A DNA stretch of 64,000 nucleotides from an uncultured Actinomycetota bacterium (GTDB lineage: Bacteria > Actinomycetota > Thermoleophilia > RBG-16-64-13), in assembly GCA_963803925.1 (NCBI GenBank), contig CAWDOM010000005.1, forward strand, positions 134,295 to 198,294. Reading direction: 5' to 3'. The position numbers and the translations under genes were made by a program. Every line of letters begins with the position of its first letter. The stretch's first letter is position 1. A model generated the notes under the pieces. The model saw only the letters and a list, made by a program, of their open reading frames with translations. It did not search any database and was not told the origin of the DNA. Below are positions 1 through 64,000 of the stretch, piece by piece.

Positions 1-2037
1 ACGTGACCGGCGGCGGCGCCCTTGAACAGCATCGGCTTCGCGCCGGTGATCGGGTCGGGACGGCTCAGCAGGATCCGCTGGGTGTCGCGCGACGCGCGGA
101 TGTACCACTTGTCGGCGTAGTCGTCGTCGTTGCCGTACTTGGGAGCCTTCAGGCACATCTGGCGGATGTCCTCGTGACCTTCCCAGTTGGCGTCCATGGC
201 CTCGAGCAACTGCGCCATGGTGAGCTTCTTCTGGTCGAAGACCAGGTACTCGATGCCGGTCAGGTAGTCGCCGACGTCGCAGATGCCCTTGTCGCCGACC
301 CAGGAGGCCTTGCCTTCCGGGTAGCGGCAGCCACCTTCGCGGGAGGTCAGACCGGCGGGGATGCAGTCGCGGTAGAGCATGCCGGCCCGGTACCCGCTCA
401 TGGGGCTGTTGGCGTTCTCGGTGGTCCACCAGATGAAGTAGTGGTCGCGCATACGGTCCGCGAAGTAGTCCTCCTGGACGAGGAACGCCTCGTAGATCTG
501 CTCCAGGGTCATGTTACGCACGTCACCGGTGTGCGGGCCGACCTGCAGCCCGGTGCGCGGGTCGAGACCGTCGTGCAGGGTGACCTCGATGACCTTGGTC
601 TGCACCAGGTTGAGGGCGCCGGCCATGTGCTCGGCGCATTCCAGGTGATAGCCGAGGCAGCCCGACTGCGTTCCAGTTGCAGGCGTCCTCGATCGGTACG
701 CCGCGATCGAGATAGCGCTGAGTGCCCATCTCGTCGTTCAAGAAGGCGGGGTTGCCGCCGCCGAACTCACGGTTGCACTTCAGAGCGTGGACGATGAAGT
801 TCTCGTCCTGATTCTCGTGGTAGCGGACGTAGACGGCCGGCTCGGACAGGTGGATCTGGGCCATGACGTCGAGGCACCATCCAGGAGAGCTCGTTGGTCA
901 GGTCGTTGCCGTCTTTGTCGCGGCCGCAGAGCGTCACGTTCGGCAGCTGGCTGCCCGGAGCTGCACGATGCTCGCGCTTGATGGTGACCAGGTTCTCGAC
1001 CTCGCGGATCTTCAGCCACATGGCGCCGATCAGCTCGGCGGCCTGATCGCGGGTGATCTTGCCGCTCTCGATGTCGGCCTTGTAGTACGGATACCAGAAC
1101 TGGTCGATGCGCCCAACCGGCACCTCGGCACGGTCGGAGCTCTCTTTCCATGCCGCCAGGTGCATGAAGCGGACCGACTGGACGGCTTCCCAGAAGTCGC
1201 GCGGCGGCTCGGCCGGGACACGGTCGCACACATCGGCGATCTTCACGAGTTCGGCCTTGCGCACCGGGTCGGTGCACTTCTCGGCCATCTCGAGCGCCAG
1301 CGTCGGCGTGCCGCTTCGCGAAGGTGATGACGGCCTCGAACATGATGACGATGGACTTCAGCAGGTACCACTTGCGCAGAGCGTTGGAACTCGCACGCAA
1401 CTCGCCGAAGCCCTCGGCCTTCATCGTCGCCATCTCATCCTTGGCCAGGCCGATGACGTAGTTGAATCCGTTGTTGACGCACGTCGCCGTTGGGCTGCAC
1501 CACGCCGCCGCCGAAGGCGCCGTTGCCCTGGAACAGACCGCGGTCGGGATTCTCACGCACCGCGCGACCTTCCATGAGCATGGCATGGTCGAACAGAAGG
1601 TTGAAGTGCTCCTTGCCGAGTTCGTCTTCCAGGGCGACGTTGACGTAGTTGACCGGGTTCATGTGCTCGACCCAGTACTCGGCGTCGGCCTTGAGCTTCT
1701 GCAGGTCGTCAGGATCGATGACCGTCGAGGAGATGTCGCTCAGCTTGCGGTCGAACTTGCCGCTCTCGCACATGGCGAGGATCTCGCGCGGCTTCATGGC
1801 GCAGGTGACGTTGTTGCCGCGGATGAACTTGGTCGACGAACCGACGATGATCTCGGGGTCGCGGATGAGGATGGGGCAGTTCTCGAGCCTCTTCTGGAAG
1901 GTCTTGGCCCACCGGAAGTCGATAGGCAGGGCCTCGGTCTCTTTCCAGGATTCGGTGAACAGCAGCGTGTCGTCCACGTAGACCTGAGGCGCCGAGTCTT
2001 CCCACTCCTTCTTGAGCTTCTTGAGACGATCGGTCAT
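1..2037 (-). pseudogene. Glycyl radical enzyme (PFL/glycerol-dehydratase-like). The N-terminal ~680 codons are fragmented by at least 4 frame changes, and the gene continues beyond the window start.
   Basis: Minus-strand fragments 1435..2037, 767..1288 and 523..864 carry GRE N-domain motifs (TESWKETEALPIDFRWAKTFQKRLENCPILIRDPEIIVGS; DFWEAVQSVRFMHLAAW; PAFLNDEMG) in three different frames. The C-terminal Gly-radical motif would lie upstream of coordinate 1. Confidence 0.6.
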
Positions 2038-2181
2038 GACTACGACGGAAGCGGATCTCCTCAGCAGCCTCCGGATGGATCGTACGCCAGGATGACCGGG
2101 GCGATCTTCGGATTCTCAGATGCCATTCTGTCTCCCTTCACGACGCACGTAGAACTAGGGCAGCCTATCGGCTACTAGTCA

Positions 2182-2197
2182 GTTCCGTATACGGAAC
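2182..2197. promoter_or_regulatory. Perfect 16-bp palindrome GTTCCGTATACGGAAC, flanked by extra GAAC half-sites, in the upstream region of the GRE gene. Candidate operator.
   Basis: Read directly from the sequence. It lies about 30 bp downstream of a TTGACA-N17-AAGAAT promoter-like element on the minus strand, in the AT-richer 2038..2260 intergenic region. Confidence 0.4.
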
Positions 2198-2260
2198 AGT
2201 GTTCTGTATTCTGCGAACTACATTCTTCCTAAAAACGTGCGGTTTGTCAACCCTGGGAGC

Positions 2261-3025
2261 TCACCAGGCGGTCCAGCCCCCGTCGACAACCAGGTGCGCC
2301 CCCGTTATGTAGCTGGATTCATCCGATGCGAAGAACAACGCTGCGTTCACCACGTCGTCAGGTGTGCCCACGCGCCCCAGCAGTATCCGCTGCGGGACGT
2401 CCTCGGTCACTTCCAGTTCCTTGTCGAACCCACCTCTCTTCTCGGGGTTCGAGATCATTCCAGGCACTATCGTGTTGGATCGTACGCCGTGCACGGCCAA
2501 TTCCCGCGCCAACGCCCGCGAAATGGCCAACACTCCACCCTTTGCCGCCGCATGAGCGACGACACCGATTGGTTGTCCGGCTATGCCCGCGATCGACGAG
2601 ACGTTGACGATCGACCCGCCTCCCGACTTCGTCATGAGCGGAACAGCGGCCTGCACCATATAGAAAACAAGGCTGAGCTCGTTGTCGATCGTGAAGCGCC
2701 AATCCTCGAGCGTCATATCGCCCAACCACGCAAAACGTGGGCCCGCGGCGTTGTTGTACAAGATGTCCAGACGACCGTATGTTCGCTCAGTCAAGTCCAC
2801 GAGACTCCGGGCGGCATTCGGATCGCTCAGATCCACCGGCTCGAGCGACACCATGCTGCCCCCGTTCTCACGAACCTGGAGCACGGTCCGCCGATTGCCC
2901 TCCACGTTGATGTCGCAGCCCACGATCCTCGCGCCCTCGCGGGCGAAGCGCAAAGCCGCTGCGCGTCCCATTCCCTGCGCAGTGCCCGTTATTATCGCTA
3001 CCTTGCCTTCCAACCGTCCGTCCAC
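2261..3025 (-). CDS. Short-chain dehydrogenase/reductase (SDR) family oxidoreductase
   Basis: 254 aa with TGTAQGMGRA Rossmann motif, NNAG, and S...Y...K catalytic residues. A GAGGAG RBS sits upstream of the ATG. Confidence 0.85.
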   Translation of the reverse strand: MDGRLEGKVAIITGTAQGMGRAAALRFAREGARIVGCDINVEGNRRTVLQVRENGGSMVSLEPVDLSDPNAARSLVDLTERTYGRLDILYNNAAGPRFAWLGDMTLEDWRFTIDNELSLVFYMVQAAVPLMTKSGGGSIVNVSSIAGIAGQPIGVVAHAAAKGGVLAISRALARELAVHGVRSNTIVPGMISNPEKRGGFDKELEVTEDVPQRILLGRVGTPDDVVNAALFFASDESSYITGAHLVVDGGWTAW

Positions 3026-3034
3026 GGCCGCTCC

Positions 3035-4498
3035 TCACGCCTCGATCTGCCGGACGTATTCGAGCGCACTCCTGCCGGCGATGCGACCGGAGTTGAACGC
3101 GAACGCTGAGGAGAGGCCTTGGGAAGTGGTGATCGGGTAGCTGTCCCCATACATCCCGCCCGCATCGAACCCGCCCGCATACAGCCCGGCGATGATGCCG
3201 TTCTTCTTGTCGAGCACCTCCATCTTCTCGTCCACCCTGATGCCCCCCATCGTCCCCAGGGTCGCCGTGTGGGCCTTCACTGCATAGTAAGCGGGCCCGA
3301 GCAACGGGCGGAGAAATGCCCGATCCTTGGCGAACCGCCCGTCGTGCCCCTTCGCGCAATGGGCGTTGTACTCGTCCACGGTCGCCTGCAAGGTCGCCGG
3401 CTCGATGCCGATCTGCCCGGCGAGGGCCTTCAACGAATCGGCCATGAACACCTCGTCGCTACCGGCGGAGATCGCCGACTCCATCTCCTTTCTCGCGTTC
3501 ACGGGCTTGTACCCGGCCAAGAACATCAACCCCAGGCTGCGGTCGATGCCGCGGTCGAGTTGACACTCGATGATGGAGTCGTCGAAGAGGCTGTACGTAA
3601 AACCGTCAGCGCTCCAGCGGGCGTTCACGTTGCCGGAGTTCGTGTCACACAGGGCGACGCTCTCGTCGCAGAACCTCTCTCCGCGAACGGTGACCCAGAG
3701 ATCGGGTTGCACCGACACCACCTCAACGTCGGTGCAGCCGAGCGCGAACTCGGGACCAACCGGCCCGACCCGGATCATCTCCTGTGCCCGCAGTCCCTCT
3801 TCGGCCGCCCCGGCCTCCCAGGCCATGCGGATGCCGTCGCCCATCTTGCCGGCGTTGCCCCACGCGAACAGATTCACGTCCAGATCGTAGCCGGTGTACT
3901 TCTTCACCCAGTCCCTGTTGTTCACGTAGCCACCGGTCGCGATGATCACGGCTTTGGCAGTCACCGGCAGTTCCTCGCCGTCCCGGTCGACCACCGCGCC
4001 CGTGATGCGGCCGCCCGCCTTGGCCAGCGCGGCGACCCGCGTTTCCGTTACGATCCGCACGCCTTTGCTCTTCGCGTGGTCCACGAGGGCCTTAACTACC
4101 GCTTCGCCGGTGCCCTCCACGACGTGGTACGTAGAGGGGACACCGGGCATCATCGTCATCTGACCCGTGAACTTCACTCCCTGGTGTTTCAACCAGGCTA
4201 TGGTCGCCGCCGACTCGTCGACTATCGCCCGCACCAGAGAGGCATTCGCCTTCCAATGACTGTATTCCATGATGCTCTTGAAGGCATCGTCCCTGCTGTA
4301 GTCGATGAAGCGTTCGCGCTGCATCTCGCTCTCGACGGCGAAGGTGCCGCGGAAGAAGTTCGAGGTGCCACCCAACGCGCGTTGCTTCTCGAAGACGACA
4401 ACATCCGCTCCCCCTTCGGCAAGGGTCAGCGCCGCTGCCAGACCGGTCGCGCCCGAACCCGCGACCAGTACGTCGACCTGTGCAGGAATAGTAGTCAT
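3035..4498 (-). CDS. FAD-dependent flavoprotein, fumarate-reductase / 3-ketosteroid-dehydrogenase-like (FAD_binding_2 family), paralog 1
   Basis: Has the VAGSGATGLAAAL dinucleotide motif and C-terminal GTMGGIRVD...GLYAGG. Start chosen at the internal Met (MTTIPAQVDV), which has a GGAGGAT RBS and avoids overlap with the downstream VOC gene. The ORF track extends to 4582. Confidence 0.8.
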   Translation of the reverse strand: MTTIPAQVDVLVAGSGATGLAAALTLAEGGADVVVFEKQRALGGTSNFFRGTFAVESEMQRERFIDYSRDDAFKSIMEYSHWKANASLVRAIVDESAATIAWLKHQGVKFTGQMTMMPGVPSTYHVVEGTGEAVVKALVDHAKSKGVRIVTETRVAALAKAGGRITGAVVDRDGEELPVTAKAVIIATGGYVNNRDWVKKYTGYDLDVNLFAWGNAGKMGDGIRMAWEAGAAEEGLRAQEMIRVGPVGPEFALGCTDVEVVSVQPDLWVTVRGERFCDESVALCDTNSGNVNARWSADGFTYSLFDDSIIECQLDRGIDRSLGLMFLAGYKPVNARKEMESAISAGSDEVFMADSLKALAGQIGIEPATLQATVDEYNAHCAKGHDGRFAKDRAFLRPLLGPAYYAVKAHTATLGTMGGIRVDEKMEVLDKKNGIIAGLYAGGFDAGGMYGDSYPITTSQGLSSAFAFNSGRIAGRSALEYVRQIEA

Positions 4499-4529
4499 AT
4501 CCTCCGCCGATCTTTGGACTCGGTGCCGA

Positions 4530-5459
4530 CTAGTGTGGGATGAAGACGAACTCGATGGGTATGCCGTCGGGATCGCGGGCATACACGAATTCGCCGGGGT
4601 CAGGATGGCCCGGCCCTGCGTCGAGCACTTTCGGACCGCAGAGAAGACTCATGCCCGCCTGAACCAGGTCCCCGGCGGTACGCTGAATGTCCTTGCAGTC
4701 GAACGCCACCTGCAGGTGGCCGAAGTCACCCCACAGCGCCGAGAAAGGAAGCGACCTGCCCCGAGGATCGAGGGTCTCGAAGATCTCGATCATGCCCTGC
4801 GTCTCCCCGTCCGCCGAAAGCAAGCAGGAACGGACACGGCTGCCCACCGACCCAGCCACCTCATCGACCAGACCCGAGAAACTCTCGTGGACGTCTGCGA
4901 CGACCTGTAAGCCCAGGAAATCGCGGTAGAAGCACAGCGAGCGGTCGAGGTCGCTGACAGCCACGCCGGCTGAGCAGGCGCCACCGAACATCTGCCCGGC
5001 GCCCGCGGCGCCCGACCTAATCTCCACCAAGTTGTCCTCGGGATCCCTGCAGTACACGAACTGGTACGTGCCCAGTCCGGGAATCTCGGTCGTCCTCGGC
5101 ACCGAGCAGAAATCGACCCGGTCTCTGAGCGCCTCCCACGCCGAGCCGACATCTTCCGTGGAGAGTGTGATCTTCGAAACGCCGATGTCGCCGTAGCGAA
5201 CACCCTGTCGGATGGGCCGAGGAACCGGGTCCACCATTCTGATGAACTCGATCATGATGCCACCGGCCTTCTGTTGCAGGGTCGCACCATAGAAGACCGT
5301 TCGCGAGGAACGAGTGACCTCGCGCATGATCTCCTGTTCCGACTCCGCGAACTCGGCGAACACCTCAGTGAAGCCCATGAGGTCACGGTAGAAAGCCACC
5401 ATGCCACCCAGGTCTCTCACACCGATCGCCACGTGGTGTACTGCGGAAACTCTAGACAA
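4530..5459 (-). CDS. VOC (glyoxalase / bleomycin-resistance / extradiol-dioxygenase) family protein, two-domain
   Basis: 309 aa with two repeated VOC-like halves (HHVAIGVRDL...; AGVAVSDLDRSL...). TTG start with a GAAGGAGG RBS. Confidence 0.65.
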   Translation of the reverse strand: MSRVSAVHHVAIGVRDLGGMVAFYRDLMGFTEVFAEFAESEQEIMREVTRSSRTVFYGATLQQKAGGIMIEFIRMVDPVPRPIRQGVRYGDIGVSKITLSTEDVGSAWEALRDRVDFCSVPRTTEIPGLGTYQFVYCRDPEDNLVEIRSGAAGAGQMFGGACSAGVAVSDLDRSLCFYRDFLGLQVVADVHESFSGLVDEVAGSVGSRVRSCLLSADGETQGMIEIFETLDPRGRSLPFSALWGDFGHLQVAFDCKDIQRTAGDLVQAGMSLLCGPKVLDAGPGHPDPGEFVYARDPDGIPIEFVFIPH

Positions 5460-5529
5460 CGAGCAGCCTCCTTCTAACGGCGGATTCTCGGCGCGCGCAT
5501 GGCGCCGGGCTCATTATGAGGCCTCCCGC

Positions 5530-7621
5530 CTAGATAGCGCGACCGATCGCGGCGCCGTCGGCAAAGGCGCCGTGCATGTAGCCGAACTCCTTGACGTCAC
5601 CTATTTGGTAGACCTCAGGCGCCCCTTGCACCGAAGACCTGATCGCGTCGGTGCCGGGCTCCAGCGGCAAGGCAAGGATGATGCTGTCGGCCTCAAGGGT
5701 CCTCAGCTCTCCCTCCGCGGTGGTGATCACCAGTCCCTCATCGGTGATCTTCTGGTAGGCGACACCCGCCAGCGCGACCCCGCCCTTCTCCTCAAACCAG
5801 TTGAGCAGCCGCACCGGAGTCAGATAGGGCAGCCCCTCGCCGAGAACCGCGCCCTCCTCGACGATGGTGACCGACCTCCCCCGCTTGACGAGGAACTCCG
5901 CAAGCTGGCAGCCCTGCACTCCGCCGCCCACCACGACGACTCTCTTGCCGACCGGCATGTACCACTTGGTGAGCCGCCCCAGCAACTCCGGCCCGAAGAC
6001 CCTCAAGGCGAGCTTGAGCCTACGATGCAGGGACGCGCTGTCGATGACCTTGGGATCGTCCAGACCGGGTATCGGCGGAACGGCGTTCTTTCCACCCGTC
6101 GCAAGGATGAGCACATCGGGCTTGACGGAGTCGATCAGAGCGCTGTCGACGCTGCGCCCTAGCCGCACCTCCACGCCCAGCTCGGCAAACTGCCGCTTGT
6201 AGTACCGGATCAGACCCAGCAGACTTTCCCGCTCGTGATCCTTGACCACGGCGGCGATGGGGAGCAGCCCGCCCAACTGCGCGGCTGCGTCATAGATGGT
6301 GACGTCGTGACCCCGCAGGGCCGCCACTCTAGCCGCCTCCAACGCGGCCGGTCCGCCGCCGGCGATCATCACCCGCTTCTTCTTTGCAGCCGGCTTGATC
6401 TCGTACTCGCGCTCCTTGCCCGACTCGGGGTTGACCCTACAGCTCTGCGGACCATCGTCCTTGCGCGTGTCGACGCAGTAGCAGCAGCCACAGCAGGGGC
6501 GGATGTCGTCGAGACGGCCGGCCGCCACCTTCCGAGGCAGCTCGTGGTCGGCGATAAGACGTCTGGTCATACCCACGAAGTCGATCTTGCCCTCCCCGAT
6601 GGCTTGATCGCCCAGTTCGGGAGTGAGCCGCCCGGCGCAGAAGACCGGTATGGAGACCGCCCGCTTCACCGCCGCCGCCATATTCAGGTACATACCCGGT
6701 CCGCCATGGCTGATGTCCAACTCGTCCAGATCGAGGTTGGGCACCTCCGGATAGAGGAGCGTCTCAGGGAAGAGCATTTCCAGATACGGCCCGTAGCTGG
6801 AGGCCCTCACTTGAAGGATGTCGGCCCCCGCCGCTTCGAGGTAGGGCGCCATGGCCTCGGCCTCCTCCAAGGTGGTGCCGTTGGTGAGACCGAATTCCCG
6901 GGCGTTGATGTTGGTGGCAACTGGATAGTCCTTGCCGCAGCGCCGCTTGACCTCGCGGATGATGTCGCAGTAGAACCGAGTCCGGTTCTCTATAGTCTGC
7001 GGCCCGTACTCGTCGTCTCGCCGGTTCCAGAACCGGGACAGGAAGCAGTTTATGAGGTGATAGAAGGAGGCGTTGATCTCCACGCCGTCGTATCCGGCTT
7101 TCTTCGGCCAGTTCCACTGAGTGGGCGAAGATATCAACGACGTCGTGGATCTCCAGCACCGTGAGTTGATGGCCGGACTCCCACTCCCAGAAGCTCGGCG
7201 GCATGTCCTCTTGGGCGATTGTCGATGCCGTGATGCGCTCCTGTGGCCCCAACCCGGGCAGCCGAGCGAGCCATGGCCCGGCGTGCATCAGTTGCACGAA
7301 CACGGGGCAATCGTGCTTGTGAACTGCCGCCGTCACGCGGGCGTGCCCCGGCACGTAGCTTTCGTCGTGCAGCCGGAAACCGGTGGGGATGACGTGGGTG
7401 CCCCTCGGCCACTCCACGGCGCAGTTCTCCACGATGACGAGACCCGCCCCGCCCTCGGCTATCGCGCCGTAGAAATCCGCCATCCTGTCGGTGCCATGGC
7501 CGTCTCCGTCGGCGTACCCTGTACCCGCGGCCGTCTTGATGATGCGGTTCTTGGTACGCAGACCCCCGATTGTGCCCGGCTCCAGCAACCTCTCGAGCCG
7601 CCCGGATCCTCCCACTCTCAT
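5530..7621 (-). CDS. Old Yellow Enzyme / 2,4-dienoyl-CoA-reductase-like FMN + FeS + FAD/NAD(P) oxidoreductase, paralog 1. It has a single frameshift near 7105.
   Basis: The N-terminal OYE barrel (ORF 6764..7621) and the continuation (ORF 5530..7137, KKAGYDGVEINA ... RPCCGCCYC ... GGGPAALEAA) are in different frames, meeting at ~7105-7112. About 697 codons in total. Confidence 0.7.
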
Positions 7622-7744
7622 CCTCCAGCAATTGACGTCACCCCACGCTGCGCGACTCTGCCGCTTTCCTCGAACAGTCGTTCACATACCGTACCAATAA
7701 CCCGTCTTGCTTGTCAACGTTTGCGAACGACCGTTTACCTGTGT

Positions 7745-8548
7745 TCATGGCCATTGCAGCCGTCTGGTGCGCGCCATCTTCCAGAGCTCCTCATTGGTGC
7801 CGGGCTGCAGCAGGCAGGCAGGCAAGGGGCACAGCGCCATGAACTCCTCATGGCGCGCCACTATGCTGTTGATTCGCTCCTCGGGCCATGCCCTGTCCCA
7901 TCCCAGCCCGAGATCCTCGTTCACGATGACCACGTGGAAGTCGGTGTGCGGAGGCCTGCGCTCGATGATCGTCGTGACCGCGCACACCTTCGTGGGCCCG
8001 ACACAGTCGTGGCAGCAACCCGACCTGGTACAGGGAGCGGGGGCGCCTTTGCGCCGCAGGTGTTCGGGCGCGATCACGTTCTTCACGCGGTCGATGGCCT
8101 CGTCGAGGCTTTTCACGAGCTTGTTTCGACCAACAACGAGCACGGTGGTCGGATGCCCCCAAACCATGCCGGCGACCCGGTTTCCGGCGCCATCCACGTT
8201 CACCAGCCTTCCGTCTTCTGTCAATGAGTTGCTCCCCGTGAGAAAGACGTCGCACAAGCTCGCTTCGAGCATCGGCCAAAACGAGTTCTCGAACAGCGAG
8301 CGAACGTCGCTCACGTTGCTCGGGATGGAGAACCCATTGATCAGCCGGTTGCCCCGCGCTTCGAGCGCCTCCACGACCCCTATCTGCCGCACACTGGTGG
8401 AATCCCCCGTTCCCACCACCGCCTGGGGATGCACTATGCCGAGTACTATGTCACGAGCCTCCGCGGCATCCTCAGCCGCCCAGCCTTCGATCTGTCTCTG
8501 TCTCAACGCTCTGATGACTCGCGCGATAGCCTGGTCCATTCTGCTCAC
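7745..8548 (-). CDS. LUD-domain (LutC/YkgG-like) protein with a Cys-rich C-terminal tail
   Basis: 267 aa. Motifs resemble the LUD domain (TGDSTSV; FLTGSNSLTEDG...VWGHPT). The C-terminus has CTRSGCCHDC...C and CPLPAC. Confidence 0.4.
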   Translation of the reverse strand: MSRMDQAIARVIRALRQRQIEGWAAEDAAEARDIVLGIVHPQAVVGTGDSTSVRQIGVVEALEARGNRLINGFSIPSNVSDVRSLFENSFWPMLEASLCDVFLTGSNSLTEDGRLVNVDGAGNRVAGMVWGHPTTVLVVGRNKLVKSLDEAIDRVKNVIAPEHLRRKGAPAPCTRSGCCHDCVGPTKVCAVTTIIERRPPHTDFHVVIVNEDLGLGWDRAWPEERINSIVARHEEFMALCPLPACLLQPGTNEELWKMARTRRLQWP

Positions 8549-8573
8549 CTATGTGTACGCTCGTTCACCACCA

Positions 8574-8619
8574 TTGACAGGAGCTTAGCACCTCTGCTAG
8601 GTTAGTGAACAAATGTTAT
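8574..8619 (+). promoter_or_regulatory. Promoter/operator block upstream of TetR paralog 1: TTGACA-N18-TAGGTT-A-GTGAACAA-AT-GTTAT
   Basis: Nearly identical to the block upstream of TetR paralog 2 (23504..23550). Read directly from the sequence. Confidence 0.45.
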
Positions 8620-8849
8620 CTGCAAGTCGCTTGCTCTGGGGGTGCTGGTCTTTCGTGTTTGTGCCCAGGGCACTCTGCCCGGCCGGTCGGTAAGATTCTC
8701 GATGTAGCTTCGGCCCGACCGCGACAAGGAGACAGGCTTTCATGGGCGCAGACGAACAAGAAGCGATCAGACGAGGGGCGGACACGCCGGCCCATACCCC
8801 ACCATCACGACGGGGTGTCCGCGTCGATAAAACGCGCAAACAAGGGCGC

Positions 8850-9437
8850 ATGGCAAAGGAAGAGCGACAGAAGCAGATCGCCGATGTCACCCTTCGGCTC
8901 GTGGCCAAACACGGCGTCCATGGCGCCACCATATCTCGCATCGCCTCGGGGGTCGGGCTTTCTCGAGCCGCCCTCTACAAGTGCTATCCGAATCGCGAGG
9001 CCATGCTCGAAGCCGCGCTCGACCTTCTCATTTCTCGGGTTCCAAGGTGGATAGCCCGCTCGTCGGGCGAGACCGTCTACGAACACCTCATGGATATGGG
9101 CAACCAGTTCGGCCCGTTGGGCACCGCCGAATTCGAGAACTTCACGCATCCCTGGTTCCAGTTCGCGGCGGCGAGCGGGACGGGCAATCTGACCCAGGAG
9201 TTGGCCAAGCGGCATCTGGTCTTCATCCGGGACTTCGCCGTCCTCATCGAGCAGGGAAAGCGCGATGGGAGCATCCGCGAGGATACGGACACGAATCTCA
9301 TAGCCTGGAGTCTGATGATGTGGGCCTGGGCGGCGGACGTCGCCCGCCTGGTCGGGCTGGAGCAGGTCATGGGCACCGGCACGGAGGTCGAGATCTTCAG
9401 GCGCATGCTAGGTGACATCGCGGCTCGGGAGGTATAG
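8850..9437 (+). CDS. TetR/AcrR family transcriptional regulator, paralog 1
   Basis: N-terminal HTH (ATISRIASGVGLSRAALYKCYPNREAML). Start at the internal Met (MAKEERQKQ); the ORF track begins at 8742. About 75% identical to the TetR at 23617. Confidence 0.75.
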   Translation: MAKEERQKQIADVTLRLVAKHGVHGATISRIASGVGLSRAALYKCYPNREAMLEAALDLLISRVPRWIARSSGETVYEHLMDMGNQFGPLGTAEFENFTHPWFQFAAASGTGNLTQELAKRHLVFIRDFAVLIEQGKRDGSIREDTDTNLIAWSLMMWAWAADVARLVGLEQVMGTGTEVEIFRRMLGDIAAREV

Positions 9438-9470
9438 GCATGCCATAGGAGACAAAGGAGGCGTTGCAAT

Positions 9471-9497
9471 GTAGCCACGGGACAGTGTAGCCACGGG
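9471..9497. repeat. Two direct repeats GTAGCCACGGG, 16 bp start-to-start, between the TetR stop and the liv-type operon RBS
   Basis: Read directly: aatGTAGCCACGGGacagtGTAGCCACGGGgcg. Confidence 0.35.
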
Positions 9498-9519
9498 GCG
9501 TGACTTGGAGGAGATAGAC

Positions 9520-10848
9520 ATGAAGGCGACGCGTATCGCATTCGGGGTTCTGTTTCTGGCGTTGATAGTAGGCTTGCTTCCGCTGCTCGCAGCCTGCGGC
9601 GGAGGCGAGGAGACGACGACCACCTCGGCAGCGCAAGTTACTACAACCACTGCCGGCGCAGGGCAGCCTACGACCACATCTGGAGCCGTGCCAGACACCA
9701 CGGCAACGACCGCGGCGGAGGGGCCGGCGCAGACGTACACGATCGGTCTCATCCATTCAATGTCGGGCATGATGGCGGCGGCGTTCAACGCTGTCACCGA
9801 GGCCATGCCTCTGGTTGAGGAAGTGCTCAATGCCAGGGGTGGTTTCACCGTCAACGGCCAGAAGTACACCATCAAGCTCGTCGTAGAAGACGACATGTCC
9901 ACAACTGACGGCGCGATCGCCGCCGCCAAGAAGCTCATTGGGGCAGAAGTCAAGCAGGTCATCGCCCCGCAGTTCATCCCCAACAACGCCGCAATTGCCC
10001 CCATCTGCGAGCAGAACAAGATACTCCGGGTCGTGAGCATCGGCCCGAACCTGACAGAGTATGCGGCGGGAACCAGCCATTACTGCTTTGCCGCCATCTC
10101 GACCGCCGTTGGCGCGCAGGCCACCCTTGACAAGACCTTCGAACTGTACCCCAACGTCAAGAAGATAGCCGTGGTGGCTCTCGATGACCCCGGCATCCAG
10201 GACATCGTCGGCCGGGCGAAGGAGGACTTCCTGAGGCGAGGAATGGAGATCACTCTTGACGAGCAGTTCCCGCCGGATCTCCAGGACTTCTACCCGCTGA
10301 TAACGAAGGCGCTCGCGACCAACCCTGACGCCATCGCGGGAGTGGCCGGCGCACCTCCGTTCGCCAAGGGCCTCCTTGAGTCGATGCGGCAGATGGGCTT
10401 CACCGGCCCGCTGCTGACGGCGGCCGGCTGGGGTGACCCCGTCCAACTCACCCACCTCATCGAGGCGCAGTACGATACCGACTTTCCCATGCAGCAGCCG
10501 GACGTGACCAGCGATCTCATGCCAGACATTGTCAAGGAACTCAAAGCGCTGTCAGACGCCAAAGGCATGACCATGCAGTTGGACTACACCCTGCTCCTGG
10601 GCGGTGTGTGGACCATCGTCCAGGGTATCGAGAAGGCGCAGAGCTTCGACAACGACGCCATCGTCGCAGCCATGGAGACCATGGACTTCGACACCATCTA
10701 CGGGCCCGGCAAGATGGGCGGTGCCGAGAATGTGGCCGGCGTGAACATCGGCCAGAACCGCCTGATGCTGACGCCTATCCCATTCAGCCTCATCAAGGAC
10801 GCCAAGGTCGAATTCCAGTGGCTGCCGGCGCCGGTGCCTGGTACCTGA
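9520..10848 (+). CDS. ABC transporter substrate-binding lipoprotein, Liv-type (periplasmic-binding-protein type 1) family
   Basis: Signal peptide plus lipobox LLAACGGG, a Thr-rich linker, and a PBP1 fold. ATG at 9520 follows a GGAGGAG RBS; the ORF track starts at 9505. Confidence 0.8.
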   Translation: MKATRIAFGVLFLALIVGLLPLLAACGGGEETTTTSAAQVTTTTAGAGQPTTTSGAVPDTTATTAAEGPAQTYTIGLIHSMSGMMAAAFNAVTEAMPLVEEVLNARGGFTVNGQKYTIKLVVEDDMSTTDGAIAAAKKLIGAEVKQVIAPQFIPNNAAIAPICEQNKILRVVSIGPNLTEYAAGTSHYCFAAISTAVGAQATLDKTFELYPNVKKIAVVALDDPGIQDIVGRAKEDFLRRGMEITLDEQFPPDLQDFYPLITKALATNPDAIAGVAGAPPFAKGLLESMRQMGFTGPLLTAAGWGDPVQLTHLIEAQYDTDFPMQQPDVTSDLMPDIVKELKALSDAKGMTMQLDYTLLLGGVWTIVQGIEKAQSFDNDAIVAAMETMDFDTIYGPGKMGGAENVAGVNIGQNRLMLTPIPFSLIKDAKVEFQWLPAPVPGT

Positions 10849-10970
10849 GCGACGGATCGCCTACGGGTCAGTGTCGCTCTTTCGGAGTGCCGGCCGGCGC
10901 CGGGCATCGGAGGAGCGACACCGGCCTTCACACGTCGTTCCGTAGTCGCTGAAGGGAGCCAAGGTCCCAC

Positions 10971-11831
10971 ATGGGTGTAGTCGGGCAAGGAATACTCAAC
11001 GGGTTGTCGTCGGCTGGGATATACATCCTGGTGGCACTGGGGCTGACACTGGTTCTGAGCATCGTCAACATCGTGCAGATGGCCCATGGCGAGTTCTACA
11101 TGGTGGGTTCGTACTGCATGTACTACCTAATGACGCGTCTCGGCCTCAACTTCTTTCTTTCGGTGGTGATCGCCACCATCGTCGTGGGCGGCCTCGGCGT
11201 GATCGTGGAGCGCTTCGGCTTCCGGCCCCTGCAAGGCGACCCGGACCGCTCAATGATCGTGTCCATCGGGCTGATGCTGGCACTCCAGAACATCATGCTC
11301 GCCGTAGCAGGTGGCATCTCCAAGAGCATCAAGAGCCCGTACCCCGGCGTCGTGAGGATCGCGGGCACCACCATCTCATGGGACCGATTGATCATCGTGC
11401 TGGTCGCGGTCTTCTTGGTCGCGGTTCTCTTCTTCTTCATCAAGACGACCAAGACAGGTACAGCCATGCGCGCTATCTCCGAAGATCGAGTCGCCGCGAG
11501 GCTTCAGGGCATCAGCATCAACCGCATCTCGGCAACTGCCATGTGTTTCGGCTGTGGCCTCGCAGCCATCGCCGGAGCCGTCGTCGGCCCGGTCTTCGCG
11601 GTCTCCCCGACAATGGGCAGCTTCGCCCTGATGAAAGGCATCGGAGTGATAATCCTTGGCGGCCTAGGGAGTCTCCCTGGGGCGGTCTGTGGAGGCCTCA
11701 TCATCGGCATGATCGACGGCATCGTGCCGCTCTACACCTCCGCCTATGCGGCCAGCGTCATCTCGTTCGCGATGGTCATCTTGATCTTGCTGGTTCGTCC
11801 TCAGGGGATCCTGGGTCATGAATCCAAATAG
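10971..11831 (+). CDS. Branched-chain-amino-acid-type ABC transporter permease (LivH-like)
   Basis: 286 aa polytopic protein with HAAT-family permease motifs. Confidence 0.8.
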   Translation: MGVVGQGILNGLSSAGIYILVALGLTLVLSIVNIVQMAHGEFYMVGSYCMYYLMTRLGLNFFLSVVIATIVVGGLGVIVERFGFRPLQGDPDRSMIVSIGLMLALQNIMLAVAGGISKSIKSPYPGVVRIAGTTISWDRLIIVLVAVFLVAVLFFFIKTTKTGTAMRAISEDRVAARLQGISINRISATAMCFGCGLAAIAGAVVGPVFAVSPTMGSFALMKGIGVIILGGLGSLPGAVCGGLIIGMIDGIVPLYTSAYAASVISFAMVILILLVRPQGILGHESK

Positions 11832-12800
11832 CTCGCGGAGCTTTCCCTGGCGGCCGGCAACCGTGGCGGCGATACTGGCATTCGTTTGCGCGCTGCCCTT
11901 CATCTTCACCGGCGCGTACGGCCGCCAAGTGCTGGTGGTGTGCGGAATCAACATCATCGTTGCCTGTAGTGTGCGTCTTATCAATCTGACCGGGCAGTTC
12001 TCGCTCGGCACCGGCGCAATGATGACTCTGGGCGGCTATCTTTCAGCCCTCTTGGCAATCCACTATGGCGTGTCGCCCTGGATAGGCTTTGTGATCGCCG
12101 CCGCCGCCGCGTTCGTGGTCGCCTGCTTGTTCGGCATCGCCTTCGTCCGCCTCAAGGGCATGTACTTTGCGATGGTGACGTTGTTCTTCGCGCAGATCGT
12201 GACCCTCATCGTGCTCGATCTGCGCAGTTTCACCGGTGGCATCAACGGGCTCTTCGACATCCCGTGGCCGAACGGTATCCGGGTCGAGACCGCGTTCTTC
12301 TACGTGGTGGTGGCTATCTCTGCGCCGTCTGCCTGCTGGTGTTCTATCTCCTCGAGCACTCACGCTTGGGTTTGGTGTTCCGGGGAATAAGACAGACGGA
12401 GACCCTCTGCGAGAGCGTCGGCATCAACGTTCGCATCATGAAGGTGCTGGCCTTCGGACTCGGTTCGCTCTTCGCCGGGCTCGCCGGCGCATGCTACGGG
12501 CACTACATGCAGGCTCTCAACCCCTCGGCCTTTGGTTTCACGTTCACGCTCTACGCCGTGATCTACATGGTGGTGGGCGGGAGCAATGCGTTCGTGGGGC
12601 CTATCGTGGGCGCAACCGTCTTGACACTGGCGAACAACCTGCTCCGGGCGTTCGCCAAGTTCCAGCCCTTGTTCTTCGCGGCAGTGTTGCTGTTGATCGT
12701 GTTCCTCATGCCTGAGGGACTCGTCGGACTGCCGAAACGGACGATGACCGTGGTCAGCAGATATCGAGAGCGAAGGAGCGCACGTGCTGCTCAGGGTTGA
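11818..12800 (+). pseudogene. LivM-like ABC permease, frameshifted near 12330
   Basis: ORFs 11818..12390 and 12264..12800 are both LivM-like but in different frames. Confidence 0.65.
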
Positions 12801-13554
12801 GGGATTGACCAAGCGGTTCGGAGGCCTGCAGGCCGTCTCCGGACTCGACATGGGCGTCGAGTCCGGGCGAGATCGTCGGACTCATCGGACCCAACGGAGC
12901 CGGCAAGACAACGGTCTTCAATCTGCTGACCGGAGCTCATCGGCCGACGAGCGGCAAGGTGACGTTCTGAGGATAGGGACATCACCGGGTGGAAGCCTCA
13001 CTCGGTGGCGGCGCTGGGCATGGTGCGCACGTTCCAGATCACGAACATCTTCTCGAACTTCACCGTCCAGGAGAATCTGGTTCTCGCATGCAATCTCAAG
13101 GCGGACATCAGCTATTGGGGATCGACATTCCGCACGCGTAGAAGCCGCGCCAAGGAGAAGCAGGTCCTGCAGCGCTGCGACGAGATCCTGGAGACGGTCG
13201 GCCTGCAGAGCGTGAAGACCGCCACTGCCGGCACGCTCGCGCACGGGCACAAGAACCTGCTCGGTATCGCCATCGCTTTGGCGGCCGAACCGAAACTGCT
13301 CCTGCTCGATGAGCCCCTGGCTGGAATGAACGCACACGAGGTGCTCAGGAGGCTCTCGACGTCATCCGCAGGCTGTGGGCGAACGGAACGACTATCTTGC
13401 TGATAGAGCACAACATGAAAGCAGCCATGGCGCTCTGCGAGCGACTGGTGGTCATCAGTTTCGGCAAGAAGATCGCCGAAGGCACACCGGCGGAGATACG
13501 GGCAGAACAGATCGGTGATCGAGGCCTACCTTGGGGACGATACCTATGTTGCTT
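12784..13554 (+). pseudogene. LivG-like ABC ATPase, multiply frameshifted
   Basis: Walker A fragment ([18 protein letters not shown]...), then LivG pieces at 13005..13403 and 13350..13554 in other frames. Confidence 0.65.
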
Positions 13555-14256
13555 GAGTTGCGCAACGTGACGGTCCACTACGGGACGGCCGAAGCAGTAC
13601 GGGACATATCCTTCGGCATAGACGAGGGCGCCGCGGTGAGCGTCATAGGCGCCAATGGAGCCGGCAAGAGCACCATCATCAAGGCCGTCTGCCGGGCTGG
13701 TGAAGCTGCATTCCGGTGAGATCGAGTTCGACGGCAAGCAGGATCGATCGGCTTGTCGGTCGACACGATCGTAGGACGTGGGGTCATGTGCGTCCCGAGG
13801 GCCGAAGGCTGTTCCCCTGGATGAGCGTCGCCGACAACATCAAGATCGGCGCCTACTTGGAGAAAGACAAGAAGGCGATCAAAGGCGAAGCTGGAAGAGG
13901 TCTTCGAGCTGTTCCCACGGTGCAAGGAGAGGTTGAGCCAGAGAGCCGGCAGCCTGAGCGGCGGTGAGCAGCAGATGGTGGCGATCGCCCGGGCGATGAT
14001 GGCCCAAGCCGAGGCTGCTCATGATGGACGAACCTTCGCTGGGCTTGGCGCCCATGGTGATCAATGACCTGGCGACGACGATCATCGAACATCAACAGGA
14101 GCGGCGTGGCCATTCTCCTCGTCGAGCAGAACGCCGGCCTGGTGATGAAGGTGGCCCAGGAAGCTCACGTGCTCGAGGTCGGTGAGATCGTCGCGCAAGG
14201 TCCGGATGAAGGACCTCGTCGACAATGACTCGGTGCGGAGGGCGTTCGTGGGATGA
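13546..14256 (+). pseudogene. LivF-like ABC ATPase, multiply frameshifted
   Basis: [13 protein letters not shown]...GANGAGKSTI, then fragments in shifted frames. The start overlaps the LivG stop (ATGTTGCTTGA). Confidence 0.65.
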
Positions 14257-14268
14257 ACGCAAAGGAGT

Positions 14269-16238
14269 ATGACGTTGTCACTGCCCACAAGATACCCGCA
14301 CGTGTTCCGGCCGATCACTGTCGGCAACATGACGCTCAAGAACCGCATCCAGTTCTCGCCCATCGTGTCTCGTCACGCCGACCCCTACACGGGCACCTCG
14401 CACCAACGACCTGGTGGAGTTCCTCGGCGCCCAGGCCCGCTCGGGCGTGGGTTGGTCACCATCGGCTCGTCGCCCATCGACTTCGATCGGGCCCGCGACT
14501 TCTATGGATGCCTCTCGGTCGTACGGGAGAGCCGACGTGGCCAGCCTGTCGGTGCTCGCCGAGGAGGTGCACCGCTACGGCGCGAAGCTGTCCATCGAAC
14601 TGACCCACGCCGGCGCCGTCAGCGACCCTGCCCTACTCGCCGGCCCGGCCTTCGCGCCCTCGGTCATCCCGGGCATCCACAACCCGCACACCACCAAGGA
14701 GATCGACCGGGCCGAGATGGATGAGGTGAAGCAGCATTGGGTCGACTGCGTGCGACGGGTCAAGCGGGCCGGCTTCGACATGGCCATGATCCACGGCGCT
14801 CATATGAACCTGTTCGCCTCGTTCCTCACCCCGCTACTCAACCACCGCACCGACGATTATGGTGGAAACCCAGAGAACCGCATGAGGTTCCCGCTGGAGG
14901 TCCTCGAAGGCGTGCCGCGAGGAAGCCGGACCGGACTTCGGTCTCGAGCTGCGCATCAGCGGCGACGAGCGTGTGCCGGGTGGCGTGACGCTCGAGGAGC
15001 GCATCGCCTTTCTCAACGCAGCCGCTCCTTACATCGATATGGTCATCGTCTCCACGGGCGGCTTCCTCTTCCCCGAGACGGCCGCATACATGATGGCCGG
15101 CTACCACTTTCCCCACCTGCTGAACGTGGAGACCGCGGCCGAGATCAAGAAGGAGCGTGGACCTCCCGGTCTCGGTGGTCGGCGGCATAACCACCATCGA
15201 TGAGGCCGAGGAGATCCTCGCCGCCGGCAAGGCCGACATCGTGGCCATGGCCAAGGCGCTCATCGCCGACCAGGACCTGGTGACCAAGGCCAAGGTGGGC
15301 AGGGCCGACGAAATCCGCCCCTGCCTGCGCTGCCTCGAGTGCGCGTACGGCGGCCTCATCGGCACCCCCCTGCGCTGCGCAGTGAATCCCCAGGCCGGCC
15401 GTGAGATCAAGTACCGCGAGATCCCCCTCGCTCGAAGGAAGAAACGGGTGCTGGTCATCGGAGGCGGTCCCGCGGGTATGACGGCCGCGCGCGACGCCTG
15501 CGAGCGCGGCCATGAGGTGACCCTGTGGGAGAGGTCGGAGAGACTGGGCGGGCGCCTCTTCGAAGCCGCGGCGTTGCCTCAGAAAGACACGGCCCGCGCC
15601 TACGTCGACTGGGCGATCCGATCGACCATGAAGTGCGGCGCCACGAGTCGTCTGGGCAAGGAGGCTACTCCCGCCGACATCGAGGCGGAGGCGCCCGACG
15701 CGGTCATCGTCGCGGTCGGGGCCGAACACGCCCGGCCACCGCATCGACGGGATCGACCTGCCGCACGTCATGACCGTCTCCGAGGCCGACCTGGGTAGCA
15801 GAAGCCGGTGGATCAGAACCGTGGTTGTCTGCGGAGGCGGGCTCTCCGGCTCAGAGTGCGCCGCCGGACTGGCCATGGCGGGCAAGAAGGTCACGGTGGT
15901 CGACATCCTGCCCGAGGAAGCCCTGTGCCAGGACGCCGTCGACCTTGTCCGGGTCGCCCTTTTCGCACTTCTGAAAGACAAGGGCGTCGAGCGGGTCCAG
16001 GGCGCCGTGAAGAGCCATCACCACGACGGGGGTCGCCATCGACCCTCCCTGACGGTGGCACCATCGAACGTTGCCGGCGGACACAGTGGTCATCGCGTTC
16101 GGCCTCCGGCCGAACGTAGCGATTGTCGAATCACTGCTCAACGTCGTCGCGGAGAGCTATGTGGTGGGGGACTGCAGGAACGTAGGCAGAATCTTCGCAG
16201 CCAATCACGACGCGTTCAACGTCGCCGTGGAGGTGTGA
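14269..16238 (+). pseudogene. OYE / 2,4-dienoyl-CoA-reductase-like oxidoreductase, paralog 2, with about 5 frameshifts
   Basis: OYE and FAD/NAD-domain fragments sit at 14269.., 14414..15190, 14973..15203, 15157..15798 and 15770.. in different frames (FDMAMIHGAHMNLFASFL; RPCLRCLECA; VLVIGGGPAGM). AAAGGAG RBS before the ATG at 14269. Confidence 0.65.
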
Positions 16239-16281
16239 CGTGTGCCCTTCGCCGGCAACAAACGAGCAGCGCCGAGCCAGC

Positions 16282-17475
16282 ATGATCGAGGCGCACATCG
16301 ACTCTCTGCTGCGGCAGAGGCTAGAGACTTTGGAGCGCGCCAAGAACGAAGGGACGAAGGTGGTAGGTTACCTTCCTGGAGGATTCGTACCCGATGAGCT
16401 GATCTACGCGTCGGGAGCGATCCCCTTGTGTCTTGCCGCCGGAGGGGACGGCCGCGTGGCGGATGAGGCGCTCTCGCTCGTGCCGAACGTGATCTGTCCG
16501 TTCGCTCGAGCGCAGATCACCGAGCTGATGCGACAGACCGATCCGTTCTACAACGCGATAGACCTGCTCATCGTTCCCTCGACCTGCCAGCACATGAAGA
16601 AGATCGGCGACATCTGGGAGTTCCAGGAAGGCAGGGAGGTGTTCAAGCTCGGCGTGCCATACGAGCACGACAAGGCCTTCGAGCTCGAGTACTACCGAGA
16701 CCGCCTGTACGCTTTGAAGAAAAGGCTCGAGGCACTCACAGGCAAGAACATCACGGATGACAGACTCTTCGAGGCGGCCGAGACATACAACCATCTGCGG
16801 CTACTTCTGAGGACCTTGGGACAGACGCGCCGGAACGCGCACCAAGAGGACGAAGCGATCAGTACGCTCGAGTTTGCCCGACTCAGCCACGCTTCGTTCT
16901 ACGCGGATCCGGTGGCGATGACCGCGTCGCTCGAGGAGATCTGCGCTGAAATCCCCTCCAGCGCAGATCCCTCGGCCGACATCCCCGGCCTGTCTCTTCG
17001 GAGGCGACCGCGGCTCCTGCTCGTGGGGCCCAACCTGGCGGCCGGAGACTACGACCTGCTGAAGATGGTCGTCGACGCCGGCGCGGACGTAGTCGTCGAG
17101 GACATCTTCGAGGGCATACGCGACTATGGGCAGGTCGTCGACCTGTCCGGGCGCGAGGACTGCTTGGAGGCCCTCGCCAGAGCCTACCTAATCGACAAGA
17201 GACCAGCGGCTTTCATGCGCGGATCGCTGCCCCCGAGGCTCGATCATCTTCTCTACCTGACTCGGGACTTCGCTGTATCGGGCGTGCTCTGGTATCAACT
17301 CCTCTGCTGTGAGTTCTACGATGAGGAGTCCTACTATTTCCAGAGGATGCTGCAGGAGCGCGGCATCCCCATGCTCGTGATCGAGTCCGACTATCACGCC
17401 CTCGACTCGGGGCAGCTCAGAACGAGGTTGGCCGCCTTCGTCGAGACCTTACAGGGAGGTCCAATCGATGCGTGA
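16282..17475 (+). CDS. 2-hydroxyacyl-CoA dehydratase / BcrBC-family (HGD-D domain) subunit, ~400 aa, pair 1
   Basis: Conserved Cys in VICPFARA, TCQHMK and LLCCEFYDEES. Start at the Met that aligns with the paralog at 27100; the ORF track begins at a GTG at 16240, which has a GGAGG RBS and is an alternative start. Confidence 0.7.
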   Translation: MIEAHIDSLLRQRLETLERAKNEGTKVVGYLPGGFVPDELIYASGAIPLCLAAGGDGRVADEALSLVPNVICPFARAQITELMRQTDPFYNAIDLLIVPSTCQHMKKIGDIWEFQEGREVFKLGVPYEHDKAFELEYYRDRLYALKKRLEALTGKNITDDRLFEAAETYNHLRLLLRTLGQTRRNAHQEDEAISTLEFARLSHASFYADPVAMTASLEEICAEIPSSADPSADIPGLSLRRRPRLLLVGPNLAAGDYDLLKMVVDAGADVVVEDIFEGIRDYGQVVDLSGREDCLEALARAYLIDKRPAAFMRGSLPPRLDHLLYLTRDFAVSGVLWYQLLCCEFYDEESYYFQRMLQERGIPMLVIESDYHALDSGQLRTRLAAFVETLQGGPIDA

Positions 17476-18865
17476 GTTGCTGGCACTGTGTGGGTTCGAC
17501 GAGCGTGAGAGCAGTGAGCTCCTCCCCCGCGTTCAGCAGGTCTTCGTTCGCACCGGACTGACCGCCGCGGACATCGAGATCGCGAAGCAACGCTTGACCA
17601 CCTACTACGACATGGAGCTTCGCGGCGTTCGCAGACTGATGGGTCTCTTCCTCAAGGACTTCTGCGATATCGTCCTCATGAGGGAAGACGGCAGAAAACG
17701 CATCGTTCACGCCTGCATGCTGCCGGGGATGGACCTACTCGGATCGGCCATCATGGACAACACGGCGGAGGTCGGGTTGATTAGCCCGAACACCACGTTC
17801 ATGGTCGTCTTGGGCTGCATGTTCGGTAAGTTCGTGCCCGTTCTCGAGGCCGCGGAGAGGCAATGGCTGAAGGCCGGAGCGGTAGCGCATTGCGGTATGG
17901 TGAAGAGCAGGGTCGGGCTGATCAGTCTCGGCCTCATCCCGAGGCCTGACCTGACCATCACATCGGGATACGTCTGCGAGACGAGCCCCAAGGTGAACGA
18001 GATAATCGAACAGGTACACGGCATACCCGCCTGCTTCGTGGACGCCATGGAGGACCGGGAGCTGTGGGAATACCCGGCCGCGTCCCGAGCGACGACCTAC
18101 GCCGCCAAGAGCATGCGGGCCGCCTGTGGGCGAATCGAGCAGGTGACGGGCTTCGGTCTGGCGGACGACATGCTGTGGCGTGTCATCGAGGGTCGAAGGC
18201 CCCTCGATGAAGCCATGAACAGAGTGGCAGAGCTGATCAGAACGGCCGACCCTCTGCCGCTTGGCTCCACTCATTTGAACTTGCTGCTGGCCGTCAACTG
18301 CATTTCGTTTGTCGGAGACCAGCTGCCCGAGGCGATCGACATTCTCGACACTCTGCGGGCCGAGTTGCTGGCCAGAACCCGCAGGGGAGTCGGCGCTACG
18401 CCGAAGGGAGCGCCTCGCGTGCTCGCGATCTTTCCGCACCACCACTCCGATCCTCGCTGGGAGCACCAAGCGAATCAGGCCGGCCTCGCCATAGTCGCCT
18501 TCGATTTCCAAGGAGCTTCGGAACTGGCCGGCTCCGAAGTCGCGATCGCCGACCCCAACGATCCCTACGAAGTCATCGTGCAGAACCTCCACGGGTCGTT
18601 CACTCAGCCCCTGGGCGGACGCATCGCCATCGTGGTCGACTTTTGCAGGCGGTTGAGGGTGGACGGGGTGCTCAATCACTACCACCTCGGGTGCCGGTAC
18701 GTCGTGGGTGACGCGTTGATACTGCGGGATGCGATCGTCAAGGAGCTCGGCATGCCGGTGCTCATGGTCGAATGGGACAACTTCGACCCCCGTTCCTACA
18801 ATCAAGAACAGTATGAAGCCAAGCTGGAGACTTTCAGAACCATGATCGAATCGAGGGTTTCATGA
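17468..18865 (+). CDS. 2-hydroxyacyl-CoA dehydratase / BcrBC-family (HGD-D domain) subunit, 465 aa, pair 1
   Basis: Cys in VLGCMFGKF, HCGMVKSRVG and HYHLGCRY. It overlaps the upstream subunit by 8 nt, consistent with translational coupling. Confidence 0.7.
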   Translation: MRELLALCGFDERESSELLPRVQQVFVRTGLTAADIEIAKQRLTTYYDMELRGVRRLMGLFLKDFCDIVLMREDGRKRIVHACMLPGMDLLGSAIMDNTAEVGLISPNTTFMVVLGCMFGKFVPVLEAAERQWLKAGAVAHCGMVKSRVGLISLGLIPRPDLTITSGYVCETSPKVNEIIEQVHGIPACFVDAMEDRELWEYPAASRATTYAAKSMRAACGRIEQVTGFGLADDMLWRVIEGRRPLDEAMNRVAELIRTADPLPLGSTHLNLLLAVNCISFVGDQLPEAIDILDTLRAELLARTRRGVGATPKGAPRVLAIFPHHHSDPRWEHQANQAGLAIVAFDFQGASELAGSEVAIADPNDPYEVIVQNLHGSFTQPLGGRIAIVVDFCRRLRVDGVLNHYHLGCRYVVGDALILRDAIVKELGMPVLMVEWDNFDPRSYNQEQYEAKLETFRTMIESRVS

Positions 18866-20302
18866 CGGACTCTGGACGCCGTGAGTCAAACGCCGACGCG
18901 ACCGAGCTGTTTGTCGCCAGTTTCCAGAACGCCACGTTCGAGAACCTACCGTCCGAAGTGGTCGAGATCACCAAGCACCAAGTGCTCGACTTCTTCGGTG
19001 TCGCGCTGGGCGGTTCCGGAGAGGCCGGTGTCGCCGAGATGCGCGATCTGGTGCTCGAATGGAGCGGAACGCCGCAGGCCCACGTCTTTCGTTGGGGCGA
19101 CATGGTGCCGGCGCCCGACGCCGCCCAGGTCAACGCGACCATGGCTCACTCGCTCGATTTCGACGACGTCCATGAGGATGCGATCATGCACCCGGGAGTC
19201 GTGGCGATCCCCACAGCCCTTGCCATGAGCGAATATGTCGGAGACGTGGACGGCCGGGAGTTCCTCACCGTGGTTGCCTTGGCTACCGACTTCATCTGTC
19301 GTTGCGGCCTGGCAACCCGGCCAGGCGAGAGCAAGCTGCCGTACGGATGGCACCTGACGACACTCTACGGCGCCATGACGGCAGCCTTTGTCGCTGCCCG
19401 TCTGCTGCGCATGGACGCCGACACCATGACCAGCGCGGTCGGCATCGCGTACCACCAGGCCTCGGGAAACGGCCAGTGTGTGAAAGACGGGGCTCTCACA
19501 AAGCGTATGGGCCCGGGCATGGCCGTGCGGGCAGGCATCGTGTCGGCGCTCATGGCCAAGCGGGGCATCACGGGAGCCCGCAACTGCCTGGAAGGCGCGG
19601 CCGGTCTGTACAACGTCTACCACATGGGTGCCTACTCGCGCGAGAGACTGGTGAACGACCTCGGCGCGCGCTTCGAGGGCCTCAACGTGTCGATCAAGCC
19701 CTATCCCTGCTGCAGGGGCGTGCATGCGTTCATCGATGCCGGCCTGGCCCTTGTCGACCAAGCATGATCTCCGCCCAGACGATGTGGAGAGCATCCTCAT
19801 CCAGTGCGGAGAGGGCACCTACGGGCTTCTGGGCTCTCCGCTTGAGTTCAAGAAGCGGCCTCGCAATCCGGTCGACTCCCAGTTCAGTATCGTCTGGGGA
19901 GTAGCGACGGCTCTGGCGCGGCGCCGCGCGACACTCGCCGACTTCACGTGGGAGGCGATCGGCAGCAGCGACATCCTCGGTCTCTCGACGAAGACTGATG
20001 TGCGGGTGGAGCCCGAGTTCAACCGTGGCGACCAGGGTATCGAGCCCGCACGGGTGACCGTGCGCATGAGAGACGGCGGGGTGTTCGTGGAGCAGTGCGA
20101 CCTACCCACCGGCACGCCTTCGCGGCCGCTCTCCTTCTCCGACATCGAGCGAAAGTTCCGGAGCCTGCTGGAACATGCGGGCCAGCCGATTCCCACCGGT
20201 GCCGCCGACCGGCTCGTGCAGACGGTCGCCCGGCTGGACAACCTTGAGGACACCCGCGATCTCGCCCGTCTGGCGGGACAAGAACAGGGAGTGAAACAAT
20301 GA
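18862..20302 (+). CDS. MmgE/PrpD family protein (2-methylcitrate-dehydratase-like), paralog 1, frameshift near 19740
   Basis: ORFs 18862..19767 and 19724..20302 both carry MmgE/PrpD-family sequence in different frames. ATGA overlaps at both ends. Confidence 0.65.
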
Positions 20303-21222
20303 GATTGGACGGCAAGGTAGCGATCATCACCGGTGGGGGCACAGGCATCGGCAGAGCCATCGCGGAACGCTTCGTCCTGGATGGAGCCGATGTTTGCATT
20401 ACCGGCCGGCGGGTCGAAGTGCTCGAAGCGAGCGCGGCTTCAATGCCGGCCGGCCGGGTGAAAACGTGCGCGGCCGACGTGAGCAACGCGGTAGATGTGG
20501 AACGAGTGGTCGAGAGCGCCCTCTCGTTCGGGCACGGCCTGCACTGTCTCGTCAACAATGCCGGCACCGATCAGCCGATGGCCGGCGTGGCCGATCTCGA
20601 CCCTGCCCTATGGGACCACGTGCTCTCGGTGAACCTCACCGGGCCGTTTCTCATGATGAGGGCCGCCATTCCGCACATGATCGAAGCCGGCGGCGGCGCC
20701 ATCGTGAACATCTCGTCCCTCGCTGGGCTGGTGAACCCCCAGGGTCTACCCGCCTACTGCGCGTCGAAGGGCGGTCTCATCAGTCTTTCGAAACAGGTGG
20801 CAGTTGACTACGGCGTGAACAACGTACGCTGCAATGTGATCTGCCCCGGAGCCACCATGACCGAGATGTTCGTCGGCAGCATGGTGCCATTCGCAGAGGC
20901 CTGCGGCGTCAAGATCGAAGACGTGTTCGGCACCTTCGCCCGCGACATTCCCCTCCGCCGCCTGTCCAGTCCTCACGAGATGGCGGGGTTGTGCAGCTTC
21001 CTGGCGAGTGATGATGCAAGCTTCCTCACGGCCGCTGTGATACCGGTCGACGGCGGCGCCGGTGTTGTCGACGTGTCGGGCGCGGCGATCAACCAGATGG
21101 CTGCACGGTACCTCAGAACGGCAAGCCAGGAGACGAGAGACCGCCCTGCTGTTCCTGCAGCGTCGTACTCTCGGTCTCAGCGGGCCTCTGCGAGCGGCTT
21201 CTTTTTGCCGATCCGCTCGTAG
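20299..21222 (+). CDS. SDR family oxidoreductase, with a ~35-aa C-terminal extension relative to its paralog at 49364
   Basis: TGGGTGIGRA, NNAG and YCASK motifs. The last 46 nt overlap a convergent ORF. Confidence 0.8.
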   Translation: MRLDGKVAIITGGGTGIGRAIAERFVLDGADVCITGRRVEVLEASAASMPAGRVKTCAADVSNAVDVERVVESALSFGHGLHCLVNNAGTDQPMAGVADLDPALWDHVLSVNLTGPFLMMRAAIPHMIEAGGGAIVNISSLAGLVNPQGLPAYCASKGGLISLSKQVAVDYGVNNVRCNVICPGATMTEMFVGSMVPFAEACGVKIEDVFGTFARDIPLRRLSSPHEMAGLCSFLASDDASFLTAAVIPVDGGAGVVDVSGAAINQMAARYLRTASQETRDRPAVPAASYSRSQRASASGFFLPIRS

Positions 21223-21869
21223 AACTCCTCGGGTATGTTCTCTGGGTGCTTGTAGAAGACGTACTCACAGGCTCCGTGCCCGATGGGTTCCGACACCACT
21301 TTGACCCGCACGAACCGCCCAGTGTTCTCAATGGCGAGAGCTTCGGTGATAGGGCAGTGCACGCAGTAGATGGGGAAGTCCTTCTTGCCCCAGGTGACGG
21401 CATGCGGTCCTTCGACTTTCGCCAGACCGACTTCGGAGCTGTAGCCGCCCATCTGGATGATCCGCTCCCCCGACCCGCAGGGCTTCATGCTGAGGCTGAT
21501 CGTCTCGTCGGTCTCGACGATGGTGATCGGCTGCATGTGGCCGCGCAGGCCGCTTGCCGTCTGCTCCACCAAAGAGCGGAGGTCGGTCTTCTCCGGCGGC
21601 TTGAAAACCACCTTCGCCTCGGCGGTGTGGGCCTGCCTCTCCGCTTCTTCGAGCGCCTCGGTGCCGTGATTCTCGTAGATGTAGGTCTGAAGACCGGCAA
21701 CCCAGAACATGTACCCATCGTGGAGGTGGTTGTACTCCTTCTTCATGCGCTGCGCCAGAGTCTTCGCCCTGTCCTTGTCACCGGCGTCGATGGCCTGCGA
21801 CAGGAGGTCCAGGGTCGGCGTCCCCAGCTCCTTCAACTCCTGCTCGGTGAAGAGCCTGTCCTTGCTCAT
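21177..21869 (-). CDS. Hypothetical protein with Cys motifs (C-x4-..; CVHC; HGAC), possibly metal-binding
   Basis: 230-aa ORF with good coding character. I recognise no family. Confidence 0.4.
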   Translation of the reverse strand: MSKDRLFTEQELKELGTPTLDLLSQAIDAGDKDRAKTLAQRMKKEYNHLHDGYMFWVAGLQTYIYENHGTEALEEAERQAHTAEAKVVFKPPEKTDLRSLVEQTASGLRGHMQPITIVETDETISLSMKPCGSGERIIQMGGYSSEVGLAKVEGPHAVTWGKKDFPIYCVHCPITEALAIENTGRFVRVKVVSEPIGHGACEYVFYKHPENIPEEFYERIGKKKPLAEAR

Positions 21870-21925
21870 GATGTCTCCCGTGCGATCGCTTCGCGTCCCG
21901 AACCCGCACTGTCGCGGGCAACCCG

Positions 21926-22678
21926 TTAGTGAGTCGGATCCAAGCCCAGTCGCGTGAGGAGCTTCACCCGGAATTCATCCCCGCCGGAACCAAGGGCCGT
22001 CAAAGTGATAGGCATGCGCTTCAGGCTGTCGAGCACCACGCCGCACATGTCGAACGGAATGCTCAGAAGATGCACGCCCGGGGCAAATACTCCGAGCGCC
22101 CGCATGCCCATGCTGAGTATCGAGGTGTAATTGACCTCGCCGGTGAGATAGGGGTAGACGAAGAGCCACGCGCAGCCGATCACCCCAGTGCTCTTGCTGG
22201 TCCACATGTCTCCCGTGGAGTAGCTCATCGCCCGCAGGACGACTTCCGATTGCTCCTCGCGGGCGGCGATAATCAGAAGATCGGGGTCGCCGGCAAGCTT
22301 GCCGAGGGGCGCCAGCGTCACGTACTCGATGCCGCGCCTGTCCTCCAGCCTCGGTATGTGATCATAGAGGCGGCTCCCCGAGCGGGGGCTATCGAAGACC
22401 TCGAGCCCGGTGCCGTAGACCCCTGACGTGTACACGAGTGGAAGGTCTTTGCCGAGCGCGTAGAGGGCCGCACCACACATGTGATTCTCCGCGGCCGCGT
22501 AGAAAGCGTTGCCCTGTTGGGCGTGACGAAGCATCTCGCAAAGGCGCATGGTGCCGTCGAGACGGGGAACATCCTCCGGAGGATCGACGGAGTACGTCAC
22601 CCCCACTGGTGGAACCTCGAAGCCGATCTCGCTGCCGGCCTCCAACCATCCTTGCTGGTCGAAACCCATGGATATCAC
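21926..22678 (-). CDS. Hypothetical protein, possibly DUF169-like
   Basis: 250-aa ORF. The DUF169 resemblance is weak. Confidence 0.35.
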   Translation of the reverse strand: MISMGFDQQGWLEAGSEIGFEVPPVGVTYSVDPPEDVPRLDGTMRLCEMLRHAQQGNAFYAAAENHMCGAALYALGKDLPLVYTSGVYGTGLEVFDSPRSGSRLYDHIPRLEDRRGIEYVTLAPLGKLAGDPDLLIIAAREEQSEVVLRAMSYSTGDMWTSKSTGVIGCAWLFVYPYLTGEVNYTSILSMGMRALGVFAPGVHLLSIPFDMCGVVLDSLKRMPITLTALGSGGDEFRVKLLTRLGLDPTH

Positions 22679-22724
22679 TGATGCCTCCTATGCCGTCTGT
22701 TCTTGTGGCTGGACGAGCCGGGTG

Positions 22725-23453
22725 TCACGGATAGACCGACTGCCTGAGAGCGAGTGGATCATGGCCTGGGAGGATCGTGCCTCCGAGATCCCTCAGTCGG
22801 TCTAGGCTCTCGTAATACTCCCGGAGGTCGACGTAGAGCGGCCCGGGCCAGAACGACGCACCAACAGGAACATCCATGTTGACATAGTGGGCTATGGTGT
22901 CCCCCGCGAGTACGAACAAGCCGTCGTCGGTATCAACGAGCACGGCTTGGCTTCCCGGAGAGTGCCCCGGAGTCACAATCACCCGAATGCCGTCGGTGAT
23001 CTCGGTTTCACCATCGATGACATCGAGGTCCATGCTCGCCAAGTCGACGTCGTAGGCCTGTATGTGTGCCGCGAGGGGATGGCGCGCGTACTCCAGCTCG
23101 CTCTTCTGTACAACGAAGCGGGCGTTGGGAACGAGACAGTTGCCGGCGCAGTGGTCCAGATGGAGGTGGGTGTTGACGACCAGCCGGATATCCTCCGGCG
23201 CCAGGTCGAACCTCTTGAGCTGCGCCTCCAAGGTATGCTCCGGAATCCGCTTGAAGTCGCCCTTCAGATCCTCCTCCTCCATCGACCCGAAGCCGGTGTC
23301 GACCAACACGGCCTCATCGCCGCTCCGCAGCAACCAGGCCAGAACCACGCCGTCGACGCTGCCTCCAGGCGGCGACATCAGGAGCACCTGGGAGATGTTC
23401 CTAATCGCGGTTGCCAGCACCAGGGGGGCTATCGTCCACTTCTTGCGCGTCAT
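22725..23453 (-). CDS. MBL-fold metallo-hydrolase (lactonase-like)
   Basis: HLHLDHCAGN (HxHxDH) motif and downstream His/Asp ligands. Confidence 0.75.
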   Translation of the reverse strand: MTRKKWTIAPLVLATAIRNISQVLLMSPPGGSVDGVVLAWLLRSGDEAVLVDTGFGSMEEEDLKGDFKRIPEHTLEAQLKRFDLAPEDIRLVVNTHLHLDHCAGNCLVPNARFVVQKSELEYARHPLAAHIQAYDVDLASMDLDVIDGETEITDGIRVIVTPGHSPGSQAVLVDTDDGLFVLAGDTIAHYVNMDVPVGASFWPGPLYVDLREYYESLDRLRDLGGTILPGHDPLALRQSVYP

Positions 23454-23503
23454 CTTCTCGTCTCCCTCCAGTCAAATCGGTGTACAAGCGTTCACATCGG
23501 TTA

Positions 23504-23550
23504 TTGACATCCTATCGCAGCTCCTGATAGTTTTGGTGAACAATCGTTAT
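23504..23550 (+). promoter_or_regulatory. Promoter/operator block upstream of TetR paralog 2: TTGACA-N18-TAGTTT-TG-GTGAACAA-TC-GTTAT
   Basis: AT-rich divergent intergenic region between the MBL hydrolase gene and the TetR gene. Conserved with 8574..8619. Confidence 0.45.
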
Positions 23551-23616
23551 AAAGATTCTGGGCGGAGTGGCGTTGGGACGGACACCAGGGGCTTCTGCCG
23601 GGAGGGTCACCGAGCT

Positions 23617-24345
23617 GTGCGCAAGGGCATTCGAGCAACGCGAGAGCAAAGGCAACGTCAGATCGCCGACGTCACGCTGAAGCTGATCGCCCGGTACGGG
23701 GTCCACGGCGCCACCATCTCGCGTATCGCGTCGGGCATCGGACTAACGCGATCGGCTCTCTACAAGTTCTTCCCCAACCGTGAAGCGATGCTCGGGGGGG
23801 CTCTGGATCTCCTCGTGGAGCGGGTACCCCGGTGGATCGACCAATCGTCCGGACGCGACGTCTACGAGCATTTGATGGACATGGGCAGACAACATGCGCC
23901 GCTGGGCCGGGCGGAATTCGAGTCCTTCACCCGGCCCTGGTTCCAGTTCATCGCGGCCAGCAGCGCGGAGCAGATGACCCACGAGCTGGCCAAGCGTCAG
24001 ATGGTCTTCGTTCAAGACTTCGCGATCCTCGTCGAACAGGGGAAGCGCGACGGAAGCATCCGGGAGGATGTGGACAGCAGTCTGGTCGCGTGGGCTCTCA
24101 TGATGTGGGGATGGGCGGACGACGTCGCCCGTCTGGTCGGGCTGGAGCAGGTGATGGGAACCGAGATGTCGATCGAGATCTTCAGGCGCATGCTCGGGGA
24201 CATAGCCGGTCCTTCTCGCGACTCGGGCGGCGCCCGGGACGAGAGAGCAGGCGCCGGAGGGATTGATGGGCGTGATGGGCGTGATGGGCATGGGGTGCGC
24301 CCCGTCGAAGAAAGCGCGACGATCACAACCGACCCACGACCATGA
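23617..24345 (+). CDS. TetR/AcrR family transcriptional regulator, paralog 2
   Basis: GTG start with a GGAGGG RBS 10 nt upstream. HTH ATISRIASGIGLTRSALYKFFPNREAML. The long upstream part of the ORF track (from 23062) is a Pro/Ser/Arg-rich shadow. Confidence 0.75.
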   Translation: MRKGIRATREQRQRQIADVTLKLIARYGVHGATISRIASGIGLTRSALYKFFPNREAMLGGALDLLVERVPRWIDQSSGRDVYEHLMDMGRQHAPLGRAEFESFTRPWFQFIAASSAEQMTHELAKRQMVFVQDFAILVEQGKRDGSIREDVDSSLVAWALMMWGWADDVARLVGLEQVMGTEMSIEIFRRMLGDIAGPSRDSGGARDERAGAGGIDGRDGRDGHGVRPVEESATITTDPRP

Positions 24346-24638
24346 TCTCGCCGGCGTAGCGGCAATCTCACTTCGCCAGCCTTTCTTCGAGCTCAGGAGG
24401 CGCGCCTGCAGGTATCGGATTTCGATCATGCCGTAACGAAACGCGCCAGCAAGAGAGGTGCAACATGAGGAGAGGAACCGCATCCGTAGTAGTGTCAGCG
24501 CTCCCGGCACCTACATCGTCAAGGCCGCCATGGAGCTATCCGAGTAACGCTTCAGGGCTCAGCGACCGCGATCATTCTGTAACTACGACGATGCTTTCCC
24601 GATGCGGCTCCGACACTCGATCGTGACGAATAGGGGTA

Positions 24639-25289
24639 ATGGTGACTACGCACAACGATGCCGGCTTGGCCCTCGACCCATCAAAGACGGCGCTGCTTCT
24701 TGTCCACTGGCAGAACGAGATAGCGGCTCCCAAGGGGCGCAACGCCCAGGACATGGCACAGCGGGTGCGGGAGAAAGGCATCCTGCGACGCACCCAGGCA
24801 GTGCTCGACGCGACCCGTAGGCGTGGGATGCTCGTAGTGTACGTCAACGGAGTGCATGCTCCAGGCTACCCTGAGTTGGGCGCGAGGACCGTGCCACTGG
24901 CAGCCATGCTCATATCGAGGGGCTCGATGCTGAAGGGCACATGGGGAGTCGAGGTCATCGATGAGCTCAAGCCCATCGACGGCGAGATCGTACTCGACAA
25001 CTACTCGTCCAACGGGTTCTGTGCTACACCGCTCGATCTCATACTGCGCAACCACGGCATCAGCGACTTGGTGATCAGCGGCATAGCCACGCACGTCGCG
25101 GTGGAGTCGACCACGCGGGAGGCCTTCCACATGGGCTACACGGTCTACACGCTGGAGGATTGCTGCACCAGCACCACTCAGGAGATCCACGATTGGAGCA
25201 TCAAGAACACGCTCTCGTTCTTCGGCTTCGTGACCAACTCAGGTAGCTACATAGCCGCCATCGGCGCGGCAGACGGCAAGGAGGCGTAG
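24639..25289 (+). CDS. Isochorismatase-family cysteine hydrolase, paralog 1
   Basis: LLVHWQNE, VISGIATHVAVESTTREA and EDCC catalytic-Cys region. Confidence 0.8.
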   Translation: MVTTHNDAGLALDPSKTALLLVHWQNEIAAPKGRNAQDMAQRVREKGILRRTQAVLDATRRRGMLVVYVNGVHAPGYPELGARTVPLAAMLISRGSMLKGTWGVEVIDELKPIDGEIVLDNYSSNGFCATPLDLILRNHGISDLVISGIATHVAVESTTREAFHMGYTVYTLEDCCTSTTQEIHDWSIKNTLSFFGFVTNSGSYIAAIGAADGKEA

Positions 25290-26138
25290 ATGAGCCGGCT
25301 GGATCTCGAGGACAAGGTGGCCCTGGTAACAGGCGCGGCGGGCAAGCGCGGCATGGGCCATTCGGTGGCTCTGCGGCTGGCGGAGCAGGGGGCCGACGTG
25401 GCGGTGCTCGACATCGCGCCGGCGCCGAGGAGCCTCTTCACCGGTGACGACGGCTGGCGCGGGCTCGACGAGGTGGTCGAGGAGATCGAGGCACTCGGCC
25501 GCAGGGGTCTCGCCTTGGTGGCCGACATCAGCAGCAAAGAGCAGACCGCCCAAGCTGTCGAGGCGGCCGCACAGAAGCTCGGCCGGATCGACGTGCTGGT
25601 GCACTGCGCGGGCATGCGCGGCACGCCCAACGTGAACGTAGTCGACGGCGACGAGGACGAGTGGAAACGGATGTTCGACGTGAACCTCCTGGGTTCGTTC
25701 GTCATCGCGAAGCCGGTCGTGGCGCAGATGGTGCGGCAGGGAGGCGGGGGCAAGATCGTGCTCATCGCCTCGCTCGCCGGACGGGAGGGCGTGAAGGGCA
25801 ACGCCGCCTACGCCGCGTCGAAATGGGGTGTCATCGGCCTGGTGCAGAGCCTCGCCAAAGAGACCGCGGCGCACCGGATCAACGTGAACGCCGTGTGTCC
25901 CGGAATGATCATCACCAACCTGCGCGACCACTGGATCGAGGCCGAGGCCAAGCAGGCCGGCACGACCTCGGAGGAGTACCGGCGGCAAGAGTACGAGAGA
26001 GGCGGCAAGATCGTGCCTCTTGGTCGCATGGGCATGCCCGACGACATAGCCGACGTCGTCTCGTTCCTGGCATCGAAGCACTCGGACTACATGACCGGCC
26101 AGTCGCTCAACGTCTGCGGCGGCCTCGTCATGAACTAG
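25290..26138 (+). CDS. SDR family oxidoreductase
   Basis: TGAAGKRGMG; YAASK; starts immediately after the upstream stop codon. Confidence 0.85.
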   Translation: MSRLDLEDKVALVTGAAGKRGMGHSVALRLAEQGADVAVLDIAPAPRSLFTGDDGWRGLDEVVEEIEALGRRGLALVADISSKEQTAQAVEAAAQKLGRIDVLVHCAGMRGTPNVNVVDGDEDEWKRMFDVNLLGSFVIAKPVVAQMVRQGGGGKIVLIASLAGREGVKGNAAYAASKWGVIGLVQSLAKETAAHRINVNAVCPGMIITNLRDHWIEAEAKQAGTTSEEYRRQEYERGGKIVPLGRMGMPDDIADVVSFLASKHSDYMTGQSLNVCGGLVMN

Positions 26139-26275
26139 AGCCGGCCGGACCGCGACCGCACGCCATGAGCAAGCGATCCGGACAGACGACGGTGGTGCGA
26201 GAACTGGCGTTCATCGGCACCGCCTGCGACTGGAACGTGTGTCTTGGAAGATGATCGCACGCAAGGAGAACCACA

Positions 26276-27058
26276 GTGACCAGATCGTTCGAGAACAAAG
26301 TGGCGCTCGTGACCGGGGCGGCAAGTGGTATCGGGCGGGCCGGGGCCGTGGCCTTCGCCCACGAAGGAGCAAGGGTGCTGGTTACGACCGGTTCTAACGT
26401 CGAGGGCGGCGAGGAGACGGTGCGGCTCATCAAGGACGCGGGCGGCGAAGCCTCGTTTCTCAAGGTCGACGTATCCGACGAGGCCGACGTCGAAGAGATG
26501 GTGACGGCCTGCCTGTCTCGCTACGGAGGGCTCGACTTCGCCTTCAACAACGCAGGGGTCGGGCCCGACGGCAGGCGGATCCCATTCTTCCAGATAGTCG
26601 ACATGCCCAAGGACATCTGGGATCACACGCTCGGTGTCAACGTCACCGGCGCCTTCTTGTGCATGAAGCACGAGTTGCGGCACATGATCGCGCAGGGGTC
26701 GGGGGTGATCGTCAACACGTCGTCGGTGCATCCTCTCAAGGCCAAACCGGGCTCGTGCGCGTACATGGCGAGCAAGGCCGGACTCAACGGCATAACCAAG
26801 ACGGCCGCGCTCGAGGCAGCTCCATACAACGTCAGGGTTAACACCATTATGCCCGGGCCCACGGAGGGAACGCTGCTCGTCGACTACCTTACCGCGGCCC
26901 ATCCGGAACGGAAGGCCGACATGAAGCGGGTCGTCCCGCTGCCCCGCCTCGGCAACACCGACGACATGGCGCAGACACTTATCTGGCTCTGCTCCGACGC
27001 CTCCTCCTTCATCACCGGGCAGTGCCTGGCGGTGGATGGAGGCCTCACCGCAGGCTGA
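26276..27058 (+). CDS. SDR family oxidoreductase
   Basis: TGAASGIGRA; NNAG; YMASK. Confidence 0.85.
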   Translation: MTRSFENKVALVTGAASGIGRAGAVAFAHEGARVLVTTGSNVEGGEETVRLIKDAGGEASFLKVDVSDEADVEEMVTACLSRYGGLDFAFNNAGVGPDGRRIPFFQIVDMPKDIWDHTLGVNVTGAFLCMKHELRHMIAQGSGVIVNTSSVHPLKAKPGSCAYMASKAGLNGITKTAALEAAPYNVRVNTIMPGPTEGTLLVDYLTAAHPERKADMKRVVPLPRLGNTDDMAQTLIWLCSDASSFITGQCLAVDGGLTAG

Positions 27059-27099
27059 TGACGGAACGTTACCGACACGCGGTTGAAAGAACACCAGAC

Positions 27100-28254
27100 A
27101 TGAAGATCCCCCAGATCGGCGCCCTGATGGAGACGAGACTGCAGGACCTGGCAGAAGCCCGCGGCCGCGGCACAAAGGTCGTGGGGTATCTCTCCGGCGG
27201 CTTCGTGCCCGACGAGCTCATCTACGCGTCGGGAGCCATCGCGCTCTGCCTCAGCCATGGCGGCGAGGCCCGGGCGACTGAGCGGGCGCTCGCGCTCGTG
27301 CCCAACGTGATCTGCCCGTTCGCCCGCGCCCAGATCGGCGAGACACTGCTGAGGACCAACCCTTTCTACGCTTCGTTGGACTTGGTGGTAGTGCCGACAA
27401 CCTGCCAGCATCTGAAGCAGGCCGGCGATGTGTGGGAGCACTTCGATGTGGTCGACGTCTTCAAGCTGGGCGTTCCCTACGACTGCCAGGACGACTACGA
27501 ACTCGAGTACTACCGAGACAGACTGGCCGAGCTGAAGAGGGCGCTCGAGCGACTCACCGGCACCCTCATCACCGACGACAAGCTGAACGATGCTATCGCC
27601 GTTCATAACCGGCTGCGCGGGCTGCTGAAGACGCTGAGCCTGGCGCGCCGCGGGCCGCGGCCGGCCGTCGACACCCTCGACTTCGTGCGACTGAACCACC
27701 TCTCCATGTATGCCGACCCCGTCAGCACCTGTGCTGTGCTCGAGACTCTCTGCGGCGCGACCGCCGAGCCGCCGGCGCCCGCGGCGAAGAGACCGCGTGT
27801 GATGTTGATCGGGCCCGCCCTCGCCTTCGGCGATTACGACATCATCAGGATGATCGCCGACGCGGGGGCCGACGTGGTGGTCGAGGAGGTGCTCGAGGGC
27901 ATGCGCGACTACTGGCAGGTCGTCGACGGCCCCGGCGATCCGCTCGACCGGCTCGCGAGAAGCTATCTACTCGGCAAGAAGCCGGCCGCGTTCATGAGGG
28001 GCGCGACCCGCAAGAGGCTCGATTTCGTGCTCGATCTCATCGAGGAGTTCGACGTCGACGGCGTGCTCTGGTACCAGCTGCTCTGCTGTGAGCTCTACGA
28101 CGAGGAGTCGTTCCTCTTCGAGAAGGTGCTGCAGAAACGGGGCATTCCCCTGCTGCTGGTCGAGTCCGACTACCACAACCTCGACGCGGGCCCGGTGCGC
28201 ACGCGGCTGGACGCGTTCGTCGAGATCCTACGAGGCGGGCCGGTCGATGCTTGA
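27100..28254 (+). CDS. 2-hydroxyacyl-CoA dehydratase / BcrBC-family (HGD-D) subunit, ~385 aa, pair 2
   Basis: About 65% identical to 16282..17475, with the same Cys motifs (VICPFARA, TCQHLK, LLCCELYDEES). The ORF track begins at 27022; start chosen by paralog alignment. Confidence 0.7.
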   Translation: MKIPQIGALMETRLQDLAEARGRGTKVVGYLSGGFVPDELIYASGAIALCLSHGGEARATERALALVPNVICPFARAQIGETLLRTNPFYASLDLVVVPTTCQHLKQAGDVWEHFDVVDVFKLGVPYDCQDDYELEYYRDRLAELKRALERLTGTLITDDKLNDAIAVHNRLRGLLKTLSLARRGPRPAVDTLDFVRLNHLSMYADPVSTCAVLETLCGATAEPPAPAAKRPRVMLIGPALAFGDYDIIRMIADAGADVVVEEVLEGMRDYWQVVDGPGDPLDRLARSYLLGKKPAAFMRGATRKRLDFVLDLIEEFDVDGVLWYQLLCCELYDEESFLFEKVLQKRGIPLLLVESDYHNLDAGPVRTRLDAFVEILRGGPVDA

Positions 28255-29674
28255 GCTTCTAGAACTCTGCGGATTCGACGACGGAGAACGTCAGGCTCAG
28301 CTCCCCCGAGTGAAGTCGGCCTTCTCGAGGCTGGACCTGACCGAGGACGACATCAAGACGGCCAAGGAGAGGCTCCACCTCTACTACGACATGGAGTTGT
28401 CGGGCGTCAGGATGATGGTGGGCGTCCTTCTGAAGGACATGGTCGATATCGTGCTGCTTCGCGACGAGGGCGCGCGAAAGGTCATCCATTCGTGCATGGC
28501 GCCGGGATTCGAGGTGCTCGGCACGGCCATCAACACGAACTCCGACGACGTTAGGCTGACCTATCCGAACTTCACATTCATGGCGGTCCTCGGGGGTGTG
28601 TTCGGCAGGTTCGTGCCGGTGCTCGAGGCTGCCGAGCGGTTGTGGCTGCGAGGTGGCATCGTGCGCCACTGCGGCATGGTCAAGGCCAGGGTGGGCCTCA
28701 TGAGCTTGGGACTGCACCCCCGGCCCGACCTGACGGTGACCACAGGCTACCTCTGCGACACCAGTCCGAAATCAAACGAGATCATGGAAGCGGTCTTCGG
28801 CATACCGGCGTACTGCGTCGACCATGTGCAAGATCGCCGGTCCGCCGAGTTCCCCGACGGCAGCCGGCTGACCGTGTTGTCTGCCAAAGGCATGCGCAGG
28901 TTCGGCGCCGTCGTGCAGAGAGAGACCGGCCTCGAGGTGACCGACGAGATGTTGTGGCGGGCCATCCAGGCGCGACGGCCCATCGGACAGGCGATGGATC
29001 GAGTGCTCGACGTGATCCGTCTCAACGACCCTCCACCGCTCGGGGCGACTCATCTCAACCTGCTCGCGGCGCTCGGCCGGCCGCCCTACAAGGAGAGTGA
29101 GATTCCGCGGGTGGTGGAAATCCTCGACACGCTCCGCGATGAGTTGGAGAACCGCGTGCGCGGAGGCGTGGGGGCGGTTCCCAAGGGTGCGCCTCGCATC
29201 CTCGTGCTGTGCCCAAACCATCACTCCGACCCCCGCTTCGAGTACCTGTCCAACCGGCTCGGCCTGAACATCGTAGCCTCCGACTTCAACTTCTCCTCGG
29301 GAGAAGACAGGTCGGGCGCGGGCATCGTCGACCCCAACGACCCATACGATGTCATCTGCCAGCATCCTCACGGCACCCCCGGTCAATGTCTGGGGGGGCG
29401 GGCCCATATCATTCTCGACGTCTGCCGGCGCCTCCGCATCGACGGCGTCATCGACCACTACCACGCGGGTTGCAGGTACATGGCCGCCGACACCGTCGCG
29501 CTGCGCGAAACGGTCACCCGGGAACTGGGTATTCCGGTGCTGGCCTATGAATGGGACAACTTCGACCCCCGTTCGTACAACGAGAAGGACCTGGTGGCCA
29601 ACCTCGAGACGTTCTGGGGAATGGTCGAAACGAGTGGCGGCCCAATCCAGCAAGGAGAAAAACGTCATGAGTGA
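28247..29674 (+). CDS. 2-hydroxyacyl-CoA dehydratase / BcrBC-family (HGD-D) subunit, ~475 aa, pair 2
   Basis: ATG at 28247 overlaps the upstream stop by 8 nt. HCGMVKARVG and HYHAGCRY are conserved, but VLGGVFG replaces VLGCMFG of the paralog. The ORF track starts at 28088. Confidence 0.7.
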   Translation: MLELLELCGFDDGERQAQLPRVKSAFSRLDLTEDDIKTAKERLHLYYDMELSGVRMMVGVLLKDMVDIVLLRDEGARKVIHSCMAPGFEVLGTAINTNSDDVRLTYPNFTFMAVLGGVFGRFVPVLEAAERLWLRGGIVRHCGMVKARVGLMSLGLHPRPDLTVTTGYLCDTSPKSNEIMEAVFGIPAYCVDHVQDRRSAEFPDGSRLTVLSAKGMRRFGAVVQRETGLEVTDEMLWRAIQARRPIGQAMDRVLDVIRLNDPPPLGATHLNLLAALGRPPYKESEIPRVVEILDTLRDELENRVRGGVGAVPKGAPRILVLCPNHHSDPRFEYLSNRLGLNIVASDFNFSSGEDRSGAGIVDPNDPYDVICQHPHGTPGQCLGGRAHIILDVCRRLRIDGVIDHYHAGCRYMAADTVALRETVTRELGIPVLAYEWDNFDPRSYNEKDLVANLETFWGMVETSGGPIQQGEKRHE

Positions 29675-30305
29675 AGCCGTGTCGCGCGTTCTCGACCCCC
29701 GCACGACGGCGCTGCTGCTCTTGCACTGGCAGAACGAACTCGTGAAGCCCGGAGGGAAGATCTACGATCCGATGGGTGGCATCCTCGCGGCGGCCGGCAC
29801 CGTGCAACGCACACAGGCCGTCCTCCAGGCGAGCAGGATCCGCGGTGTGTTTGTCGTCTTCGTGAACGTGGGCCACAGGCGCGGGTACCCCGAATTGGCC
29901 CCCGATCCGGGTCCACTGGCGGCAGGTCTTGTCAGGGCGCAGGCGTTCATCAGGGGGACATGGGGGGCCGAAGTCATCGAAGAACTGCGGCCGCTCGATG
30001 ACGAGATCGAGATCGTCAACTACTCCACGAGCGCTTTCATCTACACCGAACTGGACCTTCTGCTCCGCAACCGAGGCATCACGACCGTCGTTCTCTCCGG
30101 CCTCGCGACCAACTGGGTGGTGGAGAGCACCGCGCGAGACGCCGGCAACAGGGGCTACGCAATCTGGACATTGAGCGACTGCTGCAACAGCTCCAGCCAG
30201 GAGGCACACACTTTCTGCTTGACGAACTCGCTCCCCATGCTGGGCGTCGTCTGCGACTCGGCGTCCTACATTCAGGCTCTGAGCGACCCCGGGCCTGAGC
30301 GGTGA
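29667..30305 (+). CDS. Isochorismatase-family cysteine hydrolase, paralog 2
   Basis: ATG at 29667 with an AAGGAG RBS; overlaps the upstream HGD-D gene by 8 nt. LLLHWQNE...LSDCC. Confidence 0.8.
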   Translation: MSEAVSRVLDPRTTALLLLHWQNELVKPGGKIYDPMGGILAAAGTVQRTQAVLQASRIRGVFVVFVNVGHRRGYPELAPDPGPLAAGLVRAQAFIRGTWGAEVIEELRPLDDEIEIVNYSTSAFIYTELDLLLRNRGITTVVLSGLATNWVVESTARDAGNRGYAIWTLSDCCNSSSQEAHTFCLTNSLPMLGVVCDSASYIQALSDPGPER

Positions 30306-30349
30306 GCGCAACGATCTCATCGGTGAACCACGACACAGGAGCCAAGAAC

Positions 30350-31303
30350 ATGCTCGCAGTAACCGGGGCGACCGGCAAAATCGGAGGCAGAGTGGCGGCC
30401 CGCCTCGCGGCACTCGGTCTCGCGCAGAGAATCATCGCGCGCGATCCGTCGAAGTTGCCGGCCCTGCCCGGCGCGGAAGTTCGCCAGGTCTCCTCCTACG
30501 GCGACCCAGTGGGCATGGGAAAAGCCCTCGCGGGAGTCGATACCCTGTTTCTCGTCTCAGCGCGAGAGATCATGGGTGTGATCATGCAGTCCTACGACCG
30601 CAATGAGCCTGTTCCGTACTACGACCGGCTGCACCAGCATATTTGCGCCGTGTCGGCGGCTGCAGCGGTCGGTGTCAGACACATCGTCTACCTGTCGTTC
30701 CTCAACGCCCAGCCCGATGCGACCTTCTTCGCCGCCCGCGAGCACTACCGCACCGAGGAGTTCATCCGCTCGACCGGCGTTGGGTTCACCTTCATGCGCC
30801 AGGGTCTCTACCTGGACAACGTCCCGGCCCATGTGATGAGCGATGACGTCATGCGTGCACCGGCGGGCCAGGGAAGCGTCGCCTGGATCTCACGCGACGA
30901 TATCGCCGAAGCCGTCGTGGCCGTTCTGACGAGCGCAGGCCACGACGGGCAGACATACGACATCTCCGGGCGAGAGGCGCTCACCATGGCTGAGACGGCC
31001 GATTGTATGTCGGCCGTGCTCGGCAGGAAGATCTCGTACCTCGCTCAGACCCCGCACGAGGCGAGGACCAGTCGCAACATGAGCCGGATGATCGATCTCG
31101 AGCTGGCCCGCCGGGAGAAGACGGGCGACAAGCTGACCGAAACCGAGCTTGAGGGATGGATCTCGCACTACCTCGAGATCGCGACCGGAGAGGCCGGCAC
31201 GATCAGCGACGCTGTCTTTCGCCTCACGGGGCGCCCCGCGGAGACGGTAGCGGAATACCTGCAGAACCATCCTGAGAGCTACAGCTACTTGCTGAAGGGT
31301 TAG
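30350..31303 (+). CDS. NmrA-like / atypical SDR NAD(P)-binding protein
   Basis: MLAVTGATGKIGG start with an AGGAG RBS. An alternative GTG start at 30302 overlaps the upstream stop. Confidence 0.7.
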   Translation: MLAVTGATGKIGGRVAARLAALGLAQRIIARDPSKLPALPGAEVRQVSSYGDPVGMGKALAGVDTLFLVSAREIMGVIMQSYDRNEPVPYYDRLHQHICAVSAAAAVGVRHIVYLSFLNAQPDATFFAAREHYRTEEFIRSTGVGFTFMRQGLYLDNVPAHVMSDDVMRAPAGQGSVAWISRDDIAEAVVAVLTSAGHDGQTYDISGREALTMAETADCMSAVLGRKISYLAQTPHEARTSRNMSRMIDLELARREKTGDKLTETELEGWISHYLEIATGEAGTISDAVFRLTGRPAETVAEYLQNHPESYSYLLKG

Positions 31304-31336
31304 CCACATGGGTCGCACGGAGAGGATGGCTCAGTG

Positions 31337-33220
31337 ATGGGCTACGCGCATGTGTTCAAGCCTTTGAGAATCGGCAGGTTCACTGCGAAGAACCGCGTCG
31401 AGTGCGCGCCTGCCATACCCTTTCTCGCCTCGGAGGACTGCTTCGTCACCCGGGAGCTCGTCGAGTGGTACCGGAGCATAGCCAAAGGCGGCGCGGCCGT
31501 CGTGACCATAGGCGAGACGTCGATCGACTACGAGGACGCCCGCTTGCACGGGCGGGCGAACGTGCTCTGCCTGGGCGACAACCGGTCCATCCACGGTCTG
31601 TCGGTTCTTGCCGAGACCATCCAGCGCTACGACGCCCTCGCCTCCATCGAGCTGAACTACGAAGGGCTCCGCGCGCCGACGGACATGACCGCGGGCGAGA
31701 TCGAGACCGTCATCGAGCGTTTCGCCGATGCGGCAGCCCGCTGCAGACATGCGGGCATGGACATGATCATGATCCATGGAGGCCATGGCCACCTGTTGGG
31801 GAGCTTCTTCTCGCCGGTCACCAATAGGCGCTCCGACCGATACGGGGGAAGCCTTCAGAAACGAGCCCGGCTCGCTCTGGAGGTGCTGGAGGCGGTGCGC
31901 AAGAAGACCGGCAACGATGTCGCCATCGAGTACCGGCTGAGCGCCGACGAGTTGACGCCGGGTGCGCCTTCGGTTGACGAAACCATCGAATTCGCCCAGA
32001 TGATCTCGGACAGGATCGATCTGCTGCATGTGTCGGCGGGCAACATCACGGTGCCCAACACCTGTCCCAGGATGATCCCGCCCATATACCTGCCGCGCGG
32101 CACGAACGTGGAGTATGCGGAGCGCTTCAAGCGCGAGCTGAGCGTCCCGGTGACCGCAGTCGGCTCCCTCACCATGGACATGGCCGAGGAGATCATCGCT
32201 CAGAACAAGGCCGACATGGTCGCCATGATCCGCTCCATCATCGCCGACCCCGATTGCGTGGCGAAGGCGAAGACCGGCCGGCACGCGAGCATACGACCCT
32301 GCGTTCGCTGCAACCGCTGCGTCTCCGAGACCCGAGAGTTCACGCGACCCACTCGCTGCACGGTGAACCCCGTCGCGGGCAGGGAGGCGGAATTCGTGAA
32401 CCTGGCGGCGCCGTCGGGCATAAGAAAGGTCGTTGTGATCGGCGGAGGGCCCGCGGGCATGGAGGCCGCGAAAACGGCGGCCGGGCGTGGCCACGACGTC
32501 GTGCTGTTCGAGAAGGATGCCCGCTTGGGCGGAGCCCTCATCCAGGCGTCGGCTCTGTCATTGAAGAACGACATGAAGACCTACCTCAAGTGGGCGGAGC
32601 GGGCGACGGCGCAGACGCCCGGACTCGAGGTCCGGCTCTCGACTGAAGCGACCGTCGACGCCGTCACGGCGGAGCACCCGGACGTGGTGATCGTCGCCCT
32701 GGGCGGCTCTCCCCGCGTACCCGAACTGCCCGGCATCGACCGGCAGAACGTCATGCTGGCGGGCGATGCTCATGCGGACGGCACGAGGACCGGCGACAAA
32801 GTGGTGGTAGTGGGCGCCGGGATGGTGGGCTGCGAGACGGCTCTGGGTCTTGCTCAGGAGGGCGAATCGGTAGTTCTTGTCGACATGCTGCCCCTCGACC
32901 GGATCGCCCTTGACGCTCACCCGATCAGCAGGACGGCCCTCTTCGCCATGCTGAGGAGCGCTTCTGTCGAGATCGAGGCCCAAACGAAGCTCGAAGCCGT
33001 TACCGCAAGCGGTGTGATCGTCAGCCGTGGCGACGGCAGCAGGGCCGAGATCGCCTGCCACTCTGTGGTGCTCGCCACGGGTGTGACACCCCGCCGCGAG
33101 CCGGAGCGGCTCTTCGAGGCCCTTTGCCACGAGGTTCACGTCATCGGCGATTGCAGACGGGCGGGCGGAAACCTGCGCACGGCCATAGCCGATGGATTCA
33201 ATGCGGCAATCGACATATGA
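31337..33220 (+). CDS. OYE / 2,4-dienoyl-CoA-reductase-like FMN + [4Fe-4S] + FAD/NAD(P) oxidoreductase, paralog 3 (intact)
   Basis: 627 aa with MIHGGHGHLLGSFFSP, RPCVRCNRCV and VVVIGGGPAGMEAA motifs. Confidence 0.8.
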   Translation: MGYAHVFKPLRIGRFTAKNRVECAPAIPFLASEDCFVTRELVEWYRSIAKGGAAVVTIGETSIDYEDARLHGRANVLCLGDNRSIHGLSVLAETIQRYDALASIELNYEGLRAPTDMTAGEIETVIERFADAAARCRHAGMDMIMIHGGHGHLLGSFFSPVTNRRSDRYGGSLQKRARLALEVLEAVRKKTGNDVAIEYRLSADELTPGAPSVDETIEFAQMISDRIDLLHVSAGNITVPNTCPRMIPPIYLPRGTNVEYAERFKRELSVPVTAVGSLTMDMAEEIIAQNKADMVAMIRSIIADPDCVAKAKTGRHASIRPCVRCNRCVSETREFTRPTRCTVNPVAGREAEFVNLAAPSGIRKVVVIGGGPAGMEAAKTAAGRGHDVVLFEKDARLGGALIQASALSLKNDMKTYLKWAERATAQTPGLEVRLSTEATVDAVTAEHPDVVIVALGGSPRVPELPGIDRQNVMLAGDAHADGTRTGDKVVVVGAGMVGCETALGLAQEGESVVLVDMLPLDRIALDAHPISRTALFAMLRSASVEIEAQTKLEAVTASGVIVSRGDGSRAEIACHSVVLATGVTPRREPERLFEALCHEVHVIGDCRRAGGNLRTAIADGFNAAIDI

Positions 33221-33271
33221 AGCCGGGAAATAGCCGAGTACATCGTTCAATGCGACGCTAAGGGGTTCGGA

Positions 33272-34723
33272 ATGAGTGAGATACCTGTGCAAGCCGACGT
33301 GGTCGTGGTCGGCTCTGGTGCGGCAGGCATGTCCGCGGCGGTCACCGCCGCTGAGGGCGGAGCGAGGGTAGTCGTCTTCGAGAAGCAGCGGTCTCTGGGT
33401 GGTACCACCAACTTCCTGCACGGCACGTTCGCCGCCGAGAGCGACATGCAACGCGAGCGCTTCATCGATTTCACACGCGATGAGGCCTTCCGGCACATCA
33501 TGGACTACAGCCATTGGCTGGCGAACCCCTGGCTGGTGCGCGCCATCGTCGACGAGTCGGGGGCGACCATACGTTGGCTGCAGGACCGGGGCGTCGTATT
33601 CACCGACGCGACTATCAACATGCTCGGCTGTCCGCGCACGTATCACATCGTGAAGGGCAAAGGCGAATCCATCGTCAAGGCCCTCGTCACCCAGGCGAAG
33701 GGCAAGGGAGCCGAGGTGCTGCCGGGTCTGCCGGTCACCGCGTTGCTGAAGGAGGGCAACCGAGTCACCGGAGTGCTGGTCGACGACGACGGGCAAGAGG
33801 TCGAGGTGGCTTGCAGGGCCGTCATGCTCGCGACCGGTGGCTTCGCCAACAACAAGGATTGGATCAAGAAGTACTGCGGCCTCGAGCTCGGAGTCGACGT
33901 CATACCGATCGGCAACACCGGCAAGATGGGTGACGGCATCCGCATGGCCTGGGAAGCGGGTGCGGCCGAAGAGGGCATCGAGGTACTCGAGGTTTTCCGA
34001 GTGGCTCCCATTGGTCCGGAGTTCTCCGGCTTCTGCGAGCTCGAGATGGCAGCGATGCAACCCGATCTCTGGGTGACCCCCCTCGGCAAGCGGTTCTGCG
34101 ACGAGACCATCGGCTACTGGGACAGCCATGTCGGCAACGCCAACGTGAAGTGGGGCAAGAGCGGCTACACCTGGAGCGTGTTCGACGATTCGATCATCGA
34201 CAAGATTATGCAAGACGGCATCACCAGGAACATCAGCGTGGAGTTCCTGCCGGGACACAAGCCTCAGAACATCCGCAGGGAGATCCAAGCGGCCATCGAC
34301 AACGGGAGCACCGAGGTGGTGGCAGCCGACTCGGTCGAGCAACTCGCCGCGAAGATGGGCGTCGAACCGGCGATGCTGCGGGCGACGGTCGACGAATACA
34401 ACGCCGTCTGTGCAGACCATCGCGACCCGATATTCGCGAAAGACCGCAAGTATCTTCGCCCCCTGACCGGCCCGCGCTACTACGCCGTCAAGGGCCACAC
34501 GGTATTCCTGGGAACTATGGGCGGCATCAGAATCAACGAGAAGACCGAGGTGCTCGACAAGAAGGATATTGTGATTCCCGGTCTGTACGCGGGTGGCTTC
34601 GACGCCGGTGGCATGTACGGAGACAGCTACCCCATCAAAGGATCGTCAGGCCTTGCCTCGGCCTTCGCCCTTGCCTCCGGACGCATCGCCGGCCAGAACA
34701 TGCTCCAGTATCTCGGAACGTAG
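33272..34723 (+). CDS. FAD-dependent flavoprotein, fumarate-reductase / KstD-like (FAD_binding_2), paralog 2
   Basis: VVGSGAAGMSAAV...GTMGGIRIN...GLYAGGFDAGG. Confidence 0.8.
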   Translation: MSEIPVQADVVVVGSGAAGMSAAVTAAEGGARVVVFEKQRSLGGTTNFLHGTFAAESDMQRERFIDFTRDEAFRHIMDYSHWLANPWLVRAIVDESGATIRWLQDRGVVFTDATINMLGCPRTYHIVKGKGESIVKALVTQAKGKGAEVLPGLPVTALLKEGNRVTGVLVDDDGQEVEVACRAVMLATGGFANNKDWIKKYCGLELGVDVIPIGNTGKMGDGIRMAWEAGAAEEGIEVLEVFRVAPIGPEFSGFCELEMAAMQPDLWVTPLGKRFCDETIGYWDSHVGNANVKWGKSGYTWSVFDDSIIDKIMQDGITRNISVEFLPGHKPQNIRREIQAAIDNGSTEVVAADSVEQLAAKMGVEPAMLRATVDEYNAVCADHRDPIFAKDRKYLRPLTGPRYYAVKGHTVFLGTMGGIRINEKTEVLDKKDIVIPGLYAGGFDAGGMYGDSYPIKGSSGLASAFALASGRIAGQNMLQYLGT

Positions 34724-34877
34724 TTGGACTGCCGGGGCGCTGCCTCTGCTCGACAAGATCACATCCGACCTGGACAAAGGAGGTCATCCGGATAGCGATG
34801 TGATGAGGTCGACGCTTGCCGGGCTGCCGAAGAACGAAAGGCGCGTCCTTTCAGCAGCCCGAGGTGGGTTGGGCCGA

Positions 34878-35051
34878 AGCCCGCCCGTGGGGATGACGCT
34901 CTACGTGATCAAAGGCATAGCACGCGACGTTCCCATCGGGACGATCTTCCGAGGAGCCGTTCCCTTCCTTGCGATGGAGATCATCCTCGTGGCGCTGATC
35001 ATCGCCTTCCCCGTCATTGTGACGTTCCTGCCGAGCATCTCGGCAGGATAG
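34878..35051 (+). pseudogene. Remnant 3-prime end (~55 codons) of a TRAP transporter large-permease (DctM-like) gene
   Basis: GMTLYVIKGIARDVPIGTIFRGAVPFLAMEIILVALIIAFPVIVTFLP resembles a DctM C-terminus. The preceding in-frame sequence looks non-coding. Confidence 0.4.
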
Positions 35052-35120
35052 GCGACCGGCACTGGTTTTGACACCGCGATAGGTCAGGAGCGAGCGATTT
35101 CTGAGACGACCGGTTCTACG

Positions 35121-36632
35121 ATGACCGTGCCTTTGCCGGTGCAATCGGAGCTTCAGCGCCGGCGCCACTATGTGCTCACCGTCGTGTCTATGGGCACATT
35201 CATGACCCCCTTCGACAGCAGCATCATCGCAGTGGCGCTGCCGGCGATGGGCGCGAGCCTGCATCTCAACTACTCGTATGCTCTGTGGGCACAGGCGGCC
35301 TACCTCCTCTTGACGACCGCGCTACTCATTCCCGCCGGCAGGATCGCCGATTCGCGCGGACCCATCCGATACAACCTTGCCGGCAACATCGTCTTCGCCC
35401 TCGGCTCAGCGCTGGCCGGACTTGCCCAGAACGGGCTGATGCTGATCGTCGGCCGCTGCGTCCAGGGCGCCGGCGGCGCGTTCATGTTCGCGACTTCGAC
35501 CGGCATCATCACGGCGGTCTTCCCCCGCTGCCAGCGCGGGAGGGCGATCGGCATCAACCTGACGGCGGGGTACGTCGGCCTGATGGCCGGCCCGGCGGCC
35601 GGCGGGTTCATCGTGGCCCGCCTCGACTGGCGCTGGGTGTTCTTCATCAACCTTCCTGTCGCCGTGGCGGTTCTCGCTGCCGGGTGGACACTCATGAGCG
35701 CGGAGCTTCGCGAGCGGCAGGCCGCGTTGATGGCGCACCGGCCGGCGTGTTCCGAGGGCCGTGGTTTCGTTGCTCGGCGTCATGGTAGAACATCGCTCTG
35801 TCTGCGAAGTGCGGATTGGCAGGCCCCCCTCCTGCTTGCGGCGTTTCTCACAGCCCTCTTCCTCCCCTTGACGTTCTCGCCTCTGTGGGGGTGGAGCAGC
35901 GCTAGAACTATCGGCCTGCTGTTGGCCGCCGTCGTGTTTCTGTTCGCGTTCATCGTGAGAGAAGATCGCGCTACGCAGCCGATGCTCGACCTAGACCTGC
36001 TTCGCGGCAATCGCGTCTTTGCGGTGGCCTGCTCGGCAGCCTTCGTCTACTCCGTGGGGATGTTCGCCGCGATCACCCTCACCGCCGTGTATGCCCAAGT
36101 AGTGCAAGGCCGTTCGGCCGAGCAGGCCGGGCTCATGCTCCTGGTGCAACCGGTTCTCATGGTGCTGATATCCCCCATCGCCGGTCGGCTATCCGACCGA
36201 GTGGGCGCGCGGCCCCTTACCGGCCTCGGCGGGCTCTTGCTGAGCGCCGGCATGATCCAGCTGGCCTTGAGCGGAGACTCGGTCGCGCGCATACTTCTCG
36301 GACTCGCCACGGTGGGAGTGGGGATGGCGGTTTTCAGTTCACCCAACATGTCCGCGATCATGGGAGCCGTGCCGCACCATCAGCTGAACCTCGGCTCCGG
36401 CTTCCAGGCGGCGATGCGCTTTGGTGGACAGGGTTTCTCGATCGCGGTGCTGGGCTCGATCGCCGCCTGGAAGCTCGGTCCTCACGGCGCCCACATCATC
36501 TTCTTGGGCGACAGTGCCTCCGCCGTCAGCGCGTCAGACTTCGCCGACGGCTACCAGGCTGCGATGCTGGTCGGCGCCGGACTGACCTTTCTGGCTTCGC
36601 TGCTCTCATGGCTGGCCCGGCCCGCTCGCTAG
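35121..36632 (+). CDS. MFS transporter (DHA2 / EmrB-QacA-like)
   Basis: 503 aa, about 14 predicted TM segments, MFS motifs (GRIADSRG). The central 30 aa are odd, possibly from compensating frameshifts. Confidence 0.7.
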   Translation: MTVPLPVQSELQRRRHYVLTVVSMGTFMTPFDSSIIAVALPAMGASLHLNYSYALWAQAAYLLLTTALLIPAGRIADSRGPIRYNLAGNIVFALGSALAGLAQNGLMLIVGRCVQGAGGAFMFATSTGIITAVFPRCQRGRAIGINLTAGYVGLMAGPAAGGFIVARLDWRWVFFINLPVAVAVLAAGWTLMSAELRERQAALMAHRPACSEGRGFVARRHGRTSLCLRSADWQAPLLLAAFLTALFLPLTFSPLWGWSSARTIGLLLAAVVFLFAFIVREDRATQPMLDLDLLRGNRVFAVACSAAFVYSVGMFAAITLTAVYAQVVQGRSAEQAGLMLLVQPVLMVLISPIAGRLSDRVGARPLTGLGGLLLSAGMIQLALSGDSVARILLGLATVGVGMAVFSSPNMSAIMGAVPHHQLNLGSGFQAAMRFGGQGFSIAVLGSIAAWKLGPHGAHIIFLGDSASAVSASDFADGYQAAMLVGAGLTFLASLLSWLARPAR

Positions 36633-36675
36633 TCACCGTGCCACGTCGAACTCACGCCTCTTGGGTGCCAGCGGC

Positions 36676-38124
36676 CTATCGCCTCAGGTATAGCAGCATG
36701 CTCGTCGCGGCGAGCCGGCCGGAATTGAAGGCGAAGGCCGAAGCCAGGCCGGACGAGCCCTTGATAGGATAGCTGTCGCCATACATGCCGCCCACGTCGA
36801 AACCACCGGCATAGAGGCCGGGGATGGCGATGTCGTCCTTGTTGACGGCCTCCATCTTGCCGTTGACCCTGATGCCGCCCATCGTTCCCAGAAAGACCGT
36901 TCGACCCTTGACCGCGTAGTACCGGGGGCCGAGGAGGGGCCGGAGAAATCTCGGCTCCTTGGCGAACAGACTATCGCGACCAGCCGCACAATAGCCGTTG
37001 TACTCGTCGACGGTGGCCCTCAGCAGTTCGGCATCGGCACCCATCTTCTCGGCCAACTCCCCTACCGAGTCCGCAGCCACCACTTCGCTACTCCCCCGCT
37101 CGAGAGCCGCCTCGATCTCCTTGAACACGTTCACCGGCCGGTAGCCGGGCATGAAGTCCGCCCCGACGTTGTTGTCGACGCCACGCTCGATCATCTCACC
37201 CAGGATCGCGTCGTCCAGGAGGTTCCAGGTGTAACCATCGCGCGCGTACTTCGCGTTCGCGTTGCCGACGTGCGTATCCCAGAAAGCCACCGTCTCGTCA
37301 CAGAAACGCTCCCCGCGCGGCGTCACCCACAGGTCGGGCTGTGCTGAAGCGATCTCGATGTCGTTCCATGTAGCGAAGTCGGGGGCGAGGGGCGCCACCC
37401 TGAAGAGCTCGAGTAGAGCGACACCCTCCTCCGCGGCGCCGGCCTCCCAGGCCATGCGGATGCCGTCGCCCATCTTCGCGGTGTTGCCGATGGGCACGAC
37501 GTCGCGCCCCAATTCGAAGCCACAGTACCGCTTGATCCACTGCGCGTTGTTGGCGAACCCGCCCGTTGCGATCAGCACGGCGTCGGTCGCGACCTCGGTC
37601 TCCTCCCCGTCCACATCGGCCACGACGCCGGCGACACGACCCTCCTCTTTGACCAGCGAGGTGACCGGCGTCTCGGCCAGGATCACCGCTTCGAGGCTCT
37701 TCGCCCTCACGACGAGGGCTTTCACCACGGCCTCGCCTTTGCCCTTGATAACGTGGTACGTTCGCGGGGCTTCGGGCATGTTGATAGTAGCCTCAGTGAA
37801 CACCACACCCCGCTCCCGCAGCCAACCGATGGTGGAGGCCGACTCGTCGATGATGGCCCTGACCAGCCGGGGATTGGCCCGCCAGTGGCTGTAGTCCATG
37901 ATGCTCTTGAAGGCCTGATCGCGCGTGAAGTCGATGTAGCGCTCACGCTGCATGTCGCTCTCCACGGCGAACGTCCCGTGGATGAAGTTCGTTGTGCCTC
38001 CGAGCGAGCGCTGCTTCTCGAAGACGACAACCTTCACCCCAGCCTCAGCTAGCGTGACCGCGGCCGCGAGGCCGGTCGCGCCGCAACCGACTACGACGGC
38101 ATCGGCCCGCGCCGGGACTTTCAT
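36676..38124 (-). CDS. FAD-dependent flavoprotein, fumarate-reductase / KstD-like (FAD_binding_2), paralog 3
   Basis: VVGCGATGLAAAV...GTMGGIRVN...GLYAGGFDVGG. Confidence 0.8.
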   Translation of the reverse strand: MKVPARADAVVVGCGATGLAAAVTLAEAGVKVVVFEKQRSLGGTTNFIHGTFAVESDMQRERYIDFTRDQAFKSIMDYSHWRANPRLVRAIIDESASTIGWLRERGVVFTEATINMPEAPRTYHVIKGKGEAVVKALVVRAKSLEAVILAETPVTSLVKEEGRVAGVVADVDGEETEVATDAVLIATGGFANNAQWIKRYCGFELGRDVVPIGNTAKMGDGIRMAWEAGAAEEGVALLELFRVAPLAPDFATWNDIEIASAQPDLWVTPRGERFCDETVAFWDTHVGNANAKYARDGYTWNLLDDAILGEMIERGVDNNVGADFMPGYRPVNVFKEIEAALERGSSEVVAADSVGELAEKMGADAELLRATVDEYNGYCAAGRDSLFAKEPRFLRPLLGPRYYAVKGRTVFLGTMGGIRVNGKMEAVNKDDIAIPGLYAGGFDVGGMYGDSYPIKGSSGLASAFAFNSGRLAATSMLLYLRR

Positions 38125-39572
38125 CGCCCGAGATACTTCAGCGCGCTCTTGCCGGCGATGCGCCCCGAGTTGACAGCGAACGCCGAGGCCAGGCCGGACG
38201 AGCCCTTTATGGGATAGCTGTCGCCGTACATGCCTCCAGCGTCGAAGCCGCCCGCGTACAGGCCCGGGATGATGTCGTCCTTCTTGTCGAGCACCTCCAG
38301 CTTGCCGGTCACCTTGATGCCGCCCATGGTGCCGAGGAATACAGTGCGGGCGCGAGTCGCGTAGAACCCCGGACCGACGAGCGGGCGCAGGTAGCGCGCA
38401 TCCTTGGCGAACAGCTCGTCATGACCCTTGGCGCAGTAGCTGTTGTACTCGTCGACAGTCGCCTTCAACACTGCCGGGTCGATCTCAAGCTGTGCGGCAA
38501 GACCTTCCAACGAACCGGCGGCGAACACCTCGCCGCTGCCGTGGTCGAGAGCCGCCTGGATCTCGTTGCGCAGATTGGTCAGCTTGTACCCGGGCGGAAA
38601 GTCCATGCCCACGCCTTTGTCCAGGCCCCACGTCATCAGCCGCTCGACGACAGTGTCGTCGAAGATGCTGAAGGTGCAGCCGTCCTTCATGAACCTTCCC
38701 TGGGCGTTGCCGACCGGGGTGTCCCAGAAAGTGATGGTCTCGTCGCAGAACCGCTCGCCGCGAGCCGTCACCCAAAGGTCGGGCTGCGCCGACGCCTGCT
38801 CCAGGTTGCAGCCCATGGCGAACTCCTCGCCCACCGGTGCCACTCGGAACATTTCGATGGTGCGCACGCCTTCCTCTGCCGCGCCCACTTCCCAGGCCAT
38901 GCGCAACCCGTCTCCGGTCTTGCCCGTGTTGCCCACGGGAAAGAGGTTCACTCCGAGGTCGTAGCCGGTGTACTTCTTGACCCACTCCTTGTTGTTGGCG
39001 TAGCCGCCGCTGGCGACCACGACCGCCTTGACCGCCACTTCGACCTCTTCGCCGTCTGACTCAACGATGACGCCACCGACCCGGTTGCCTTGCTTGAGTA
39101 TGGCCACCACTGGGGTGCCGGGTAGAAACGTCACTCCCTTGGCCCTCGCCTGGTCGACCAGGGCCTTCACGACCGCTTCGCCCCTACCCTTGATGACGTG
39201 GTAGGTGAGCGGCGACTCGGGCATGTTGATGGTCGCGTCGGTGAACACGACACCCTGGCTCTGCAGCCAACCAATGGTCGCACCCGACTCGTCGACGATC
39301 GAGCGCACCAGCCGGGGATTGGCCATCCAGTGACTGTAGTCCATGGTGTTCTTGAAGCACTGGTCGCGCGTGTAGTCCACGTAGCGCTCACGCTGCATGT
39401 CGCTTTCGACGGCGAAGGTGCCCTGGAAGAAGTTCGAGGTGCCCCCCAGAGACCTCTGCTTCTCGAACACGACGACCTTCGCTCCGCCCTCGGCCAGGGT
39501 CAGAGCCGCGGCCAAACCGGTGGCGCCGGAACCGATGACCGCTACGTCAGCATTCTCGGGAATGGAACCCAT
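38121..39572 (-). CDS. FAD-dependent flavoprotein, fumarate-reductase / KstD-like (FAD_binding_2), paralog 4
   Basis: AVIGSGATGLAAAL...GTMGGIKVT. ATGA overlap with paralog 3. Confidence 0.8.
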   Translation of the reverse strand: MGSIPENADVAVIGSGATGLAAALTLAEGGAKVVVFEKQRSLGGTSNFFQGTFAVESDMQRERYVDYTRDQCFKNTMDYSHWMANPRLVRSIVDESGATIGWLQSQGVVFTDATINMPESPLTYHVIKGRGEAVVKALVDQARAKGVTFLPGTPVVAILKQGNRVGGVIVESDGEEVEVAVKAVVVASGGYANNKEWVKKYTGYDLGVNLFPVGNTGKTGDGLRMAWEVGAAEEGVRTIEMFRVAPVGEEFAMGCNLEQASAQPDLWVTARGERFCDETITFWDTPVGNAQGRFMKDGCTFSIFDDTVVERLMTWGLDKGVGMDFPPGYKLTNLRNEIQAALDHGSGEVFAAGSLEGLAAQLEIDPAVLKATVDEYNSYCAKGHDELFAKDARYLRPLVGPGFYATRARTVFLGTMGGIKVTGKLEVLDKKDDIIPGLYAGGFDAGGMYGDSYPIKGSSGLASAFAVNSGRIAGKSALKYLGR

Positions 39573-39582
39573 GCCGAACCTC

Positions 39583-41694
39583 CTAGTAGTTGCCCCAGAA
39601 CTTCACTGCTTGGATCTTCAGCCGGAGATCGCACTGTAGGCAGCGCTCCGACTCATATCTCGCCTCGTCCTCTTGCATGGTGCGGCTCATCTCGCAGAAG
39701 CCGGTCAGCCGTTCTTCGGCCGGGAGCAGGCAGGTCCCGGCGCCGCGGGCAAGCTGCGCGAACCCCTCGCCCGGCCCCAGGCGCGGGTCGAGCTCGGCCA
39801 CGGGCGCCAGCTTGCGGTCTATGCGACCGCTGCCTCCCAGATACTTGTCCATGGCGACTGCCGCCTTGCGACCCGAAGCGATGGCCTTGATCACTGTGGA
39901 TGTGCCGTACACCGCGTCGCCGGCGGCGAACACGCCCTCACGACTGGTCGACAGCGAATACTCGTCGAGCTCCACCAGACCCCGGTCGGTCTTGTCCACC
40001 CCGAACCCCTCAGGGAGGTCTGGCCGCTGGCCGACCGCGAAGATGACAGTGTCGGCGTCGACCACGTGGTTGGAATCGCCCACCGTCTCGATTTGCGGAA
40101 GACCGTTCTCATCGAAGTGGAAGGTGTCAACGTCGAGTAGCTCGACTCCGGTCACCCTGCCATCGCTAGCGTGGATTCGGGTGGAAGTGTGGGCGGCATC
40201 GATTGTGACGCCTTCATCCTCGCCCTGCTCGATCTCCTCGGCGCTCGCGGGCATCTCGGCGCGGCATTCCAGGCAGGCGATGCGGACCTCTTCGGCGCCG
40301 AGGCGTCGCGCCACGCGGGCGCAATCGAATGCCACGTTGCCGCCACCCAGCACGACGACTTTGCCGCCCAGAGCCACCTCGTTGCCCAGACTCACGTCGC
40401 GCAAGAAATCGACGCTGACCAGGGCGCCCTCGCTGTTCGCGCCCGGTAAGCGGAGCTTCGCCCCCTTGTGCGCTCCCACGGCGATCAGCGCCGCGTCGTA
40501 CCCCTCGTCTACGAGCGCGTCGACCGACTCCACCCGCGTGCCGGTCTTGATCATCACCCCAGCGTTCGCGATCTCGTCGATCTCGCTCTTCAGCACCTCG
40601 CGCGGCAGCCGGTACTCGGGCACCCCATAGCGCAACATGCCCCCCGGCTCAGGCAGGGCCTCGAAGACCGTGACCTCGTGCCCCTGCAGACGCAGCGCGT
40701 AGGCCGCCGTCAGGCCGGCCGGCCCGGCGCCCACGATGGCAACTCGCTTGCCGGTGTCGTCTTTGGGCGTGGAGTTTTCTCTCCAGAGCGCCACGTCGTC
40801 CCGAGCCGCCGCGAAACGCTTCAGCTCCCTGATGGAGACCGCTTCGTTCACGTGCCCGCGCCGGCACTCGCTCTCACACGGATGCTCGCACACGTAGCCC
40901 AGCACCAGCGGGAACGGCACCTTCTCTCTGATCACGGCCACGGCGGTCGCGTAGTCGCCCTCCTTGATCGCCCGCACATAGCGGGGAACGTCGATCTCGG
41001 CCGGACACGTGCTCTTGCAGGGAACGAGAGCCGCTTTGCGATTCCTGTCCTGCATGAGCTCTTCTTTGTCCTGTATGGCCCCCGTGGGGCACACTTCGGC
41101 ACACGTCCCGCAGAACCGGCAGCCGGAATCGGCCAGGGATTCGCCTTCGGCGGTGTAGATATATGACTCGCTGCCCCGCTTCTTGTAGTGCAAGACGTTG
41201 ATCTCGCGCAGGTCGCCGCAGGCCCGCACGCACCGGCCGCAGAGCACGCACTTGTTAGGATCGTATACAAGAAGCGGGTTGCGGGCGTTGACCGGCAAGA
41301 GCTTTGGCCGCCTGTTGACACGGAGTTCCTCGACGCCCAGATACTGCTTGAGCGATTGGAGTTCACAGTTGAGGTACTTCTGACAGGTGCCGCATTCCGG
41401 CGGATGCCCTACCAGGAGCAGCTCCATAGCCAGCCTTCGCAGACGGGAGATCTCGTCAGACTGGGTGCGTACGACCAGGCCGTCGGCGACCGGGGTCGAG
41501 CACGCGGCCACCACGCCGTCCACTCCCTCTACCTCGACGACGCAGAGCCGGCAGACGCCTCCCGGCGGCAGATCGGGATGGTCGCACAGGTGAGGCACGT
41601 AGATGCCGGCTTCGAGGGCGGCGTGCAGCAGGCTGCCACCCGTCTCGGCCGTCACCTCGCGGCCGTCGATGGTGAAGCTGACGGTCGCGCTCAT
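39583..41694 (-). CDS. Multidomain FeS flavoprotein: N-terminal [2Fe-2S] ferredoxin (NuoG/FdhA-N-like), two [4Fe-4S] ferredoxin motifs, and a C-terminal glutamate-synthase-small-subunit (GltD)-like FAD/NAD(P)H oxidoreductase
   Basis: 703 aa with CxxC..C cluster motifs (CDHPDL..C..C; CGTCQKYLNC; CVLCGRCVRAC; CRFCGTCAEVCP) followed by VAIVGAGPAGLTAAY ... GDAVYG. Confidence 0.75.
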   Translation of the reverse strand: MSATVSFTIDGREVTAETGGSLLHAALEAGIYVPHLCDHPDLPPGGVCRLCVVEVEGVDGVVAACSTPVADGLVVRTQSDEISRLRRLAMELLLVGHPPECGTCQKYLNCELQSLKQYLGVEELRVNRRPKLLPVNARNPLLVYDPNKCVLCGRCVRACGDLREINVLHYKKRGSESYIYTAEGESLADSGCRFCGTCAEVCPTGAIQDKEELMQDRNRKAALVPCKSTCPAEIDVPRYVRAIKEGDYATAVAVIREKVPFPLVLGYVCEHPCESECRRGHVNEAVSIRELKRFAAARDDVALWRENSTPKDDTGKRVAIVGAGPAGLTAAYALRLQGHEVTVFEALPEPGGMLRYGVPEYRLPREVLKSEIDEIANAGVMIKTGTRVESVDALVDEGYDAALIAVGAHKGAKLRLPGANSEGALVSVDFLRDVSLGNEVALGGKVVVLGGGNVAFDCARVARRLGAEEVRIACLECRAEMPASAEEIEQGEDEGVTIDAAHTSTRIHASDGRVTGVELLDVDTFHFDENGLPQIETVGDSNHVVDADTVIFAVGQRPDLPEGFGVDKTDRGLVELDEYSLSTSREGVFAAGDAVYGTSTVIKAIASGRKAAVAMDKYLGGSGRIDRKLAPVAELDPRLGPGEGFAQLARGAGTCLLPAEERLTGFCEMSRTMQEDEARYESERCLQCDLRLKIQAVKFWGNY

Positions 41695-42833
41695 CGACCC
41701 GCTCCCGGACAGCGCTTGGCCTGCAGGTGCGCCGCGAAGTCGTCGGCAAATAGCTCGGCGGCGCTCAGGGCCGGCAGCGCCGCGCCCTGGCCAAGACTAC
41801 AGATGCTGCCCGGCTTCATGGCCTCGCCCAGCTCGCGCAGCAGATCCATCTGCTCCTCGGTCGCCCGGCCTTCGACGGCCTCGTTCAGAATATCGAGCAC
41901 CTGCCGCGATCCCTCACGGCAGAACACGCACTTGCCGCACGACTCCTCGTGCAGACGGGCGGTGATATCGCGAGCCATCTCGACTCCACACCGCCCGGCC
42001 GCGAACACCTCGACTCCCCCCCAACCCATTCCGGTTCCCGCCTCGCGGAGTGTCTCGTGGTCGATCGGGGTCTCGAGGGCCTCGCCGGCCAGGAAAGGCC
42101 CCGCCGGCCCGCCGAACTGTACGGCCTTGATCTCGGCTGCGCGGAGCGGACGGCCCTCCACTTGCTCTATGGCCGCGCGTATGGTCGTGCCCAACGGCAC
42201 CTCGACCGTGCCGGGCTTCGTCACGTCGCCGAACACCGCGATCACCTTCGTCCCAGCGCCTTCGACGCCGTCCTGCTCGCTGAACACCGCCGCGACCGCC
42301 GCCAGGGTCTCGGCGGTCTCGACCAGCGTCGGCGCGCCCGCGGCTCCGGCCGCGCTGCCGGCGCCGCGCAGATACGGCAGCGGTTGCCTGCCTTCGAGCG
42401 CCCTGATGAGGGCGGTCTCTTCGCCCGTGACGAGAGAGGCGGGCACCTCGACTACGCGAATACCCGCCGCGCCGCTGCCGCCGCTCGCCGGCGCGCCTTC
42501 CACGGCCTGGGTGAGCGCCGCGAACCCCTCGCTCTCAGGATCCACGCACACCACGCACGAATCGGCTCCCACGGCGTGGCCCGCGATCAGCAGACCATCG
42601 AGTACCGCTCGAGGGTTGCGCCGCAGAACGAAACCCGACACCTCCGCCCGCCGGTCGCCATCGACCGCGTTGCAGACCACGACCTTGCCGGCCCCCGGCG
42701 CCTCGCGCACGCGCAGCCAGCGGTCGGCGAGCAGCCGGCCGGCGCCCCCTTGCTCGCGCAACCCGGCCTCTTGCAGACGGGCGATGACTTCTTCGGCCTT
42801 GAGCTCCAGCACCTGCTCGGGAGTCAGGGTCAC
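41691..42833 (-). CDS. NuoF / HoxF-like NADH-dehydrogenase FMN-FeS subunit homolog (SLBB + 4Fe-4S)
   Basis: EQGGAGRLLADRW...VVCNAVDGD... and ESCGKCVFCREG. A GTG start with a GGAGG RBS is preferred; the ORF track's TTG start is at 42848. ATGA overlap with the downstream gene. Confidence 0.6.
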   Translation of the reverse strand: MTLTPEQVLELKAEEVIARLQEAGLREQGGAGRLLADRWLRVREAPGAGKVVVCNAVDGDRRAEVSGFVLRRNPRAVLDGLLIAGHAVGADSCVVCVDPESEGFAALTQAVEGAPASGGSGAAGIRVVEVPASLVTGEETALIRALEGRQPLPYLRGAGSAAGAAGAPTLVETAETLAAVAAVFSEQDGVEGAGTKVIAVFGDVTKPGTVEVPLGTTIRAAIEQVEGRPLRAAEIKAVQFGGPAGPFLAGEALETPIDHETLREAGTGMGWGGVEVFAAGRCGVEMARDITARLHEESCGKCVFCREGSRQVLDILNEAVEGRATEEQMDLLRELGEAMKPGSICSLGQGAALPALSAAELFADDFAAHLQAKRCPGAGR

Positions 42834-43123
42834 ACGACCTCCACCCAATGTCCGATCTCGCCGGGCGCCCTGAACAGAGGCTCGATCGTCGCGCCGAACT
42901 TCTTGAAGTGCTCGGTCGAAAGGTGGTAGGCGATCGCCTTCTCGTCTTCATACTGCTCGTAGAAGATGAAATCGTCGGGGTTCTCGGCCGAGCGATGCAG
43001 CGAATAGAGGATGGCCCCGGGATCGCTCATGACGAGGGGCCGCATCCACGTGTAGGCGGCGATGAACTCCTCTGCCTTGCCCGGCGCTATGTGCACTTCA
43101 GCCGTGATTATCTTCATGATCAA
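42830..43123 (-). CDS. ABM (antibiotic-biosynthesis-monooxygenase-like) domain protein
   Basis: 97 aa; ferredoxin-like ABM pattern. Confidence 0.5.
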   Translation of the reverse strand: MIMKIITAEVHIAPGKAEEFIAAYTWMRPLVMSDPGAILYSLHRSAENPDDFIFYEQYEDEKAIAYHLSTEHFKKFGATIEPLFRAPGEIGHWVEVV

Positions 43124-43169
43124 CCCTCTCTTGTCGTAAGGTTCTACCTACACACCACGCGCGGAGCGA

Positions 43170-44180
43170 TCATCCGAAGTCGATGCCGTAGCCCCGCGCA
43201 TAGAACATCGCCGGCTTCGGCATGAGCATGCGCCACACCTCGCCGCACGCAGACAGATCCTCGGCGCTCAATTCGAGCTCCAGCGCACCGAGGTTCTCGT
43301 CCAACTGCTCGACCGACGACACCCCGCACACGACGGAAGTCACCAGCCGGTCGTGGAGCAGCCAGGCGATCGACAACTGAGACAGGCTGCGGTCGCCCGC
43401 GATCTCCTTCAGCCGTCTGACCGCGCCGAAGTACCTGGGGTCCCATGTGGCGGGATACGGCTTGACGCCCGGAGGTGGCGGCTTGGTGGGGTCGTGCTCG
43501 AGGAATCTGCCCGACAGCATGCCTCCGGCCAGAGCTCCCCAGACATTGATGCCGACTCCCTCGGCTTCGCACAGCTTGGTCATCTCGATCTCACAATCGC
43601 GGGCCACGAGATTCCACACCAACTGGATGCAGTCGGGCCGGGCCAGACCGTGCTTGTCGGCGTGCCAGAGTGCCTTGCACACCTGCCACGCGTAGAAGTT
43701 GGAGAGCCCTACATAGAGGACCTTGCCCTCGCGCACCAGGTCGTTCAGAGTGTCGAGCGACTCCTCGATGGGCGTAGTGTAGTCGGGCTCGTGCAGGTAG
43801 TAGATGTCGACGTAGTCGGTCTGCAGGCGCCTGAGGCTCTCCTCGAGGCTCAGCCTGAGGTGCTTGCGATTGAGTCCCCGGTCGTTGACGCCCGGCCCCG
43901 TGATCGCCGCGACCTTGGTCGTCAGCACCACCGAGTCGCGCCTGCCCTTCAAGGCCCGGCCGACGACCTGCTCGGCCGGTCCGCGTTCGGGCGTGTCCCA
44001 CCTGTCTTTGCCGTAGATGTCGGCTGTGTCGAGGCAGTTGACACCCGCGTCCAACGCCCGGTCGACGATCCGGACCGCGGTCGGCTCATCCACCTTGTTG
44101 CCGAACCAGAGAGTGCCGAGCGCGAGCGCCGACACCTTCAGGCCCGACTTTCCCATCCTGCGGTACTCCATCGGTGACAT
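43170..44180 (-). CDS. Aldo/keto reductase
   Basis: MEYRRMGKSGLKVSALALGT... with D-Y-K-H catalytic residues. GAAGGAGAT RBS. Confidence 0.85.
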   Translation of the reverse strand: MSPMEYRRMGKSGLKVSALALGTLWFGNKVDEPTAVRIVDRALDAGVNCLDTADIYGKDRWDTPERGPAEQVVGRALKGRRDSVVLTTKVAAITGPGVNDRGLNRKHLRLSLEESLRRLQTDYVDIYYLHEPDYTTPIEESLDTLNDLVREGKVLYVGLSNFYAWQVCKALWHADKHGLARPDCIQLVWNLVARDCEIEMTKLCEAEGVGINVWGALAGGMLSGRFLEHDPTKPPPPGVKPYPATWDPRYFGAVRRLKEIAGDRSLSQLSIAWLLHDRLVTSVVCGVSSVEQLDENLGALELELSAEDLSACGEVWRMLMPKPAMFYARGYGIDFG

Positions 44181-44193
44181 GGTGGATCTCCTT

Positions 44194-44901
44194 CTAACCG
44201 CCGAGGTAGGCCTTCTGAACGATGTCGCTGCATCTGATGGCCTCGGCGTCGCCCGAGAAGACCACTCTGCCTACCTCGAGCACGTACCCTGTCTGGCACA
44301 CCCCAAGCGCGAGGTGGGCGTTCTGCTCGACAAGGAGAACACTGATGCCTTCGCCGTTGATCTTCCTTATGACCTCGCCCACCTGCTCGACCACGATGGG
44401 AGCAAGTCCCACGGACGGCTCGTCCAGACACAGCAGACGGGGATTCGCCATGAGCCCTCGTCCGATGGCCAGCATCTGCTGCTCACCACCGCTCAAGGTG
44501 CCCGCGTTCTGCTTCAACCGCTCCTTGAGTCGCGGGAAGAGTTCGAAGACATACGCCATCGAATCGGCGACGCCGCCTTTGTCTCTGCGTACCGTCGCAC
44601 CAAGCTTCAGGTTGGTGTGCACCGGCAGGTAGGGGAAGAGCTGCCGCCCCTCGGGAACCAGCACCAAACCCCTCTTGACCCGCGCGGCGGTCTCCAGACC
44701 TTGCAGGTTCTGGCCGTCGAACCGGATCTGACCGGCCTGGATGGGCACCAGCCCGACCAGTGCCCTGAGGATGGTGCTCTTGCCCGCGCCGTTGGCCCCG
44801 ATGATGGTCACCACTCCGCCCTCGGGCACGTCCACCGTGACGTCCTTGATGGCCAAAGACTTGTGATAGTAGACCGACACGTCTTTGATCTCAACAAACA
44901 T
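44194..44901 (-). CDS. LivF-like ABC transporter ATP-binding protein (intact)
   Basis: GANGAGKST Walker [14 protein letters not shown] signature. Start at MFVEIK; the ORF track extends to 44979. Confidence 0.85.
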   Translation of the reverse strand: MFVEIKDVSVYYHKSLAIKDVTVDVPEGGVVTIIGANGAGKSTILRALVGLVPIQAGQIRFDGQNLQGLETAARVKRGLVLVPEGRQLFPYLPVHTNLKLGATVRRDKGGVADSMAYVFELFPRLKERLKQNAGTLSGGEQQMLAIGRGLMANPRLLCLDEPSVGLAPIVVEQVGEVIRKINGEGISVLLVEQNAHLALGVCQTGYVLEVGRVVFSGDAEAIRCSDIVQKAYLGG

Positions 44902-45652
44902 AGTCGGCTCCAAAGTACGCGGAGATGACCTCCTGGTTGGCCCTGACCTCATCCGGGAGGCCCTCGCAGATCTTCTCACCGAAGCTGATCACCACCACGC
45001 GGTCGCACAGCTTCAAGATCTGCATGTTGTGCTCCACGATGAGCACGGTGATGCCGTTGTCGCGCATGCCGCGAATAGCATCCAAGCTGCGTTGGATCTC
45101 AGAGGGGTTCATGCCCGCCAGCGGCTCGTCCAGCAGGAGCAGCGTGGGCCTCGTTGCGAGAGCCCGGGCCACGCCCAGCATCTTCTGGTGTCCGTGGGCA
45201 AGGTTCCTCGCCAGTTCGTTGGTCACCTTCGAGAGACCGACGATGTCGAGAATCTGATGGGCCATCTCCTCTACGAACTTCTCATTGCGCCGGTACTTCG
45301 GCGTGCCGAAGAAGATGTCCAGGAGGCTCGAGTGCGGATGGAGTTCGAACGAAGAGGTCACGTTCTGAAGCACGGTGAACTCTGGGAACAGAGGGTTGAG
45401 CTGGAACGTGCGCCCGATGCCCAGCTTGGCCACCTGGTTGGGCTGGCTGCGCGTGATATCGATGTCGCGGAACTTGATGGCGCCGCTCGTGACCGGCAAC
45501 ACGCCGGTGATGAGGTTGAAGACCGTCGACTTACCGGCGCCGTTCGGGCCGATGAGACCGACGATCTCGCCCTCGGCGACGTCGATGTCGAAATCGCCGA
45601 CCGCCTTCAGACCACCGAAGCGCTTGGTGAGTCCCCTAATCTCGAGAAGCAT
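44891..45652 (-). CDS. LivG-like ABC transporter ATP-binding protein (intact)
   Basis: GPNGAGKST; LAHGHQKMLGVARALA; [11 protein letters not shown]. Confidence 0.85.
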   Translation of the reverse strand: MLLEIRGLTKRFGGLKAVGDFDIDVAEGEIVGLIGPNGAGKSTVFNLITGVLPVTSGAIKFRDIDITRSQPNQVAKLGIGRTFQLNPLFPEFTVLQNVTSSFELHPHSSLLDIFFGTPKYRRNEKFVEEMAHQILDIVGLSKVTNELARNLAHGHQKMLGVARALATRPTLLLLDEPLAGMNPSEIQRSLDAIRGMRDNGITVLIVEHNMQILKLCDRVVVISFGEKICEGLPDEVRANQEVISAYFGADYVC

Positions 45653-46673
45653 CGGTCGCCACCTCCTTCCTACTCACCATGTTCACAACGCGGCCCTTGA
45701 TCAGCTTCACCAAGCCGACGATGCCGTCGGGCAAGAGGAACGCGATGATGAGCAGTATGGCGGCGGTGACGTACGGAAGATCGCCCTTCAGATCGCGGAA
45801 GAAGAACTCCGGAACGATCAGGAGCACAAGCACTCCCACAGAGGGGCCCCAGAAGCTGTTCAGTCCGCCGACGAGCACGTACATGATGATCAAGAGTGTC
45901 GCGCCAAGACCATAGCTACTCGGGGAGGCGACCCCTGTGTAGTGACAGTAGAAAGCGCCTAGTAGACCCGCGAAGAAACTACTGAACGCGACCGCCAGGA
46001 TACGGTTGCCCCTTTCCCCGATGCCGACACTCGCCGCCACCTGGTGAGATTGAGCTACGGCCTTCATCCTGACGCCGATCCGGCTGAACTCGAATCTGTA
46101 CATGCAGACCAGGCTGACGACCGTCAAACCGAGGCCCAGGTAGTAGTAGTTGGTCCGGTCGCTGAACAACGGCTGCACTCCGCCCAATCCGGTGCTCATG
46201 CCGGTCGTCTTCCCGCCCGCTGTGATGAGGTTCATGATGACGTAGCCCAGAAAGAGCGTGCCCATCGCGTAGTAGACGGTCCGCAGACGCGCAAATGGAA
46301 AAGCGATGATGCTGCCGACGATCGTCGCGGCGACGGCGCCGAGAGGGATGGTTATCCACGGCGACCAATGCAGCCAAACCCCAGGAATCGCGGCGGCGTA
46401 CGCGCCGACGCCCATGAACGCGCCTTGAGCGATGTTGAACTGCCCGGATATAGATATCGTCCTGAAGCCGCTTGACACAACGATGTATACAAACGCGAGG
46501 ATGAGAACATGCATGTAGTAGGACCCGGCTATGGCCAAGGGGAGCAGCGCCAACACGACGATGATCACGCCCACGGAAACCAGGCCGGCCCAGCGCCGTT
46601 CTTTCGCCCCGGAAGCCTCTCCCTTCTTCGCCGGCTCCGGATGCTCTGCAGAGATGGTTTCTATCTCACTCAT
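45636..46673 (-). CDS. LivM-like ABC permease (intact)
   Basis: 345 aa polytopic; HAAT permease. Confidence 0.8.
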   Translation of the reverse strand: MSEIETISAEHPEPAKKGEASGAKERRWAGLVSVGVIIVVLALLPLAIAGSYYMHVLILAFVYIVVSSGFRTISISGQFNIAQGAFMGVGAYAAAIPGVWLHWSPWITIPLGAVAATIVGSIIAFPFARLRTVYYAMGTLFLGYVIMNLITAGGKTTGMSTGLGGVQPLFSDRTNYYYLGLGLTVVSLVCMYRFEFSRIGVRMKAVAQSHQVAASVGIGERGNRILAVAFSSFFAGLLGAFYCHYTGVASPSSYGLGATLLIIMYVLVGGLNSFWGPSVGVLVLLIVPEFFFRDLKGDLPYVTAAILLIIAFLLPDGIVGLVKLIKGRVVNMVSRKEVATDASRD

Positions 46674-47532
46674 GACCGAAGAACCCCTTGGGCCGGATGA
46701 CTAGTAGGGCAAGAACCATGATCGACGCCAGCGCATCGACGACCGCTCCGTTCAAGAAAACCGGCAGCGCCCCGTAGAGCACGCCCAGCAGAGCTCCGAC
46801 GTAGAAGATGCCGTTGAAGCTGCCGAGCCCCGCAAGTATCACGAGCATCAGCACCTTGATGAGCGAGACGTCACCGATGAACGGCGTCAGGTTGTACAGC
46901 GTTCCCATGAACACACCGCCGATGGCGGCGAGCCCGAAACCGACGGCGCAGGCGATAGCGGCGACCTGACTGAAGCGTATGCCCTGCAGAGCGGCGCCTT
47001 CCCTGTTCTGGGTGACTGCCTGCATCCTGGCTCCCCAACGAGAACGATCGACGAACAGGATAATCGCGACCAGCAAGACGACGCCGATACAGAAGGCCAG
47101 GATCCGGTCGGTCTCGATCGGATACGAGCCGAGGTTGGTTGTCCCATTCAGCAATGATGGGATGGAGAGTGCCCTAGTGCCGAGGAACCGGTTGAAGGTG
47201 GTCACGAGGATCGTGGAAAGAGCGATACAAACCATCATCGTACGGTTGAAGTCGGCCTTCATGGGCCTGAACAAGAACCTCTCCACAAGCACGCCGAACG
47301 CAGCGGCGAGCAAGACGGTCAGGGGGAAGGCGACGAATCCAGGCAACTCGAGTTTGACCACCATCAGATAGCAGCCATACGCCGCGGACATGAATATCGC
47401 GCCGTGGGCCAGGTTGAAGATCCCAAGCAAGTTGAGGATGAAGGCGAATCCCACGCCCATCAGGATGTAGACCATCCCGAGTAGGACCACATTGATAACT
47501 GTTTGAACTGCGAGTTCCACTATGTCAACCAA
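46666..47532 (-). CDS. LivH-like ABC permease (intact)
   Basis: 288 aa polytopic. Confidence 0.8.
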   Translation of the reverse strand: MVDIVELAVQTVINVVLLGMVYILMGVGFAFILNLLGIFNLAHGAIFMSAAYGCYLMVVKLELPGFVAFPLTVLLAAAFGVLVERFLFRPMKADFNRTMMVCIALSTILVTTFNRFLGTRALSIPSLLNGTTNLGSYPIETDRILAFCIGVVLLVAIILFVDRSRWGARMQAVTQNREGAALQGIRFSQVAAIACAVGFGLAAIGGVFMGTLYNLTPFIGDVSLIKVLMLVILAGLGSFNGIFYVGALLGVLYGALPVFLNGAVVDALASIMVLALLVIRPKGFFGHE

Positions 47533-47652
47533 TCACGTCTTCTATCGCTGTTGTAGTCGACGAACCGGGAGCCGGCTGGTACGGCGCCTCTCGAGCACCC
47601 GCTCGACGCTCCGCACCAGCCGGCTCGTTCTATATGTCAGCCAGTTAGGTGG

Positions 47653-48942
47653 CTACGGGGTCACGTCCGGGATCATCCAGGGTTTGTACTCAACCTGTCC
47701 GTTGTTGACGAGGCATACTGGGATCGGATTGGCCCACGCGTGGTTGGTCAGACCGTACAACTGGTTCCCGCTCGGGAAGCCGTCACCGTAGAGCGTCGGG
47801 AGGCTGGTCAGCGTCTCCCACTTCTTCGCTACCTCGGTTGGATCGAGACTGTCGGCGGCCTCGATCGCGCCCTTCAGAAGATACAGGGCGTTCGGCGCCA
47901 GTCCGAACACGTGCCGGTTGGGGTCTCCCATCTCCAGCAGCCTCTTCATCACGGGCGCCATGTTCGGGTCGGTAACCTGCTTGCTCAGCACGCCGACGAG
48001 GCCGGTCGCGGCGTCGCCAAGGGCAGCAACCGCCGACGGAGCGTCGATCGGGAAGCCGATGGGCCCTTCGTAGCCCAGCGTGCGCAGCCCCTTGATGATG
48101 CCGAAGAACGACGGGTCGATGCCGATGGTCAGCCATACGGCGTCGGGGTTCTGAGCCTTGATCTTGGCGGCGATCGGATTGTAGTCCTCAGCGTTGGTGG
48201 CAAAGAGCACCGGATCGCCCGAGAGGGTCACACCGGCTCTCTCGGCGACAGCCATGAAGTGCGGCTCGAAGGCCGCGAACGTCGCGTCTTCGGAGGCCAA
48301 GGCCACGGTCTTGATGTCGGGATAGTACTGCTGGAGTGCCTTCAGAGTGGTCGAATGCTGGGTGATCGGGTCGAGACCCAGGAACGCGTAAGGAGTGTTC
48401 GCATTCATCTCGGCCGGATTGAGGCCGTTGTAGTTACCTACGTGCAGCACTTTGTTCTGCTCGAAGATCGGGGTGGTCGCCAGGTTGAAGAACGCGCCCG
48501 GGCCTACCACGAACTGGAGTTTCTCGTCGAGAACGAGCTTGGTGGCGGCGGCGCTGTTGCCGTCGAGGCTGCTCTTGCCGTCTTCGATGACCAGCTCGAT
48601 CTTGTAGCTCTTGCCCTGGACCTTGATGCCACCGTCGTCATTGATCATCTGGGCGACGTATTCGAGGTCCACCTTGTCGGCTGCGTCGACGACCGAGTAC
48701 CAGTCGGTCAGCGACAGGATGGCGCCGATCCTCAGTGTCTCCATCGGGGCGGCACCGGTCGTGTCAGTCGAGGCCGGGGCGGTGGTGGCCGGTCCGGCGG
48801 TGGTGGCCGGGCCCGCGGTGGTCGCCGTGGTGGCTGGGGCAGCGGTCGTGGTGGTCTCGTCGTCGCCTCCACAAGCCGCGAGAAGCAGGCCCAGCGCCAT
48901 CACCAGCAGCAGCACGCCTACTATCCATTTTGACTTCTTCAT
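47653..48942 (-). CDS. ABC transporter substrate-binding lipoprotein, Liv-type family
   Basis: Lipobox LLAACGGDD, Thr/Ala/Pro-rich linker, PBP1 fold. GAGGGGAG RBS. Confidence 0.8.
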   Translation of the reverse strand: MKKSKWIVGVLLLVMALGLLLAACGGDDETTTTAAPATTATTAGPATTAGPATTAPASTDTTGAAPMETLRIGAILSLTDWYSVVDAADKVDLEYVAQMINDDGGIKVQGKSYKIELVIEDGKSSLDGNSAAATKLVLDEKLQFVVGPGAFFNLATTPIFEQNKVLHVGNYNGLNPAEMNANTPYAFLGLDPITQHSTTLKALQQYYPDIKTVALASEDATFAAFEPHFMAVAERAGVTLSGDPVLFATNAEDYNPIAAKIKAQNPDAVWLTIGIDPSFFGIIKGLRTLGYEGPIGFPIDAPSAVAALGDAATGLVGVLSKQVTDPNMAPVMKRLLEMGDPNRHVFGLAPNALYLLKGAIEAADSLDPTEVAKKWETLTSLPTLYGDGFPSGNQLYGLTNHAWANPIPVCLVNNGQVEYKPWMIPDVTP

Positions 48943-49082
48943 GTCACTCCCCTCTACAGGTTACGATACGAACTATTCACGTCTCTTGGCTCCTTCGTCT
49001 TGCGCCCTTGCCCTCATACCCCCTTTCGGATCGCCTCGAGGCGCTCTCCCTGTCGTTCGCCAACTCGGGCGACAGCATGCCG

Positions 49083-49361
49083 CTAGCCGCCACTGTGAAA
49101 CCGTGTCAACAACAACTCGCCCCCCGCCTCTATGGCCTCATCCTTGTCTTGCGGCCATGCGACGGGCCGGCCCTCCGACCTGAGAAAGATCGCGTAGTGC
49201 AACCTGCCCTCGGGATCGAACATGGCGTCACCCAAGCCAGGATTGCGCCGCACGAGTTCGTCGAGCGCACTGCCCACGCTCCAGACGTCACCTTCCATCT
49301 CGGTCGTCTCGGCCGCGGTGAAGCGACGCAGGTCGCCCAATACGCGTACGGTGATGGGCAT
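49083..49361 (-). CDS. MoaD/ThiS-family beta-grasp sulfur-carrier-like protein ending in Gly-Gly
   Basis: 92 aa; C-terminus ...TRFHSGG followed by the stop. Confidence 0.45.
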   Translation of the reverse strand: MPITVRVLGDLRRFTAAETTEMEGDVWSVGSALDELVRRNPGLGDAMFDPEGRLHYAIFLRSEGRPVAWPQDKDEAIEAGGELLLTRFHSGG

Positions 49362-49363
49362 GC

Positions 49364-50194
49364 CTATTCCCCGCCGCCCAGATACTTGGCGGCCAACTGG
49401 TTGATGGCGGCTCCCGACACGTCGACCACCACCGCGCCGCCGTCAACGGGGATGACCGCGGCGGTGAGAAAGCTGGCGTCGTCGCTCGCGAGGAAGCTGC
49501 AGAGTCCGGCCATCTCGCTGGGGGCCGACACCCGCTTCATGGGTATGTCCTGCGAGAAAGTGCGAAAGATCTCCTCGACGGGCAAGTCGCACGCGCCGGC
49601 GAACTCGGTCATGCCGCCACGGAACATGTCGGTCATGGTGGCGCCGGGGCATACGCAGTTGACGCGGATCTTGTGGATGCCGTAGTCAACAGCCGCCTGC
49701 TTGGTGAGGCTCACTAGCCCGGCTTTGGAGACACAATAGGCGGGCAGCCGCGGCGGATTCACGAGCGCGGCGAGAGACGCGATGTTGATAATCGACCCGC
49801 CCCCCGCCTCGATCATGTGGGGGATCGCGGCCTTCATGGTGAGAAACGGGCCGGTGAGGTTGACCTGGAGCACCCGGTTCCAGTCTTCGAGCGCAAGATC
49901 GGCCACCCCGGCCATGGCCTGGTCGATACCCGCGTTGTTCACCAAGATGTGCAGACCCCGCCCGAACGAGAGCGCGGTCGCGACGACTCGGTCCACGGCT
50001 TCGGGATCGCTGACGTCGGCCGCGCAGGTCTTCACCTGGGCGGCGGGCAACGTGGCCGCGACCTCGAGTAGCGGCTCCTCCCGACGGCCTGTGATGACAA
50101 CGCACGCGCCGTCGGCAACGAACCGCTCGGCGATGGCCCTGCCGATGCCGGTGCCGCCACCGGTCACAATCCCCACTCTGCCCTCGAGCCTCAT
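49364..50194 (-). CDS. SDR family oxidoreductase (paralog of 20299..21222)
   Basis: TGGGTGIGRA; YCVSK; ends AAKYLGGGE. Confidence 0.85.
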   Translation of the reverse strand: MRLEGRVGIVTGGGTGIGRAIAERFVADGACVVITGRREEPLLEVAATLPAAQVKTCAADVSDPEAVDRVVATALSFGRGLHILVNNAGIDQAMAGVADLALEDWNRVLQVNLTGPFLTMKAAIPHMIEAGGGSIINIASLAALVNPPRLPAYCVSKAGLVSLTKQAAVDYGIHKIRVNCVCPGATMTDMFRGGMTEFAGACDLPVEEIFRTFSQDIPMKRVSAPSEMAGLCSFLASDDASFLTAAVIPVDGGAVVVDVSGAAINQLAAKYLGGGE

Positions 50195-50255
50195 GTCAGC
50201 CTCCGGCGATCGTAGCCCACAACGGGAGTAGAAATTGACCCTTCAAGCGTACCCC

Positions 50256-51789
50256 TCACTCGCTCAGCGGAGGTGCCGGCACGCCCTTGAGCCTGCCCTT
50301 GCTTATGCCCCAGAAGTCCTCGATAGAGGTGTAGTAATCCATCGCCCGGCCTTCGGCCTTCTCGCGCTCGGCCACCTTGGCGCGGTGGAACTCTTTGATG
50401 TCTTCGGGAATGGGCAGGTTGCCGAAGTCGAGGTAGCGGCAGGCGCCGTCGTTGTCGCGAATTCCGAGCACCTTGTCGGCCGCGTGTACGTTGATCGACA
50501 TGGGCGAATCGAGCACGCCCGCTTCCACGGCCTTGATGGTGCCGACGGCGATATCGCCATCGCCCAACTCAACGACCTTGTCGAGAATCGCGTGCACCTC
50601 AGCCTGGCACACTTCTTCTTCCTGGCGGATCGCCGCGTTGTCGACCTCGAACTTCTGGTCTTTCCAGCAACCCAGGATCCACTGTGCCGCCAGGTAGCTC
50701 TGACGATGCGAATCGGCGCTGGGAACTCCGGCCGCTTCGTCAACGGTCTTCACCGAGACCACGTGGCACCCGCCCATGGCCGCGGTCAGCGCGGTGTAGC
50801 CGATGTAGCCGAAGGCGCTCCCCATCTCCTGCGGGAAGGGGAAGAGCGGCGATTGGCTGCCGAACACCCCCGCGATCTCGACGTCGCTATGGCCGAACTT
50901 GTCGAGATAGTGGCGCATGAGCTTCGGCAGAGAGTGGAAGTCGGCGATGTCCTGGTTCAGGCAACCCTGCAGGTTGACCTGGCAGAAGACGCTCTTCACA
51001 CCCTGCTCGGCCGAGATGAGCGACTCGATGATCTGCGTGGCCATGTTGACGCTCATGGGGATCACGAAGTTGGGCAGCCACCCGTGCGTATCGGTGGTGA
51101 TGATCACCCCGTGATCGGCGTAGTAGCCGATGAGTCTGCCCGTGTACTGGGCAGTCTCGATGCATTCCTCGACCGTAGCCTTCTTGTCGTAGCCGGCGAT
51201 CCAGCCGAAGAAGCTGTTGGGAAACGCGCTCATGCCCGAAGCGAAGGCCATCTCACCCACCAGGGCTTGTCCTATGCGCGACGAGCGGGGGTCGAGGGCC
51301 CCGTCGCACGCCTCGACCACCCTGCGGTTGGCCTTGACGCCGTGGTTGATGATGGGGTAGCCGTTGAGAGCCGCCTTGCCGGTACGGATGCTCTCCTGCG
51401 AGGCCTTTCTCCACCTTGTCGAGCTGCAGATTGCGCGTGTAGCTGTCGGTGGTGAGCGGCAGCAAGTGGATGCCCAACTCGTTGAGAGACCGGATCAACT
51501 CGATCTCCCTGTCCACGAGCGGCGTGCCCTGCCGCGGAAAGAGCGAGATGCGGCCTTCCGCGCGCACCCGCTGGAGGATCTTGTGGAACTTCTTCCCGTC
51601 GGGCAGCGACTTGTGATAGGCGACGGCCTCCTCCAGGTCGACCTCTTTGCCGGTCGGCCAGGTGGCGAGCACTTCCGCGTGCCTCTGCATGAAGACATCT
51701 TCATCCATGCGCTGCTGTTTGACCCTGATCAAAGCCCCTCCTCCAATCTCACTCCGCACGCGTCGGCTCTCGTGGCGTTGTTCAGTCAT
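50256..51789 (-). CDS. Glutamate mutase E-subunit (methylaspartate mutase epsilon, GlmE/MutE)-like protein, frameshift near 51300
   Basis: N-terminus AEVLATWPTGKEVDLEEAVAYHKSLP and a large TIM-barrel body. The two ORFs 51253..51789 and 50256..51320 are in different frames. Confidence 0.55.
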
Positions 51790-53674
51790 AGATGTACAGC
51801 TCTTCGACCTTCTCGGCAGTCGGCACTCCCTCCGCGTCCCAACCCATGAGCGAGTAGTAGTACCTCTTGGCCTTCTCCATCTTCTCGCGGTCGAGAGCGG
51901 CCACGAACGGGCCGGTGGTCTTGTCCTCGTAGAAGCGCGGCGGCAGACGGTCGTCGGCCGCGGTAAGGCCCTGTTTGACGTTGAAGAGGCGAGCGGCCGT
52001 AAGTATGCGTTCCGCGGAACGGATGAGCTCGGCCGTGCTGACGTCCCAGCCGGCCACCGCCTGCAGGATCTCGACCGGCTGTTTGTATGTCACTCCCACG
52101 TACGCGAGGTGGCACGTCAGCAGGCAGTCGTTGAGGAACTCCCTGATGTGGCCCACCTTGAAGAGGGCGACCTTGCGGGGGCCGATCTCGAGCGTAGGCA
52201 CAGTGTCGTAGAATCCCAGTTGGTTGAAATCCTTGATGCCGTGCTCGGCGGCCAGGATATCGTCGTGCACGTTCGCGCAGTGGTCGGCGCCGTTGGGATT
52301 GACCATGAAGCCGAGAGCGAAGGCGGGATTCAGGCGGGGTTCGTGCATGCCCGGATGGACGCCCTTGATCTCGACCGAGTAGGCCTCGGCCCCGCGGCCG
52401 ATCTTCTTGGCAGCCTCGGCCGAGCCCAGCGACAGCAGGTCGCCGATGCCCTCACGCCGGCAGATCATCTCCACCAGCTTGACCAGGGTCGGACCGTCGC
52501 CGAACCGCAGATCGAGCCCACCGGTGTCGTCGAGGGTGAGTAGCCCCTTCTCGAAGCATTCCATCGCGAACGAGACGGTGTTACCCATGGAGATCACATC
52601 GACGCCGAATGCGTTGCAGATCTCGTTGGCCTTGACCATGGCCTCAGCATCGGCCACCTCGAGGTTGGTGCCGAGGGCGCACATGGCCTCGTACTCCGGA
52701 CCGCCGTACTCGGGGTCGACGAAGTAGGGCGCCCCCGATTGAAGCCTCTTCTTGCAGCGGAGCGGGCAACCGAAACAGCCCTCTTGGGGAAGGCCCATCT
52801 TGTCCTTGAGCGCCCCACCGTGGACTTCCTTGATGCCCTCGTCGAACGGAGCGCCTCGCCAGTTGTGCACCGGGAGGTGACCGATGGCTTCCATGCCCAT
52901 CATCTCGGGCCCGCCCGTGCCGAACTCCGGGAGCACCTGCTGGATCCAGAAGTGAGCCCAGTGGTCTTTGGTCAGCCAGTTGTTGAAGGCCTTCATGGCC
53001 TCGCGGTCGTAGACGCGAGGCCGGCCTGTGCCGCGCACCGCGATGGCTTTGAGGTTCTTCGACCCCATGACCGCTCCCAGGCCCCCACGGCCGGCCGCGT
53101 CGAAGGCGCCGTTCATGATGCAGGCATAGGGGATGAGGCTTTCTCCTCCGGGGCCGATCATGGCCACCCGGATGCGCTTGTCGCCGAGTTCCTCGCGGAG
53201 CGCGGTCTGCGTGTCTTTCGTCAGCATGCCCCACAGGGCGCCCGCGTCGCGGATAGTGACGTCACCATCTTTGATGTATAGGTACACCGGCTTCGCGGCC
53301 TTGCCTTCGACGACGAGCACATCGTAGCCGGCCTTCTTCAGCTCCACTCCCCAGTGCTCGCCCGACTGGCACAGGGCGATGCCGCCGCTGAGGGGCGATT
53401 TGGCGCCCGCTCCGTTGCGGCCGGTGGCATAGACGCCGGTGCCGACCACGGGACTGAGGGCGAACACCAGCTTGTTCTCGGGACCGAGAGCATCGGCGCC
53501 GGCCGGTATCTCGCTCAGCAGGATCTGGGCGATCAGGCCCGATCCCCCGATCCACTTACGGTAGTAGTGTTCGTCGCGCTCTTCGGTCGAGACCGTGCCA
53601 CTGGTCAGGTCGACACGCAGGATCCTGCAGGTCATTCCCCCCCAGGACTCAGTGGATGTCGTTTCCTGGGTCAT
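51782..53674 (-). CDS. Tungsten-type aldehyde:ferredoxin oxidoreductase (AOR family)
   Basis: 630 aa. N-terminus WGGMTCRILRVDLTSG, followed by the conserved pterin-binding AOR-family body. Confidence 0.85.
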   Translation of the reverse strand: MTQETTSTESWGGMTCRILRVDLTSGTVSTEERDEHYYRKWIGGSGLIAQILLSEIPAGADALGPENKLVFALSPVVGTGVYATGRNGAGAKSPLSGGIALCQSGEHWGVELKKAGYDVLVVEGKAAKPVYLYIKDGDVTIRDAGALWGMLTKDTQTALREELGDKRIRVAMIGPGGESLIPYACIMNGAFDAAGRGGLGAVMGSKNLKAIAVRGTGRPRVYDREAMKAFNNWLTKDHWAHFWIQQVLPEFGTGGPEMMGMEAIGHLPVHNWRGAPFDEGIKEVHGGALKDKMGLPQEGCFGCPLRCKKRLQSGAPYFVDPEYGGPEYEAMCALGTNLEVADAEAMVKANEICNAFGVDVISMGNTVSFAMECFEKGLLTLDDTGGLDLRFGDGPTLVKLVEMICRREGIGDLLSLGSAEAAKKIGRGAEAYSVEIKGVHPGMHEPRLNPAFALGFMVNPNGADHCANVHDDILAAEHGIKDFNQLGFYDTVPTLEIGPRKVALFKVGHIREFLNDCLLTCHLAYVGVTYKQPVEILQAVAGWDVSTAELIRSAERILTAARLFNVKQGLTAADDRLPPRFYEDKTTGPFVAALDREKMEKAKRYYYSLMGWDAEGVPTAEKVEELYIYD

Positions 53675-53727
53675 TGTCCGTGCACCTCGCGCTCTTGCGT
53701 TCTGCTATCCATAGACGTGGTACCGGC

Positions 53728-54528
53728 CTAGGCGTGCGTCGCGTGGGCCGGCAGGGGCAGGCCGCCAGAGACAGGCAGCACGACCCCGGTGATGTACGAA
53801 GACATGTCGGAAGCCAGGAAGAGCACCGCTTTGGCGACGTCCTCCGGCTCTCCCATGCGCTTGAGAGGAGCCTGATCGGCCATCATCTTGAAGAACGCCG
53901 CGGCTTCCTCGGGGGCCATTTTCTCGACGATCGTGTCGAAGAAGGGCGTCTTGATGGGACCCGGCATGATCGCGTTCACGTAGATGTTGTGAGGACCGAG
54001 TTCGGCGGCCATATCGTAGGTCATGCCGATGACGCCGCCTTTGGCGGCATGGTAGTGCGCATGCGGCGCGGGCGGGCTGATCGCTCCCAGCGACGAGAAG
54101 TGGACGATCTTGCCGTAGCCGTTCGCCTGCATGTGAGGCACCGCTTCTTTGCTGCACAAGAAGTACGACTTGAGGTTCAGGTCGACGACCCCGTCCCAGG
54201 CCTCCTCGGTGAGGAGGGTCAGGTTGGTGGGGTTACCGTGGGCGCCGAGGATCGCGCCGGCGTTGTTGACGAGGATGTCGAGCTTGCCGAAAGCATCGAT
54301 GGTCGCGTCGACCATCTTCTTCACTTGTGCGCTGCTCGTCACGTCGCACTCGACGATGAGCCCCGAGCCTCCCGCCGCTTCGATACCCCTGAGGGTCTCT
54401 CCGGCGCCCTGCATGTCGATGTCGGCGATGGTGACCTTGGCTCCCTCGTGGGCGAACAACTGGCAGATGGAACGCCCCATGCCCTTCGCGCCGCCGGTGA
54501 CGATCGCCACCCGGTTCTCTAGCAACAT
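53728..54528 (-). CDS. SDR family oxidoreductase
   Basis: TGGAKGMGRS; NNAG; YHAAK. AAGGGGAGA RBS. Confidence 0.85.
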   Translation of the reverse strand: MLLENRVAIVTGGAKGMGRSICQLFAHEGAKVTIADIDMQGAGETLRGIEAAGGSGLIVECDVTSSAQVKKMVDATIDAFGKLDILVNNAGAILGAHGNPTNLTLLTEEAWDGVVDLNLKSYFLCSKEAVPHMQANGYGKIVHFSSLGAISPPAPHAHYHAAKGGVIGMTYDMAAELGPHNIYVNAIMPGPIKTPFFDTIVEKMAPEEAAAFFKMMADQAPLKRMGEPEDVAKAVLFLASDMSSYITGVVLPVSGGLPLPAHATHA

Positions 54529-54658
54529 CCCCGTCTCCCCTTCGTTGGGTTGGTCTTCAGCGTCTTGGTCAGTTCCAGATCATCCTGAACGCTCGTTCAA
54601 CAACCTATCACCGCACGCCTGCCCCGTCAAACACACCGGCAGACAGTCCCGTATCCTC

Positions 54659-56971
54659 CTAGAGCCTGATCTCGATATCCCAGAGGTATCCGTCTTCTCT
54701 GCACGCGACCTCGGTAGCTTGGCGTGCGCCACACCAGGGGCAGAAGAACTCCCTGAAGCACATGCGGTCCATCACATCGGTTGCGAACGACATGTACCCC
54801 GGTCCGATAGAGCCGGGCGGACTCTCCTTGACCCTGCAGGCCGACTTGAAGTTCGCCTCGCCGGGGCCCAGGTCTTGGCCACAACCGCAGAGGTAGTGGC
54901 TGCCGGCGGCAGTCTGCACCAGGCTCAGGTTGTCGCTTATGACTACCCGTCCGCCCCCCGGAAGCGAATCGACGGTGCGGCGCTCGTCGAGCCCGGGTAG
55001 CCGCCCACCCAGACGCAGCCGCTTGCTGGCAGTCCGCTCCAGCTTGGTCTTGTCGGGGTCGACATTCCCGCTGTCGTCGCACACCACCGCATACACGCGG
55101 AGGGCTTCCTCGCACGTGGTCTTGCCATCGGAGAGGTCGCGCTGCACCAAGGCCGGCTCTCTGTCGAGGGGATCGCCGTAGCCGGAGAAGTTGGGCAGGT
55201 TGGTCGACCAGACCGACCCCTTCTCCAGTCGCACCGGCGTACCCTTCCAGTATGTGGGCAACTGCTCCCCGGAGACCTCGTCGAGCGTCTGCGGAACCGT
55301 GCCCGCGGCCAGCCGGCCGGCGATGTCGGTCTCGTGCTTCACGTGGTAGAAGGCCCGGCCACCGGGGTTGCCGCCCAGGAGCCCCTGGCACTTCGCGTAG
55401 CTCTCGTTGGTGTAGATGCGCACGTCGAGACTGTCGGTGCCGTGGAGGGTCCATCCCTCCTCCGCCGCGCACCCGCTGCGGAAACGTCCCGCTCCCGCCT
55501 CGTTCACACGGTTGTGCTTCCTCCACAGCGTGAGCACCGGCCAAGCCGTCTCGTTCTCCTCGACGTTCGAGGCTTCCATGCCGGGCACCCAGTAGATGCC
55601 ACCTGTGTCGACACCGTCGCGCCACGGAGAAGAGGGAAGAGCCCCCACCGACATGCCTGAGCTCATGCCCACGAAGAACTGGCCGTACTGGTTGAGGCCG
55701 TTGAAGATCCATCCGCCGTACGCATGGACATCGGAGATGCCGATGGCTTTGTCGCGCAGCGGCTTCTCGGCGCAGGCGATCATCTTGGCGGTGGCGCCCG
55801 TCGCGGTGGCGACGATCATGGGCATGTTGTAGACGCCGGCGCCGCTGACTGCCGCGGGATAGTCCGCACACGTGATAGTGCCGGGCACAGGCCGGAACTT
55901 GACCCGGCGGTTCAAGCCGCCGCAGGCTCCCCCAAGATCGTACGCCAGCATGATGGTGAGCGGCGCGAGGCAGGCGCCCACGAAACCGGCATAAGTGTTG
56001 TTGATGGCCCCGGTCTGCGGCGACGTGCCCTGATTGTCGACGTAGAGGTAGTCGCCCTCTTTTACGATATTGACTTGGCTCACGTAGACGCCACGGTCGC
56101 CTGTGATCGCCGCTTCGGGATAGATGCGCTCCGACCAGCGTCCGTCGGGGATCATGCGGAGCTTCTCGACCACCGACAGTTCGCCGACGTCGAGGGTCTT
56201 GTTCATGACCGCCTTGACCGTCTCGGCGCCGTAACGTTCGAGCAGCTTGAGGATGCGCTCCCGCGAGACGGTGATGCCGGCGAGCGCCGCGTGAAGGTCC
56301 ATGCCCACGGTCGCCGGGATGCGCGACTGACGCAGGAAGAGTTGCTCCATGTCGACGCGCAGCGTACCGCGTTCCACCAGCTTCATGGGCGGAAAGAGCG
56401 GCGGATCCTCCCAGATGTTGGTGGACTCGAGACAGAAGCTCCCGGGCGAAGGTCCGCCGACGTCGCTGTAGTGCACACAGTTGGCCACCCAGCAGAAGAG
56501 CTCGCCGCCCCAGAAGACCGGCGAGGTCAGGCCGGTGTCTTGCTGGTGCGAACTGCCCACATACGGATCGCTGCACAAGAAGACGTCGCCATCGTCGATG
56601 CCGGGGTTCTCGCTGCGGTTCTCGAGGATCCACTTGGTCATGATGCCCAGGGTGTTGCCCAAGTACATGAGGAACGGCCCCAGGAACATCACGTCGCCGT
56701 ACTCGGTCAAGATCGCGCACTGGAAATCGCGGCTGATCATGGTGATCGGCGAGATGCTGAGCGTCTGGATGGTGTTGCCGTTCTCCATGTTGATGTTCTG
56801 GAGGCTATTGCGTATCACCTCGTAGGTGATCGGGTCTACATCGAGTTCCGCGGTCGTCTGCAGCCGGAGTCGCGGACTGATGGAGAGGACGTCGGGCGGC
56901 GCGTAGCCGCGGGCGACGCCGTCCCAGACCACAGGCGTCGCGGCCGTCTTGGTCTGGCTGCCGGCATTCAT
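54659..56971 (-). CDS. Hydantoinase B / oxoprolinase family protein, acetone/acetophenone-carboxylase alpha-like (770 aa), with a C-terminal Cys-rich extension
   Basis: HyuB-like core. The C-terminus has YLCGCGQDL...C...FFCPWCG. Its start overlaps the HyuA-like stop by 4 nt. Confidence 0.7.
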   Translation of the reverse strand: MNAGSQTKTAATPVVWDGVARGYAPPDVLSISPRLRLQTTAELDVDPITYEVIRNSLQNINMENGNTIQTLSISPITMISRDFQCAILTEYGDVMFLGPFLMYLGNTLGIMTKWILENRSENPGIDDGDVFLCSDPYVGSSHQQDTGLTSPVFWGGELFCWVANCVHYSDVGGPSPGSFCLESTNIWEDPPLFPPMKLVERGTLRVDMEQLFLRQSRIPATVGMDLHAALAGITVSRERILKLLERYGAETVKAVMNKTLDVGELSVVEKLRMIPDGRWSERIYPEAAITGDRGVYVSQVNIVKEGDYLYVDNQGTSPQTGAINNTYAGFVGACLAPLTIMLAYDLGGACGGLNRRVKFRPVPGTITCADYPAAVSGAGVYNMPMIVATATGATAKMIACAEKPLRDKAIGISDVHAYGGWIFNGLNQYGQFFVGMSSGMSVGALPSSPWRDGVDTGGIYWVPGMEASNVEENETAWPVLTLWRKHNRVNEAGAGRFRSGCAAEEGWTLHGTDSLDVRIYTNESYAKCQGLLGGNPGGRAFYHVKHETDIAGRLAAGTVPQTLDEVSGEQLPTYWKGTPVRLEKGSVWSTNLPNFSGYGDPLDREPALVQRDLSDGKTTCEEALRVYAVVCDDSGNVDPDKTKLERTASKRLRLGGRLPGLDERRTVDSLPGGGRVVISDNLSLVQTAAGSHYLCGCGQDLGPGEANFKSACRVKESPPGSIGPGYMSFATDVMDRMCFREFFCPWCGARQATEVACREDGYLWDIEIRL

Positions 56972-59147
56972 GACCGCACCTCCCTGTCCGAAGCGTGCAT
57001 GGCGACCGCCTTGCCCGCCGCGCCCCCGAGGGGCCGCGCGGGCTGGTCGAGCCGCAACACGAAGTTGCCGAAAGCGTCGCAGTCCAATGCCTGGTCGACT
57101 CCCACAACGATCGAGGTGTACGGCAGCTCCACCACCGCCGGACCGGCGATCCGATTGCCGTGGCGGAGTTCCCGGCCGTCGTAGACCTCGCTCTCAAGCC
57201 TCTCCATGCGGTCGGGCCAGAAGATGTCGCGAGTGCCCAGGAGGCCGCTGACCGGCACCGGCTTGGTGGAGCCCTCGTCGATCGCCTGCGCGGGCCTCTG
57301 CAGGCGCACCACCGCGTGGATGCGCACGGTCACCAGCTCGACGCCCTGCGACACCACGCCGGCGCCGTGCCCGTAGAGCGCCGTCGTACATCAGCCGGAA
57401 GTCCCGCACGGCTTGGTCGAGCGTGTCTCGAGTGATGTCGCCCGGAGCGATGCGCACGAGCAGGCTGTGCAACCACTGGCCGCTGTAGCGCATGAGACCG
57501 AAGCGCTCGATCTCTACCTCGTGGGCGGCCCTGCCCATCTCGCGCATCTCGGAGATGGCCTGCGTTTCGAGCTCGTCCACGAGGTCGCTCATCTCGTCGA
57601 CCGGTAAGGGAGCGAAGAAGATCTGCTCGCGCTCGATGTTGAGCACCAGATTCGAAGTGGAACAGCCGTAGGCCGACAAAGTCGACGCGCCGTTGCCGAG
57701 GGGAACCACAACACCCTTGACCCCAAGTTCCTGAGCGAAGGCGAAGGCGTGGACCGGCCCGGCGCCGCCGTACGCGTAGACCACGAAGTCGCGCGGGTCG
57801 TAACCGCGCACCACCGTCTGCTGTCTGATCAGCTCCGCGGCCCTGGCGTTGTTGATACGCAGGATGCCGGCCGCCGTCTCCTCGAGACCAAGGCCCACCT
57901 GCTCACCCAGCGCGGCGACGGCCTCGACAGCCGCGTCGCGATCGAGCGGCATGCGCCCACTCAAGAAATGCTCGGGCGAGAGGAGCCCGAGCACGACGTC
58001 GGCGTCGGTGACGGTCGGCTCGGTGCCACCTCGCCGGTAGCACACCGGTCCGGGCACGGCGCCCGCGCTCTCCGGGCCCACCCTGATGGAGCGGCTGAAC
58101 GGATCGAGCCGGGCGATGCTGCCGCCACCGCAGGCTATGGAGGTCGTCTCCAGTTGCGGGAACCTGTAGCGGTAACGATCGACGATCTTCTCGTCACCGA
58201 CCAAGGGCTCGCCGCCGATGATCAGGCCGACCTCGAACGAAGTGCCGCCCATGTCGGTGGCGATGATGTTCTTGTGGCCGAGTTGCCGCGCCAACGACAG
58301 CGAGCCTATGAGGCCCCCCACCGGCCCCGAGCCAAGCGAGGTGAGCGGCATCTCGACGGCTTTGGCCGCCGGCAGAACGCCGCCCGATGTCTGCATGATG
58401 AGCAAGAGGAGTCTTCAGGCCCGTCTCGTGCAGGCGTTCGGCGGCACGCCGGAAGTAGGCGGCCGACGCGGGAGCGATGTAGCTGTTGATGACCGTCGCC
58501 ACGGTCCGCTCGTACTCGCCCATGCGAGGCGCTACCTGGTGCGAGCACGACACGTAGATCTCGGGAGCCACGCGGCGAACTATCTCGAGGGCCCTGAGCT
58601 CGTGATCGGGGTTCTTGAAGCTGAAGAGAAAAGCGATGGCGATGGCGGTGACCCCGGCTTCGACGAGGCTGCGCACAGCCTCTTCGACGGCCGGTTCGTC
58701 GAGAGGCACCAGCTCGGCGCCCTTGTAGTCGACCCTCTCGCATATCTCGCGGATGAGGGCCCTCGGCACGAGCGGCTCGGGTTTGTCGGTCGCGTGCGGG
58801 TCGAACAGGAGGTCGAGTTCGAGTCCGGCGGTACGACCGGTACCCCGCATGATGAGAATCGAGTCGCCGTGTCCGGCGGTGGCAAGCAGTCCGGTGCGCG
58901 CCCCGCGGCGCTCGACGAGCAGGTTGGTGCCAACGGTGGTACCGAGGCTCAAGCGCTCGGTCGACGCGATCAGGTCTGATACCGAGATGCCGCAGTCGTC
59001 GGCCAAGGCCGCCAGAGCGTCGAACACGCCGACAGCGAAGTCCTCCTTAGTCGTCGCCGCCTTGGCGAAGTACAACCGGCCGGCGTCGTCCATCGCCGCA
59101 CAGTCGGTGAATGTACCCCCTCCATCGATGCCGATGTAGTAGCCCAC
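56968..59147 (-). pseudogene. Hydantoinase A / oxoprolinase family (acetone-carboxylase beta-like), at least 2 frameshifts
   Basis: HyuA N-domain at 58194..59147 (MGYYIGIDGGGTFTD), middle at 57194..58405, C-terminus at 56968..57357, all in different frames. GTG start with an AAGGAG RBS. Confidence 0.65.
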
Positions 59148-59169
59148 TCCCCGCTCCTTAGCCCGACTA

Positions 59170-60587
59170 GCTTGTCAGTGCTGATGAGTTCTCGTACGTC
59201 GGCCGACTTCTCGAGCCGGGAGATCGTCTCCACCAGCCGCTCGGCGTTGCCGGCCTTGATCGGCTGGCCCGCGTGCTCGAGGAGCGCCTGGAACTTCCGC
59301 TCGATGTCGGCGAAAGATAGCGGCCGCGAGGGAGTGCCGGTGGGCAGGTCGACCTGCTCGACGAATACCCCGCCGTCATTCATCTTCACAGTCACCCTCG
59401 CCGGTTCGATGCCCTGGTCGCCCCGGTCGAAGGCATGCTCGATCTGAACGTCTGTCTTGGCGGTCAGGCCCAGGATGTCGGGGCTCTTGATGGCGTCCCA
59501 CGTGAAGTCGTCCAAGGTCGACCCGATGCCGGGCCAGGGCGGTGGCGACTCCCCATACGATGCTGAACTGCGAATCGACCGGGTTGCGGGGCTTCGCCTT
59601 GAATTCGAGCGGCGAGCCGAGCAGACCGTACGTGCCCTCGCCACACTGGATGAGGATGCTCTCCACGTCGGTGGGCCGGATGTCGTACTTGGAGGCCAGA
59701 GCGAGACCCGCGTCGGCGAAGGGGTGCACGCCCCTGCAGCAGGGGTAGGGTTTGATCGAGACGTTGATGCCCTCGAAGCGGGCGCCCAACTCGTCGACGA
59801 GCTTCTCCCGCGAGTAAGCGCCCATGTGGTAGACCTTGTAGAGACCGGCTACGCCCTCGAGGCAGTTGTGGGCCCCGGTGATGCCCCGTTGCGCCATCTG
59901 GGCCGAACTGACGCCGCGCGCACGGCCATTCCCGGGCCAAGCCTCTTGGTGTGGGCGCCGTCTTTGACCGACTGGCCGTTGCCCGAGGCCTGGTGATAGG
60001 CGATGCCGACGGCGTTGGTCATGGCCTCGGCGTTGAGGCCGAGTAGACGCGCCGCCACGAACGCGGCGGTCATAGAGCCGTAGAGAGTGGTGAGGTGCCA
60101 CCCGTAGCCGTGGATGCTCTCGCCAGGCCGCGTGGCCAGACCGCACCTGCAGATGAAGTCGGTGCCCAGGGCTACCGCGGCGATGAAGTCGCGACCGCTC
60201 AGCCCCCCGACGTACTCGGCCACGGCGAGCGCGGTCGGAATGGCGACGACTCCCGGATGCATGATGGCATCTTCGTGAACATCGTCGAAATCCAGCGAGT
60301 GCGCCATGGTGGCGTTCAGCTGGGCGGCGTTCGGCACCGGCATCTTGTCGCCGTACCTCAAGATGGTGCTCTGCGGGGCCCCGCCCCACTCCAACATCAG
60401 GTCCCTCAGCTCGGCGATAGCCGCCTCGCCTGAGCCGCCCGAGGGCGACCCCGAAGAAGTCGAGGATCTGGTCCTTGGTTACCTTGACGACTTCAGGGGC
60501 AAGGTCCTTGTACTGAATGTTCTGGAAGTTCTCGACGAACAGCTGCGTCGCATCGGGTCTCGCGTCGCTAGGGGTGGAGCTGGCCAT
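59170..60587 (-). pseudogene. MmgE/PrpD family protein, paralog 2 (~85% identical to paralog 1), at least 3 frameshifts
   Basis: Fragments in ORFs 59376..60692, 59849..60397 and 58970..59644 (ATMAHSLDFDDVHEDAIMHPGVVAIPTALA is identical to paralog 1). Confidence 0.55.
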
Positions 60588-60630
60588 GACATCCTTTCTC
60601 TCAGTGACAGTGCCGGGCAACCGCGACCGG

Positions 60631-61533
60631 CTAAGACAGCAGCGGGCGCGAAAGCGGGAAGTGCAGGTTGACGGCCCCGAACATGGGGCCAAGTTGGCGG
60701 CTCATCTCAGCCGACACGGCGACCATGCGGCGGCCCAACTGCTGGGCGCGCTCTTCGGAGAAGGTCCCGACCGCCACGAGGAAGGCGATGGCACGCTGGC
60801 CACTCGGCGTATCGGTGGCGCTCACGAATATGGCTGTGCTCACCGCGTTGAGTCCCGACCAGGTGGTGCCGAGGTTCATGCCGTATCCAAGTCGCCTGGC
60901 CTCCTCGACCTGCACCCGCAAGAGGTCTCGGTCGATTCCCTCCCGATCGGTCTCGCCGGCCTGGATGATAGAGCTGCTCGATAGGCGCCTTTCGAACTCC
61001 TCGGGAGACAGGGTCGCCAGAAACGCGCGGCCGTGCGCGCCCCAGGTCAGCGGATACCGCTGGCCCACGTCGATGGCCACGTAGTTGCCTCCCGGCGCAT
61101 GCCGGCGGGCGACAATGAACAGTGTCTCTCCCGAGGCGATTCCCAAGTGGAAGCTACAGCCGGTCTCGGCGGCCAGATTCTCCAGGAACGGATAGACCGA
61201 TTGCGCAAGGTCGGTGTTGTTGACCAGTGCGCGGGTGAGCAGAAGGATATTGGGCCCCAGGCGGTAGTTCTTGGTGCGGTCGTTGCGCGTCACCAGCCCC
61301 GCGTTACGGAGCGTGTTGAGAATAGCCAGGCCCTTGCTCTTGCTGATGCCCACCTCTTTGGAGAGCTCAGTGAGTGAGGCCTCGCCCCCCACGATGTTCG
61401 CGAGCCCGAAGAGAAGCCGGATCGACTGATCGACGGCGGGGACGAGTTGAAGGTACGACCCCTTGCCGGCGTCGTCGGCGGGATCGCCTGTTTCGAGTTC
61501 ACTAGGCGGTATCGAGTTCAGCATAGCGTCCAT
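60631..61533 (-). CDS. IclR family transcriptional regulator
   Basis: HTH (LTELSKEVGISKSKGLAILNTLRNAGLV) plus an effector domain. Start taken at the MDAMLNS Met. Upstream in the same frame lies the ferredoxin tail of the neighbouring gene, hence the long ORF in the track. Confidence 0.65.
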   Translation of the reverse strand: MDAMLNSIPPSELETGDPADDAGKGSYLQLVPAVDQSIRLLFGLANIVGGEASLTELSKEVGISKSKGLAILNTLRNAGLVTRNDRTKNYRLGPNILLLTRALVNNTDLAQSVYPFLENLAAETGCSFHLGIASGETLFIVARRHAPGGNYVAIDVGQRYPLTWGAHGRAFLATLSPEEFERRLSSSSIIQAGETDREGIDRDLLRVQVEEARRLGYGMNLGTTWSGLNAVSTAIFVSATDTPSGQRAIAFLVAVGTFSEERAQQLGRRMVAVSAEMSRQLGPMFGAVNLHFPLSRPLLS

Positions 61534-61534
61534 C

Positions 61535-62988
61535 CTATGCGGTTGGCTGGCGTCTGTCAAGCTGGTCTTGCGTTCCAATTTTGTCCCCCTGGCACCTGTT
61601 CGCGTTACTAGGCTGAGCGCTTCCGACCGGCACGCGATGGTGCAGGCGCCACAGCCGAGACACTTCTCTTCGTTCACCCGCACCTTGCCTTTCTCGAGCG
61701 CGATGGCGATACACATGTTGTTCCAACACTGCCCGCAACGAGTGCATTTCTCCGGGTCGAGAACGGCGAAAGCCGGCTGCGCGGCGATATCGAACTCGTC
61801 GGAGTAGGCGATGTAGGGCTGTCCGAGCCCGATCAACTCGTGCGCGCCCGAATAGCCCTGTCGTGCAAGAAAGGCTTCGCAAGAATGCGTTGCTGCGCGA
61901 CAGCAAGGTAGTTCCCTGCTCCATGACACCGGCACAGAGTTGCGTCACGGTCGCTCCCAGCATCATGGCTTCGATGCAGTGCTCGGGTGTCACCAGGCCA
62001 CCGGAGGCAGCGATGTCGATTCCCGGGACGAACCTCGCCACCGCCGCAACGTCCCGGTAGCAGACCCTCCGCATCCACGACCCCGAGGTGAGACAGAAGG
62101 GGTTGGCGCCGGCCAGCGGCCACTGCGGCTTGCCCCGGTTGTAGATGTCGGGCGGGGCGATGCCCACCGCGGCGCCCCCCACATGGATGTACTTCGCCCC
62201 CGCGTCGCGTACCCTCCGGGCGTGGCCCACGATGCGGGGAAACCCCACCTCGGCCGTGAACTTCACTCCCACCGGTATGCCTACCGCGCGCACGACCGCG
62301 CCGACGATACGTCTCTACCAGGTCGGGGTGCTCCGCCATCAAGCCCGCCCTGGGAGTACGGGGGAAACCGCCCCTCGAGCCCGGCCGTCAGCCCATGCCG
62401 CATGCCCGCCTGCAGCGGGCAGTGGAAGTTCAACTCGACGAGGTCGACACCCATTTCTTCGCTCTTTCGCGCCGCGTCGACGTAGGCGTCGGGCAGCCCT
62501 CCGCATCCGATCACCCCTCCGACGATGGGCACGCCCTCAGGCATCTCGCGCTTGAGGTCTTCGATCAGCCTGGCCTGGGCCCGCGCGAGCGCCGCCTCGC
62601 CCTCTACCGACGGCGTGGCTGGGCCCGGCGAGACGGCCGAGTAGAGCCCCTCCAGCCCGTAGGGCGAGGCTCCCGTCACCGCCTTCATGGTCCGCACTCC
62701 CCAGGCGCCACGAGGGCGAGCGGTGCCCGCCGGCGCCTCCTCAATGAGCCGCCGCAGGGTTTCTTCTGTCAGATACGAGACGTTCAGGTAGAGACAGTTC
62801 GAGCCGGCGCGGACGATCCGCCGCAGAAAACGCAGCCGCACCTCGTGCTCGAGCGCCTCGTCGGGCTCGCGATCGCCGAAGTGGCTGCCGCCGCCGATGG
62901 GCGCAAGCCCGATGGGTGACCTGTGCCGCACCCCCGCGAGGGTGACATCGAGGCTGGGCACGCCCCGAGAGCCGGCGCTAGCTGCCAT
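61535..62988 (-). pseudogene. PreA / dihydroorotate-dehydrogenase-family flavoprotein with a C-terminal 2x[4Fe-4S] ferredoxin domain, at least 2 frameshifts
   Basis: VDLVELNFHCP (ORF 62281..62988), IAASGGL...CAGVMEQG (ORF 61535..62293), and CTRCGQC...CLGCGACTIAC in a third frame (upstream part of ORF 60631..61935). Confidence 0.5.
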
Positions 62989-63000
62989 GAGTCTCCCTCC

Positions 63001-63694
<694 letters not shown>

Positions 63695-63705
<11 letters not shown>

Positions 63706-64000
63706 TTGCGGCCGTCCCCAGGTAGGCTTGCACCACTTCAGGGTTGTTGCGGATCTCGTCGGGCGTTCCCTCGGCTATCTTCTTGCCGAAGCTGAGCACG
63801 TGGAATCCCTGGCAGATGCTCATCGCCGCTCTCATGTTGTGTTCGATGAGAAGGATCGTGAGACCGCCTTCCCACAGTTTGCGTACGAGGGCCAAGGTGT
63901 CGTCCACCTCGACGAGGTTCATGCCGGCCAGCGGCTCGTCGAGCATGAGCAGCTTGGGCTCGCACATGAGCGCGAGCGCGATTCCCAGCATGCGTTTGTG
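63695..64000 (-). CDS. LivG-like ABC transporter ATP-binding protein, C-terminal part only (gene continues past the window end)
   Basis: [12 protein letters not shown]...LIEHNM...AYLG; no start codon inside the window. Confidence 0.8.

Follow-up and report, generated by a model that had tools for sequence, protein, structure and literature searches.

Bfu-type Nfn transhydrogenases, such as the NfnABC enzymes of Caldicellulosiruptor saccharolyticus and Thermococcus sibiricus and StnABC of Sporomusa ovata, are built from NuoF-like and GltD-like modules. In NfnABC, electrons pass from FAD through clusters A7, A6, A3, A2, A1 and B1 (PMC11829005). The bifurcation core of Bfu enzymes is defined by BfuC/NuoE, the C-terminal B3/B4 domain of BfuB and the FMN/NAD site, and the C-terminal ferredoxin domain is needed for ferredoxin reduction (PMC9304861, PMC11829005). 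A Lys cluster ligand is typical of the non-bifurcating StnC flavin, whereas bifurcating NfnB has Glu (PMC10482914). GltD-like modules relay NAD(P)H electrons via [4Fe-4S] clusters to a second flavoenzyme, and in dihydropyrimidine dehydrogenase the second flavin reduces a C=C bond (PMC8097209). NuoF homologues without B2-B5 are found in Syntrophus aciditrophicus HydAB, complex I Nqo1 and Fds formate dehydrogenase (PMC9304861, PMC7311640), and the FAD_binding_2 protein VprA (481-aa model) has been characterised as a lone gene product (PMC10295242).

We analysed a window of 64,000 nucleotides from an uncultured Actinomycetota bacterium, in which four linked minus-strand ORFs combine such modules with two flavoproteins, FlvA and FlvB. 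The features are as follows:

36676..38124, minus strand: FlvB (482 aa), FAD_binding_2, E 5e-50
38121..39572, minus strand: FlvA (483 aa), FAD_binding_2, E 5.5e-53
39583..41694, minus strand: 703-aa iron-sulfur flavoprotein (Pfam, NCBIfam and PDB matches)
39625..41037, minus strand: GltD-like module (aa 220-690) of the 703-aa protein, Fer4_20 and Pyr_redox_2
40261..40278, minus strand: ACLECR (aa 473-478), end of the nucleotide-binding beta-2 strand (motif comparison)
41071..41694, minus strand: N-terminal iron-sulfur domains (aa 1-208), Fer2_4, NADH-G_4Fe-4S_3 and Fer4_Nqo3
41691..42833, minus strand: apparently vestigial NuoF/BfuB-like subunit (380 aa from GTG 42833; Pfam, fold match and motifs)
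41799..41945, minus strand: N3/B1 [4Fe-4S] segment, ESCGKCVFCREG ... SICSLG (Cys299, 302, 305 and 345)
42306..42755, minus strand: five eroded FMN/NADH motifs (aa 27-176; motif alignment)
42830..43117, minus strand: ABM-fold protein (95 aa), Pfam ABM, E 3e-18
43170..44180, minus strand: aldo-keto reductase (336 aa), Pfam Aldo_ket_red, E 2.7e-73

The tight linkage with two 4-nt overlaps, described in an earlier sequence-only reading of this DNA, was confirmed: ATGA stop/start overlaps lie at 38121-38124 (FlvA/FlvB) and 41691-41694 (NuoF-like/703-aa gene), and FlvA is separated from the 703-aa gene by 10 nt with a GGAGG ribosome-binding site inside the gap. In the case of the NuoF-like ORF (41691-42848), the TTG start at 42848 assumed in that reading is less likely than GTG 42833, which is the form called in public assemblies and fits the 376-aa orthologues. 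None of the four proteins contains a CxxCH heme motif or a twin-arginine N-terminus, or any hydrophobic segment above KD19 1.7; for the two flavoproteins, this agrees with the earlier statement that they lack heme, Tat signals and membrane anchors. A soluble unit is supported. Upstream, the ABM gene overlaps the NuoF-like start by GTGA and is thereby translationally coupled to it. The ABM gene was found in the loci L001, L003-L013 and L088 and in none of the non-actinobacterial loci (tblastn; Pfam gene lists for L002 and L083-L085), and its product is a lineage-specific accessory. The aldo-keto reductase gene, with a strong GAAGGAGA ribosome-binding site, lies 52 nt upstream of ABM; it is syntenic in L001 and L003-L013 (61-79% identity) and is kept upstream of the module in the actinobacterial lineage only. 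The transcription unit probably reaches upstream to both genes, the aldo-keto reductase gene probably being its first.

In the 703-aa protein, a NuoG/HoxU-type N-terminus is followed by a fused GltD-like FAD/NAD(P)H domain (Fer2_4, NADH-G_4Fe-4S_3, Fer4_Nqo3, Fer4_20 and Pyr_redox_2). Residues 5-213 match HydA/NuoG N-termini in the PDB and residues 224-689 match the GltD-like domains of NfnA/StnC; mean column identity within the family is 75% across phyla. The sequence-only reading had recognised the NuoG-type [2Fe-2S] cluster and the GltD domain correctly but counted three clusters, whereas ligands for six are present: [2Fe-2S] (Cys37, 48, 51, 65), His-ligated [4Fe-4S] (His97, Cys101, 104, 110), two ferredoxin-type [4Fe-4S] (Cys149, 152, 155, 159 and Cys192, 195, 198, 202) and two GltD-type [4Fe-4S] (Cys230, 269, 273 with Lys292, and Cys226, 277, 685, 688). 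The N-terminal ligands are invariant in alignment A3 and across 98 loci. The GltD-like module, with the FAD motif VAIVGAGPAGL and the nucleotide loop GGGNVAFDCAR, aligns with C. saccharolyticus NfnA at 347 bits, and its Lys aligns with K170 of NfnA/StnC; the module is an intact one of NfnA/StnC type. Lys is the cluster ligand in the Flv-linked fusions, as in StnC. Furthermore, ACLECR stands in place of the (I/V)YRRTR NADPH motif of Nfn/Stn-type relatives, with CLE in 84/84 Flv-type fusions and YRR in all six fusions adjoining NuoE and an intact NuoF. Glu476 of this motif suggests a preference for NADH over NADPH, following a general Rossmann-fold rule that comes from outside this family. We predict that the 703-aa protein is the electron entry point and wire.

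The Pfam matches of the NuoF-like protein are limited to Complex1_51K, SLBB and NADH_4Fe-4S. The AlphaFold model (pLDDT 88.5; Foldseek TM 0.89-0.91 to NfnB/HydB/NuoF) indicates that the NuoF core fold is kept, while neither an N-terminal thioredoxin-like domain nor a C-terminal 2x[4Fe-4S] ferredoxin domain is present. This protein had been read as a nucleotide-binding and [4Fe-4S] module, and an alignment of its FMN/NADH motifs, set beforehand as a check, did not bear out the first half. Only 16/38 residues are left over five motifs, namely EQGGAGR (canonical GRGGAGF), NAVDGDRRAE (NADEGDPGAF), VPASLVTGEE (GAGAFVCGEE), RGAGS- (RPPFPA) and ETAET (NNVET); motif 1 still has the central GGAG, and the eroded positions differ between close orthologues (ERGGAGR, AGRGAGR, A-SGDGR, GKGAAGR). 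As such, the protein appears to have lost the NADH site and, in this lineage, the FMN site. The [4Fe-4S] half stands: the N3/B1 cysteines are invariant in alignment A1 and conserved in essentially all 80-odd NuoF-like partners, gut-type remnants included. A search for a NuoE-like partner, also proposed earlier, found none, either across the window or among the Flv-linked loci; NuoE is confined to the six loci that have an intact NuoF.

These results bear on the bifurcating or confurcating enzyme suggested by the sequence-only reading, in which 2 NAD(P)H would be oxidised and the exergonic C=C reduction by Flv would be coupled to endergonic ferredoxin reduction. By general thermodynamics, a typical enoate couple lies far enough from NADH to drive this, both iron-sulfur proteins come from the bifurcating Nfn-Bfu lineage (best structural matches NfnB and NfnA), FMN-type motifs persist in deeper NuoF-like orthologues (GRGGAGY, RPPYPA, NN.ET), and gut-type versions retain a 2x[4Fe-4S] domain resembling the ferredoxin-docking C-terminal domain. 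However, all three parts of the Bfu core are missing or eroded here, the cluster ligand at the GltD-like FAD is Lys as in StnC, not Glu as in NfnB, and there is no ferredoxin gene within the operon. Since the NuoF site is eroded and NuoE and the C-terminal ferredoxin domain are absent, a picture with two pyridine-nucleotide entry points loses its basis, and we regard bifurcation as quite improbable.

The two flavoproteins had been assigned to the fumarate-reductase family as a pair. Both are FAD_binding_2 proteins, but FlvB, a paralogue of FlvA (64% identity), is found in some relatives only (L004, L013); one Flv is universal and the second is a lineage-specific duplicate, predicted to be a second catalytic subunit or to have an alternative specificity. 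The fumarate-binding residues H365, R402, H504 and R545 of Fcc3 are replaced by F, W, L and Y in Flv, so that a fumarate reductase is ruled out, and the active site is aromatic/hydrophobic and of a non-fumarate type. The nearest curated family is the vinyl phenol reductase VprA, with 328-355 bits against an equivalog cutoff of 600 (NCBIfam). The C=C reductase role proposed earlier is the most plausible one, and FlvA is predicted to be the universal catalytic flavoprotein of the module, an ene-reductase with a hydrophobic active site. Flv is also weakly similar to 3-ketosteroid delta-1-dehydrogenases and 4-oxocyclohexanecarboxylate desaturases (~100-150 bits, NCBIfam), and among the neighbours are genes typical of alicyclic/aromatic catabolism, with many SDRs as well as OYE-type enzymes, CoA-transferases and dehydratase-like genes. 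Both would suit an oxidative module, in which Flv as a KstD/ChcC-like desaturase/dehydrogenase makes the C=C bond and sends electrons via the iron-sulfur wire to NAD(P)+. This direction seems very unlikely, considering that the best family match is a reductase, that by general thermodynamics C-C desaturation with NAD(P)+ as the acceptor is strongly endergonic (enoate/alkanoate vs NAD+), and that the hosts are anaerobes, where C=C bonds are usually electron sinks.

We compared the locus with relatives at ~98 loci from several phyla and gut metagenomes. Across this set, the fusion gene (NuoG-type N-terminus and GltD) adjoins a FAD_binding_2 Flv, and the FlvA orthologue adjoins it in Actinomycetota, Dehalococcoidia, Spirochaetes and metagenomes. 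The NuoF-like, fusion and Flv genes are adjacent in 11/11 Actinomycetota genome loci, as well as in Dehalococcoidia L002, Spirochaetes L083 and L085/L088. Because the association recurs across phyla, it is not due to chance. In loci with at least 3.5 kb on each side, Flv lies within 5 kb of 34/36 CLE-type fusions versus 0/3 YRR-type fusions (Fisher p ~0.001), and it is found in none of the six related loci where a YRR fusion accompanies NuoE and an intact NuoF. In the gut-type loci L138, L143, L149, L154 and L162, one ORF of 928-984 aa comprises the NuoF remnant, which retains the N3 cysteines, 2x[4Fe-4S] and Flv; several independent assemblies include a called gene for a 918-aa NuoF-remnant::Flv form. 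Synteny, translational coupling and these natural fusions support the earlier proposal that the iron-sulfur proteins and the FAD_binding_2 flavoproteins are one conserved functional unit. It had been presented as a candidate new complex, and we found no published description of it in the literature searched.

The association has exceptions. In at least six loci, the fusion and Flv occur while the NuoF-like gene is absent; some lineages can therefore do without this subunit, which makes its role in the present operon uncertain. In Dehalobacter sp. DCM (L086), PrpF, aconitase-like and ICL genes come after the NuoF-like/fusion pair and the 6 kb downstream contain no Flv, so the pair can serve other partners or act alone. 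This locus would fit two separate, co-regulated enzymes, a free NAD(P)H:ferredoxin (or other acceptor) oxidoreductase and a self-sufficient VprA-like FlvA/B, as would the Flv paralogues of the window at 33272-34723 and 3035-4582, which have no adjoining iron-sulfur gene; since the characterised VprA is the product of one gene, Flv might need no partner. We nevertheless consider separate enzymes unlikely, given the natural fusion proteins, the near-constant adjacency in complete loci, the ATGA/GTGA coupling and 10-nt spacer, and the presence of Flv exactly where NuoE, the NADH site and YRR have been lost. Moreover, characterised FAD_binding_2 reductases are mostly fed by an accessory heme, FMN or iron-sulfur module, such as the heme domain of Fcc3 or the NADH/FMN domain of HcrB.

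We therefore favour, with a probability of about 0.6, a soluble, non-bifurcating, probably NADH-dependent, iron-sulfur-wired ene-reductase derived from a Bfu-type Nfn ancestor. NAD(P)H, probably NADH, would reduce the FAD in the GltD-like domain by hydride transfer, and electrons would exit singly via that domain's two [4Fe-4S] clusters, the proximal one Lys-ligated as in non-bifurcating StnC/NfnA. The NuoG-type clusters would then carry them to the N-terminal [2Fe-2S], and from there to the FAD of FlvA/FlvB, either straight or via the N3/B1 cluster of the NuoF-like subunit; this order is suggested by homology to NfnABC/StnABC, and a physical complex of the iron-sulfur proteins with Flv is presumed. 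The NuoF-like subunit would be an evolutionary remnant of BfuB that lost NuoE, the ferredoxin-binding C-terminal domain, the NADH site and, here, the FMN site, and may now support the flavoprotein as a scaffold or an iron-sulfur adaptor. On thermodynamic grounds, Flv would work reductively on a C=C bond in a hydrophobic substrate that is not a dicarboxylate; vinylphenols, phenylpropenoid-type compounds and alpha,beta-unsaturated carbonyls are candidates. Simple reduction of an enoate by NADH wastes roughly 300 mV, and anaerobes often conserve such energy; this loss counts against a plain NADH-driven, non-bifurcating ene-reductase.

Compared with Bfu-type Nfn, the NuoF-like protein best matches NfnB/StnB/HydB in sequence and structure, the GltD-like domain most resembles that of NfnA/StnC, down to the Lys-ligated proximal cluster, and the same cluster kinds join FAD, [2Fe-2S] and B1; the six loci with NuoE, intact NuoF and YRR look like genuine Bfu-type Nfn on the same fusion architecture. 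In contrast, the present operon lacks NuoE/BfuC, the thioredoxin-like N-terminus of BfuB and the C-terminal B3/B4, its NADH/FMN motifs are eroded, and CLE replaces YRR. The domain order differs too, as GltD comes after the NuoG-type clusters here and is inserted before them in Bfu-type Nfn. An Fdh-like domain is missing (703 aa vs ~1170 aa), and a FAD_binding_2 flavoprotein is added as presumed terminal acceptor. The non-bifurcating NuoF enzymes (HydAB, Nqo1, Fds) are similar in having no B2-B5 clusters, and in them B1/N3 serves solely to connect with the NuoG-like subunit, but those proteins bind FMN and oxidise NADH, whereas both sites seem to be gone from the NuoF-like protein here. The proposed path from NAD(P)H through FAD and a [4Fe-4S] chain to a second, catalytic flavin resembles that of glutamate synthase beta subunit/dihydropyrimidine dehydrogenase, although the acceptor belongs to the fumarate-reductase/KstD superfamily (FAD) rather than being a DHODH-like or GltB FMN protein, and the wire is NuoG-type with a NuoF remnant, not an 8Fe-ferredoxin-like domain. 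Finally, flavocytochrome c3 fumarate reductase, UrdA, Lactobacillus HcrAB and VprA share the FAD_binding_2 catalytic fold and cytoplasmic or soluble C=C reduction, with the catalytic FAD served by a separate donor module. Flv differs from flavocytochrome c3 and UrdA in lacking the fumarate and urocanate carboxylate-binding residues, and the donor here is a seven-cluster iron-sulfur module of GltD type in place of the hemes, FMN_bind domain or FMN reductase of that group.

Four tightly packed minus-strand genes had been described in the sequence-only reading, and the open reading frames, their ATGA overlaps and Pfam searches bore this out, with all of the domains assigned to the four proteins being recovered. 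Together with two genes directly upstream, they are arranged as follows:

36676-38124, minus strand: FlvB, FAD_binding_2 flavoprotein, 482 aa
38121-39572, minus strand: FlvA, FAD_binding_2 flavoprotein, 483 aa
39583-41694, minus strand: fusion protein, iron-sulfur flavoprotein, 703 aa
41691-42833, minus strand: NuoF-like subunit, 380 aa from GTG 42833
42830-43117, minus strand: ABM-fold protein, 95 aa, its stop overlapped by the NuoF-like start as GTGA
43170-44180, minus strand: aldo-keto reductase, 336 aa, 52 nt upstream of the ABM gene

ATGA overlaps were present at the FlvA/FlvB and NuoF-like/fusion junctions, and the 10 nt between the fusion gene and FlvA contain a GGAGG site. For the NuoF-like gene, the most likely start is GTG 42833 and not TTG 42848: public assemblies record the 380-aa form, and its closest orthologues measure 376 aa. 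Considering the GTGA overlap with the ABM gene and the short distance to the aldo-keto reductase gene, the transcription unit probably comprises six genes; a scan for promoters and terminators yielded nothing exceeding shuffled expectation. All four operon genes are full length and match orthologues of independent assemblies. The expectation that their products are soluble was also upheld: a motif and segment scan found no heme motif, twin-arginine N-terminus or membrane-spanning segment in them, so that heme, Tat export and membrane anchoring were ruled out.

In the fusion protein, residues 1-208 constitute a NuoG/HoxU-type module with a [2Fe-2S] cluster (Cys37, 48, 51 and 65), a His-ligated [4Fe-4S] cluster (His97, Cys101, 104 and 110) and two ferredoxin-type [4Fe-4S] clusters, and residues 220-690 constitute a GltD-like FAD/NAD(P)H domain with two further [4Fe-4S] clusters. 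In the latter, which matches Fer4_20 and Pyr_redox_2, conservation covers both the loops for FAD and nucleotide and the eight cluster ligands. The family has a mean column identity of 75% across Actinomycetota, Dehalococcoidia, Spirochaetes and Syntrophorhabdales, and the closest relatives, from Thermoleophilia, Gaiellales and Actinomycetota MAGs, are 70-74% identical. By sequence, the GltD part is nearest to NfnA of C. saccharolyticus (347 bits), NfnA of T. sibiricus and StnC of S. ovata. A Glu ligand on the proximal [4Fe-4S] cluster beside the bifurcating FAD is the hallmark of the NfnB type (PMC10482914). In place of this Glu of the bifurcating NfnSL/NfnAB enzymes, the fusion protein has Lys292 (in IRELKRF), which aligns with K170 of StnC, a ligand of the FAD-proximal [4Fe-4S] cluster, and recurs in 94 of the 97 relatives aligned there. 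After the GGGN.A.D.AR loop, the nucleotide motif, which we read across the relatives by hmmalign, is ACLECR in the window and not the NADPH-type YRR. Since the 2'-phosphate is usually kept out of Rossmann-type sites by an acidic residue at such a position, the exchange of both YRR arginines for Leu-Glu suggests that the site switched to NADH, a change that would make sense given the predicted loss of the NADH site in NuoF.

The AlphaFold model of the NuoF-like subunit has a pLDDT of 88.5 and a TM score of ~0.9 to NfnB, HydB, StnB and NuoF of complex I; as this confident model superposes on all of them, the NuoF core fold is predicted to be kept. The four cysteines of the N3/B1 [4Fe-4S] cluster (Cys299, 302, 305 and 345) are invariant. 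The FMN/NADH motifs, on whose integrity the proposed NuoF entry point depended, proved to be eroded when aligned: the canonical GRGGAGF, NADEGDPGAF, GAGAFVCGEE, RPPFPA and NNVET read EQGGAGR, NAVDGDRRAE, VPASLVTGEE, RGAGS- and ETAET, respectively, in the window. Only 16 of the 38 motif residues are retained in the pocket segments, and the subunit does not have the intact FMN/NAD(H) site of BfuB, whose flavin belongs to the B1-FMN-C1 flavobicluster. Because the same positions also differ between the closest NuoF-like orthologues, this variation indicates relaxed constraint, and we infer that the FMN and NADH sites have probably been lost. The domains found are Complex1_51K, SLBB and NADH_4Fe-4S only, with the chain spanning the Rossmann-like domain to residue 380, just past the four-helix bundle; the N-terminal thioredoxin-like and C-terminal 2x[4Fe-4S] (B3/B4, IPR017896) domains are absent. 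Longer NuoF-like orthologues (~555 aa) in other phyla keep the N-terminal domain with its [2Fe-2S] cysteines replaced. A search for a BfuC/NuoE-like partner, the subunit that bears the [2Fe-2S] cluster C1, by tblastn with four NuoE-like proteins of related loci came up empty for the 64-kb window and for every Flv-linked locus, the matches being confined to six loci with intact NuoF. With eroded motifs, no BfuC and no B3/B4 domain, a bifurcating enzyme with double entry through NuoF and GltD, as the sequence-only reading suggested, is not what the operon encodes.

To place the module among its relatives, we compared ~98 loci encoding relatives of the fusion protein (handles beginning with L), drawn from 11 Actinomycetota genomes, 80 metagenome contigs including human gut, and single contigs of Dehalococcoidia, Spirochaetes, Syntrophorhabdales, Dehalobacter and JGI samples. 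An HMM search placed a NuoF-like gene next to the fusion gene in 82 of the 98, and a Flv homologue lies at most 5 kb away in most loci with sufficiently long contigs, many of the contigs being truncated. Two classes separate cleanly on NuoE, the NuoF motifs and the GltD motif. Class I (L125, L137, L144, L146, L148 and L150; n=6) has a NuoE-like gene, intact NuoF motifs (37-38/38) and (I/V)YRRTR as the GltD nucleotide motif, whereas Class II (84 loci, among them the relatives of the window's module) lacks NuoE, has degenerate motifs (at most 27/38 where a NuoF-like gene is present) and carries CLE. The N-terminal [2Fe-2S] and C-terminal ferredoxin domains of NuoF were seen for Class I in L125, the sole sequence fully read, and are absent or degenerate in Class II; the NuoF ORFs of all six Class I loci have 624-667 aa. 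No Class I locus has Flv within 5 kb, as against 34 of the 36 Class II loci with at least 3.5 kb on both sides; the difference (34/36 versus 0/3; Fisher p ~0.001) is indicative only, as the loci are not phylogenetically independent. Judged by these features, Class I seems to represent genuine Bfu-type Nfn enzymes that use the same fusion architecture. With NuoG-type clusters first and GltD last, their domain order is unlike that of the solved StnC/NfnA, and they would seem to be an architectural variant of Bfu-type Nfn not described so far.

The module is abundant: the fusion protein has at least about 8000 matches and Flv at least about 2100, the best 120 of each being at least 61% and at least 65% identical, respectively, and the matches listed originate from soil, sediment, digester and human gut samples. 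Its genes are misannotated as 'formate dehydrogenase beta', 'NuoF' and 'fumarate reductase'. A further 69 gut Firmicutes/Coriobacteriia loci (L014-L082), with fusion-like proteins ~35-43% identical, were set aside as a different family; at the thresholds used, they have no NuoF-like or Flv neighbour except for a NuoF-like match in Sporobacter L037 and L059.

The link to Flv is most direct in five gut-type loci, in which a single ORF of 928-984 aa encodes a strongly reduced NuoF-like domain with the N3 cysteines, a 2x[4Fe-4S] ferredoxin domain and a complete Flv:

L138, 7980-10763: NuoF-remnant/Flv fusion
L143, 4270-7083: NuoF-remnant/Flv fusion
L149, 4414-7209: NuoF-remnant/Flv fusion
L154, 4045-6996: NuoF-remnant/Flv fusion
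L162, 2386-5190: NuoF-remnant/Flv fusion

These genes lie directly downstream of the fusion-protein gene; the L162 contig was sampled from human gut, and the other four contigs carry no label of origin. Their products are nameless in every source, and a 918-aa form is a called gene in several independent assemblies. In at least six other loci, the fusion gene is followed directly by Flv without a NuoF-like gene. From both arrangements, the fusion protein and Flv appear to make up the invariant core; the NuoF-like protein, in the loci that retain it, appears to act as a shrinking adaptor in contact with Flv. Synteny, coupling and fusions indirectly support the predicted electron delivery from the GltD-like module to Flv. 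An exception is Dehalobacter sp. DCM (L086; CP092282.1, 1916253-1933917), where no Flv lies within 6 kb downstream of the NuoF-like/fusion pair. The pair is followed there by PrpF, aconitase-like large and small subunits, a PEP-mutase/ICL-family gene and PrpD, and it may have other client enzymes.

FlvA and FlvB are 64% identical and show the FAD_binding_2 fold (PF00890, E 5e-53 and 5e-50, respectively), with an N-terminal GxGxxG...E and a C-terminal GLYAAG-type motif. FlvA is universal among the Flv proteins of the module, and FlvB is limited to some close relatives. Two more paralogues in the window are 64-65% identical to FlvA/FlvB:

33272-34723, plus strand: Flv paralogue, no iron-sulfur partner gene alongside
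3035-4582, minus strand: Flv paralogue, no iron-sulfur partner gene alongside

With four Flv genes and one fusion/NuoF-like pair in the window, one electron-input module might serve several Flv catalytic proteins, and it is conceivable, though unlikely, that all four are interchangeable clients. Fe-S flavoenzymes of the OYE/FadH type adjoin Flv paralogues at 31334-33220 (plus strand), 5530-7137 (minus strand) and 14414-15190 (plus strand); they are BaiCD-/bilirubin-reductase-like (~400 bits, below cutoffs), and two of them appear to be truncated. An OYE gene is likewise paired with Flv in the Spirochaetes locus L083 (12696-14810).

As for the reaction of Flv, the residues responsible for fumarate binding and proton delivery in Fcc3 are His365, Arg402, His504 and Arg545 (Shewanella frigidimarina numbering). 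When aligned to Shewanella flavocytochrome c3, these positions are Phe, Trp, Leu and Tyr in FlvA, and FlvB, the paralogue FlvC and the orthologues carry identical or comparable substitutions; a MYGDSY segment is invariant. With all four residues replaced, a fumarate reductase was rejected, and the substitutions point to an aromatic/hydrophobic pocket. The best curated family is VprA (NF053717, equivalog), of which FlvA, FlvB and FlvC, with 355, 328 and 347 bits against a cutoff of 600, are not members; the 3-ketosteroid dehydrogenase and cyclohexanecarboxylate desaturase families score far below VprA. In the actinobacterial lineage, the module is accompanied by a branched-chain-type ABC importer, an aldo-keto reductase, an ABM protein, short-chain dehydrogenases, a GCV_T protein (in some relatives), a glycyl-radical enzyme and OYE-type enoate reductases. 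This context fits anaerobic processing of plant-derived aromatic/alicyclic compounds and is only a lead.

The glycyl-radical enzyme lies a few genes from the module in both Actinomycetota and Spirochaetes (L001 16334-19876, L088 13142-16693, L083 1-1737, window 767-2037), followed in L001 and L088 by a radical-SAM activase and a B12-binding protein. The window looks like an anaerobic catabolic island, given three HGD-D genes (2-hydroxyacyl-CoA dehydratase/benzoyl-CoA-reductase-like), an aldehyde:ferredoxin oxidoreductase and a hydantoinase A/B pair (acetone- or acetophenone-carboxylase-like), located at 16240-18865 (plus), 28088-29674 (plus), 51782-53674 (minus) and 54659-58405 (minus), together with at least seven SDR genes; no HGD-D activator was found among the scanned ORFs. 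A 434-aa protein (60631-61935, minus strand), which joins 4Fe-4S ferredoxin motifs at about residues 84-107 to an IclR effector domain at the C-terminus, may be a transcription regulator that senses redox state or iron-sulfur. The TetR-family regulator at 23062-24345 (plus strand) has its DNA-binding domain from residue 201, and the ~200-aa N-terminal extension, which has no Pfam match, may equally stem from a miscalled start or from fusion through a frameshift. Splits or truncations affect several genes (767-2037, 11818-13403, 18862-20302, 50256-51320): a PFL-like gene in two pieces, PrpD whose N-terminal and C-terminal halves lie in different frames, ABC transporter fragments, and MutE beginning at profile position 97, which suggests frameshift errors of a long-read MAG or pseudogenes.

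In NfnABC/StnABC, NADPH reduces the FAD of the GltD domain, and electrons pass through the GltD clusters, the NuoG-type clusters, the [2Fe-2S] cluster and B1 to the FMN of the NuoF-type subunit (PMC11829005, PMC10482914). All of these stations but the FMN are conserved in the module, which is the basis of the path that we propose. NAD(P)H would reduce the GltD FAD of the fusion protein, the electrons would cross its six clusters to the Flv FAD, optionally via N3 of the NuoF-like subunit, and the Flv FAD would reduce a C=C substrate.

Such a reaction entails a large free-energy drop, which leaves a small chance that the module is a new class of flavin-based bifurcating ene-reductase, where NADH would reduce a high-potential C=C bond at the Flv FAD and also ferredoxin. 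Bifurcation would then take place at a site other than the Bfu flavobicluster or an NfnB-type FAD, the candidates being the Flv FAD and a residual flavin of the NuoF-like protein. We consider this improbable. The BfuABC family was defined in PMC9304861 and its core refined in PMC11829005, and this core (BfuC, FMN site, B3/B4 domain) is gone from the module; moreover, the GltD FAD has the Lys of the non-bifurcating StnC and not the Glu of the bifurcating NfnB (PMC10482914). Bifurcation by the module is thus unlikely on the features of its proteins. What stands of the soluble complex proposed in the sequence-only reading is a conserved, apparently undescribed soluble iron-sulfur flavoenzyme system with fumarate-reductase-family proteins at its centre, which is not of the double-entry bifurcating kind.

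If the path from GltD to Flv is right, a seven-cluster-deep, GltD-driven supply is added to the known ways of powering enzymes of the fumarate-reductase superfamily, and the module becomes a candidate for the anaerobic reduction of plant-derived or alicyclic unsaturated compounds. The loci would likewise form a natural series in the dismantling of Nfn-Bfu, in which NuoE, then the NADH site, then the FMN site were lost and NuoF was then fused to Flv or deleted, while the remaining nucleotide site went from YRR to CLE. Such a series would help in testing what bifurcation requires of the Bfu core.

No description of this gene combination was found in the literature searched. The text on the Adlercreutzia equol cluster ('glutamate synthase' plus an iron-sulfur flavoprotein) is too unspecific to be tied to the module, and the isoprene reductase paper concerns a different, 901-aa GltD-like protein. 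In comparison with Nfn, the GltD part is nearest to NfnA/StnC and shares with Stn/NfnABC the Lys-ligated proximal [4Fe-4S] cluster, but YRR, NuoE and the Fdh-like tail are absent. While Stn/NfnABC proteins (~1170 aa) have GltD near the N-terminus, inserted after the [2Fe-2S] domain and followed by a NuoG/Fdh-like part, the window fusion has its NuoG-type clusters before GltD in 703 aa. Glutamate synthase works on the same principle as the proposed path, and so does dihydropyrimidine dehydrogenase, in which a GltD-like module drives C=C reduction at a second flavin (PMC8097209). Taken all together, the module seems best filed with these GltD-driven two-flavin reductases, as a putative descendant of Bfu-type Nfn.
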